From contig MU004201.1 of the NCBI GenBank assembly GCA_010093605.1, forward strand, positions 248,001 through 312,000: a stretch of DNA of 64,000 nt, given 5' to 3'. Shown here piece by piece: positions 1 to 64,000 of this stretch. Origin of the DNA: Lophium mytilinum (lineage: Eukaryota). The notes beneath the pieces were generated by a model. The model was not told where the DNA came from. It searched no databases and was given only the letters and a program-made list of their open reading frames with translations. How positions within the stretch are numbered: position 1 is the stretch's first letter; every line of letters begins with the position of its first letter. A program made the translations under genes and the position numbers.

Positions 1-373
1 CTTCTCTTAGCTAGTTAATAAGAGGTAGTTTACTAGCCTGTCTAGAAACTATAGGTAGAAGTTAGTACCTCTACTACGCCCTAGAGCATTATAATAATAA
101 ATATTATTATTACCCGGCCTCTATATTAACGCAGTTAGGTTAGTAGGTTACTAAGAACGGTTCCTTTAGCACACCTAGTCTCTTTTAGTTAGCTACTTTT
201 ATATAGAGAGTATGTTTAGGGTTTTAGCCTTTGCATTTATAGAATATATTAGGCTTGCCTACTAGTATTATCCGTGTTTATATCTCTATTATAACCTTAT
301 AGATTCTTATAGATAGTTAATTTAGTTAAAGTCTTTATAGCATCTTAGGTATCTAATAGAGGGGGGGGGGGGG
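1..373 (+). mobile_element. 3' internal end and G-rich polypurine tract (PPT) of an older, heavily RIP-mutated LTR element (Z), the host of element A
   Basis: TpA-rich sequence ending AATAGA(G)13. The G run resumes at 8599-8605 and is followed by TGTTATAG, an LTR-like start. Confidence 0.6.
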
Positions 374-540
374 TGTTACGGTTCTGTGGATGACAGGCTC
401 TAGCGTATAGCACGTAATGGACGCTCACATGCACGCCCAGCCGGACGTCGGCGTCCTATACGCCGGCGTAGCCCTTAAGGCAACGCCTGCTAGCTAGCTA
501 ATAGGACACCTTTTACCTCTACATCTTGCTTCTCGCAATA
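374..540 (+). repeat. 5' LTR of element A
   Basis: TGTTACGG...CGCAATA. Matches 8432-8598 with about 7 differences, all transitions. Confidence 0.97.
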
Positions 541-542
541 AA

Positions 543-555
543 TGGTAGCTCAGTG
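543..555 (+). promoter_or_regulatory. Putative tRNA primer binding site of A (TGGTAGCTCAGTG), initiator-Met type
   Basis: Starts 2 nt after the 5' LTR. TGGTAGC is complementary to the ...GCUACCA 3' end typical of eukaryotic tRNA-iMet. Confidence 0.6.
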
Positions 556-874
556 CTTTTCCATTAGAATTCCTTCCTGAATTCACTAGCTTTACATATC
601 GTAAGCACCAGATCATACGCAGGCCTCCGGAAATCATCTTAGGAGCTCTCGGTCTCGATAGGATTATCTCAACGAGTTCCTGGCGTCCGAGACTATCGCC
701 GGCTTCATCTCTACTAGCCTACGTCGCAACAGCTTATATAAGCTAGATGTACCATTAACTAGTCCTCTATAATCCGCGTTCACGGGTACCCACGTAAGAC
801 GTCGAGAACGTCGGCGTCCTTGAAGGCTTGAACGCTGCGAACCCGCCTTATAAGCTTTAATTAACAAACCGTTA

Positions 875-1045
875 ACGACTTCCCGGAAAGCGTTGTCTTC
901 TACGACTTCCTGGAAACCGTCGTCTTCTACGACTTCCTGGAAACCGTCGTCTTCTACGACTTCCTGGAAACTGTCGTCTTCTATGACTTCCTGGAAACTG
1001 TCGTCTTTCACGACTCCTAGAAGCCGCCATCTTCGACGGCTTCCT
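875..1045. repeat. Tandem 27-bp repeat (TTCCTGGAAACCGTCGTCTTCTACGAC, about 5-6 copies) in the 5' leader of A
   Basis: Directly visible head-to-tail copies with no spacers. Confidence 0.9.
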
Positions 1046-1381
1046 AGAGCTTACCGCATTGAGGAAGCAGTACCGTGGTTTAGAGGAAGCCACGTCATTA
1101 ATAAACCCCATCTGCTTTCCTCTTAAGACTACTCTCTCTCCTTCATTAACATCTCCCTCATCAACGTCTCTTCTCTCTACGTCTGCCTCATCACGTACGC
1201 CGGCGACAGGCTTTTCGACGCCGCGTAAGAACAGGCTCTCGTTGGCGAGCCCCTTAAGCAAGCCGGCAGCCAGACGTCAGCGTCCTGCAGGCCGCTGTTA
1301 GTCTCTTGCGGCCGTCTTTAGCCTTTCACGGCCGTTATTAGCCTTCTACGGCCGCCATTAGTCTGACGCCCGTGTAACCTC

Positions 1382-4300
1382 ATGTCTGGTGGTGCCCAAC
1401 GCCTAGACCTCCCGGATTATATCGTCTCGCTTGGACGACAGCTTCACGCCTTCTTAATTGCCAACCGTTGAGCTATTAAGTCGATTGAGCTAAAGGCCAT
1501 CTTACCTAGCTTCATCGCGCACTTCCTAACCTAGCCAACCGTCTCTAGTACACAAGGACGGCGATTACAGTCTGTGGACCCCTTACCGTTTCCACTAGAG
1601 TGGAACATTACGACAGCCCGTGCTGATTACGCCGTCGACCGCTTTCTCGCCGCCGCCCGACTCGCCTATCCCGAGGAGATTGCGAATATCGGCCTTAGCG
1701 CCGGTACCGGAGCGCACAACCGCGACACGTCGCGCTCCAACAACCTCTTCAACGACTCTGTGACGTCTGCGTCACCCAGGCTTACTCCTGACAGCCGCCG
1801 GCCATTGACAGCGTCCGCCCATTCAGGGTTCACGGAGCAGGTCACCCGCAACGAGAGCGTGAACCCGTTGCCGCTCGGCAACAATAATAACAATATGACG
1901 GCCTTCTCAGCTGAGCAGACCCAAGCCCTGCGTGACCTTATTCGCGCAGTTGTTACGGAAGTCCGTGACGAGAGAGCCCCGCCATAAGGACCACCTGGTC
2001 CTCCTGGGCCACCTGGACCCCCGGGCATTCCCGGAGACGCCGCGAACGGCGGAAACGGAGGCGCAGGTGGAGGCGGCTTCCGCGTCCAGGAGATTGGGTT
2101 CTATCAGCCCAACCTGGAACTCGACGTGTACGGACCCGGTGACGTTGTCTACGTTGGGCAGGACACGTACGTCCGTGACGTGTTTATCTTTGTTGACCGT
2201 ATCCGAGACGCGGCTACCCTCCGAGGAGATGACCTGATAAAGAGCAAGCTGCCCTAGTGTTTAAGAGGCAACGCTCTCGAGTGGTACACCTCTGGACTCT
2301 TAAATCTTGAGAAACTCGGCTTGAGGCACGGTACTATCGACGACTGGTGTAACTCTCTCATTGCTTAGTTTAAGGAGCCCCTTAGCGACTCCTTGAATAA
2401 GCTGGCTAGCAGCATCTACTCGCTTAGAGACGCCCGGAACCGGCGCGACGCAGCCAGCTACGTGTACTCGATGATCCGGCTAGCCAGGTTGTTTAACTTG
2501 GAACAGACTCTTAACTAATTGACGTTCGCATGGAACGGTCTCGACACCCTCCTCCAACGCGATATTCCGGCGCCCTCCACCGTAACAACGGTGGAAACCT
2601 TCGTCAGGTCTATCCAGGATAAGCGCGAGCAGTGGTATTAGCTTGCAGGTATCTATTTGGGAGAAACACGGATGTCTAACGCTACGACTACGTTACCGTC
2701 TGCGACACGCCCTTTTAATGGTTAGTATTCTTAGAACCTCCCCCGACGGACTTTCCAGCCGTTAAACCGTGGCTCTTGGAACCAGGGCCTCCCGTACAGG
2801 CAGTACGGAGGGCCGTGGAACCGAGGTGGCGGTCCCGTTAACCCTTCACGCACTTACACCCCTTAGAAGCCTTAGTACGGCCAGTATAATCGCGAAAACG
2901 CTCAGCAGACGCCGCCGACCTTGCCGCCAGCTTTGCCAGCGCCTCGACAACCGCTGCAAATCACAAGCGGCAACGTTCCTGCCTCGCGCAACCAATAGCC
3001 CGCATCGCGAGGCGGCTTCTCAGGCAGCCGAAATCAGTTTGTTGGCAACAACTAGTCGAGGTATAAGACCTACGCCAATAACGCCGACCCCGACGTTAAC
3101 GTTGAGGCCGACCCAGACGCCTATGCCCAGGACGAGCAGTACTGGAATGATGTCTAGGCAGGCGTTAAAGAGACTATGGCTTATATGGGCTTTACGGAAC
3201 CCCAAGAGCCTTTTGAAGAGCCCCAACCAGGAGAACTAGTCGCCGAGCAGGACTCTAACCTTGTCGACTGCGGATCTGTGGACGTCTTTAACGCCGCAAC
3301 TTCGCCGGCGACCTTGCAGCCTAGACGTACGTGTCGTACGTGTTGCCTTACCTTCCCGTTGAACAACACCTTGTTTAAACATCTACGTACGGACTGCAGC
3401 CCTTTGACCTGTAAGCAGCACGCGGCCGTTGATTCTTAGCACGCTGAGACGGCCGCGAGCCCTCCGCAAGACGCCCCGATAATTACAAGCAAGCGCGTTA
3501 TCACGTCGGCCACTAAGAACCCTAAGATTGGAACCGGGGTAGCGTTTTGAGGCTTCTACTATGTCACTATGAAGGCCTCTATAAGCAACTGTCCTCTAGA
3601 TAATGTTACGCCTGACTCTAGCAACACTATAACGCTGATAGGACGGAACTTCCTGTCTAAACATGGCAACCCGTTGAAGCTCTAGAAGATAAAGGAGCCC
3701 GTTATGGTCTAAGGCGTAGGCAATCGGCTCGTTCCCTCCGACGAATTCTGTGTTGTTGACCTATATATCCCAGGACTTCTACAAGGGACTTCTTGTACGG
3801 CCGCGATGCGTTTTGAGGCCCACGTTGTCGACAACCTGCGTGCGAACCTTCTGCTTGGCACTGACGTCCTGGACCCAGAAGACGCTGTCATCGACTTTAA
3901 GTCGCGACGCCTACGAATCGGAAGCTGTTAAGACTTCGAAGCTCCAATATTGTTGCGGGCGCGCGATGACCCAACCAAGATCCGGCGCATCGTGAAGGCC
4001 AAGATCTCCATAGTCGTGCCGGCTTACAGCGTGGGGCTCGTACCTATTAACGTACGAGGGCAGCTACCTGATCGCGACTTCAGCTTCACGCTAGAGTTCC
4101 ATAGTTAGAAGCTTGGCTATGAAGGAGGCGTCTATGCCCATATCCTGGACGCCTAGTTAATGCACGTCCAGGTGCACAACGCCTCTAACCTTAACTTTAC
4201 CGTCCCTAGGAACGTTAAGCTCGGAGTTATTATAGACTGCTTCTATGAGGGAGCTTACTCCGTGGACGTTGACGAGCACTCCCTCGCCGTACAGAGAGCA

Positions 4301-7300
4301 CCCCTCTGGCAGCCCCAGACGAGCAACGGCCCTAGCTTCCCGTTGCTTGGAGCCTACAATAGCGACACCTACAGGATTGAGCTCGCTGACGTGCAGACTC
4401 CGGACGCCCATAGCCCTGAGGCGTCCGTAGACGTTTACGCGCCTGTAAAAGACGTTTACGCGCCCGTAAAAGACGTTTACGCGCCCGTAAAAGATGTTTA
4501 CGAGCCCGTGAAAGACGTTTACGAGCCCCTTAATGACATAACGCCCGTGAATAGCAACGCGCCCACGGCTACCTTTTAGATTAATCCGAAGCTAGAAACT
4601 GAGTTCGACGGTCCGTTCGGAGTCACCATCTACGGCTCATCTGTCGCGAACGCTTCTTGGCTTAGCGACGTTGTGAACGACTTCGAAAGCTTGTTTACGG
4701 ACGATGGTAAGCTGGCTAACGTCCCCGAGGACTAGTGGTTACAGGTTCCTCTAGTTAGCGACCTCGGCTCCGCGAGTGCGAAGCTGGCCCACCGCGTGTA
4801 TCCATTAGGCCCTTAAGAAAGAGCTCTCGTCGACGCCGAATTCGACAAGCTGCACGAATAAGGCCGGATGGAGTGGTCCACAAGCTCTACCCGCTTTGGG
4901 TTCCCGGTTTTTGTCGTCTGGCGAAATGTAACTATTAACGGAGCCCTCACACGCAAAGGACGTGTAGTCGTCGACATTAGAGGCCTTAATAAGGTCACCG
5001 TGAAAGACAGCTACCCCTTGCCGCGGCAAGAGGACCTAACAAGCGTGGTAGCTGACTGCCCGTTTATTTCCACTGTGGACGCCGCCTCATTCTTCTACTA
5101 GTGGCCTGTTAGCTATAGCGACCGCGACAAGTTCACGGTTGTGTCGCACAGGGGCCAGGAACATTTTAACGTCGCCGTGATGGGCTTTTGTGGCTCCCCT
5201 CCTTACGTACAACGGTAAATCGACCGCCTGATACGGCGGTGCAATCTGAAGGCCTTCTGCCGGGCGTATATTGACGACATTGTTATCTTTTCACGGACCC
5301 TGGATGATCACGTCCGGCAGCTATATTAGGTTTTCACGGCTTTGCAAGACGCGTGCATCACGCTTAAGGGATAGAAGTTGTACATTGGGTACCCCTCCCT
5401 CACTCTTCTAGGACAGAAGGTCGACGCCCTAGGAATGACTACCGCCGCCGAGAAACTAGCGGCCATCCATAAGCTGTCCTTTCTAGCCACTCTTAAGGAC
5501 TTAGAGCACTACCTGGGCCTTACTAGATGGCTCCGTCAGTACGTAGGCTACTATGCACAGCTCTTAGAGCCCCTCCAACATAAGAAGACGCGTCTGTTGA
5601 AGGCTGCCCCTGTCGCAGGCCATGCCAGGGTTCGCCATACGCAAATAACCCGGGTTTCCGAGGAAGAGGCCGTCTACAAGTCTTACAAGGCCCTGCAGGA
5701 CGCGTTCTTCTAGGAAAGGATCCTTGTCCACTACAACCCCAAACGTCGCCTGTACATCGACGTCGACGCTTCCAAGGCCCGCGGCTTTGGCGTTATGGTC
5801 TACCACGTCAAGGGCGACCCGGATCAGCTTGAGGATATTAAGCGCGTAAAGATTGAGCCCATTATGTTCCTTAGCAAGCTTCTGTCCGCTGCCGAAAGGA
5901 ACTATTGGCCCACCGAGTTAGAGGTCGCTTGCCTTGTCTGGGCGATCCGACGGGTTCACCATCTTGTGTCAGCATGTGAGCACCCCAAAGGCATAATAGT
6001 GGTGACCGACCATGCGGCAACGACGGGTATTGTGAAGGCTACGTCGCTTACAAGCTCTGCGGTCGATAAGCTTAATATGAGACTTATACGCGCATTGCAA
6101 TATCTCTTATAGTTTTAATTGGACGTCCGCTATAAGCCCGGACGGCAGCACGTCGTTCTAGACGCCCTATTACGTCTTCCATCCACCGCCGGCCCTATCG
6201 ACCCTAATTTAGACACACTTAAGGAGCTCTACACCTTTAACGTGTCGCTCGTGGAGCTCGCTGACGACTTCCGCGAGCAATTAACCCTGGCGTACGAAAC
6301 CGACAAGCACTTCGCCGGAATCCGAGATCTTGTAGCCGGCGCCGCCGCCGCCTAAGACGCCGTTGTGGAGAAAGAACCTGCCATCAAGAACACCGCCGCC
6401 CAAGAACCTGCCGTCGTGGAGAAATTAGTTGTTACCTAAGAACCTGCCGTTAAGAACACCGTCGTATAAGACGCCGCCGTTCAAGACGCCGCCGTCCAAG
6501 ACGCCGCCGTCCAAGACACCGTCGGCAACGTCGACTCCGAGGCCCGCGTTACGGTCGCAAGCCGCCACGCACCTCTCAGATCTGTATACGAGAACGAGCC
6601 CACGCCTGGCGTACTATTTATGGTGTATGAGGGCCTTCTTTACCACAAAGACGCTCTGGACGGGCACCTACGGCTGTGCATACCTAGGAGCCTAGAAGGA
6701 GACGTCTTTAGGGAATGTCACGATAGACACTCACACGCCGGCTTCTACAGGACCTACGAGCGCGTTCGCGCCACCTACTACGTTAGGCACCTGGCTAGAA
6801 GGCTTAAACTCTACTTGCTCTACTGCCTAGCTTGCCGTGAGAATACTACAGGACGCCACCGCCCCTACGGAGTCCTTATTCCATTGCAGACACCTCTAAT
6901 TCCTTTCTATACCGTGTCTATAGACTTTATTGTTGGTCTGCTAGAATTTAACAGCTATAACGCTATAGTTACTGTCACCGACAAGTTCTCCAAACGCGCC
7001 ACAATGGGCCCTGGCAAGGACACGTACGACGCAAAGGACTGGGCCCGCGTTGTCTTAGACCTCTTGGCTAACTGGGGCGTCCCGGCCGCTACCATTATGG
7101 ACAGAGATTGAAAGTTTATGTCGGCGTTCTGGAAGGCCTTGTTCCAGCGCCTTGGGACTAAGATATTGATGTCGACGGCCTATTACCCACGAACAGATGG
7201 ACAGTTAGAACGGACTAACTAGACGGTCGAGATAGCCCTCTATTATTACCTCTCGCAGCCCGGAAATCTAGACTGGCCTGCCTTTCTGCCTACGCTCTAT

Positions 7301-8116
7301 AGGAGCCTTAACAACTCCATTAATGTATCTACAGGCTTGTCGCCGAACCAGGTTATCTACGGTTTCCAGCTTAATGAGGGCCTGCCGGCCCTCCCTGTTG
7401 GCAACGTCACAGACGTCGACGACGCCTCGCTTAAGGCGCAGCCCCCCACAAGCGTCCAAGACGCCCGCGTCCAAGACGCCTACGTCGACGACGCCTCGCT
7501 TAAGGCGCAGCCCCCCACAAGCGTTCAAGACGCCCGCGTCCAAGACGCCCACGTCGACTTCCTGGACACCCGCAATAGGTTGCGGCAAGAAGCTGCAGAC
7601 TCTATCGCCTTCGCCGCCGCCAGAATGAAGCTTCGCTTTGACAAGATAAGGGCGCCCCTGCAACTATAAGCCGGCGACCTTATCTATATACGGCTGCATA
7701 AAGGCTTCCGAGTACCGGGAGTCCATTACAAGTTCGGCGCACAACGTGTTGGGCCTCGGGTCGTTAAGCGCAAGGTCGGCGAAAACGCCTACGAGGTCGA
7801 CCTGCCGCTTAGCTGGAAAATCCACCCTGTGATATCTGTGGAGCAGCTTAAACCTGCCCCTGCGACTAAGGACCCGTACGGACGCATCCAAGAGGAACCC
7901 CCAGCCGTGGAAGATAAACGCAACGATGAGATAAGCGCCTTCTACGAGGTACAAAGGCTGGTTAATTGACGGGCTCGTTGAATTGGACGCTCTAAGAAGC
8001 TCTTCACGGAGTACCTGGTGCAATGGAAAGGCTACGGACCCGAGGAAAATCAGTGGGTTCGACGCGAAGACGTCGATGAAGATCTGGCAAACGCCTACGA
8101 CGCCGCCCATCCGTGA
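1382..8116 (+). pseudogene. Single-frame gag-pol polyprotein of A (~2244 codons) broken by RIP stop codons
   Basis: ORF pieces at 1574, 3176, 4160, 4868, 5378, 5795, 6119, 6620 and 7337 all share the frame of ATG 1382 and TGA 8114-8116. RT YIDD at 5267-5278; RNase H DVDAS and NYWPTELE; integrase HHCC ~6718-6835 and SIDFIVGL. Confidence 0.93.
7939..8113 (+). other. Chromodomain at the C-terminus of the A integrase
   Basis: FYEVQRLVN..R....TEYLVQWKGYGPEENQWV..EDV, with the canonical aromatic residues. Confidence 0.92.
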
Positions 8117-8431
8117 ACGGGCTTGATCGCCACAAGTTGATCGCTTCGGCTTGATCACTACGGCTTGATCGCCTGTTATTAAATCTTCTTACGAGCCTGT
8201 TATCGTTTACATCCTTTACAGCCTCACCGAGTTCCAAGAACCTGCCGTAACCTATTGTCTTCGCCGAGACCTGCAAACCTATTGTTCTTGCCCTCCATTG
8301 CTTACAGGCCCATTCTTACTACGACCTCAACACCTTGGTAAGTAGGATATGTCTTGGGAGGAGGATCTTGCATGTACTAGCGTTCTGTCACGGTCGTCGA
8401 GGACGACGACGTCTCTTTGTTTGGGGGCAGT

Positions 8432-8598
8432 TGTTACGGTTCTATGGATGACAGGCTCTGGCGTACAGCACGTGATGGACGCTTACGTGCACGCCCAGCC
8501 GGACGTCGGCGTCCTATACGCCGGCGTAGCCCTTAAGGCAACGCCTGCTAGCTAGCTAATAGGACACCTTTTACCTCTACATCTTGCTTCTCGCAACA
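8432..8598 (+). repeat. 3' LTR of element A
   Basis: TGTTACGG...CGCAACA, preceded by a PPT. Confidence 0.97.
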
Positions 8599-8605
8599 GG
8601 GGGGG

Positions 8606-9664
8606 TGTTATAGTAGTTTAAGTATAAGTTCTTAGGTCTTAAGTACTAGTTAACGTATCGTGGCTTATTAGTTGCCGTAATTAGCATACTACATTAACTT
8701 ATAGCCCGGGGTCTAAGCAGGCACATTCTAGGGTGTAAATTATTGGATGAAAAAGCACGCCCCGCCTAAGATTAGGGGGACCGGAAAATAAGCGATATTA
8801 TATACTCCAACACGCCCCGTAATAGAGCTATGTAAAGGTAATAGAGGTAAATAGAATGTAGAATAAGGAGGCTAAAATAGATGTTTTAAGTAGCAAAAAC
8901 TGTTGTAGCTTAGTAATTGGGGTTAAATAATTAGTTGGAAGAGAGGGATGTAAAAGCGCACCGAGATTAATGTATATATCTTTTTGTGCATATTATTATA
9001 CTTATTAATTTTTAATTGTATAGGCGGGATGAGTTTCTATATAGTTGCGGAAAATTAGAAGTTGGTCCTGGTAAAAGACTCCCAAGGTGCCATTGTTGCG
9101 TGTCGAACCCGTGAGTTTGGTGTTCGCGCTGGCTAGTTATGGGTGTAGTCTGGTGTGCTAACTAAGTAGACCATCCGGGGGCAACCGGGCTTATAACCTG
9201 TTAGATGAAAAAGCACGCCCCGCCTAAGATTAGGGGGACTGGAAAATAAGCGACATTATATATTCTAATATAAATAAGCTATTATAGAGTATTTATACCC
9301 TATAGGCTTACTATCCTATATATAGCATATTTACGTTAGTTATTATAGTACTTATTTTACCTAAATTATGTGGCCTTACTAGTGTTGCGGTGTTAGGTTA
9401 GAAGGCGTTCTATAGTTAGTAATAGAGTATTATAGAGACTGCGCTAATATATCTATATAGAGACTGCATGGCGCCTAGCGTAATATTACTATTATGTGCC
9501 GTATTTTATATATTTAGTATAGGCTATATAGCTATATAATTACTATACCTTAACTATAGTTTTAATAGTATATTATCTATTATATTACTAATATATCTAA
9601 GACTTATCCCTAATAGATAAGTTTAATGTTAATAATACTAGCGGCACTATTTTAGCCGTATTTA
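8606..9664 (+). repeat. Probable 3' LTR of host element Z, interrupted by the mini-element; right end uncertain
   Basis: Begins TGTTATAG immediately after the G tract. Non-coding, and abuts the broken integrase of D1 at ~9665. Confidence 0.45.
8741..9270 (-). mobile_element. Non-autonomous Ty1/Copia-type mini LTR element (TRIM-like), 530 bp
   Basis: 72-bp direct repeats at 8741-8812 and 9199-9270 (TGTTGG...CCAACA consensus). TSD TAAAT at 8736-8740 and 9271-9275. On the minus strand, PBS GGTTATAAGCCCGG follows the 5' LTR and ACGGGGCG precedes the 3' LTR. Confidence 0.9.
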
Positions 9665-12161
9665 AACTCTATCCATTATTTATCTAGTGTATTAAGACTG
9701 CGGAGTAGTCCTTACTATTTATTTTAGAAAGCCTTTACTCGGCGGTAGCTGTAATAGGCGCCTGTATAGCGCTTAATATCTTTATAGAAGTTAGGCTAGA
9801 AGTAGTAGCATTAAAGTAGCATATAAGAGCCGTGTTTACTAGAATAACTAGTAATAGAAGTATTATAAGAGAAGCTAAGTAGCTTAGTATATAGTTAGTT
9901 ATGGGCTAGTATATATAGATAATTATAATAGTATAGTTAGTTATTACGTACTTTAAATCTATTAATATTAAGGTTGCTAATAAGATCGCGGAGGGCTTTT
10001 AGAATAGAGCAAGTGCCGCTTTAGATAAGATTAATAAGCTTATATAGTATAGGGTTATACAGAGGTTTGGAATAGAGGGTGTATATATAGGCCTTATTAA
10101 TAAGATGCTATAAGTTATTATTATTATAGTTAATGTTATTACCGTTGTTATTACCTTAAACTAGCTATGCTATAATAACCTTATTAGCAGCTGTAATTAT
10201 AAGGCCGTGCAGCTAGTTTTACTACAGCGCCACAAAAGAGTATAATTAAGAAGCAATCTTACTTTCTAATACTAGCTACTTATACCCTTACAAGCTAATA
10301 TTACCCGCAAGGCCTAACAGTAATATTCTTATTAGCTAATAGAGCTGCAAAATCTAATTAGCGTCGCCGGGTAGCGCCGCGCAGTCCTTATTAGTGCTTC
10401 TATTGCTGTTGCCGTTGTTACTAGCATAGTTATAGCTGCGCAGCCTAGCAGGGGTAAGAGGAAGGGGTAAGAGGAAGAGAGAATATATTTAGAGAGAGGA
10501 TTATAGTAAGGTTATTAGAAGAGGCTTAAGTTCCTTAGTATAAGGAACTAGGCTATTTTAGTAAAGTATATAGAACGGGCCGAGGCCGGGCTTACTTAGC
10601 TTAGCGTTGTTTAGTAAGAGTAATTTACTATTTAGCGTAACCCTAGGCCTAAACTTATAAGATTTAAGTACTATTTATTATTAAAATTAGTTTTATAGGT
10701 TCTTAGGTCCTTTAGGTAAGTCCTGTAATCGCCGTATAAGGCTATCTAGTTTACTGCCTAGAACGCCTGGGCGGTATATAATTTTAAAGTTAAATCCGGT
10801 AAGAAACTCTACCTAGCGTGCTTAACAGCGGTTAAGTTCTTTAGTAGTTATAAACTATTTAAGGTTATAATAATCTATAAGGATATTAGTTAGATTCTTA
10901 GAGTCCGCGCTTGCAAGCTCTAGTCGCTATTCTTTAAAGGCCTTAATAGTAGCGAGCAGTTCTTTATTATAGATCTTATAGTTGCATTTAGCTAGTAATA
11001 TTTTAGAAGAAAAGAAGGCAACTAGGTAAAGAAGGCCGTTAGGCCTAATCTAGGTTATAACGCCGGCTATTATATAATTAAAAGCATTGGTTTTAAAGAA
11101 GACCTTCTTACTATACTAGAAGTGTATAAGGACAGGTGCTTCTATAAATACTTTCTTAAGCGCGCGGAAGCGCTTTTTATAGGCTTCTATTTATAAGAAA
11201 CGGGGTTTCTTCTATTCTTCTTAGAGCTTTATTATATTAGTAAGGAGTTTAATAATTTATAAGAACCCGTAGATAAACTATTAGTAGAAATTAGATAGTC
11301 TAATAAAGGCTTAGACGTCTTTAATATAATTTAGTATACTCTACTTAAAAATATTAGTAACTTTCTCTAGATCTATATAGATCCTGTTAGTACAAATAAT
11401 TAATTTTAGGTAGGTAACTTCCCTTTAATTAAACGCGCACTTAGATAGGTTAACGTATAGACCTGCTACTTCTAGATATTTAGGGACGGCGGCTATATAA
11501 GCCTTATAATCTTCTTTTAAATCTCCTATATAAATAAGGATATTATCTAGGTATACTATTTAGAATTTATTAAAAAACTTATATAGCGTATAATTAATAA
11601 AGAATTAGAAGGTTCCGGGGCCCCCTATAATACTAAAGGGCATAATATAAAACTTGTATTTACTATAGCGTATTGCAAAAGCCGTTTTATATTTATAGCT
11701 AGGGGCTATATAGACTTTATTAAAGGCCGCGATAATATTAAGCTTAGTAAACTACTAAGCTTTACTAAGGCGTTAGAGCGTTTCCTGTATAAGGGGTATA
11801 GAACAACGGGTTTTAATAGTAAGGGTGTTAACAGCGCGGTAGTCTATATAGAAATCAACGCCGCCTTCTAGTTTATAGATAAGAAGGATTAGTAAAGAGA
11901 CTTATAATTATAATTATCTAATATAGCCTTTAGTAAGATTATTATTAACCTATTTCTTAATAACTTAGAGCTTATTAGTAGATATAGAATATAGACAGGC
12001 TTTAGGTAGCTTATTAAGGTTAACGCCGTTAACCTAGTTAATCTTATAGTTAATGCCTAGTCGGTGTAGAGAAAGCGTGTCGGCATTAACTTAGTTAAAT
12101 ATACAAACGTATTTATATAGCTAGGGGGAAGTTTTATAAATATCTCTTTCTTAGTGCGGTG
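9665..12161 (-). pseudogene. D1 pol: RT, RNase H, linker and integrase zinc finger (RIP-degraded)
   Basis: Minus-strand VYLDNILIY (YLDD) ~11530-11555; RNase H end [23 protein letters not shown] ~10770-10850; HHCC region YFWPNFYKDIKRY...GLLRSL ~9690-9870. Confidence 0.85.
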
Positions 12162-12166
12162 TTACT

Positions 12167-12386
12167 TATCATGGCCGTAACGCGACTTCTATCGCGATAC
12201 GTTCCTAACACACGTAACGGCGTTACGTGCCCTCTAGCACGTGATCACCGTCACATAACCAGGCTTAGCGCCAGCCTCGCCTACCTCTTAGCCGGCGCTC
12301 CGCGCCCTCCTCTCTCCCTTATAGTTACTTCGTCTATATATACTAATATTAGGTCTTCTCTTACAATCTACTATTACACCGTAATA
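12167..12386 (+). repeat. 5' LTR of B
   Basis: Matches 20213-20432 and is homologous to the E LTRs. Confidence 0.95.
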
Positions 12387-12903
12387 CAAAGTAACTACCC
12401 TCCTAGCTTCTAGGAGTTTCCGGAAGCACTCTCTTTTTACCTACCTACCTACATCGGCGACCCTACAATCAACTAAATAGCTGTTTTGACAGGCCTAATT
12501 TTAATATATAAACCTAACAACCTCTACATTAACATAGAGAGACTTAGAAGGAGGTCCTATAACCTTATAGTAAGGACTCTATATACCCCGCCCACCGTGG
12601 TCGGCGCGTAGGCCCTATAAACCTGCTTGCTATTGCGCGCAACTAACTAATATAAGCGCAGTTACTTCCTAATAACGGAGCAAGGACTATATATACCCTA
12701 TTAGTAATAGGCCAGCGCGCAGGCCCTACACACCTGCTTGCTACTGTCGCGCGTAACTAACTAGTCTATGCGCAGTCATCCCATTTTTATTTACTAATTA
12801 AAGGCAGCCGCCAAGAACGGCACTAGCCGCCCTAGAAAGCACGCCTACTTCTAAGCTTTTACGGAGGACCTATACTCTCTACCTTACACTAACCTTTCCT
12901 TTT

Positions 12904-15438
12904 ATAGTCTACTAATGCTTACTAGCAAAGACATAAATAATACCCCCAAGACTAGCTATACTAAGCCGTGGCAGAAAAGCTCTAACTCTACGCGGTGCAG
13001 CTACACCCAGCGCGCAGCCTATAGGTTTGCCTCCCGGCGGCAAAGCCGATAAGCGTCTAGTTATTGCCACTCCTACCCTCCCTCCTAGCTTATAAGCCAC
13101 TTAATCTACTCTCGCGTCCGACTCTTAAGAAGCATACAAGCTTAATTGCCGAGAAAAGGAAGCCGCCTGCAAGATAGGCGGCAGAGGAGTATTACAACAC
13201 CAACTAACTGTAACCCCGGAAGCTCTCGCTGCGCGCGCTAAGAAATTTAGCAATCTAGGACTAGACGTTCACCTCCTACTAAATTAATTTAGTACTAATC
13301 TACCACGGAGCTAAGCCTAGCATGACCTTGCTAACTCTACGAAGTGGGACACTAACAACGACGCCTACGCATAAGAAGGCGAAGGCGAAGGCGAAGATAA
13401 AGAAGACTTTAAGTTATTTGCTAAAACGTCTACACCTCGTGCCGTCTAATTTACGGAACCCCTAGTTAACCTAACCACCCTATCCTCCTTCTAAATTCTA
13501 ATTACCGCGGAGGACTAGGTTATTACCTCTACCACCAATACTATTGCAATTCTAAATACCTACCCTACCTAAGAACAGCCCAATATGGCCAACGCAGGCG
13601 CTAGTTCCGCTGGAACCAGCGGCCAACCACCTAACCGTCGATAGTCCCTCCTCGTAGACAATAATGACGGCATAGTTTTTGTTATTAACCGAGCTAGTAA
13701 CGGCCAATCCATTAATATTACTATTAATAACGCAGAAGAGCTTTGCAATATAGCTTAAAATAAATACATTAGTATTTACGCCGCACTACTTAACTGCCGC
13801 TAAGAACTAGGCGAGTTGCACAAAGATGTTAGGAATATGGTAGTAGCTATTTAATAGAAAGATAACAAGATTGCACAACTTTAAGGATAATAAGGCGCAT
13901 AAGATAGTATTGCAATTACTAACCTTAAAGACCAAGCCGCTAAGCTCTATTGTTAAGTAGCTGAGATGCGTACTAACGCTAAGAACTTTACTAATAAACG
14001 CGACAGTCTTACCAAGCAGCTAGAAGATAAGCGCAAGAAAACTAACGCTTAGACTATCCTTAACGCTAAGCTCCATATTAAGGTTAAAGGCCTTACCACT
14101 AAAGTAGCTAAAGTTACTTTTTACCGCGACTGATACTAATAGCAGCGCGATACCTTTCGCGCTTAGGGCATAGAGTATAAAAAGAAGTACTAATAAGCTA
14201 TACAGCAATAACCCTAAGCGCGCTCTTAACAAGACAATGTAGCTAAGCGCGGTAACTATGGCTACCTGTCCGATGAAGGCGACAGCGACAATCCTCCCGA
14301 TTGCAATTATTTCGCCCAGCCCGACTTTTTATACAATCTAAACGCCTAACTTACGGCCAGCCTGCACCAGCTACATACTAAGTTCCGCGATCTATAGGAA
14401 TTTAAAGGACGAGACGACTAATCTAAATATAAATTATGGAAAGCGCACGCCTACGCTGTCTTCCGGAATAAACCTTAAGATTTCCGTAATGAGCAAGCTA
14501 AGCTTAAATACGTTAAATCTTACTATATTAGATTCGCTGAAAGCGTTGTACGCAACCGCACTTAATGGGACCGCCCTATAAGCAACAACTTTAAAATAAT
14601 TAAAGAAATGTTTAAAATAATGGACCTATATTTTATAATTAAGGATAAAGCTACGGCTATAAATAATAAGCTTTATAGCTAATAGGCATTTATAAACTAT
14701 AACAAGAAATGGCCCGTCTTCCTCCTCTAGTTCCAGGAAATGATATTAATGGACTCCGACAAGGAAATAGACTTTATTGATTAGAAAGGATAGCTTAAGC
14801 GCCTTATTACTCCTGAACTTAGGAGTTAGGTTTTTGGCGCTGCCAACAACTATACATCCTGGATAGAACTAGTTGCCGCTGTCAACCGCGCAGTGTCCTT
14901 TCTTGCCAGTAAACGCGAGCGCGCCCGCGAACAACGACGTACTAACGGCCCATTCTAGAATAATAGTAATGGATCCGCATACACTAATAAGCTATTTAGT
15001 AAGAAGTCTAATTATAGCTTCTAGGACTTTAACCGCAACCCTAAAGCGTATTTATTACGCCCTATTATAGATGACGGCTTACGCCGCTAAGACTGCAATG
15101 GCAATACCCGCCGCATTTATCTCCCTCCTGCGGTAACCGAAGTGCTTAATAAATAAGATAAAGATGTCTGCTATAACTGCCTTAAGACAGGACACCGCGC
15201 ATTAGACCGCAACCGTCCCTGCGTAAAGAACGCCCCTCCCTCTAAAGAGATAGTCCAATAACGCCTTACCCGCTTCTAGAAAGGGCTTAACCTAAAGCTC
15301 TCTGCAGTTTACTATATAGATAATTCCGCATCCAACATTAAGCTTAGTAACGCGCTAGCCGCCGTTAATAATAACAGTAGCAATAATAACGCCGCACGAG
15401 GAAACTCTTTAGACTTAGATAGTACGGATTTTCCCTAA
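12904..15438 (+). pseudogene. B gag (RIP-degraded); start approximate
   Basis: Long frame with RIP-type stops, homologous to E gag. Zinc knuckle CYNCLKTGHRALDRNRPC ~15170-15222. Ends at TAA after the slippery site. Confidence 0.8.
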
Positions 15439-18400
15439 GCTCTAACTACAGTTACGGTTAGAGTCTAGTAGGTATTTATCTGAGTGCATTAGTCGCCCGC
15501 ATTCGCGAACTAGAGCGACCACCCCCTAAGCCCGACGGACTCCGGCTCTCTGCCTGCGCTGTTGATTCCTCTAAGGAAGTCACGCAAGGAAAACAGCTTA
15601 ATTTTAAATGTAGAATTTACACTGCCACCTCCGGCGTTATTAATAGCAGGTACTTAACAGACATAGGCTGCTTATATATAGCTTTTATATTATAAACATT
15701 TGCAAAAGCCTATAAGCTTATAACAGTCCCCATTATAAAGCTAATACCACTGCGCCTTACTAACGGCCGGTTAACGCTTATAGTTACGCATAAGGCTTAG
15801 ATTACGCTGTTACTTGGAGCCTACATTAAATACCTATAGTGCTACGTTACTAACCTTTAGAGCTATAATGTTATCCTTGGCATGCCCTAGTTTAAACGCC
15901 ATAAGCCTAATTCTATATAGGGAGAGCACGCACTAGATTTTAACTCTAACTACTGCGCCAGCCACTATCTATATATAGACGGCTGTCGACGCGTCTAGAG
16001 TAACGGCCGCGACCAACATGTCGCCCGTAAAGGAAAGAAGCTATACAACAGTGCCCTATACAAAATTATTAACCGTTACCGCAAGCTTGGCCTCAACCTA
16101 GCTAAAGCTAACGACTTCCTCGCCGAATATTATAAGCTTACCCGCAAAGGCAAGGAAGACGCTATTATCCAACTATAAAACGAAGACTTTAACAAGCTTC
16201 GCCACCTTAACACTTAAGAGGATAAAGATGCTTATACTGTAGCTGACAATCCAGCTCTCTACGGACTTAATGAGCTGAATAACGCCCTAGCTTAGGAATA
16301 AGCTGCGTTTACATCTAATCTCTTTGCAATTAACCCCGCGAACTACAGGAAATTCTTTAACAAAATAAATAGACTACCCGTTACTAACAATAAGATTAAA
16401 CAGCTACTCCTAGATTAGCTCCACCACCTCTGCGACGCATGGGACCCACGAGCAGTAAATGTACTGCCCCCTTACTGCGAAATGGACCACGTAATTGATA
16501 TTAAGCCTAACAGTAAACCACTAGCACGGAAGGTCTACGGTCTCTTATAAGATTAAGCCGCCGTAGTTAAAGTATTTGTTGATAAAATGCGATCTAAAGG
16601 CTTTATTCGGCCGAGCTTATCGTCCTTCGCCGCCCCAACCCTTATTATTAAGAAACCTGGTAGAGGCCTATATGTCTGCATAGACTATAGAGGACTAAAC
16701 AATATTATAATTAAGAGCCGCAACGTGCCGCCCTTAGTTAAGGATACGTTAGCCTTACTCGCTAAAGCTAGATACTACACTAAGCTAGATGTTATTAGCG
16801 CCTTTAACGCTCTACGCATTAAAGAAGGTAATAAACACAAAACAGCGTTCTTAATAAGATGGGGTCTATTTAAGTTTATGGTCCTGCCATTTAGCTTATG
16901 TAATGCACCTAGCTTATTTTAAGCGTATATTAATAATACACTACGCAAAGATCTTAACCGGTACTGCACAGCCTACATAGACGACGTGCTTATCTTTAGC
17001 AACAACCTAGAAGATTATAAGAAATACGTCATCTCTATAGTTATAAGACTTAAAGACGCTGGTCTCTTCCTTAATATTTACAAGTCCAAATTTATAGTCT
17101 AGGAAGTTAAGTATCTAGGCGTTATTATAGGTGTTAACGGCGTTCGCATAGACCCCTACAAGGTTCAAACAGTGCTTAATTAGCCTACACCTAGAAACCT
17201 TAAAGACGTTTAAGCCTTTCTAGGCTTCTATAACTTCTACCGTTACTTTATTGCCGGATATTCCAAGTTCGCCGCACCTCTCTCCACACTTATGTCCTCT
17301 GCCAAGAAGTTGTTTAAATTCCCTTAGAAAGACGACGGAGACAAGGCACGAGCATTTACCCGGATTAAGGAATGCTTCCAAAACGCCCCTTAGCTAGCCT
17401 TATAGAATCCAAACTATAAAATATAGATTAAGTGCGATTCCTTAGATTATATAATAGCCGCAGTATTATTATAAGTCTAACTGGACGGCACCCTACGCCC
17501 TGTTGCCTTTATATTATAATGAATGACACCGCAGTAGATTAATTACGCCATCTACAATAAAGAACTACTTGCTATTGTTCTAGCATTTAAAGACTGGCGC
17601 CTAGAGCTCGCCGGCTAAGGCCAGGAATATAGTAGCCCCATTAACGTTATCTCTAATTATAAGAATCTTTAGACGTTTATAACAACTAAACAACTTAACC
17701 GTTGTTAAGCCTAATAGGCTAAGTTCTTAGTAGAATTCAACTTTAAAATTACATACAAGCCGGGAAAGCTTAACAATAAGCTAGATCTTCTTACTAGACG
17801 ACCCGGCGATGAGCCCTCTAAGGGTGACGCTTGCCACAAGTGTCAAGAATAAGTTATGCTTAAACCTACGAACTATAAACCTAATATGCACCACGCCGTT
17901 AACCTAGCCTACATACTTACTAAGAACGCCCTAGAATATATAGTAATAGACCTAGCCTCCATGCTTTACAACCTTAGTAAATTTAATTACCCTAATTACA
18001 CTAACGAACTTTAACTCGCAGTTACGCGTACTAGACGAACGCGATTACGACTAGAGCCCCCAGATGAGATAAAGGATTCTGGGACTACCTCTGCAGTAAG
18101 AGATAAGATAAAGGATTCTTATACTAATAATAGACTAGCTTCTAATGCCAAGCTATATAACGCATTAAAGCCAGTCCTAACTAGTAATTAAATCCTCTAA
18201 CGAGTAAAGAAAGCCTCTTGAGCCAATCCTGTCGTATAAGCAGTTAAGTATGCTAAATAATGTAATAAACGGCGACTACTAGCTTAATTCTACCGCGACC
18301 ACTATTTACGAATTAAGCTTAGTGATTGCAATGTAATTAATAATTTTCTCTACGTTCGGAAGAAGCTCTATATACTAGCAGTGCCGAAACTATGCACCGT

Positions 18401-19820
18401 AATTATCCGATCCATGCACGAACCTAAACCAGCTAGTTACGCTAGAATAACTTCTATGTATGCTAGGCTTAGTGACCACTACTACTAGCCTCTTATAACC
18501 TCCGACGTTAATTAGTATATAGGCGCTTGCATGACCTGTCGCCGCTTAAAGCACTCTAGAGAAGGCAAACAAGGCCTTCTTCGCCTACTGCCAATCCCAC
18601 ATTACTACTGGCATGACATCTCGGTTAATTTTATTGGACCGCTGCCCATCTATAAACGGTGGGGCCGGCAATACAAGCATATTATAGTTGTAGTTGATTA
18701 ACTATTAAAGAAGAGGAAGTTCATCCTACTTAATTCTACGGAAGTCGAGCTAGTCGTCTAAGCATTTATTAAATGGGTCTGGTGTAAGGAAGGCTATCTA
18801 TATACTATAGTATCCGATTAAGGAGCACAGTTTGTATTACACTTCTAGAAACGCCTCTGCGCCCGTATTAGCACGTCGCTAAAGCTCTTATCATTATTTT
18901 ACCCAGAAACGGACGGCTAAACCGAAATCGCAAACATGGCTTTAAAATAATACCTGTAAGCCTACATTAATTATAAATAGGATAATTAAGTAGACCTCCT
19001 GCCTATAGCCGAGTTTAAAGCCAACTGCGATAAAACTATAACTAGTGTCTTACCTTTTATTGCAACTAAAGGCTACAACCCACGCTTAGGACTAGAACCC
19101 GCCAACGACAGTGTTAAGCCCAAAGGCCCTTAGAAATCGCTCCGCGAGAAAGCTGACGCCTTAGCCGAACGCATCGACAAACTATAACTGTTCTTACGAG
19201 ATAAGCTTATCTAGGTATAAGTACGTTAAGCTTACTATGCGAATTTAAAACGCAAACTAGCACTAGAGCTTAAAGTAGGGGATAAAGTTATACTTAACGC
19301 GCGTAATATTAAGACTTAACGCCTAAATAAGTTTTTAGACTATAAGCAACTAGGGCCATATAAGATTACACGCGTTATTAACAACTCCGCATACGAACTC
19401 GCTCTGCCCCGAACCTTAAAAGGACTATTTAACGTCTTCCATCCCTGGCTACTATATAGGATTACTCACGAGCCACTTAAAGGACAAACGTATAATGAAC
19501 CCGGCCCTGTTAAAGTTAATTAGGAAGGCTTCAAACAATGGGATGTAGATAATATTATTAACTCCCGCATTAATAAAGCAATAGTTGATCCTGCTATAGG
19601 CACTAAAGGCCTCTTGCAGTATAAAATCCGCTACACTGGTCACCCTAACTGGAACGCTAAACCTAAGTGAATATTATACAAAAGCACGTTTAATTGCCGC
19701 GATGTTGTGATAGACTACTATTATTAATACCCTAACGCTGCTGGACCTTACAAGTCTTTTAAGAAACCTAAGCACTAGAAACCCCTACTAGCTATAATTA
19801 TATTAAGACTACAGGAGTAG
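15426..19820 (+). pseudogene. B pol (PR-RT-RH-IN-chromodomain), in the -1 frame relative to gag
   Basis: Protease LTDIG (DTG) ~15655; [24 protein letters not shown] and YIDD 16974-16985; integrase HHCC ~18415-18540; chromodomain WDVDNIINSR...LQYKIRYTG ~19540-19740. Confidence 0.92.
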
Positions 19821-20212
19821 ACCTTAAGCTAGACGTTACTAAAGCCGACCAGCGCTAGCCAGCCGAGTAATTGCCAACTTCTCTAGTTGGAAGACGCTGA
19901 CCTAGCGGACTACTAGGTAATAGGTAATACAAAGGTTTGTAAGTTTAAAACTCCTATACTAATTTATATTACGCCCGCACGGCACCTATAGGTTACGACA
20001 CCCACGGCTTATAATACTAACGGCTTATAACACTATATAAAAAGACTAAAGGGTTATAGAGGATTATAGCAAGACTACACGATTAATGGAAAGACTGATT
20101 AAGGAGGGACTGATTAGGAAGGAGTACTTGCGTACGGCAAGTATAAAATGGAAAGGCTAAAGTATAATACTGGAAGGAGCTCTATATATAGTTCCTTTTA
20201 GAGGGGGGGTAG

Positions 20213-20432
20213 TATTATAGCTGTAACGCGACTTCTATCGCGATACGTTCCTAATATATGTAACGGCGTTACGTGCCCTCTAGCACGTGATTACCGTCAC
20301 ATGACCAGGCTTGGCGCCAGCCTCGCCTACCTCTCGGCCGGCGCTCCGCGCCCTCCTCTCTCTCTTGTAGTTACTTCGTCTGTATATACTAATATTAGGT
20401 CTTCTCTTATAATTTACTATTGCACTATAATA
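20213..20432 (+). repeat. 3' LTR of B
   Basis: Follows the PPT and is followed by TSD TTACT. Confidence 0.95.
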
Positions 20433-21195
20433 TTACTTAACTTCTATAGATATCTTAATATCGCGCATAGCTAGTTTATAGAGGTAGATAGGTACGTTAC
20501 TTATCTATATAGCTACAACCTAGAGGTACTTAGAATAGAGTAGAAAGTTCTTGCTAGTATTAGTAAGGTTAGCAGCGACGTATTAAGGTAAGTTGTTAAG
20601 CTAGTCTCCTTTAATAGCGGCCATGCGGCGTATAGTAAGGTAAGCTATAACGCCTATTCTCTATATAGAGTTTATAGAGTTAGAGGGTGTTAGAGTATAT
20701 TTATAGTTATATATAAAATCTAGTAGAGCTAACCCTTTAGTATAGGTAATAGCGCTATTAGTATTATCTATATAGTAATATTAATGTATATAGAAGATTC
20801 TATTATATTTATCTTTTGCAAAGCTAATCTTACTAGTAATCTAGTTAATAGCTAGGTTATAATGTTGGAACTAGCGGAGGCCTAGAATAATATTATAATT
20901 GCTAAGGTTAGTAGTATAAGCCTATTTACGGCTCTAGTAGCCTTAAATAGTAATAGGGATAAGAGCTTTATAAGTAATCTTTTTAGCAATAGTAGAGCTA
21001 TTAGCTAATTTAAGTATTTATAATTTAGGCAAGAAATAGGTAGGGAAGTTTATTTAGTGCGCATAAGCAGTATCTATAAATTTATTAGTTGCTCTAGTAT
21101 AGCTATAAAGGTATTCTTTAATTATATCTAGTAGTTAATCTTTATAGAAACGCTAGACCTTTACTAGTACTAGAAAGCTATAGAGGGTCTTTTTA

Positions 21196-23975
21196 TTAGT
21201 TTAACCCGCTTAAATATTATTACTAAGAGAGGCAGCTAAAATAACTAACCTTCTTAACTGTAACTATGTGGATTCTTTATTTTTATAGTATTAGACTGCT
21301 TAAGTAATAATACGCCCTAGATCGCGACTATAATCTAGAACTAAGTAATTCTTAAGTAGAGGTGGCTCTAGTTTTAGGGTTAGCTATATCCTATAAACGG
21401 TCCTCCCGCGCCTCTAGATAAGATAGAAGTATTAATACCTACTTTAGTAGAAGCTAGAGTAAATATAGGTAGTATATAGGTAGATAGAGTGTATATAGAT
21501 AGGGCGTATATAGATAGGGTGTATATAGACTAGGCTAGAGTTGTAATACTATTAGAATACGTGCTTGCGCTACGCAGGGCGAGTGTAGAGCGCTCTATTA
21601 GGCACTGCTAGTTAGTAGAGGTGTAGCTAATAAGTTAGTAGTAGAAGTAATAGTTCTTACTTATAAGCTAACGCTTTTAGTTATCTATAAGGCGGCCTAG
21701 GGCTAGGCGCTGCTAATTAGTAGGAACGTTAACGGGGAAGTTTGTAACTTTACGTGTCTATAGCGCAGATATATAGTAATTCTAGCTAAGCGCGTTTATT
21801 GTATTCTAGGCTTATCCTTAGCTTTACTTATTCTAGTAGCCTTAGTTCTAAGTATTCTAAGAGACCTAGTTCTAAGTAGCTTAGAACTAACCTATTAGGG
21901 TCTAGTTAGGGGGGTTCTATAGGCGGTTGCCGCGGTAGCTACCGCGGTAGCTGTTAGTCTAGGAGTTAGGCTATTAGTTGTTAGTCTAGAAGTTAGGCTA
22001 TTAGCCGTACTATCCGGGCTAGTTATTATATTATTAGCGTGGCTAGATATAGTCTACTAAGGCCTAATTAAGAAGCTAGTTGCGGTAAGTATTAATAACT
22101 TTATATCCTTCTTTATATTATTTTCCTAGGACGCCCGCAGGCTTAGTAATACCGGGGCGGATCTTTATCTTAAGCGCGGTAACATTCTAATAGTATTCTT
22201 GCTTTAGTAGTTATACTATAAGCGCTTAGTATTTTACGTAGAATATATTAAGGTTATTATTACCCTATATTAGTTAGTCGAGTTACTAGAAAGTAATAGC
22301 TTTAGGGTTATATAGTAGGTTCTTAATATTAAGGCGCTTAATAGCTTTATTAAGAGTATAAAAGAGCTAATAGCCTATTATCCGCGCTATATAGTTGCTA
22401 AGGAGTATGCTAGTAAAGTAGGTACTAAGAAAGTAGAGGCGGAAGCCTTTATTATAATATTATAGGTAGCTACTATAGATAAACTTACTAAGGACCTAGT
22501 AACGCTAGGTAATATACTTAGCTTTATCTCTATTATACTTAGGGGGGTGGTAGTATAGTCTTATCTCTATTTTAATTAGCATAGGTTCTACAGTTAATAT
22601 TATATAGAGGTAGTGGAGCACTATCTAGTTCTATATAAGGCGGCGTAGGCGGTTAAAGGGCGTAAATTAGATTACAGTTGCGGAAGTCCTTATTTTTATT
22701 ACTGTTGCTAGAATTAGAGGGGGGTCCGCCGCCGCCCCCGGTAGAGCGCATATAGTCCTATTAACTATAGAGGAGCTTATTAGGGCGGCGGGGTAGTAAG
22801 GGTTTATATTACTAGCGGTTGCAGCCGCGTAAATAATTACAGCTAGGTAGAATAGAAGGGCGACGTTCTAGCTTAGCGCCTCCTTTAGCTATAATATAGG
22901 CTATAAGCTCATGTTAACGGCTTATAGTAGCGGCGAGTTACGTAGTAATCTTATTAGGGGGAGGGCTCTTAGCGCGGGCTATAGGGCCGCGGATAGTAGG
23001 GCCTTAGATAGTAGTATTCTAGAGGCCGTTAATATAGACTTTAGTAGCGGTAAGAGCTTTCTTAATATTCTTAATATAGGCGTTAAGCTTAGTAATGCAC
23101 TTAGCTAAAGCTTTACTATAGGCCTTAAGCTCGGTAATACGCTTTATTACCATCGCGTTAATAGTATCTATCTAGGCGGTAAATGCTGCTATATTAGTAA
23201 CGTGTTTATATATAATTTTATTCTTAGAGTTCCTAGCGTAGATAGTATTATCTCTATCTTAGATAGCATTATCCCGGTTGTTAAAGGCCTAGTCCTAATC
23301 CTCTTTAGCTTTAATAATATCGGATTTGTGTTAGAATTTTATATTAGCGATGGCCTTTTCTAGTTACTTAATTATATTAGCTGCTGCGGCTATAAGACGC
23401 TTATTTTTTTATTTAATTATAGTACGGGCTTATATATTTAGTTTAGCCTATACCTCTATAGAGGCCTTATTATGCTCTAGGCGGTTACGTAGTTAATAGA
23501 TCTTAGCTTTATATAAATGGGTTAATTTAAAGGCTATTACCTTAACTTTAGTAATAACGTCTATAAAGGCTTTAGTGTTAGGAACCTTATATGTAATAGG
23601 GGCTTAATTAGCGTCTTACTTGTTAATAGCGGAGTAATTAACGAGTTTATCTACTTTAAGGATAGAAGTCTTAAAGGCGCCGGGCATCTTAGGGTAGTAG
23701 ATATAGCTACTAGCGTTAGGTTAGTCTACGTGTTCCTGAAGTTTATCTTTAAGGAAAGTATTATCTTTTGTAAGGTTATCTTTAGTATTATTCTAGTTAT
23801 AGCTGCGCGCGCTCTATAAGTTTCTAGTAATAGTCTAGAATTTCTTAGCAGTATTCTAGGAGTCTTAAGTTGAGGCCTAGGAATTTAAGGGTAGAATAGC
23901 GCGCTATAAGAGCAGGTTATAAAGCTTCTATATACTACTTATACTAAAGGGGTTAAAGTTATAGTTATCGGCTAT
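21196..23975 (-). pseudogene. D1 gag (RIP-degraded)
   Basis: Reverse-complement homolog of D2 gag. Lies between the LTR and the protease region (~20800-21190). Confidence 0.75.
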
Positions 23976-24075
23976 GTTAATAGCCGGCGGGGTAATAGTA
24001 AGGATGTTTTTATTATTTATAGGGTTGTAGGTTAAGGACTTAGTAGATTAGTAGCTAGGTAGAGCAACTTTATAG

Positions 24076-24277
24076 TATTATAGACTATAAAAGGCACGGC
24101 ACGGAGCATAGTATTAAATAAGGAACAGAGTGTATTTATAAAGATAAAGTCGCGTACAGGTAGAGATTCTACGCGGCGCAGGCTAAATACAGGCTAAAGG
24201 TGTAAAACCGCGCTAGCGCACGGGCTTATATAATGTAGCCGAGAGCATATAATATATGCGGAGCTAAATTAGTTATA
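24076..24277 (-). repeat. 5' LTR of D1 (~202 bp)
   Basis: Reverse-complement match to 51986-52187. Homology with D2 ends at 24277. Confidence 0.8.
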
Positions 24278-25781
24278 ATAGCTATATTATATATAGATTA
24301 GAAGAGGGGTAATAAAGTTAAGTATAATATCTATCTAGTAGTAGTTAGTAATAGGGAGAGGCTTAAGAAGGCTATACTTTCTAGTATAGATATGCTTTAT
24401 TATTTTATATATTATGCAGGCGCTAATATAGCGGTCTATATTATAGGTTATACCTAGCTAGAAGTAGAAACGGGTAATACGTGTATAGGTAGAAGTAGTA
24501 CCTCTATAGCTTATATATCTTAGATTATATATATATTAGATAGCTTTTATATAGAGGTTCTTATTAATAGGGATATATAGCTAGCCGCAAATATATATAA
24601 CGCTTCTAATAATCTTATAGTTATATAGCTTAAGGCGTAACTTATATTCTTTGTAGAGGGCGCGGGGTAATTAGCGTACTCTATTAGCTCTAGTATTAAT
24701 AATAGCTTAAGTAATTAGATTTATTTACTATTTAATCTAAATATCTTCTATAATAGCTTTACCCGTGTTAGAAGAGTCCTCTAATAACTTACCTCCTTCT
24801 ATCTAATGTCGCTAACGCTAAGTATCTAATGCTTTCCTAGCGCCGTCCGGTTTAGTAAGCTTAGCGTCTTAGCTATAGCCGTTGTCTCCTATATTCTTAG
24901 TAGTTATTAGATACTAAGTATACTTTATCTTTTAAATATCTTCTAACTTGCTAATTACGTATAAGGCTATTGCTAGCTTAATTATAGAAGTTGTAACTTT
25001 ATTACTAGTAAGAATCGCGGTAAGGTTAATAGCGTAGTCTATACCTAGTTCTAGATATTCTAATTTAAGTATAGTCTAGTAGTTAACCTTAAGATAATTA
25101 TTATAAAGGTCTTCTATAATATCTCCTAAATAACGCGTAAGGCTATTAGTAACTGTATTATCTTTACTAGCTTACTAAGAGAGCTTAAATTAAATTTAGA
25201 GGGGAACTCAGCCTAGTAAGCCTATTATTATTTAAGTTGCTTACTAGTTATAAAGTACTATAAGTTCTTATAGTTAGTAAATACTTTAAAACTAGTCTAT
25301 AGGCCTAATAGCTTAGGCTGCTATTCTTTAGAGGTATATATAATTACTAGTAGTTTCTTATTATAAATCTAGTAGTTAATTTACTAAAAAGTTATTTTAT
25401 GCAATATAAAGGTAATATAGTAGAGCTCGCTATTAGCTTAAATTTATAATAATATAGCTCTAGTAGCTCTATTACATGCATTAGCGTATATATAGGTTTC
25501 TAATATCGGGCTAAAGTAAGTAATAATAGGTGCGTTATAGAGAGCGTTTTTAATAGCTTAGAAATAGCGCTATTATATAGAGTTAGTAGGCTATAGAAAT
25601 ATAAAATAAACTTTAGAAGATATTAGTATTATTAACGGGCTAGATATATTAGAAAATAGGCTTATAAAGCGCCTATAGAAGTTATAGAACTTTAGAAAAG
25701 TTTTAATATTTTTTTAGTTTTTATAGAGTAGGCTATTTAAGAATAGTTTTAATTTTATCCGGGTCTATTTTAATTCTATTA
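24278..25781 (-). pseudogene. Gypsy pol fragment I (RT end, RNase H, integrase N-terminus); host of D1
   Basis: Minus-strand IDPDKIKTIL.*P...FL.FYNFYRRF, RNase H motifs, HHCC region and DIILNFITPL. Confidence 0.82.
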
Positions 25782-27080
25782 TATTATAGAACTAAAGGGG
25801 TGTTATAGGAAATATGTTATTAATTATAACTATAAAGAATCTATAAGAAGCTAGAGCAGCGCTAGCTCTAAGGTTATAGTATAGCTAGGTGTTATAAACT
25901 GCCCGTTTACCTAAAGATTACACTAAGGGACTTTAGGGGGAGAGTCTAGACAGTTAGGTTTCTACTTACCTGCTAGTTAACTGTGTTACGGGCTAATATG
26001 TAACACGAGGTTTAAGTGTAAATAAGTAGAACATTGGAAGGGAGGTGGCTTTAATAGTATTAGAAGTATGTAAAGATAGTTAAGATACTTAAGTTATAAT
26101 TAATTACTGTTAAATTCTATATGCTAGATATAAATATAAAAGTTAAGTATAAAGAATAAAAGATAATAGGGAATCTTCTAGACTCTTATAGTTATTTAAT
26201 CTTTATATAATTTAGTCCTGCTTTCTCTATTCTCCCTAATCTCTATTCTTAATGCAAGATTACCAAGATTAGAGAGATTACCCTCTGCTCTCCTTAATTT
26301 TACCCTTAGCGTTTGTGCTAAGCAAGATCCGGGAGATTAGTTACATAACCTTGTATTCTATAACTGCTACCTTTTCTAGTTGCCTTTCTACTATTCTCTA
26401 AATACCCTCCTGTATATAGATACGGCTGGAACTGCATCCGTCTTATTATACTAGGTCCCCTTAGATTCTAGTACCTCCGTCCTAGGACTGCACTCGTTCT
26501 AGGACGTTTGTCCTAGGATAGCCTATATCCTAGTATACTATTAGTCCTAGGACATCTATTCTAGGGCTATCCTCCTTCTAGAACGCTTATCCTAGGATGG
26601 CTTGCCTCCTAGGTTTATAATACTAGGGTGCATAGACTAATAGCAGTTATATAATAGCCTACTTACGTAATAGCGCGCGAGCTGCGCGCCTACGCGGAGA
26701 GTAGAATATAGCTATTATACCTCCCCCCCTCTTAAAGAACTACCTATAGTTCTTTAATAGCTATCTATTCTTCTATATAGAATAGAAAGGCTATAGAATA
26801 ATAGATAAGGCTATAGGGGCTAAGAAAAAGAGAAAAGAAAAGTTTATAGGCTAAAGAGACTATAAAAATAAGAATAGAAAGACTAAACTTTTATAGTAAG
26901 GCTACTACACTAAGTAAAATAGTAAGGCTACTAAGTTAAGTAGGTATTCTATAGAGGTTATGCGCGTTCTTTATAAAGGACTATAACTATTAGTAAGCTA
27001 AGTAACTTACCTAGCTACTATTCGCGCGTGCAGTAAAGCTTCCTCTTTATTTAAGCTTAGGAGTCTTTAATAGAAGAGCC
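25782..27080 (-). mobile_element. Long (~940 bp) 3' LTR (25782-26719), PPT and 3' UTR of element J, inserted in I
   Basis: CCTCCCCCCCTC at 26720-26731 is a minus-strand PPT. Non-coding sequence interrupts the RT of I. Internal CCTAGGA-core repeats at ~26470-26620. Confidence 0.6.
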
Positions 27081-27089
27081 TGGTTTTAT

Positions 27090-28301
27090 TAACTTAGCTA
27101 CTAGTAGTAAGGTATTAGGTTTATAGCTAAGAAAAGGGTTGTATTTTTATTAACAAGGTTATATAGAAAGGAGAAAGGCTCTAGCTACAGGCCTACTATA
27201 TAGTTAAGTGCGCGCCGGTAGAACTCTAGGCGCCGGTAGAACTCTAGGCGCTAGAAGAACCCTCGGCCTAGAGATTATATAACGTCCGTGCATGTAATAG
27301 CCCCTAGATTTAATAACTACTAAGAGAATACTAAGGAATAATATAACACGTGCCCCCCCTTTTAAAAATAAAGCTCCTATAAGGACTATAGACGTAAAGA
27401 GAAAGACTTACTATTTAAACTTATATATTAGATAGCTAATATAGGCGTAGCTCTATATATAGATAGAGCGTGCTAATAAAACTAGTGCAGGTAGGCATCC
27501 TTAATTAATTCTACTATGTAATAGTAGTATAGAATCTTAGGATGTATTAGACTATTATAATAATATAGTAATATTCTAGAGGTTCTACTAAGTAGGTGGA
27601 GTCTAGTCTTTTAGTTTACTAAAGTAAGCGGGCAGTTTAGGTTTCCGCGGGCTGTAATAATAGAAGTTAAAGACCTTATAAAGGCAGAACTTAAGGTTCC
27701 TAGATAGTTGCTAGAATCTATATAGCCGTGCACTGCTAATATAGTAAACTTTATCTTAGATGTTATTATCTTTAACGCGTAAGTTAATAATTTAAGTAAC
27801 TGTAAATTCCTCTACTAGCTTATTATTATCCTCTTATTAGATTAGCTCTAGTAGTAGTATAGGCTCTAGGGAATCCTATCCTTTAATAGGATTAGAAGTG
27901 TTAAGCTATAATAATAAACGGTAGAAGATGTTATAGATCTTAGTATCTAATAGCAGGCCTAATTAGAAAGCCGCGCCGTAATTAGTAACCTTATTAACGC
28001 GGAAGGGGCCTATAAACTTATTATTAAGGGCCTTCTTAGCGCGGTCTACCTTAATATTCTTAGTATTAAGCTAGACTATATTATTAATATATATATCTAC
28101 TACTATATTATAATAGCGGTTAGCTTAGTAAGCCTATTTCTCCTAGGCCCATGTAATATAGTTCTATAGATAGACTTTAATAATCTTAAGGCGTTGGGCT
28201 ATATTATTTATTAGAAGATAACCCCTATATTTACTTAGGCTACGCCTTCGTACTAAGCTTGTACGCTAAGTAAGGCTTAGCAGAATATTAAAAACTCTGC
28301 G
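27090..28301 (-). mobile_element. 3' fragment of Gypsy K: integrase C-terminus, chromodomain-like region, PPT and 3' LTR (LTR starts at 27348; far end uncertain)
   Basis: Minus-strand GPFRV (GPY/F motif) ~28000; EEFTV..II ~27810; PPT CCCCCCC ~27353-27359; 18-bp tandem repeat x3 in the LTR at ~27212-27265. Confidence 0.7.
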
Positions 28302-31300
28302 TATAATAGAACCCTTCTTTCTTCCTTTATAGATTCTTGCTATAAAGTAGCTACCTGCCTTAAGGTATACTTAATAGCAACCTATATCTAAAACCTTATA
28401 TTAGAATCTATTTAAACCCTTCCCTCTATACGTATAAGCTTACGCCCCATACAATCTAATAAAAATAATAGACCACCGCCTAGAATAACTAGCAAGCTAC
28501 CAGCCCTTAATAGAAGGTCTGCTTAGTATTATTAGAAACCTTAGCATCTAATTAGAGGCTATAGATAAGGCCCTTAATACTAGCTAGAGTACTACTAATA
28601 CTACTATTACCCGCATAATAGAAATAATAACAGCGTATAACTAATACCTAGCTTAATTCTTTCTACCCTAAGGCACCTATACCCCCGCTAAGCCGTGTCT
28701 AATGCCTCCGCCTCTAATAATAACGCTAACGCCCCTTCTACCTCTTAATAAATAGCTCTTCCCCAGTATTATCTAAAGCCTTGCCTTTCTAATGTTAACA
28801 TGTACAACTATAAAGATCCCAGCCTATTTCTATTCTTTCTTGCCTAGCTAAACTCGAAGTTTAAAGTAGATAGAGATAGCTTTAGAAATAATAGGTAGAG
28901 ATACTAGTACTGCTTTAGATAACTTAAGGGCGTAGCTACTAAATAAGTCTTCCCTAGATAGAAGCTAGGGAGAATACTTATATAAACTATATAGGGGGTT
29001 TACTAACTATAATAGAGCTAGTAATATATATGCGTATAACCTTTAAAGACTCTATAAAGAAAGAGAAGGCTACTTTATATATAATAAGAATCTTCTAAGA
29101 AAATAAAAACTCTATAAGAATTCCTCTATAGCTTTAACTAGACCCTCTTAGAAGCTAATAGTTAGAACTAGTTAGATAATATAAAGATTAACTGTCTTAA
29201 TAGAGCTATTTTGCCTAAGATCTATAATATAATAGTTACTATTACTTCTTCTATCTTATATAAAGACTATAAAAGGCAACTAACTACTATTAAAGATAGG
29301 CTGCATAAAGTACAATATATATAGAAATATACGCGTCTAAAAGACACTTATACCCCTTAGACAATAATAATAATAATAACAACATCGGCCTAATAAGCTA
29401 ATAGATTAGATTAGAAACCTATAAAGGCTCGAGCAGCTAAAATAGAAAGTATATAATATACCTAGTAGGTTATAATAGATAAAATCTAGTAAAGATAGAT
29501 AAATAAAGCCTATCTGCGCTATAGGAAGAAACGCCATCTTATCTCTAAATGCCGGCTACTCCTAGTAAAAGGTCCTGCGCAAGCGGCAGTTGCGTTACTC
29601 TAAAAGGAAGATAACTTAGATAATAACCCCCCTAACTAGGGAAAAGAGTAGCTTCTACCTATAGCTATAGATAGAAGCCGCCTATTAGACAAAAGAAATT
29701 AGCACTAGATTAGAACCTATTTAAAGAAAACTATATAACCTTGGTACCCTTTACTATCTCTACTACTCTTATTAATTAATTGTATAATATATGAACTATA
29801 GTAGATACTAGGTGCCTTTACTATAGGTTAATTAATGTAAATACTGTTAACCGTCTTTATCCTAAGCGCATCTCTATCCCCTCTCGTCCTATTATAGGCG
29901 TAGGAGGTTAAGCAGAAGAAATAAATAAAATTATACAACTCGGCTTTAATATTAAAGGATATTAAAAAAACGCCTTCTTCTATATTATAGATAATACCTT
30001 AGGAGTAGACCTAATCTTAAGAAGACCCTAAATAAATAAACACGACGTATAAATAGTACTAAAGAAGAAGACTCTCTTTATCTATTTATCTAGAGTGCGC
30101 GTATAAAGTAATAAAGGAAAAACAAAGCTATAATATAGCTACTGCGCTATCTTAGCCGCTGCATATATTCATAAGAACTAGAAAGCGAGGATAAATAAAG
30201 CTATTTAAGTATTCGCTGCAAGTCTTACGGATATTAATAAGGCCTTACAGCCTAAGAAGAAGATAAATAACTAGAAAATATAGAAGAAACTTCCTAGCTA
30301 GATAAAGGATAAGTTTCTAATATTTACACTATAGAAAGCTGTAAAGCTCCCTCCTCTATAAAAGCCTAGAAATAGACTACACTATTAAACTAGATTATAC
30401 GCCTGAAGGAAAATAAGTTAAAGTTCTTTAGGGGCCCTTCTATAGTATATTAAGAGAAGAGCTGCTAGTTCTTTAATATACACTTACTAACTTCTTAAAT
30501 AAGAACTTTATCTAAGTAAGTAACTTAGCCGCTGCCGCCCCCATCTTATTTATATAGAAGCCTGGAGGAGGCCTCCGCTTCTACGTTAACTACTACGCCC
30601 TAAACTAGATTACTAAAAAGGATTATTATCTACTCCTTCTTATCTAGGAAACCTTAGCCTAGATTAGTAAAGCTAAATAGTTTACTAAACTAGATATCTC
30701 GGCCGCCTTCTACTGCATCCGCATTAAAGCTAGCGATAAGTAGAAAATAGCCTTTTATATATAATACAGCTTGTATAAGTAGATAGTAACCCCCTTTAGC
30801 CTAGTCGGGGCCCTAAGCACCTTCTAAAGGTATATTAATTAGACCCTTAAAGGGTTCCTAGACGAATTCTACTTAGCCTATATAAATAATGTACTTATCT
30901 ATACTAATAGAACCTAAGAAGAACACTAATAATAAGTAAAGAAGGTACTTAAACGTTTAAACAAAGCTGGCCTCTAGCTAGATATTAGAAAGTGCGAATT
31001 TAAAACTACGCGTATAAAGTACTTAGGTTTTATTATTAAGGTAGGTAAAAGAACCTAAATAGACCTAGAAAAGGTGAAAGCCGTATAAGAATAGGAAGCC
31101 CCTATTTTAGTTAAGGGAGTCTAAAGCTTTATTAGATTTATAAATTTCTACCGCTACTTTATTAAAGATATTTTAGAGGTAGCTATGCCGCTTATCTAAC
31201 TTATAAAGAAGGACCTCTTATTCTAATAAACAGACGAAGAATAATAGGCTTTTAAGTAACTAAATAAAGCCTTTATTTTTAAATCTATCCTTATAAGCTT

Positions 31301-33640
31301 TAACCCCAATTATACTACTATTCTAGAAACTAACGCCTTAGGTTATACTAGAGGAGGAACCCTCTTCTAGATTAGAGAGAATAGTATTCTATAACCTTAT
31401 GCCTACTTCTCTAAGAAATACCTACTAGCTAAGTATAACTATAAAATCTATAATAAAGAAATGCTTACAGTTATCTATTTCCTTAAAGAATAGAACGCTA
31501 AGCTACGCTCTATATAGAAGTTTATAGTTCTTACTAACTATAAGAACCTAGAATACTTTATATCCCCTAGAAAACTTAGTAACTAGCACGTATAATAGTC
31601 CTAGATCCTTAGCCGTTATAATATAGAAATAGAATACCGGCTAGAAAAGGTTTATAATAGAGTAGACGCCTTTATACAACGCGAATAAGATATGCCTAGC
31701 GACTACATTAATAAGAGGGTTTAGTCTTATGTATTCTAGCTTCTTAAGCCTACCTACGCCGGCTACGTATAAGCTATCCTGTTAATTGCAGCAGTATATA
31801 TGCAACTATTAGATAAACTACGCAGTTTAGAAGACCTCTAGGAAGAAGGACTTAAGAAGGACTATGATTATACTAACTGCGTTAAGGCTATTAGTATAAA
31901 CGCACAACGCTTCCTTCTAGAGCTTAAGTTAAAAGTATCTATTACTAAATGCTCTCTTCTTACTAAAGACACTATTACCTTCTAAAAGCGGCGCTAGGTT
32001 TCTAACTATAAACTCCTTTATACAGCTCTTATTAATAGGTCTTACGTCTCCCTACTAGCAGGTTACCTAGGATAAGATAGTTAGTATTCTATTCTAGCCC
32101 GAGACTTCTTCTAGCTAGGGATATTAGACGATATCCGGAAATACATATAAAACTGCAATAGTTATAGATAAACTAAGCCCTAGAAAGAATAGAAATACAG
32201 ACTTCTAAAGCTACTCCCTATCCTAGATTATATATAGAGAGAAATCTTAGTAGACTTTATTATAGGCCTACTAGAAAGTAATAGATATATAAACCTAATA
32301 GTAGTTACTAATAGGTTAAGTAAAGGAATTATTATGGAACCCCTCTCTAATATATAAGCTAAAACTATAGTTTAGGTATTTATATATATAATCTTTATAA
32401 ACTACAGTTTTATATCCGCTATTATATCTAATAGAGGCGTGCAGTTTATAGGCGACCTATAGATAGAGGTCTATAGAATTATAAATATTAAGTAGAGACT
32501 CTTAACTGCCTATTATCCCTAAACTAATAGAGCTACTAAATAAATAAATAGTACTATTAAAGCATACCTTTATACGTAGGTAAACTACAAATAGGATAAC
32601 TAGGCCTAGCTTTGCCCTATGGCATAGCTCGCATTTAATAGACGAGAAGCAACAGTAATAGGAGTTAGCCTGTTCTCCCTTAGCTATAGATACTATTTAG
32701 AAACTCTTACCTTTAAGCTAGACCCTTATATAATAGATGCGCCCCTAAGGGACCCTAAAGAATAAGAAGAATTAATTACTAGAGCCCTAAAAGCCGCTTT
32801 TAAACTCACCTAAGTAAGCATAGCCGAGGCCTAGCAAGAGTAAGAAAGACAAGTAAACTAGCACTGTACGTCGGCACCTGTTCTATAAGTAGAAGATAAA
32901 GTCTAGCTAAAGCTAGGGAAGCATATATTACTAGGCCGTCTAAGTAAAACACTTAACTAGAAGAATATAAAATATATAGTAACTAAAGTAATAAGCTCTT
33001 ATAATACATAACTAGATACTCCTAGAAATATAGAATCTGTATTTTATATAGACCGGCTACACCTAGCCTCTAATAACCCCCTTTTAAGCTAAGCTATAGA
33101 TAATTTACAACCCGAGGCCCTAATAGTAGATAGGGAAGAAGAATATAAAGTAGAAGATATTATCTAAGAGATCTAGAAGAAGGTTAGATAAGGCACTTAT
33201 ACAACCTATATAGTAAAACAGGCTGGCTACACCTAACCCTTTAAAACTAACACTAATAATATAAAAAATACTAAGGCTCTTAACTAGTAGGAAGCTCTTA
33301 CCGCGGAAGTATAATAACTAGATAGTACTCTTCTACCTAGTTTCCAGCGCCTATAAAGCTTTATAAACTTCTTACTATATAGCTCTCTAGAAATATTAAG
33401 AAGGAGTTAAGTAGTAGCTCTCTAGAGATATTAAAAAGAAGTTAAGTAGTAGCTCTCTAAAGATATAGAGAAGGAGTTAAGTAGTAGTATAGACTAGCTT
33501 AAGTTAGTAGGTAAGGCGGAGCCTAATGCTCCGTATAAAAGAAGACTTATACTAAAATAGGCCGTACTTCTTTATATAATAGGAAAAAAAAACTTATAAA
33601 AGAATAAAAAGAAAGAAAAGATAAGATTTAAATTTATTTA
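28302..33640 (+). mobile_element. Gypsy chromovirus L: short 5' LTR (~28302-28400), gag, pol; no matching 3' LTR
   Basis: Canonical CCHC ~29510-29552; GGGAAAA frameshift site 29639-29645; protease VDTRC ~29800; RT AAAPILFI.KPGGGLRF ~30530; integrase ~32000-32700; chromodomain EEYKVEDII ~33137; 35-bp tandem repeat x3 at 33381-33487. Confidence 0.88.
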
Positions 33641-33820
33641 ACTTTTAGGGGTATCGTTAATTTCATTTCTTAAGCTAGAAGTAAACTTCCTCTAATCTAT
33701 TCTCTACTATTATCCTTATCTAAATCTAACTTATTAATTCTACCACCTTTATCTCTACTGTTATCTAACTCTTTAACCTTAGGGATTCTACACCTCTTAT
33801 TATAATCCCTCTACTTATAA

Positions 33821-36800
33821 TTCTAATAATTTATTAATATAGCTCTCTATAAGTATCTTAATAAGTACGTTATAGCTTACCTTAGTAATATTCTCGTTTA
33901 CAGTAATAGCGTAGAAGAATAATAAGAATATATTAAAGCGGTTCTAACTAGGCTATAAGAATCCGGCCTCTACGCCAATATTAACAAGAGCGAGGTCCAC
34001 GTTATAGGAGTAAAGTTTCTCAGTCTTATTATCTCCACAAATAGAATAAAGATGGACCCTGTAAAGCTAGAAGCTATCTATAATTAGTAGGTCCCTTAAA
34101 TAGTAATAGGAGTCTTAGAATTCCGAAGTTTTACTAGATTCTATTAATAGTTTATTGCCGGATACTTATTAATAGCCCGCTCTCTTACTAACTCGGTAAA
34201 AGGAACCGGACCCTTAAGGGGGAAGCTAATTAAGGTTATTATTACTCTAGAATTTAAAGCTACTTTCTAAAAGCTAAAAGACGCCTTTAAAGGTAATTAA
34301 ATCCTTATACCTTTTAACCCTAATAAGATAATGTACGTCTTCTATAATAGCTTAGAATAGGCTATAGAAGGAATACTAAAGTAGAAAGGGGCCGATAGTA
34401 TTCTATACTCTATAGTCTTCTTCGCTAAGAAGTATAGCCCTGCAGAGTCTAACTATAATATCTATAACTAAGAACTAATAGCTATTATTTAAGCTTCTAA
34501 GGAGTTCCGGCCGAAACTTATAAGTATTAACCCTAAGAATCCTATTTAAGTTATTACTAACTATAAGAACCTAGAATCTTTTATAACTAATAAGTAGCGT
34601 AGCCGCCGGTAGGCTAGATAGAGCCTATTTCTTTCCCAGTTTAACTTTAAGATTCTCTATTAACCTGGGATGGAAAACGTTAAAGCTAATACTCTTTCCC
34701 GGAAGAAATAAGATATACTAGCAGGCGCAGATAATAGTAGGCTTACAGTAAACTATTAGGCTATCCTTAAGCTATATAACCTAGCTAAAGGAATAAAGCC
34801 GTTTGCGCCTAAGGAAGCTATTATTACTGCACTTACTATACTTTCCCTTAGCACTAAAGATAATTAGCTAGACAACTACGTTACTAATAATACTATTAAT
34901 ATTATACGCCTCTATCTAATAGAAGAAGGGGACAATAATAAAGAAGATAACTCTAAAGAGAGCATTAATTAAAAATCTACCTTAGTAGAACCCCTAGAAC
35001 TAGATAGACCGCCTATAGTAGAGCTAATAGCTACTGCCTACGCAGAAGATAAGATCTCTAAGGAGATCTTCCGCATACTAGAGGACCCTACAGGCTCCCA
35101 ACGCTGCATGCCTAAGTAGTTACTTAAAGCTAGATACTACTTCTCTCTAGCTAACTATGCTATCTAAGGATTATAGACTAATATAGTAGATAACCATTAA
35201 CTTCTAGTTAATAGAAAGGTCTTTATTTCTAGTAATAAGCCTCTACAACGCTAACTATATATAGAATAGTATAATTACCCTACTACAGGATATAAGGGGT
35301 ATAAGCGTATATATTTTACTCTTATCTAGTACTACTACTAGCTATATATAGTAAAGGAAATTAACTAGTTCTATAATAACTATACTATCTACTACTATTC
35401 TAAGTACTCCTAAGATAAGAAATATAGTTTCTTAAGGCCCCTACCTATCCCAAATAAGCGCTAGCAGTATCTTAGTATTAACTATATTATTGCTCTACCT
35501 AAATACATCTATAGAGGTATTATATATAAGCATATTATAGTAGTCTATATTAGACTAACTAAACGCTGCTACTTTATTCCTATAGATAGCCTTAGCTCTA
35601 AGGCTCTTATATAAGCCTTCCTTCCTATCTTTATACTTTATAGAGTCTTAGTCTATCCTCTCTAATAGAGGAAGTAACTTTATCTCTAAGTTTTAGAGAT
35701 GGCTCTACTAACGCCTAGGAATCTCTCTTAAGATATCTACCGCCTTCCACCTAGAAATAGATGGTTAAACTAAATATTCTAACTAAGAACTTAAAGAATA
35801 TCTTTAGAAATATATTAATTACGCATAAGATAACTAGGTAGACTAGCTATCTATTGCGGAATTCTAAGTAAATAATACTATTTATGCCTCTACTAGTATA
35901 ACGCTCTTTTTTATAGATACGGGCTACTACCCTAGCACCGGCCTTAAACTAGCTACCGCTGTTAATCTAGATCTAAGTAGTAGAGGTAAGGAAGAAATAT
36001 AGATTGCTAATAATATTACTATATCTATAGAGAACCTTACTTAAGTTCTTTAAGAGAATCTAGCTTAGGCTTAGAAATAATAAGCTAAGTACGCTAATAT
36101 ACACTAAGCAGATGCTCTACTATTTAAGATAGGAGACCTAGTCTATATCGATACTAGGAACTAGAAAACAGAATAACTAGCTAAGAAACTTAGTAATAAG
36201 TACGCCGGCCCTTACCCTATTATCTATATTATACTAGAAAGTAAAGCTATATAAGTATAGCTTCCTAAACATCTTAAAGTAGAAGGGATATTTAATATCT
36301 TCTACTTTAACCTTCTACGCTTATATAAGCCCGACTCTATTCCATTATAGACTTAACCTAAACTATAACCTATCTATATAGTTTAGAATAAAAAAATAAA
36401 GACGCAAAAAGAAGAGTACCTTATAGATAAGATTATAGATAGCCGCTATATTAGATAAGGAGTTTAATATAAGATTAAGTAGGTAGATAATTCTAAGTAC
36501 TACTAGAAGCCTTCTAAGACGTATATTAACTACTATAACGCTTAGTTATTCTACTAGAAGTACCCGCGTAAGCCCCGCCCGCCCACCTAAGTTCTACCGC
36601 CCGGTTAGATACCCTAGAAGGAGGATTAAGATAATTTTTATAGTATTAGCAGTATGCAGCTAGCTAGATTAGGCTGGAGAAACGCTTGCATAGTTAATTT
36701 AGTTTATAACCTTCTTTCCTTAGCTACTCCTTATAGGAGCTTAGACTTAAAGGAAAGAAAGGTAGTATTAGGCCTTATAAGGCCTTTTCCTTTATTTATT

Positions 36801-36970
36801 ATAGGACGGGCACGTAGGTTACGTGCCCTTGCGCCTCTTAGCACGCTAGCGCATTAGCGCGCGCACAGCAGTGTACTTCTAGCTACTGCGCTCGCGTTTC
36901 TTTTCTCTCTTTATCTTACAACCTCTATAGTATAGTAATAGAAACCTTACCTTTCTCTATATAGCCTACA
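33821..36970 (+). mobile_element. 3' half of Gypsy G1 (RT C-terminus, RH, IN, chromodomain, PPT, 3' LTR 36766-36970)
   Basis: KMDPVKLEAI ~34050; RNase H; integrase; EEYLIDKIIDSR ~36412; PPT AAGGAAAGAAAGGTAG; LTR TATTAGGC...GCCTACA. Confidence 0.85.
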
Positions 36971-39900
36971 AGTCTTTATAAAAGTAGTATATTTTAAGTT
37001 TAAAGAAATTATCTATTTAGTAATACTATATTTAAATACTATGTAGTAGTATAAGATTTATTTTTATAAAGTAATCTACTTCTAGTAACTATAAAGACCT
37101 TCTTAGGAGTTATATATTATAAAAGAATCTAATAACTAATATAGCTATTTAATACCTTCTTAAATAGGTTAGTTTAAGATAAACTACTATATATATATAT
37201 AATAGCGGCTATACTATTATATTAGAAAATATTAGTTATAATAATTACTTTATGAATATACTAATAGCTCTATAACTACTTTAATAGAGAGTTTTCTTTT
37301 CCTTATAAAATAGTTATTTAAATATTCTTTTTAAACTAAATCTATTTATAATATAATCTAAATATTAAAATATTAATTAGCTAGAAATATACTATGAAAA
37401 GCAATACTAGAGTAATTAAATCTTTTTAGATTAAAGGTAAGGTATATAGAAAGCGAAACAAGTTCTATAGAATAGTTATTAATTCGTAAAGTACTAATAA
37501 AGGTTTATTAGAGTATTCTATTAGAAACAACTACTTTAACTTTATTATAATCTTATCTATATTTTATAAATATATAATTAAGAAATTACACTTACACTAT
37601 AAATGCATTTTTTTCATATATTTCAATTAAAGTAATAGTATTACTAGTATATATAAAAGTGTATATAAATCTAGATATTAAAATCTAGATTGAAACTTAA
37701 CTACCTAGAAATATTAGAAGCTTCTCCTTTATTAAATCTATAGACTATTATACTTAAAAACCATATTTTCTAGCGTTATGTATACTATTTGTCTAGTTCT
37801 ATTAATAGTGTCTGGTAGGGTTGGCCTCCTAGCAGATAAATAATAGAATTAAACCATACTTACTATTACTATAAAAAATCATTTCCTATATAATTAGACA
37901 ATTTCTATCCTTTTTATTGGATTCTAAAGCTTTTATATAAGCTATTCTATACACATTTATCACTCAATAAAATCTAAATAGTAAGTTATAAGTTTTAGAT
38001 AGTTTCTTAATACTAATAGAATCTATATAGGTATTAAAATAACTAATATATCTACAACTATCTTCCCCTTAAGAATCCTAGTAATAAAGCTATTCTAAAA
38101 TGCATATAATAATGAAAGAAAATGCAGAATCTACTTTATCTCTATATACTTATTCATACTCATACTATATATAACTATAATTTAAAATAAAATATTTTAA
38201 AGTATATACTTATTAGATTGGGTTCTATAAAAACTTATTCTTTAAGTAATAAAATATATATAGTATTTATAGTATAAAAGCTATAGTAGTTATTTAGATA
38301 AAGCTATATACTTTTAAATACTTATAGAAAAGAATAAAAATAAATTTCAAGTAAGCTAATTTATACCTATTAAGTAAAAGCACTTAGCTAATATATATAG
38401 ATTATTCCTATTAGTTTAAATTCAACCGTTCTTCTCTTAAATACATATTATAATCTAGTTTATAACAAAGTTATTTAAAATAAAACCTAGCATATAGTAT
38501 AATAATCTAAAACTACTTATAATATATTAGACTAATTTTAATTATAGTACTTTAAGTAGACAGTTTATATAGATACTCTTAGTACATAGTATAGAGTAAT
38601 AGAATAGCTCTAGTAAAGAAGAGAATTACTAAGTTAAAATAAAAAGCTTAGGTAATTAAAAGACTTTTAATAAGAGATAGATACTTTTACACTTATATAG
38701 AACTATTTAAATAAAACGTCTTAATATATTTAGTATATATATACATAATAATCTAGTAGAAGAAAGGGTTTTATAGCTACTTTAAATAAGCTAACCTAAT
38801 GCTACAACTACTATTACAATCCTAAGAATAACCTATAAAACCCTTTCTTCTTCNNNNNNNNNNNNNNNNNNNNNNNNNNNNNNNNNNNNNNNNNNNNNNN
38901 NNNNNNNNNNNNNNNNNNNNNNNNNNNNNNNNNNNNNNNNNNNNNNNNNNNNNNNNNNNNNNNNNNNNACTATCCACTATTTAAAATCTTAGTATACTAG
39001 TATTATTCTTAGCATGTATACTTAATATTTAATACTATTTATAATATAGAGCTAGTAGTTCTATTACTTTACTATACTATTAGGGGTTAAGATTAGAACG
39101 TTAGAATACTACATTAGATAGTCTTAACATTAATAAAAGATAAATATAGTAGAGAAAGAGGTTCCTAGAACAGAAGTTATTATAACCTAACAGCCGGAGT
39201 ACTATTCATCTATTCTATAGAACTTCTATCATTTAACTTCTACTTATATACTCTAGAGTATATATTTATTTATAATATTTAATACTACTATCTATTTATC
39301 TATCTAGAATTCTAATAAGATTATGTATACCTATACTATATATATAAGTATTCTATAAAGTTAGTAAGATAAATAGATATACTAGTTCTTGAGAGTAGTA
39401 ATTTATATAAACTATAAAAGTTATATAGTAATATATATTAGTTATAGAAGAAAAATGTAATTATATTTATAGTATCTTAGAAATATAACCTAGAAAGTGC
39501 CTCTAGGCCCTACTTAAGGCCCTTTAGATAACTATACGCTCTCTTAAAGTACTATAAATAGTGCTAGTAGTATTATAGTAGGTTAATATAATATAATATC
39601 TAAAACGTAGCTCTTCTAGGGCTAATATTAATAATAACTCTAATACTATCTAAAGTTCTTTAAGAATGCCTACTAAAGCATCTAAAATACCTCTAAAAAG
39701 TCTAGAATATATAGATTTAACCATAGATAAAGCTACTTTCTCCCATTTATTTTTATTTATTACATTCTATTATACTAGTGTAGCTTCTATTAGAGTCTAT
39801 ATAGCTGTTCTATCTAGGCTCATTTATAAGGGGAAACTGTTTGCTGCCAGGTAGCATTTAGGTAAAAACCTTATCTTCTATTATATCTACCGCGGAGCGC

Positions 39901-42028
39901 TTTTCTCTATTACGTTTTACTATAGAGAATATAGGGTTAGGTCTAGAAAAGCTACTATTAGAATAAGCTATTAAGATATATTATTCTATATCTATCTAAA
40001 ATAGTTTCTTATTATCCTTCTAGGTTGGGGCCGCGTAGAATCCAGATAAATAGCTGGTATAGAATTAGTGTAAGGGCCCGCGTATAAGTAGTACGCCCGC
40101 GGGGCCTTTATCTAAGGTAATAAGATAGGTAGAAATATACATATTTATAGATATATATAGAGATAGTGCCTTAGACTTATTTAGGCTTGCCTACTTAAGC
40201 CTCTATTACTAGGTAACAATGCGCCTATTTCTGCTTATTTATTCCTTAAGCCTAGTACTATAAGTTATTATCTATTCTCTATAGTTAAATAGACTAGCAT
40301 ACGCATCTATCTATTTAGGCTATATAGATAGTATTATTAGTAAGGTATTAATCCTTCTCTATATATAGTATATTATAGTAATATATTTATGCATAATAAG
40401 TAACTAGAGGTTACGTAATAGAGGCTCTATAAAATAGGCGAACGTTGCTCCGCTCTTTAGGTTATTTTAACATCTATCCTAGAAACCTCTTTCTCTCTTA
40501 TATTTATTTTTTATTAATATTAATACTATTTAATCTAACAATTCTAACGTTCTAACCTCAAGCCCTAATAAGAGTTAAGTACCCTTCTAGCTTCTAGGAG
40601 TAATAGAAGTAACCCTAGGAGAAATTTTCTATAATAGAGTACACTTTTATAATAAGCTATAGTATGCGCTACTACCTATATAGTAACTATAAGTAGTATT
40701 ATTATAGACCCCTAATAAAGACTATACTTAATAATATAGTACCCTTCTATTAGTAGCGCCGCGGGCCTCTAATAAAGCGTTCTAACTATTAGGCGCAATA
40801 TTAGGTAATAGACCTTACAACTGTAGAAGCACTTGCAAGCCGCTATAATAGAAGGGTAGAAATAGTACCCTAGAAAGTCCTTACTAATTATATTAATTAC
40901 TTTAATAGCTCTATAACTTCTTCTTTTACTTACTATTACTATATAGCGACTAATATCTAGAGCGTTTAGTATTAGTAATAGCGCGTGCACGCGCCTAGTA
41001 TTACTAATTAATTGCTATTACTATATAGAGACTAATACGCGGAAAGCTTAGTATTAATAATAGTAAGCCTAAGCGCATGTCTAGCGTTATAAAATACCTA
41101 CCTATAGACTATCTATTTCCTATATACTACCTGTATCCTGTTATTTACTATAACCCTCTAGGTAGTTCTATAGCTAAGCGTAACTAGTGCTACTAGTGCT
41201 ACTAGCACTACCCTCTTAAACCTTCCACGCATCTAAAACCATGTAGTAAATAATCTAAATTTAATAGGATTTTATATATAAATTTAATGCCTTACCCCTC
41301 TAAGTTTTCTTTCTTCTATATTAACTTATTTTTCTACCTTATTATATAGCTAACCCTAGCCGCTATACTTTTAACCGCGCTAAAGCCCTATAGTTTAGTA
41401 ATTCCGTTACTAGTAGATGCTCTACTACTAGAGGCCCCTTTAGTAACGCTAATAGTATTCCTATTAACCCTTACCGCGTTATATTATATTAAGCAGGCGC
41501 CTTAAACCTGCACTACTTTCTTATAGAAGATAATAATGATAATAAAACGTGGGATAATTATAGCCTGCAGCCTTCTCTTATTTAGCCAGCAAACTTACCT
41601 TCCTAAGGCGCGACTTAATTCTAGTTGCAGATATTAGCTACTACCTCTTAACTAGCTCTATCTATTAGACTAATCCCTTCTATAACACCCGCTAAGCTCT
41701 AATATTATTAAACTAAGTTTAGTACTATAGGTAAGCCTCTACTAGTTACTTTAGCTTCTCTAGTAGAGACTACTATAGAGGAGACTATACTTCTACTCTT
41801 CTATATTAGTAGCTATATACTAGGTAACTTTAATTTACCTAATTAACTTATAAATATAACTGCCGGCCTTAATAATAATAAGAACTTCTTCTTTAACTTT
41901 AATTCGGCTAATAAATATAACTATTAAGAGGAGGATTATTAGTTTAGTAATAACGCAGACAATAAAGTTAATAAATGTAAGATAGCCTATTAAGGTATTA
42001 CTATTAAGACTTCTAATATTATAGTATA
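36971..42028. other. Extremely AT-rich RIP-degraded island with no recognisable retroelement motifs; relic reading frames of unknown origin
   Basis: No RT, RH, IN or gag motifs seen. Long frames broken mainly by TAA/TAG (minus ~37000-37860; plus ~40780-41250 and ~41750-42028). Confidence 0.4.
38854..38968. other. Assembly gap (115 N)
   Basis: Run of n characters. Confidence 1.
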
Positions 42029-45000
42029 TATTACAGCATAAACCTAGGATTCTAGTAATTACGTGCTAAGGTTACGTGCCGTCCCTTACGTGACCTAAGC
42101 GAGACGCGCTAAGCTGCGGCCTGTGCGCCGGCCTTAAACTACAACCTCTTAAGAGCTCCTAGCTCTCTCTCTCCTTCTTAGCTTAGATTTTTATATTAGT
42201 TAATATACCTTATTACTTGTATTATATCGGCCCCCTATATAATTTAAGCTTACCCTTTCACGCTTAGAATCTTATTAATTTTTTCTAGAACTCTATTATA
42301 AGATCTAGGCGTTTTTACTAAAACTAATTAAACCCTCCGGCCTAGCTATATAGCTACGCGCGGCACTTAAATCTAACCTAGCGGACCGTAATCTAGCACC
42401 GCCTCCTTTAAATAAGCTAGTTGCTATAGCTAAGCTTTAAAATAATGTAAAGGCTCCAGGCACTATAAATAGCGCTAACCTAAACACTTCTATAACTCTA
42501 TTAACCGCTAAGAATAAGAAAGCCTACTATGCTGCGCGCCTTACGCGTTTCTAAGGCGCAGTTAAGGGCCTTTCTACTCCAGCTATTATTCCTAGCTTCT
42601 ACTACGGAACTAGAGGACTAATTCTAAATATCTAAGAATAGACCTAAGACTCTATAACTCTTCCAGCCACCTTATAGGCAATATATAATACCCAGCGCGC
42701 TAATACCTAGCGCCCTAAATGCCTAGCGGACGAATAAGTTAACGCTGCTGGATCCTCTAACTAGAACTAGACTGTTACTAATAAACTTAACCCGGACTGC
42801 GACTCTAACAGTAAAGGAGGCTTCGTTACGCCTAGCATAAATATCCTAGGTAAGCGCGCTATATAGTTTATTACTAAGGATAATATAAATAAGATATAAG
42901 CTAGAGGTAGTAAGCCGCGTTCTACTTATTACCGCGTGTCTATAGCGGACCGATAAGCCTGTATTTTAGTTGCACGCCATAAGACTTAATAGGTTCTAGA
43001 CGCTAAACCTAAGTATATAGATATTCTAAAGGGACTATAAGAAACCGACCTATAGCGCTATATATAGCTACTAGTCTAGCTTCTTAACTATTATAGTAAT
43101 GGTATAATAACTATTAATACTATAGTTACTAATAAGACTAAATTTGCCGCTGTAGTAAATAAGGATAACCTAGTATAGTAGGAATTTATCTAGAAGCTTT
43201 TTATAGAGTATAAAGTAGGCTTTAAAGAAGCAAATAATAAAGATAAGCTCTATAATAAACTCTAGAATAAATACTAAAAGTATAAATAGGATACTACTAA
43301 TAACACTACTATAGTAGAATAAGAACTAGAGGCCTATTATGCTAAGCAGCTACAGTAAGTTACAAGCAGTTGTTAGGCCGACCTTAAGCTTAATTAAATG
43401 CGCCTACACCGTAATTACTGGCGTGGCAAGTACTAGACTCTTAAAGAGATATATAAGAAACTTACTACTTATATTAAGAACCTTAAATAGTAGCTTTATT
43501 AATAGGCTTATCTACAGCCCTTAGACTCTAGCCGTAATTTAGATAATAATAATAGCACCCGCTCTCCTACGCCTGCAGTACTAGTTTGCTATTATTCTAT
43601 TGGCTAGCCTCTGCAGTTTAATTCTATTAAGAGTAAGTCCGCTACTCTATTTACGTCTATTTAGGATCTAGGCGCGTACATAGCAATATCTTGTTACCCT
43701 AATCTAGATAAGTTTAGTAGTAGTAATAAGGATAAATTATTCTACTAGTAGTAGCGCATGCAGGTACTTAGTAAGCTAGATATCTACGCACTACTATACG
43801 CTACTACTAATTATCGCATAGTATACGTCCGTAATAGGCTTAAGGGTAAAGCATTTAATATAATCTTCTACTATACTAAACCTAATAGCGATAAGCTATA
43901 TCTCTCTATAGAGAAACTAATTAATAACCTTAATAAGGTCTATAGATCTTTTAATAAAGCAGCTAATGCGTGCACTAATTTGCATAATAGTAAGTTTATA
44001 GTAGAGAAAGATAAGCGCGTTATAACCTGGGTAGGATGTTTTAATACTAGTGTAGCCTTCCTCCGCCTTAAAGACCCCGAGAAGATCTACTATTTGCGAT
44101 GTAATCTTGCTAACAGCCTTAAGTATAAGGCTACTAATAGATAGGATACTAATATAATAACTTTTATCGCTTTTCTATAGACTCTAGAATTATAGCTTAA
44201 TATTATTAAGCTAAATAAAGATGCCTGTAAAGAGAAGGAGACCTCTATATCTACGTGTAATACCCGTAAAGCTACTAGCGCTAGCTCTACTACGCTTTGC
44301 CGCCCGCCGCTTACTAACTAAGCGTATATCTAAGAACAACACTAGTAACACCACCCTAGGTAATGCTACCGCTGCGAATAACTCCCTAGGCCCCTTTAGT
44401 TGCGATCGCCGCACTATTACGCGCCTTAAGTAGCTTAGTCGCTACTAGAACTATCTTAAGCGCGGATATATAGCTAATAGCGACACTCTATATATTAGCT
44501 AGCAGCTAGTCCCTATCTATAAAGTTAGTAGCCTTACTAATAAAATTAACCTTACTAGCGTTATTATTAGCGCTATATATACTAGCTCTGCCTATAATAA
44601 GATAATAGAAAATACTAAGTCCTTAGTAATAGTTACTACTAAGGACCTCTAATAGCCTTTAATAATGGAAAATTAAGAGCGGTTATAGATAGGATTACTA
44701 TTTTAGAATAGGAAATCAAGCTAGTTATTGTGCGTATATCTACTCTTACGCCTTAACCGGTTAATAGCGAATAATTTAGCTTCTTAGGTAGAATCCTCTA
44801 ATCTAATTCTAATTTATTTACTACTAAGATCCTTTCTAATATAGAATTGGACTCTTAGTTCCTTTATTTAAAGACCGCGCGCCTTTATAAGATACCCACC
44901 CAACCCTTCTTATAACCTATTATTCTTAAGCTTACTAATAGTAAGCCCTCTATAATACTAGACTGCGTAGTAGATATTACCTTCTATATAGATAACTACT

Positions 45001-48000
45001 ATAATACTATTACCTACTATATTACTAATACTAGATAATATAATATAATCCTAGGCATGCCCTAGCTCTAGCTTTATAACCCTACTCTTAGTTTTAGGAA
45101 AACGTAACTTATCTTCTAATCCGACTACTGCATGTCTAACTGCCTCTATTACAGTAGGCTAGTTATTGTAAAGAGCCTTATTTATTTAAAATATATTAAA
45201 TTAAACTATACTAGAACCTAGGCGATTTCTACGGCTCCTAATATAACCCTAACTCTAACCCTAACTCTAATTCTAATTCTAACCTTAGCCCGGCTATTAA
45301 AGGCCCCGACGACGCGGAGGATTCCCCTTAGCTTAATTATAATAGTAGGCCTCTTCTACCTAAACTAGTTTTACTAGACAAGCCACTAGCATATAATATC
45401 TAGTTTATCTCCGTGTACGCCTGTTCCACTATAGCTAAACGCAATAAAGACGCCGTAATAACTATTACTTTACGAGACTTTAAGTAACTAGATTAACTAC
45501 TAGATACTAATAAACAACACGCGTACGGGCGATAGGTAGTAAACCTAGCAGGTGTTACTGCGGAGGACTACCGTTACTTTAAGGAAAAGATAATAAAGTT
45601 ACTATATATAAAGGATTAGCTTTAATAAAACATTCCTTCTTTCTTCTATTAGATTCTAGTCGTCTTTAATCTATAGGCGGCTAATAAGCTGCCCCTATAT
45701 AGGCCTAGCGTAGACTATACTATTAATTTTAAAGATCTAAATACAAAACTCCCTATCCTGCGCTAATACGGCCTCTCCTATAATAAACTTTAAGCAGTTA
45801 AAGCCTATATTAATAAGATGCTTAGTAAGAGCTTTATCTATCCTAGCATATCGCCCTTCGCAGCGCCTATTATTATTATCCGCAAGCTAGGCGGAGAACT
45901 CTGCATCTATATTAACTACCGCTTGCTAAATAAAATTATAATTAAGGATAGGAACGCCCCTTCTCTCCTACGCGATATAATTATGCAGCTCTGCAAAGCT
46001 AAAATATATTCCGTCTTTAACATTATTACCGCATTTAACAACATCCGCGTTAAGAATAGCAATTAGTATAAGATAGCCTTCCGTACTTAATATAGCGTCT
46101 TTAAATTTAACATTATACCCTTTAGCCTATGCAACGCTCCCGGTATATTCTTATTTTTTATTAACTCTATACTACGCCTATACCTAGATATCTACTATAT
46201 AGCTTATATAGATAACATTCTTATTTATAGTAATAATAAAAAAGATTATAAAAAGAACTATATAAACGTCCTTACAGTACTATATAACGCAGGACTCTTT
46301 CTTAACATTAATAAGTGTTATTTCTTAGTTAAACGCGTAAAGTATCTTGGACTTATTATTACGCCTAATAGCATAGAGATGGACCTAAATAAGGTTAGCG
46401 CTATCTAAGATTAGAAGCTGCCCCGTAACGTTAAGAATGTCTAATTATATCTAGGCTTCTATAATTTCTACTAATAATTTATTGCTAGTTATTCAAGGAT
46501 CGCCGCTCTACTAACTAAGCTTACTAAGAAAATAATGGAATAAGGTAGCTTTCCTCTACTTGCTAATAGTCTAGCAGCTTAAGCCTTTAAGAAACTTGAA
46601 GCCTCCTTCCTAATAGCCCCGGTCCTTGCTTATTTTGACCCTAATCTAGACTATATCCTTAAAACTGACGCCTTAGATTATATTATAGCCGCAATTCTTT
46701 TATAATATAAACTAGATAGAATCCTACGTCCTGTCGCCTTCTTCTTAAAGAAGATAACCCCTACTAAGTGTAATTATAAGATCTATAATGAAGAATTACT
46801 CGCTATTAGTTAAGCCCCTAAGAAATAGCAACCTAAGCTTACTAGTGTTATTAACCCTGCGCTTATACAAATAGACTATAAGAACCTAGAATACTTTATA
46901 TCTTCTAAGTAGTTAAATTGCCGTTAAGCCCGATAGGCTAAATACCTTTCTTAATTTAACTTTATCCTAAACTAGCGACCAGGCAAGTAGTTAACTAAGC
47001 CTAATAGCCTTACTCGCAGGCCTAGTAATATTCTAGATAATCTAAACAATTCTAGGATAATGTATTAAACATAAACTATATTAAAAAAGACGAACCTATT
47101 AAAAGAAATGTACTAAGCCCTCCAGCTCGCCAATATGCTCCTTAATAAATAGGAGGTTACTATTATCTAATTCGCCTAGCTAATATATAATGTTGCGGAG
47201 TAGCACCCTATAGATATTCTATACGTTGTTTTAGTAGCTAATAATACAAGAGGGAAGAAAAAGTATTTAACTAAGGCCGTAGCTAATTATAGTAAGTTAG
47301 ATAAAGATCTACAGGACGCTGCCTCTAAAGTTACAACGCCTATAGCTACTAACGGTTTACCTAAAGAAGGAGCGCCGGAAGTATCTAAACCTAGTAACAA
47401 GTTAGATAAGGACTTACTAGGGGACTATATTAACAACGCTACTATTTAGTAGATTAATTAAGCCTACATAGAGGATAATATCCTCTAGCGTATTATGCAC
47501 ACTAAAGAAACCGGTAAATAATAGATCCCGCTTAAACTTATTCGGAAACAGGGTATTAAGATTAAGCTTGGCGACTGCAAAACCTATAAAAATAGGCTAT
47601 TTATTAACGGCCGCTTATATGTGCCTTACGACGCAAAGCTCTATATGCAGTTAATTAAAGAAGCCTATAACTCTCTCCCTAGAGGCTATACTAGAAGGAA
47701 CTCCCTCTATTATCGCCTTTTTTCTTAGTACTACTAGCTAGGAATTATAAACTCTATTACTATATATATTAACGCCTGCCTTACATGCAGGCGCATAAAG
47801 GTCTATAAAGACGGCAGGCACAGTCTACTTAAACTGCTACTAATTCTAAATTAATCCTAGACGGATATATCTATTAATTTTATTACTAAGCTGCCCCCCT
47901 GCACTATTAAAGGGCGCATATACTAACACGTTATAGTAGTAGTTAACCGGCTCTCTAAGAAGCGCAAGTTTCTTCCTCTAGACTCTATAGAACTAGAAGA

Positions 48001-49677
48001 CGTTGCGTAGGCATTTATTAATTAGATTTAGCGTAAAGAAGGCTATCTAGACTATATTATATCTAACCGCGGTGTATAGTTTATATCTTTCTTTTAGAAA
48101 CACCTATATAAACATATAGAAACGCACCTAAAGCTATCTACTATAGCCTACCTAGAGACTAATAGTTAGACTAAGATTGTTAATATAGGCCTAAAGTAGT
48201 ACCTACGCGCGTACGTTTATTACCTGCAGGATAATTAGGTGAACCTAATCGCCTTTACTAAGTTTAAAGCTAACGCTAATATTAACTAGTCTACTAGTAT
48301 ATTATCTTTTAAAGCTACTAAGGGTTATACGCCCTATAGTAGGCTGGAACCATTATTATAAGGCGTTATTATCCCCGGCCCTAAGCACCGTGGAGTTAAC
48401 GCAGCTAAGAAACTTGTTACCCGCATTTACAATCTATATAAGTTCCTTAAAGGAGAACTCCGTTAGAATTAGTCTAAAATAAAGAAGCTAGCTAATTAAA
48501 ATTATCTACTAGCCCCTAAGTTTAAAGTTAATAATATAGCCATGCTTAACACTAAGAATATCTACACTACGCGGCCGAGTAAGTCTCTTAATTATAAGAA
48601 TCTCGGTTCCTTTTATGTAACACGGGTTATTAATAATATAGCCTATAAGCTAGAACTTTCTAACTCTATAAAAGGAATCTTTCTAGTATTCTACCCGTAG
48701 CTACTCTATTAAATTAATAAGAATCCGCCCCTTCCAGGATAATATCTAGAGCCCCTGCCTGCGCTTAAGGTAGAAGAAGATAGCTTTGCAGGGCAGTTCT
48801 ATATTAATAAAGTCTTTAACTCCTATTTTAACGGCCACTAACTAGATCTATATATAGGTAAGAAGCCTTACTTAGTCTATAAAATAGCCTAGACTAGATA
48901 TAATAATACCCGGCCTAAATAGAAGCCCTATTAGAACGCTAATAGTTATAATAAACTTCTTATAGGATACTATATAAAGTATAGTCTTAAAGTAGAACCT
49001 TATCTAATATTTAGCATATTAGAATAGGAGGTTGCAAAGATAATAGGTAAAAGTATAAGCGCTGCCGCGGCGATAGCAGGCCTATAGAATATCCTTAGCA
49101 CCACCCTAAGTAAGTATAAATAGCAACCTTATTAGATAGCTAAGTTATCTTATAAGAAGGCTATTCTGCATAGGGAATCTAAAGTAGAACTCTAATAGGT
49201 AGAAGCTAATAATAGGCCTTAGGTTAATTTGTATAGTCCGCTTGCAGCGCTTAAGAACAACTATAAGGATAAATATAAGGACGGAAATAAGAAATATAGT
49301 AAGACTGCATAAGCGACTATAGATAATAGTAAGTATGTAAATAGAAGAGCTGCATAAGCGGCTTAATATAGATAGAATGGAAAGAACGGAATAGATAAAG
49401 GAGCTATAATATATTATAAGCCTTATAGGACTTTAGCTTTTAAAGGGGGGGGTAGTATTATAGCATAAACCTAGAATTATAATAATTACATGCTAAGGTT
49501 ATATGCAGCCCCTTACGTGACCTAAGTAAGACGCTAGCCTAAGGCGCTAGGCCGTGGCCCGTACGCTAGCCTCGAACTATAACCTCTCGAGAGCTCCTAG
49601 CTCTCTCTCTCCTCCTTAGCTTAGATTTTTATAATAGTTAATACACTTTCTTACTTATATTATATCGGCCCCCTATA
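42029..49677 (+). mobile_element. Gypsy chromovirus F with two LTRs (42029-~42239, 49456-~49677) but no TSD
   Basis: LTR pair; PPT AAAGGGGGGGGTAG; gag to TAA 44616-44618; RT SPFAAPIIIIRK ~45850; RH; IN; chromodomain-like region ~48790-48990. Confidence 0.9.
44607..49090 (+). pseudogene. F pol (RIP-degraded); end approximate
   Basis: ORF 45818-46066 is the RT N-terminus; AYIDNILIYS ~46202; LKTDALDY RNase H ~46660; DISINFITKLP integrase ~47865. Confidence 0.88.
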
Positions 49678-51421
49678 TATAGCGTATAATTAATAAAGAA
49701 CTAGAAGGTTCTAGGGCCTTCTATAACGCTAAAGGGCATAATAATAGATTTATACTGTCCCTATTATATAGAGAAGGCCGTAAGACCTATATCTCCCTCC
49801 CGCATTTAAATTTAATTAAACGCGGAAATGACATCCAGTTTAGAATACTATTTAGTGTTACTAAGCTTTTAGAGCGTTTCTTAGATAAGTAGTAGTAGGT
49901 ATCTTATCTTAACTATTATAGTATTAATAGCTCTATAGTTAACGTAGAAATAAATACGCCCTCTAGGTTTCCGGACGAGAAGCATAGGGGAGGACGTGGA
50001 GGATTATAACTTATATATAAATCCTTTATTAAGGTTATTATTAATCTATTTCTTTACAACTTTAAGTTCTTCTTTTAATATAGTATATGGCTAAGCCTTA
50101 GGCAGTTTACCGGCTCCTTCTATTAGATTGATTTCGTGATTAATTCCGGGTCGGTGCGGAGGCAGTGTGTTGGCCTTAACTTGGTTAAATACATGGACAT
50201 AGCGGCGTAGACGTTTTAGAAGCTATTATTCTATCTCTTCTTGGAAGAGGTGCATAGAGTTTATTTTTATATTCTTCTAGTTCGGTTTTAATATTAAGTA
50301 GGTGTTTAAGTTTCTTATACACAGCTTCTAATTTATTATCTTTTTTATTATATTCCTCTTTAAAGACTCTAATCTCATCCTAGAGGTTGCGCTGCGCTTT
50401 CTAGTTATCCTTGCGTATCTACTAGAGGATCTTAGTTGTAGCTTAATAGCTTCTAAGAATGCGGAAGAAGTAGATAGGGTCGGCTTAGACTTACGCAAGA
50501 AAGTCTTAAGAGTCTACAATCTTAATTAAGCCGTTAAACTATTTATCGCCGGGCAGGAGTAAATAGTCCAGGAATTTAGTAACGTTATTAATAGTGTTGA
50601 GAAACGTGCCTAGATTACGGCCTCGGCTGGGAGTGTAATATTTAATAATAGAGCCGTGGACGGTTAGATCCGGGGTGTATATAGAGTAGTCGACATTATT
50701 ATTATTATCTTTAGTAGCGTCTTTATTCTAGGTAAGCTAATTCTCTTTCTCTTAGGTAGTCTACTAAGTGTTGTCTACATTTAGGCAGACTACTAAGTAT
50801 CTACTTTAGCTAGCTTTTAGAGGGGCGCGCTCTTTAGAGTCTTATAAGGAGACTTAGAGGGCGCGCGGGACTATAAATAGAAGGGTAGTAGAAAGTAGGA
50901 GGCTAGTTATAAGCCGCTGCGCCTAGAGCGTTTAGGTCCTATTTCTACGCCTAGTAGAGGTAGTAGATCGCCTATTATAGAGAATATAGTAATAGCGCTT
51001 AGTAAGGTAAGGTAGTATAGCTGCGTGCCCTTTAGTATTATATATAAAGTTATATAGATACGCTTACTAAGCTATTAGGTGGCTTAGTAAATAAGAATTA
51101 AGGTTTAAGGTACGAGGGTTAAAGTAGTAATAGTGAAAAAGAATTAGTGCTAGTTAGAGTATTAGACACGACCTAATACCCTAGTTACGGTGTAGAGGAG
51201 CTTAGTAGTATAAGGTAACTAGGTTAAATTTAAGAGGTTGTATAAGAAGTAGAAAGAGAGGCTTCTAGGAAGGAACTATATATATAGAAGAGAGAGGCGC
51301 GTAGGCGCTAGGCGGGCTAGCGCGTAGGCGGTACCAGGTAACGTAACAGGTGTAGAAGTAGGAGGCCGGTAGCCAGTAACGGGTAAATATATAACCGGAG
51401 GGCAGGGTGTAATCCGTTACA
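49678..51421 (-). mobile_element. Truncated Gypsy H: 5' LTR (starts 51421), short gag-like stretch, RT N-terminus
   Basis: Minus strand starts TGTAACGG at 51421; LPPHRPGINHEINL ~50125-50170; KLDVISAFN ~49825-49845; MPF...GP.TF.FFIN ~49690-49740. Confidence 0.75.
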
Positions 51422-51985
51422 CTAGGGACCACGATATTAAGATTTAGGAAGGAGCTAAGCTTCCAGCCTGGAAGCCTTATCCTATATTCTACTTAGAGCT
51501 AGAAGCTGTCTAGTAGTATATCTCTAAGATAATAGTAAAAGGATTTATTAAACTAGCTTAAGGAGACCTTAGCTTACCCCTTCTTATTATTTAAAAGCCC
51601 GGAGGAGGCCTACGCATTTACGTTAATTACTAGGACCTTACTAATGCCACTATTAAGGATAGGTATCCTATTCCGCTAATCTAAGAGACCCTAGCTAGAC
51701 TATTAAAAGCTAAGATCTTTACTAAGATTAATATTATTACTGCTTTTAACCGGGTATAAATAAAGCCTGGAACTAAGTGGATAACAGCCTTCTTAACGCG
51801 GTACAGAATCTATTAATACTAAGTAATGCCCTTTACCCTCTGCAACGCCCCCGCTACCTTCTAATAATTTATTAATATAGCTCTCTATAAGTATCTTAAT
51901 AAGTATACTATAACCTACCTTAATAATATTATTATCTATAGTAATAGCATAGAAGAATATTAAGAATATATTAAAGCGGTTCTAA
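51422..51985 (+). pseudogene. RT N-terminal fragment G2 (same family as G1), lying between the LTRs of H and D2
   Basis: KPGGGLRIYVNY, DRYPIPLI, MPFTLCNAPATF. 51860-51985 is near-identical to 33821-33947. Confidence 0.85.
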
Positions 51986-52935
51986 TATAATAGATCTAGC
52001 TCCGCATATATTACGTGCCTTCGGCTATATTACATAAGCCCGTGCGCTAGCGCGGTTTTGCACCTCTAGCCTGTATTTAGCCTGCGCCGCGTAGAACCTC
52101 TACCTCCACGCAACTTTATCTTTATAAATACACCCTATTTCTTATATAATACTATACTCTATACCTTGCCTCTTATAGTCTATAATACTATAAAGTTGCT
52201 CTACCTAGCCACTGTTCTACTAAGTCCTTAGATAATAATCCGCTGCTAGTAAACTATAATACTCTATAATTACCCCGCGCGGCTATTAATACTATGGCCG
52301 ACGACTATAACTATAACCCTAAGCCCCTTAGTATAACTAGCATGTAAAAGCTCCGTAACCTCCTCTTATAGCGCGCTGTTCTTGTACCCTTAGACTTCTA
52401 GGCCTTAACTTAAGACTCCTAGAATACCGCCGAGGAATCCTAGATAATTACGAGAAACTCGCAGCGCGCGCGCAGCTACGACGACACTGAAGACAACGCC
52501 TTCCTTAAAGATAAACTTTAGGAACACCCCGATTAGCCTAACGCTAGTGGCCATATCTACTACCCTAAGATGCCCGGCGCCTTTAAGACTTCTATCCTTA
52601 AAGTAAATAAACTTGTTAATTACTCCGCTGTTAATAAATAAGACGCTAATAAAGCCCCTATTACCTATAAAGTCCCTAATGCTAAAGCTTTTATAGACTT
52701 TATTACTAAAGATAAGGTAATAGCGTTTAAATTAACCCGTTTATATAAAGCTAAGATCTATTAACTGCGCAACCGCCTAGAGCGTAATAAGGCCTCTATA
52801 GAGGCATAGGCTAAGCTTAATAAGTAAGCTTATAATATAATTTAGTGATAAAATAATCGCCTCTTAGCCGTAAAAGATAATATTAAGCAGCTTAAAAAGG
52901 CCATCGCCGATATAAAATTCTAATACGAATCTAAC

Positions 52936-53156
52936 TATCACGGTGCAATACGGGATCGTGATAGAAAACTAGATAGTATTGAGTATACAACGAAGTAGCT
53001 ATAAGGAGAGAGAGTAGGGCGCGGAGCGCCGGCCGAGAGGTAGGCGAGGCTGGCGCTAAGCGAGGTCAGGTGACGGTGGCACGTGATAGAGGCCACGTGA
53101 CACCGTTGCCTGTGACAGGAACGTATCGCGATAAGGGTCGCGTTACGGCCATAACA
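52936..53156 (-). repeat. 3' LTR of E
   Basis: Direct repeat of 60929-61149. Confidence 0.97.
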
Positions 53157-53434
53157 CTACCCCCCTCCGAAAGAAAGCTATATACGTGCAGCCTTCCTAT
53201 TTTAGTGTATATACTTGCCATAGGTTCTTCCAGTCTTGCAAAGGGTTATCGTTCTTCCGGATCGTTGTGGGCGCTTACCGAGCCTTAGATGTGAGGTCAG
53301 CAATACAGTTGATCTTACGTGCGTTACCAAGCTTCATCGCGCAGTCCACGCGGTGCGGCGTCGTCCGATTTGTACAAATCGGCAATAGCTCAGCCGGCCG
53401 GTGCTGGTTGAGTTGGCAAGGCAGGGGACGGGCG

Positions 53435-56400
53435 TCATCCGTAGAGCGTTGTCATGATTAGGGCGAGTAGTGGCTCCTAATGTTTAGGCTTCCGGAAGGA
53501 CTTATAAGGTCCTTTTGCTTTTGGGTAGGCGTGGTGATAGTCCATAACAATATCACGGCAGTCAGTGACACTGGTGTAGGATTCCTATTGAGGATTGGCG
53601 TTCCACTTGGGGTGACCGGTGTAAAGGATCTTATACTGAAGCAGGCCTTTTTAGTTTATAGCTGGGTCGAGCATGGCCTTGTTGATACGTAAGTCAACAA
53701 TTTCGTCGACGTCCCATTGCTTGTAGCCATCTTTATCTATTTTGACGGGTCTAGGTTCTTCCTGGATCTGGCCTTCCAACGGCTCGTGCGTGATGCGATG
53801 AAGTAGCTATGGGTGGAAGGCGTTAAATACTCCCTTTATAGTACGTAGGAGAGACAGCTTATAGGCGGCGTTGTTGATAACCCTGGTGACTTTAAATGGA
53901 CCGAGCTGTTTATGATCGAGTGACTTGTTCGGTCGTTGGGTCTTGATATTGCGTGCGTCCAACATGACTTGGTTACCGACTTTGAACTCTGTAGCTGGTT
54001 TTCGCTTGCGGTTGGCGAACTCTTCCTGTCTGGCTTGTACCCAAATCAATTTGTTACGGAGGAAGAGGCGGAGGTCGTTTAATCGCTCGGCGAGCGCATC
54101 GGCTTTCTCTCTGAGGGGCTTCTGTGGTCCTTTAGCTACGGAGTCGTTGGCTGGTTCAAGACCGGAGCGCGGATTGTACCCTTTTGTTGCAACGAAAGGA
54201 GAGACGCCGGTGGTTGTCTTGTCTAAATTCGCTTCGAATTCGGCAATAGGCAGGAGGTCGGCCCAGTTGTCTTGCTTATAATTGACATACGCGCGTAAAT
54301 ACTGTTTAAGGGCCATGTTGGCGATTTCCGTTTGTCCATCTATTTTAGGATGAAAAGCAGTGGAGAGCTTTGGCTTTGTTCCAACTCAAGCGCATAGCCG
54401 CTTCCAGAAGTGGGAGACGAATTGAGGGCCTTGATCCGAAACGATTAAGTACGGGTATCCTTCTTCTCGCCATATCCATTTGATAAACGCCTGGGCGATG
54501 TCCTCAGCCTCCATGGAGTCCATGGCGATGAACTTCCTCTTTTTCGAGAATTGGTTAACTACAACCATGATGTGTTTAAGCTTGCGACCCCATTGTTCGC
54601 AGATTGGCAGAGGAGTGATGAAGTCGACTGAAATATAGTGCCAGTATCGGTCTGGAATAGGCAGAGGGCGGAGTAGTCCTTGCTTGCCTTCACGGGAGTA
54701 TTTTGATCTCTTGCAAGCGAGACAGGCGCCGACATATTGGTCTATATAAGAGGTTATCTGTGGCTAGTAATAGTACTTACAGAGCCGTGCATAGGTTAAT
54801 GTTGTCCCGGCGTGTCCAGCGGGCTTCGGCTCGTGCATGGATCGGATGATATGAGTGCGCAGTTGCTTGATATCCGGAACGTAGAGCCGCTTACGGATGT
54901 AGAGGAGGTTGTCAACGACTTCGCAATCGCCTAGTTCTATTCGCAAGTGATGATCTCGACAGAATTGCGCAGGCAGTCGTTGTTGGTTGCGGCGCTTGGC
55001 GTATTTGACAGCTTGTACAACAGGGTCGCTTTTGGAGTGCTTTTGGATCCTTTGAAGAATTTGATCACCCGTGAGGACTGCTTTAGATGAATCATTTAGC
55101 TCATTATCTGCAGGCAGTTTCTCGACAGTGGAATTATATAGCTCATCCGCTGGGGGTGTCTTATCCTTCTTGGGGCGTCCTCGTGGGCGAGCTGGACCAG
55201 AGTCATTTATCTCGTCTGGTGTAGCTGCCGTTCGGGGCGTTTTCCTAGGGCGTCCTCTTGTGCGAACGCGCGGTCCAGAGTCATTTGGCTCATCTGGAAC
55301 GGCGGGCGGAGGGCGTATGCGCGTGACTGCTGCTAGGTGGACGTCGTCGTTGTCCGGGTAATTGAATTCACTGAAGTCGTATATTATCTCGGCCAGTTCG
55401 ACAGGGGTACATTCGAAGGTGTCGGTTAGGATGTGCGCGAGCTTGATGGCGTGATGCATTCCTGGTTCGTAATTGGATGGCTTTAGCATGACTTGTTCTT
55501 GACATTTGTACCTGTCATCTCCTGGGGCTGGCTCATTACCTGGTCGTTGAGTTAGCAGGTCGGGTTTCTTATTCTGCTTGCCTGGTTTATAGGTGATCTT
55601 AAAATTGAACTCGGCGAGGAACTTGGCCCAGCGAGCTTGTCGACGATTGAGGCGCTTGGAAGTCATGAACGTTTGAAGGTTCTTGTAATCTGAGATGACG
55701 TTAACGGGGCTATTGCACTCCTGTCCTTATCCAGCGAGTTCCGGTCTCTATTCTTTAAAGGCGAGTACTATGGCGAGGAGCTCTTTGTTGTAGATAGCGT
55801 AGTTAATTTATTGTGGTGTTATACGTCTTAACATGAAGGCGACTAGGCAAAGCGTTCCGTTGGGCTAGACCTGTAATAGCACGGCTGCAGTTGTATAGTT
55901 AGAGGAATCGCATTTAACCCAGGTGTCGTAGTCGGGGTTCCACAGTGCAAGCCATGGGGCTGCGCGAAAGCATTCCTTAACGTTGCGGAACGCTTTAGCT
56001 TCGTCACTGTCGTCTGGCCATGGGAACTTGAAGCCTTTTTAGACAGCTAATGTAAGCGTTGTTAATGGAGCTGTAAACGCGGAGTAATCAGCGATGAAGT
56101 GTCTATAGAAGTTGCAGAACCCAAGGAAAGCTTAAACGTCTTTGAGGTTTCGTGGCGTTGGCCAGTCTAACACTGTTTGGACCTTTGATGGGTCCATCCG
56201 AACGCCGTTAACGCCGACGAGGACACCGAGATATTTGACTTCGTCGACGGCGAACTCGCATTTGTGGATATCGAGGAACAGTCCGGCGTCGCGAAGCTTG
56301 GTGATAATTGTGAGGACGTGCTCTTTGTGTTCTTCTAGCGTGTTGCTGTATATTAGGACGTCGTCCATGTATGCAGTGCAGAAGTTGTTAAGGTATTTCC

Positions 56401-57946
56401 GTAAGGTATCATTAATATAGGCCTGGAAGGAACTAGGTGCATTATATAACCCGAACGGAAGTACTATAAATTTAAATAACCCCCAACGGGTGAGGAAGGC
56501 CGTCTTGTGCTCGTCGCCTTCCTTAATTCGTAGTGCGTTGAATGCGCTGATTACATCGAGCTTGGTGTAATACCTGGCTTTAGCTAATAAGGCGAGGGTG
56601 TCTTTAACGAGTGGTGGCACGTTGCGGCTCTTGACGCTAATTTCGTTAAGGCCGCGGTAATCAATGCAGACTCAAAGTCCTCCTCCTGGTTTCTTGACAA
56701 CTAGCGTAGGTGCAGCGTATAACAACAAGCTAGGGCGGATGAATTCTTTAGTGCGCATTTCGTCGACGAAGGCTTTAATAATGGCGGCTTGGTCTCTTAA
56801 GAGGCCGTATACCTTGCGAGCAGGTGGTTTAGAGCCGGGGAGGACGTCAATCGCGTGATCTATTAGCCTATGAGGTGGTAGTTTATTTGCTTCTTAAGGA
56901 TCCCATGCATTAGCTATGTAATGGAGCCAGTTAGGAAGTAAAGCTTTAATTTCCTAATTCGTGATAGGAGGGCGGTTCATTTTCTCAAAGAACTTGCGAT
57001 AGTCAGATGGGTCGATGGCGAAGATATTAGCGGTGAAAGCGGCTGTTTGTGCATCGTAGAGAACGTTATTAATTTTAGATAGGCCATACAGAGCTGGGTC
57101 TGCTTCCGGGGTGGATGTTTGTAGAGGATGAGTTGTGGGCTGAGGCCGATGGCGTTCGTGATCCTCCATTTGTTGTAGTTTTGTCTAATCGTCATCCTGG
57201 AGTTGGACGATATGGTCCTCTTTGCCATCGCGCTAGAGCTTTTAGCAGGCTGCCATTATGTTCTTTGCCTTGTCTAGTTCCAGGCCGAGTTTTCGATACT
57301 TGTTAAAGACTTCTTGAAGTGCGGTATTGTACATGCGCTTGCCCACTTAGGCGATGTTACGGTCTTTGCTATCGCTCTATACGCGTCTGCATCTATCTAT
57401 GTGTAGACAATAATTGTAGCAGAAGTCTTTGTTAAAATTAAGGGCGTGCTCGCCCTATATAATGCTAGGCTCGTGTTTCTTAAACCATAGTGTGCCTAGA
57501 ATGACATTGTAGCCTTTAAGGTCGGTGATATAACACTATATGTTCTCTGTGTGAGCTCCTAAGGACAGCGTAAGCTGGGCCTTATAGGTCACGAGCTTTA
57601 TGGGTATGCCGTTGGCTAAGCGTAGGGGAATAGGAGTGGCCAGCGGAAGTGTTATCAGCTTATTGGTTTTGGCGTACGATCGTGAGACGAAAGCGAAGCA
57701 GGAGCAGCCCGTGTCAGTAAGGCAGCGGCTGCTGGTCGTGCCGATAGGTGTATGAATTCTGCACTTGAAATTCAACTACTTACCGTGAGTGACGTCTTAG
57801 GTTAAGTCGGTGGAACAAGCTAATAGCTGGATTTCGCCGGGCTCTGGGGGCGGCCTTTCCAACTCTTGGATACGGGCCGTAATAGCACTTAGAAAGAATT
57901 CTGCATGGCTCTGTCCGTGACTATGGTTAGAGCCTACGCAAAACCC
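53435..57946 (-). pseudogene. E pol (PR-RT-RH-IN-chromodomain)
   Basis: ORF pieces give CLTDTGCS (protease), [12 protein letters not shown] (RT), IVSDQGPQF (integrase) and LGPFKV; chromodomain WDVDEIVD ~53520-53720. Confidence 0.95.
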
Positions 57947-60462
57947 TCTCCCTCGCTGTTGTTGTTGCTGCTGCTGTCGCTCAGGACGCTGGAAGATGAG
58001 ACTTCATCGGCGTGAGTGACGATAGCCAGGTCCTCTCTATCGCTGTTGATAGAGATTAGGTCGTCATCATCCTCGTCGGCGTAGCAGATTGCGGAAAGCT
58101 TAAGCTCGAGGCCACTGTCGGCTTTGGATAGGCGCTCGGTCAGCTTGCGCTTGGATAGAGGGGGGTTCTAAGCGCAAGGGCGCTTGGGGTTATTGGCTTG
58201 GTGACCCTTCTTAATGCAGTGGAAACAGTAGCCTTTAGTGCGCAGGACCGCTGTAACTGCGGGAGGGAGGTGAATAGGGCAGTTGCCCTGATCCTTGTTG
58301 TCGTCGCGAGTCGATGACTGTTGTGCGTAGCTCTGCTTGGGGCGGCGGTCTTGGTAGTTATTCAGTCGGTAATTACTTAAGCGGTTGTTGCGATAGCCAT
58401 TGCGGAAGCCGGTTGGTTAAGAGGGCTAAGTAGTTGCGTTACGCTAAGCGTTGTTCTAAAGGAAGGCTTTAGCGCGGAATACCGCAGCGACAAGCGTAGG
58501 CCAGTCTGGATAGCTATTGGCGCTGCCGAACACTTAGGCACTAAGGTCTGGGCGTAGAAGGCGTTCAAGCCATCCTTTCTTAGACGCGAAGGGCATCTAG
58601 TTCTCGTTGTTAATGTTAGTCATCTCTTTAAAACGTAGCATGTACATGTCCTATAACTCGCGGCCCTTTATCTTTGCTTTAGGGCTGTAGAGGATATTAT
58701 CTATATGCGCAGGCTTGTTAAAGATAGTAAAATATAGGTCCATGTACGCAAACATCTGGTCAAGAGTTGTAAAGTTCTTGTTTAGCAAGGGCTTCTCGAA
58801 CTGGGTGTAGCTGCGGATGGTTGCTTCTGCGTAATCGACGCAGTATAACTTAACGTATTCCATCTTGCTCTGCTTATCTGGGTAGGCCAGCCCTTTATGT
58901 CGGAAGACAGCGTAGGCATGGCTCTTCTAAGATAGGTATCGGTGTTTGTCGCTCTTGCCAGCGAATTCCCAGAGGTTACGGAATTTAGGTTTATGGTCTC
59001 CGTGGAGTTGCAGGCGCGCGAGCTGAGTCATGGCATTATTATCTGTGACAGCGAAGTCGTCGCGATCAGCGTCGTCATCGTTGTTGTCTCCTGAGTTGTA
59101 GTTGAGGTCGCCTGCGGCGGCGGCGGCGGCGCGACGTAACTGTGCAGGCGCTGATGCTGCTTTTCGGTTTACTTTTAAGTCAGTGTACTGCCGCTTGTAT
59201 GTAAGGCCAAGTTCTTTAAAGTGATCGCGCTGGGTTTGTAGTTAATCTGAATCCCATTGTGCTGTGGCGACGTCCTGACGGAGGGCTTTATTTTCCAAGC
59301 GTGCCTCGCCTAGCAGGAGGATTTTGGCTTCGTAAGCTTTCCGTTCAGTCGTGAACTGGCGGTTGTGCTTAGTGTACGCCTTCTCGTTCTCTAATTAAAG
59401 ACGCGCAATGTCTTTAGTTAGTTGGGTGACTTTGGCTTACAGGCGTAAGATCTTATCGGGGTCCTGAGCTTGGTTACGAAGGGTAGTTAGCTCGGCGTCT
59501 CGGGCTCGGCAATCCTCTTGAAGAGATTCTAGGTTCTGCTAGAACGTAGCGACTCCATGGTACATGTCTTTATAGTATTTAGGAACTGCGTTACGGAACG
59601 CTTTGGCAGAGTCGAGATTAATGTCAACGGCGTTGGCGACTCCATCGCGGTTGACGTGGAACGTAATTCCTTCGGCTGTTGTGGCGAAGTACGACTTGCG
59701 GCGGCTGGAGTTGCGGCGTGCTGGGCCTGGTGTAGGCGATTCTAGGTTAGGCCGTGATGGCATAGCTGTGGTGGAGGGACTCTGCGCTGATGGGGGTGGG
59801 TTGTCTGTGCGTTCCTCAGTGCGCTGGGCTTCCTAAGTGAATGGAAGGACTAGGCTGGCAGGAACGTTGTCGTTCTGTACGTTAAGGAGGTCGCCTTAAG
59901 CGAAGTGGACTACTTTCCGGAGGTCTGTGGCTGACTAGAATTGGGTGTTGTCGTCTTCTTCGTTAAGTTCGTCGAGCTCCTGGTCTAGTTGTTCGTTGTC
60001 TTCCTCGTCGGAGGTAATACGGAACTCTTCGTCCTCTAGGTCGAGAGAGCGCTTGCTGCGCTGGAGGATAGTAGTTGGCTGGAGGCGGCTGTAGGCTGCG
60101 GCTGCACCTGGTCCAATAGTACCAGCCTTTAGTGTGTGGAGTTTGTTGCGAGCGGCTAGCTGCTCTAGGGTAGAACTGACACCGTACTGAGATAATTTAC
60201 CTGCCTTTTTGCGTAAGGCTTTGGCGTGTCGGGTCTCTCGTGCTTACTAAGAGTTAGAGGCCAGTGTTGACTGGGTGGCTTGGCTGTTAAGGGTAGGGTA
60301 TAGGTTAGTGTTGCCACTCTTGTCGGCGTGTACGCCGCCAGAGGGAGCTTCTAAATGCGCTGCAGCGTGTTTACCGCGACTCGGTGTTGCAGGCGGTTAA
60401 TTCTACTTGTGGGGTCTTAAATGAGGAGGGACTGGTGTTAGGGGGTTGCGCTAGTCAACCAT
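57934..60462 (-). pseudogene. E gag (~843 codons, RIP stops)
   Basis: ATG 60462 is in frame with ORF pieces 59539-59763 and 58651-58863 and with TAG 57934-57936. Knuckle CFHCIKKGHQANNPKRPC ~58175-58228. Confidence 0.85.
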
Positions 60463-60928
60463 TGCTAGTTAGGTAATGGTGGATAGTGTCCTGGTAGGTG
60501 GACGATAGTCCGGGTAGTGGGACGGAGAAAAAGATTAATATAGGTAGAAAGGTTGTAGGGCCTTCGTGAGAGCTAGTAAGTAGACGTAGCTGGTGCGCTC
60601 CTTGGCGGCCTTTCTTGGCGGCGGAGTTGATCAGTGAATGACTGCGCTTGGTTTGGTTAGTTTGCGCATGCGCGTGCGGGTAGGGGCGCAACAGCAAGCA
60701 GGTTTATAGGGCCTGCGCGTTGGTTTGTATGCACAACGGGGTGTAGCGTCCTTGCTATGAGGTTGTAGGGCCTCCTGAGGTTGTAGGGTCTCCTTCCGTT
60801 TCGGTTCCTTGTTAATGAAGGTCACGGGAATCAAATTTTAGTAGCTGTAGGGGCGCCGGTATGTATGTATATAGGTAGAGAAAGAGTGCTTCCGATGTCT
60901 TCTGGAAGCTAGGAGGGTAGCTACTTTA

Positions 60929-61149
60929 TATCACGGTGCAATACGGGATCGTGATAGAAAACTAGATAGTATTAAGTATACAACGAAGTAGCTATAAGGA
61001 GAGAGAGTAGGGCGCGGAGCGCCGGCCGAGAGGTAGGCGAGGCTGGCGCTAAGCGAGGTTAGGTGACGGTGGCACGTGATAGAGGCCACGTGACACCGTT
61101 GCCTGTGACAGGAACGTATCGCGATAAGGGTCGCGTTACGGCCATGACA
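60929..61149 (-). repeat. 5' LTR of E
   Basis: Minus strand TGTCATGG...CCGTGATA. Confidence 0.97.
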
Positions 61150-64000
61150 CTAACATTATTAAAGCTAAAGAGGATCGGGACTAGGCCTTTAATAACCGCG
61201 ATAATGCTATCTAAGATAGAGATAACGCTATCTACGCTAGAAACCTTAAGAATAAAATTATATATAAACACGTCGCTAATATAGCAGCGTTTACCGCCTA
61301 GATAGATACTATTAACGCAATAGCTACTAACTATATTACTAAGCTTAAAGCCTATAGCAAAGCTTTAGCTAAGCGTATTACTAAGCTTAAAGCCTATATT
61401 AAGAACGTTAAAAAAGCTCTTACTACTACTAAAGTCTATATTAACAGCCTCTAGAATACTACTATCTACAGTTCTACTATCCGCGGCCCTATAGCCCGTA
61501 CTAATAGCCTACCCCCTAATAAGATTACTACGCAACTCGCCGCTACTATAAGCTATTAATGTAAGCTTATAGCCTATATTATAGCTAAAGAAGGCGCTAA
61601 GCTAGAACTACGCCCTTCTATTCTACCGGGCCGTAATTATTTACGCGGCCGCGACCGCCAGCAACGCGAACCCTCGCCACCCCGCCGCCCTAATAAACAG
61701 GACCATGTGCGCTCCACCGGGGGCGGCGGCAAACCCCCCTCTAATTCCAGCAACAGTAATAATAATAAGGACTCCCGTAACCGCAATCTAATTTACGCCC
61801 CTTAACCGCGCACACCGCTTTATATAGGACTAGACGGCGCTTTACTACCTCTATATAATATTAATTATAGAACCCGCGCCGATTAAAATAAAGACAAGAC
61901 TATACCACACCCCCCTAAGTATAATAGCGATAAGGCTAAGTATATTACCTAGCGCTACTAGGTTCTTAGCAAGTTTAACTACGGTAGCTGCCTCTATTGC
62001 TATAATAAAGGCTTCCGCCTTTACTTCCTTAGCATATGCCTTACTAGCACCCCCCTTAGTAACTACGTAGCGCGGATAATAGGCTATTAGCCCTTTTACA
62101 CCCTAGATAAAGCTATTAAGTATCTTAACGTTAAAAACCTGCTGCACAACCCTAAAGCTCTTACTTCTTAGCAACTTAACTAGTTAATATAGGGCAATAA
62201 TAACCTTAATATATTCTACGCAAAATACTAAGCGCTTATAGTATAACTGCTAAAGCAAGAATACTATTAGAATGTTACCGCGCTTAAGGTAAAGATCCGC
62301 CCCGGTATTACTAAGCCTGCGGGCGTTCTAGGAAAATAATACAAGAAAGAATATAAAGTTATTAACGCTTACTGCACCTAGCTCCTTAATTAGGCTTTAG
62401 TAGACTATACCCAGCCCCGCCGATAATATAATAACTAGCCCGGATAGTATGGCTAGCAGCCTAACTCCTAAACTAATAGCTGCCGCGGTGGCTACCGCGG
62501 CAACCGCCTATAGAACCCCCCTAACTAGACCCTTATAGGTTAGTTTTAAGCCACCTAGAACTAGGTCTCTTAGAATACTTAAAACTAAGGCTACTAGAAC
62601 AACTAAAGCTAAGGATAAGCCTAGAATATAATAAATGCGCCTAGCTAGAATTGCTAGATGTCCGCACTACAGACACGTAAAGTCACAAACTTCCCTGTTA
62701 GCGTTCCCGCTAATTAGCAGCGCCTAGCTCTAAGCCGTCTTATAGATAACTAAAAGCGTTAGCTTATAAATAAGAACTGTTACTTCTACTACTAACTTGT
62801 TAGCTGTACCTCTACTAACTAGCAGTACTCTATAGAGCGTTCTATACTCGCCCTATAAGGCGTTAGCACGTACCCTAATAATATTATAACTCTAGCCCTA
62901 GCCCCGTCTATAATATACGCCCTGTCTACTTACGCGGCCCTATCTATATACGCTCTATCTACCTACACGCCTACTATGTTTACTCTAGCTCCTACTAAAG
63001 TGGGTATTAACACTTCTATCTTATCTAGAGGCGCCGGAGGACCGTTTATAGGTTACGGCCAACCCTAAAATTAGAGCCAACCCTACTTAGAAAATGCTCG
63101 GTCCTAGATTATAGTCGCGATCTAGGGCGTATTTTTACTTAAGCAGTCTAATACTATAAAAATAAAGAATCCACACAGTTATAGTTAAGAAGGTTAGTTA
63201 TTCTAGCTGCCTCTCTTAGTAATAATGTTTAAGCGGGTTAAACTAATAAAAAGACCCTCTATAGCTTTCTAGTACTAGTAAAGATCTAGCGTTTCTATAA
63301 AGAACAACTACTAGATATAATTAAAGAACACCTTTACAGCGACACTAGAGTAGCTAATAAATTTATAGATACTACTTATGCGCACTAAATAAACTTCCCT
63401 ACCCGCCCCTTACCTAAATTACAAATACTTGAATTAGCTAACGGCTCTGCCGTCGCTAAAAAGATTACCCATGAAGCTCTTATTCCCATCGCTATTTAAG
63501 GCTATTAGAGCCGCAAATAGGCCTATATTACCGACCTCGGCGACTATAATATTATCTTAGGCCTCCGCTAGTTCTAGCGCTACAACCCGGCTATTAACTA
63601 GGTTACCGGCAAGATTAACTTTATAAAAAAGAAATATAATAGGATTTTCTATCCATATTACTGTTACTATATAAACAGCACTAATAGCGCTATTACCTAC
63701 GTAAAAGGCTTAGCACTACCTAATTTTATATATAATTATAATATTATACAGCCTTCTAATTCTATAGACTCTGCGCAATGTATAGGCGTTACAGCCTACC
63801 TTACTATGCGCCGTATAGCCGCTGTTAAAGAAGACTAACTTAATAATTTACCTTAACACGTCGCAGCCGACCTCGCTAATACCTGCAAGGATTTCCTAAC
63901 TTGTTCAAATCACCTCCAGGTCGTAGCTATGCAAACGAGCAACGTACCCGTTTACCTCCGCAAACTAGCTATACGCGATATTAAGAAGTTTATAGAAGTT

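Follow-up and report, generated by a model that had tools for sequence, protein, structure and literature searches.

To our knowledge, target choice has been worked out in few LTR retrotransposons. Ty1 and Ty3 insert at Pol III genes, Ty5 is directed via Sir4, Tf1 targets promoters, and chromodomains direct elements to heterochromatin. Fungal chromoviruses such as MAGGY are Ty3/gypsy elements with a chromodomain at the C-terminus of the integrase (Gao et al. 2008, cited in PMC5053271), and in the excerpt of PMC5053271 considered here these chromodomains are described as steering integration. The same excerpt describes LEDGF/p75 as a protein in which a PWWP domain is joined to AT-hooks and to a domain that binds integrase. 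For Neurospora, excerpts of PMC7544195 and PMC10349943 describe the HCHC complex (HP1, CDP-2, HDA-1 and CHAP), where the AT-hooks of CHAP read AT-rich DNA and the chromodomain of HP1 reads H3K9me3.

The element analyzed here, denoted E, lies in a 64-kb stretch of DNA, which is referred to as the window. Like the fungal chromoviruses, E has LTRs, a 5-bp target site duplication (TSD), the order PR-RT-RNase H-IN with the domains H2C2, rve and SH3_Tf2-1, and a tail at the position of the chromodomain; its surroundings are RIPped, AT-rich DNA resembling heterochromatin. Unlike them, it has two AT-hooks in the linker between RNase H and integrase (IN), a feature present in 0 of 135 relatives; AT-hooks in this linker of chromoviruses were not found in the published literature searched. 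As in the HMGA-type AT-hook proteins, the RGRP cores of E are flanked by basic residues and proline, more than one hook is present per chain, disorder is predicted, and acidic stretches are located nearby; the hook strings resemble those of HMGA1. In contrast to the HMGA-type proteins, which are chromatin architectural proteins, the hooks of E belong to the polyprotein of a retrotransposon and have a Pfam score below the cutoff. In LEDGF/p75, a precedent for tethering, as in the proposal for E given below, a reader of a chromatin mark and AT-hooks together bring integrase, here that of lentiviruses, to particular chromatin, according to the excerpt of PMC5053271. However, LEDGF/p75 is a host cofactor that acts in trans toward active genes, whereas the readers of E would act in cis on Pol and toward silent AT-rich DNA. 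Neurospora HCHC provides a precedent from a host, as it shares with the proposal for E the pair of reader types for RIP-derived heterochromatin. Unlike E, HCHC is a host silencing complex with its readers on separate subunits, and no homology of it to the E segment was found.

Table 1. Features of element E, its insertion site and its sister element B, in positions of the window.
Feature	Position	Strand	Basis or remark
Element E, complete Ty3/gypsy LTR retrotransposon	52936..61149	-	LTR pair, Pol domain order, GC content
E 5' LTR (element orientation)	60929..61149	-	224-nt repeat, 99% identity (98.66%)
E 3' LTR	52936..53156	-	purine-rich tract GGAGGGGGG before 3' LTR in element orientation
E TSD CTAAC, left copy	52931..52935	.	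length equals empty paralogous site once E and one TSD copy are removed
E TSD CTAAC, right copy	61150..61154	.	same letters as left copy
E Pol reading frame (PR-RT-RNase H-linker-IN-chromo-like tail)	53404..58003	-	one frame, no frameshift
E reverse transcriptase, RVT_1	56222..56695	-	Pfam, Pol residues 437-594, E 1.7e-28
E RNase H C-terminal end, RT_RNaseH	55607..55711	-	Pfam, ORF residues 6-40
Predicted disordered linker with both hooks, ORF residues 121-219	55070..55366	-	AlphaFold2
Module 1: acidic core PDEPNDSGP, hook 1 and tail	55220..55297	-	direct alignment
AT-hook 1, TRGRPRK	55241..55261	-	translated ORF; one of two Pfam AT_hook stretches
Module 2: acidic core PDEINDSGP, hook 2 and tail; tandem duplicate of module 1	55148..55219	-	direct alignment
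AT-hook 2, RPRGRPKK	55166..55189	-	best Pfam AT_hook stretch, residues 51-61 of 80-aa query
Predicted helical/beta domain, ORF residues 220-286	54869..55069	-	AlphaFold2 pLDDT 90-95; region conserved in relatives
E Integrase_H2C2 zinc-binding domain	54698..54868	-	Pfam; stop at 54764-54766 interrupts domain
E integrase catalytic core, rve	54347..54634	-	Pfam
E integrase SH3_Tf2-1 domain	53795..53977	-	Pfam
E chromodomain-like C-terminal tail	53483..53737	-	aligns with Chromo-scoring region of relatives; two in-frame stops
Sister B, two DE.KDS acidic cores, no hooks	18060..18119	+	sequence PDEIKDSG...RDKIKDS
Sister element B LTR repeats	12167-12396 and 20213-20442	+	LTRs of hook-less sister element
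Empty paralogous target site in copy D1	23319..23322	-	CGAT, between two flank alignments

As shown in Table 1, E is a complete element; its length is 8.2 kb, its GC content is 0.50, and it is nested in AT-rich DNA. As expected of a Ty3/gypsy element, its LTR pair is 98.7% identical, it is flanked by the TSD CTAAC, and its Pol has the order PR-RT-RNase H-IN, where Pfam gives RVT_1, RT_RNaseH, Integrase_H2C2, rve and SH3_Tf2-1 in this order. The LTR ends were obtained by shortening the 224-nt repeat by 3 nt to fit the TSD. The Pol frame contains 25 in-frame stops (13 TAG, 9 TAA and 3 TGA). E is a recently inserted, young chromovirus-type Ty3/gypsy element, which is now inactivated through point mutations. 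It was found in only two sequencing runs, X1 and X2, which derive from the same sample, probably the source of the window, and are therefore not independent; none of the sequencing runs listed with E was an RNA run. In the contigs of these runs, the interior of E is represented by a single contig with zero mismatches. A second contig (X1 record 3, 772 nt) shows 25 differences and 2 gaps relative to E over 55127-55265; it therefore represents another copy of the region around the hooks, one that has diverged.

The preliminary description had Pol end in a chromodomain. The tail of E indeed aligns with the region of its relatives that scores as Chromo, which reaches 33.7 bits in P0004 (above the cutoff of 25.1) and 23.5 bits in P0001 (below it), but the Pfam Chromo search on the tail of E, with stops read as X, gave 0 families at E ≤ 10. 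The putative chromodomain of E would be too degraded or divergent for detection by Pfam.

The hook-bearing ORF is on the minus strand, where it extends from stop to stop over 54764-55726 (320 aa), and its first Met at 55666 gives a 300-aa version at 54764-55666; translation of the plus strand of the latter interval gave only stops. The two hooks lie exactly where the preliminary description had placed them, which had omitted the strand. Their RGRP cores occupy ORF residues 157-160 and 182-185, 25 residues apart, in the contexts RVRT-RGRP-RKTPR and ARP-RGRP-KKDK, so that basic residues and proline surround both cores. As had also been described, each hook belongs to a duplicated module, in which a PDE(P/I)NDSGP core precedes the hook at residue 144 or 170. 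The two modules form a tandem duplication of ~75 nt, which is recognizable at the DNA level by direct alignment and was not reported by Tandem Repeats Finder. The second hook was produced by duplication and is therefore not an independent event. In the cores of modules 1 and 2 (PDExNDSGP and RGRPxK, together 15 codons), 6 differences are synonymous and 2 non-synonymous (P/I and R/K), and the spacer sequence that separates and follows the cores contains replacements and indels. This pattern suggests constraint on the cores, within a tiny sample of codons.

For the hook segment, AT_hook (PF02178) was the sole Pfam family reported, with 13.6 bits and an E-value of 0.064 over two stretches, which is below the cutoff of 17.4 bits. 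The Pfam AT_hook model is only 13 positions long, and low scores are common for short true hooks. A six-frame translation of the window (127,996 residues) contains RGRP 4 times, where two occurrences are the hooks of E and the other two are in stop-riddled frames. In 192 relatives (121,486 residues), RGRP occurs 3 times, from which 0.004 occurrences are expected in a linker of 165 aa; the stricter pattern RGRP[RK][RKG] occurs 0 times. The pair in E is read as a genuine pair of AT-hooks, canonical in form. RIP was also considered as the maker of the motif; this is considered unlikely, as the codons of hook 2 (CGA GGA CGC CCC) are not evident products of C-to-T or G-to-A changes in a sequence without the hook.

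Both hooks follow RNase H (ORF residues 6-40) and precede Integrase_H2C2 (from residue 287), as determined by Pfam. In the AlphaFold2 model, residues 121-219 have no secondary structure, with pLDDT averages of 45-50 per 10 residues. The predicted domain of residues 220-286, which adjoins the zinc finger on its upstream side, is taken as a putative N-terminal extension of the integrase. In a Foldseek search with the model as query, no PDB entry was matched at E ≤ 0.001, which is little informative because the model is mostly disordered linker, and the best score of the ESM Atlas features for residues 135-215 was 0.76, which is the chance level. Against PDB sequences, the 320-aa ORF gave 0 matches at E ≤ 1 with phmmer, and the best PDB match of the relative P0001 was the Ty3 Gag-Pol polyprotein (E 1.8e-126). 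The chain of the Ty3 RT crystal structure 4OL8 (478 aa) stops immediately behind RNase H, at residue ~1011 of the 1547-residue polyprotein, equivalent to ORF residue ~62 of E. The remaining 536 residues of Ty3 presumably fit its integrase of ~61 kDa. Because the Ty3 RT ends after RNase H and the 536 residues fit the integrase, the linker would stay with the integrase, and the hooks are probably carried on the N-terminal tail of the integrase; here the cleavage position of E is taken from Ty3 alone, whose linker does not align with that of E by sequence.

E sits inside D2, a RIP-degraded, AT-rich element, as had been described. The GC content beside the insertion is 0.15 and 0.25 within 20 nt on each side, and 0.28 and 0.36 within 100 nt. 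The 5-nt target is CCGAT in the empty copy D1 and CTAAC in D2. Two C-to-T or G-to-A changes are common to both TSD copies and absent from the empty D1 site, and they are therefore older than the insertion of E. E entered DNA that was already RIP-mutated and AT-rich. A contig bridging 52931 to 61155 with CGAT between them was considered as an independent empty site and set aside, since it reads the same as D1. The GC content of the flanks is 0.30-0.40 for the hook-less sister element B and 0.15-0.42 for E. As B is located in equally AT-rich DNA, hook-plus and hook-minus elements cannot be told apart by position; the site preference refers to one E insertion (n = 1), in a TE-nested compartment where nearly every insertion would end up in AT-rich DNA.

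These features may be connected by the following process. A module of ~25 aa, consisting of an acidic PDExNDSGP core and an AT-hook, would have arisen in the disordered, hypervariable linker of the E lineage, and its tandem duplication would have given two hooks, which would be able to make bivalent minor-groove contacts with AT tracts in the manner of HMGA. If Pol is cut directly after RNase H, as in Ty3, the hooks would form a flexible N-terminal tail of the integrase and would add a reader of DNA composition to the C-terminal chromodomain-like reader of histones. The intasome might then be tethered to, or biased toward, AT-rich heterochromatin generated by RIP. DNA binding, retention of the hooks on the integrase and an effect on target choice are all inferred, and an accessory tether of the integrase to AT-rich DNA is regarded as plausible, if tentative. 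A stronger form of this reading, in which the integrase of E gained in cis both readers of the host HCHC type, the AT-hooks for the scar of RIP and the chromodomain for H3K9me3, and thereby steers copies into RIPped repeats as a safe haven, is considered rather unlikely; it would make E the first case of a retroelement integrase with a built-in reader of DNA composition. As to observations that weigh against a tether, hook-less members of the family evidently spread too, and in AT-rich DNA; a hypervariable linker is a setting where neutral insertions accumulate; and E itself has in-frame stops at 25 positions and a chromodomain-like tail undetected by Pfam.

The comparison with relatives bears on whether the hooks have any effect. 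Conservation of RGRP, a point raised in the preliminary description, was not borne out: sister B, which has 49% amino acid identity to E over the hook ORF, keeps the acidic DE..DS modules, as had been noted, without any RGRP, and among the relatives (192 fetched, of which the 135 that span the linker were used for linker counts), RGRP or even GRP was found in the RNase H-IN linker of 0 of 135. The alignment of E with B at the DNA level over the hooks, both ordinary and RIP-aware, gave no unambiguous history of gain in E versus loss in B. In a collection of 5.8 billion proteins, hook residues 138-200 gave 186 candidates among longer proteins, none at E ≤ 10, and residues 100-235 gave 8 candidates among shorter proteins, none at E ≤ 1; in metagenome and viral contigs, the 320-aa ORF gave 146 and 20 pattern matches, respectively, none of which was confirmed by tblastn. 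In this comparison, with one copy of E read, the motif is lineage-specific, absent from sister B and the 135 relatives.

Such a distribution is expected if the hooks belong to a short basic/acidic module of low complexity that chance and replication slippage produced in the lineage of E, in a tolerant disordered spacer, and that is neutral, having no biological effect. The linker of the 135 relatives ranges from 0 to 269 aa (median 60) with widely varying composition, the second hook arose incidentally, through duplication, the Pfam score is under the cutoff, and in a very large scan a motif as rare as 0.004 expected per linker will appear somewhere. However, both hooks are fully canonical (R/P-RGRP-K/R-K), and the changes in their cores are synonymous or conservative while the spacers have diverged. 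A basic insert is also unusual in a linker that is mostly acidic, with a median net charge of −4 and a positive charge in only 14 of 135 relatives. AT-hook peptides with a basic-flanked RGRP in a disordered chain bind AT DNA, and those of E would be expected to do so, selected or not. The neutral insertion is judged almost as likely as the tether to AT-rich DNA.

The basic clusters may instead serve as a nuclear localization signal, or as a general patch for nucleic acid or cDNA ends in the pre-integration complex, rather than as a reader of the target site. Fungal LTR elements depend on active nuclear import, and RVRTRGRPRK and RPRGRPKKDK are dense clusters of K and R (6 of 10 residues basic) in an exposed tail, predicted to be disordered, beside the integrase. 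However, a linker window with 5 of 10 basic residues occurs in only 4 of 135 relatives, which places the import signal of the family elsewhere and makes a new one unneeded, and the Gly and Pro of the RGRP core, which a localization signal does not require, are exactly kept in both copies; we consider this function improbable. A cut by the protease downstream of the hooks, leaving them at the C-terminal end of RT-RNase H or in a spacer peptide that is discarded, with a DNA affinity that serves reverse transcription or nothing, is still more improbable, since the Ty3 RT chain stops directly after RNase H and the hook segment is contiguous with the predicted well-folded extension of the integrase, even if the two helices of ORF residues 90-120 (AlphaFold2 pLDDT 60-72), conserved in relatives, could mean that RT-RNase H extends beyond that of Ty3 and the repeated PDExNDSGP cores could, speculatively, be processing sites.

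If the insertion is neutral, it would serve as a caution that the hypervariable linkers of polyproteins do give rise to perfect short linear motifs. If the hooks act as a tether to AT-rich DNA, the pair would amount to a novel targeting module of great simplicity, encoded in cis on the integrase. It would be the natural counterpart of the engineered fusions of integrase and a DNA-binding peptide that redirect integration. Integration would then be tied directly to the base-composition signature of RIP, which could help explain the self-reinforcing growth of the AT-rich, TE-nested compartments of fungal genomes.

The two AT-hook motifs of E, a Ty3/gypsy LTR retrotransposon (52936-61149, minus strand), occur exactly at the coordinates given in the preliminary description, in the RNase H-integrase linker; they lie on the minus strand. 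Translation of the plus strand over 54764-55666 gives stops throughout; the hook-bearing frame runs from stop to stop over 54764-55726 of the minus strand (320 aa), and the 300-aa version of the ORF begins at the first Met, at 55666. The hooks span ORF residues 156-187, and a PDE(P/I)NDSGP core precedes each of them. Translated in all six frames, the window (127,996 residues) contains RGRP only four times, twice in the hooks and twice in frames riddled with stops. Pfam reported no family in the hook segment other than AT_hook, which matched two stretches below its cutoff (13.6 bits against 17.4, E 0.064). Judged by its sequence, the motif is a genuine AT-hook. Between the two modules, the 15 core codons (PDExNDSGP and RGRPxK) show six synonymous and two non-synonymous differences (P/I, R/K), and the spacers show replacements and indels, which hints at constraint on the acidic core and the hook in a sample far too small for a test.

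Positions of the hooks, modules, model zones and insertion-site features
Feature	Position	Strand	Remarks
AT-hook 1	55241-55261	-	TRGRPRK
AT-hook 2	55166-55189	-	RPRGRPKK
Module 1	55220-55297	-	DNA-level alignment with module 2
Module 2	55148-55219	-	DNA-level alignment with module 1
AlphaFold2 zone	ORF residues 90-120		two helices, pLDDT 60-72
AlphaFold2 zone	ORF residues 121-219		no secondary structure, pLDDT 45-50
AlphaFold2 zone	ORF residues 220-300		confident fold, pLDDT 90-95, leads into zinc finger
TSD of E	52931-52935 and 61150-61154		CTAAC, 5 bp, flanks of E
D1 paralogue	21242-24281	-	81-85% identical to D2 (51982-52931 and 61155-63200, +), same window
Unoccupied target site	about 23319-23322		in D1; reads ...AAATC CGAT ATTATT...

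The direct repeat 52936-53159/60929-61152 (99% or 98.66% identity in two comparisons) marks the LTRs of E, which are set at 52936-53156 and 60929-61149 because the flanks give the TSD. As for Pol (53404-58003, minus), RVT_1, RT_RNaseH, Integrase_H2C2, rve and SH3_Tf2-1 follow in order in one frame read downward from 58003, with no frameshift from protease to tail and with 25 in-frame stops (13 TAG, 9 TAA, 3 TGA). The longest stop-free piece is the 320-aa stretch with the hooks. This nonsense-only inactivation fits light RIP, not ordinary decay. In the contigs of the only sample containing E, a unique contig matches its interior with zero mismatches, and in the other copies the differences are predominantly C>T (242) and G>A (389), a RIP-like pattern. 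These differences and the in-frame stops indicate that E is the least-mutated copy of the family seen here, and that it is dead. Seven consecutive glutamines (QQQQQQQ, 57950-57975, minus) lie early in the read-through of the Pol frame, before the protease region. A contig of run X3 (guessed RNA; organism code B, other than that of X1, a run of the sample containing E; same species label) matches the LTR at 53081-53151 over 71 nt with 12 differences, beyond which its sequence is unrelated; it may come from a related LTR of a different strain or species.

Among the 46 long proteins from a word-indexed search, identity was 52% in the best match, which covered 39% of the query, and 34-37% in those covering it fully; an exhaustive search of representatives yielded 4926 proteins at E<=0.001, 150 of them listed. 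RGRP is not conserved: neither RGRP nor even GRP was found in the linker of any of the 135 relatives, among the matches listed, that span the RNase H end and integrase start (192 distinct relatives compared), and the sister element B lacks the hooks. In the 192 relatives RGRP is present three times, in each case in another part of the protein and without basic flanks. B (12160-20442, plus) had been described as having the acidic modules but no RGRP, and it indeed keeps two DE.KDS cores at 18060-18119 (plus). It is heavily RIPped and 49% identical to E in amino acids over the hook ORF, its LTR pair is 90% identical vs 98.7% in E, and its GC is 0.42 vs 0.50. Ordinary and RIP-aware E/B alignments favour neither hook gain in E nor loss in B. 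Protein, metagenome-contig and viral-contig searches gave no further E-family copy of the hook segment; one diverged contig of the sample covers the hook region.

Among the 135 relatives the linker is hypervariable, from 0 to 269 aa long (median 60) and with a median net charge of -4; that of E has 165 aa and a net charge of -6. In the alignment with the 14 closest relatives among the matches listed, the hook modules form an insertion in an otherwise acidic variable stretch. A neutral insertion would suit such a stretch, and the hint of constraint on the cores would speak against it; we regard it as almost as probable as a tethering function of the hooks. A role as NLS or in general nucleic-acid binding appears improbable.

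Within the 320-aa ORF, the Pfam match to RT_RNaseH extends to residue 40 and that to Integrase_H2C2 begins at residue 287. In the AlphaFold2 model, built with 20 relatives, residues 220-300 are read as an N-terminal extension of integrase and residues 121-219 are unstructured; the hooks would therefore lie in a disordered tether of ~100 aa directly upstream of integrase. Among Ty3 sequences, P0001, a protein relative of E, matches both the Gag-Pol polyprotein (7Q5B, E 1.8e-126) and the RT crystal chain 4OL8. This chain (478 residues) stops right after RNase H, near residue 1011 of the Ty3 polyprotein (1547 residues), a point equivalent to E ORF residue ~62. The remaining 536 residues fit the size of the larger Ty3 integrase species (~61 kDa). 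Only by analogy with Ty3 do we infer that the entire linker with its hooks would form the N-terminal tail of integrase, although the Ty3 and E linkers do not align. That the hooks stay with RT or with a spacer peptide, as a different cleavage site would allow, is very unlikely.

The chromodomain attributed to the end of Pol is only partly confirmed. The C-terminal tail of E aligns with the chromodomain of relatives, and Pfam Chromo has no match on the tail itself (0 families at E<=10); among relatives the profile exceeds its cutoff in P0004, with 33.7 bits, and falls short of it in P0001, with 23.5 bits.

The flanks of E in D2, the degraded element hosting it, are contiguous in D1 (left flank 24281-23323, right flank 23318-21242), and removal of E and one TSD copy from D2 gives the same length as the empty site. 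Where D1 has CCGAT, each TSD copy of this 5-nt site reads CTAAC. The TSD copies share a C-to-T and a G-to-A change of RIP type that D1 lacks; these two transitions therefore predate the insertion, so that E entered DNA already RIP-mutated and locally very AT-rich, as had been proposed; GC within 20 nt of the site is 0.15 and 0.25. GC is 0.50 in E vs 0.28-0.42 in the flanks. Since this part of the window is a nest of TEs and the flanks of hook-less B have a GC of 0.30-0.40, the insertion context does not separate the subfamilies. No matching TSD was recognised for B, where the flanks read TGCGG and CTTAA.

A sharp composition boundary separates 1001-8000 (GC 0.53-0.56) from the AT-rich TE nest at 9001-52000 (GC 0.29-0.44; minimum 0.18-0.20 at 37001-39000); the pattern resembles the isochore-like structure of fungal genomes affected by RIP. 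Scattered through the AT-rich part are also more remote pieces of gypsy-type RNase H/integrase, 28-48% identical in amino acids to the E ORF, at 46874-47734 (plus), 34538-34795 (plus), 10714-10887 (minus) and 24461-24691 (minus). The last adjoins D1, so that D, too, may be of gypsy type.

The hooks would act as an accessory tether to AT-rich DNA, working with the chromodomain to home E into RIPped DNA; we hold this reading as possible but tentative. It rests on one dead copy, a cleavage site placed by analogy, and an insertion context common to hook-less relatives. It is mechanistically attractive and has retroviral and host analogues. LEDGF/p75 unites AT-hooks with PWWP and integrase-binding domains, and the chromodomains of chromoviruses read histone marks and steer integration (PMC5053271); according to PMC7544195 and PMC10349943, Neurospora HCHC is directed to AT-rich heterochromatin through the AT-hooks of CHAP and HP1 binding of H3K9me3. 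Judged by titles and abstract openings, full-text searches of the literature gave no report of an AT-hook in LTR-retrotransposon Pol. The hooks are duplicated, disordered, integrase-adjacent and confined to the E lineage among the relatives compared. E is a chromovirus-type Ty3/gypsy element with an AT-hook pair in its linker.
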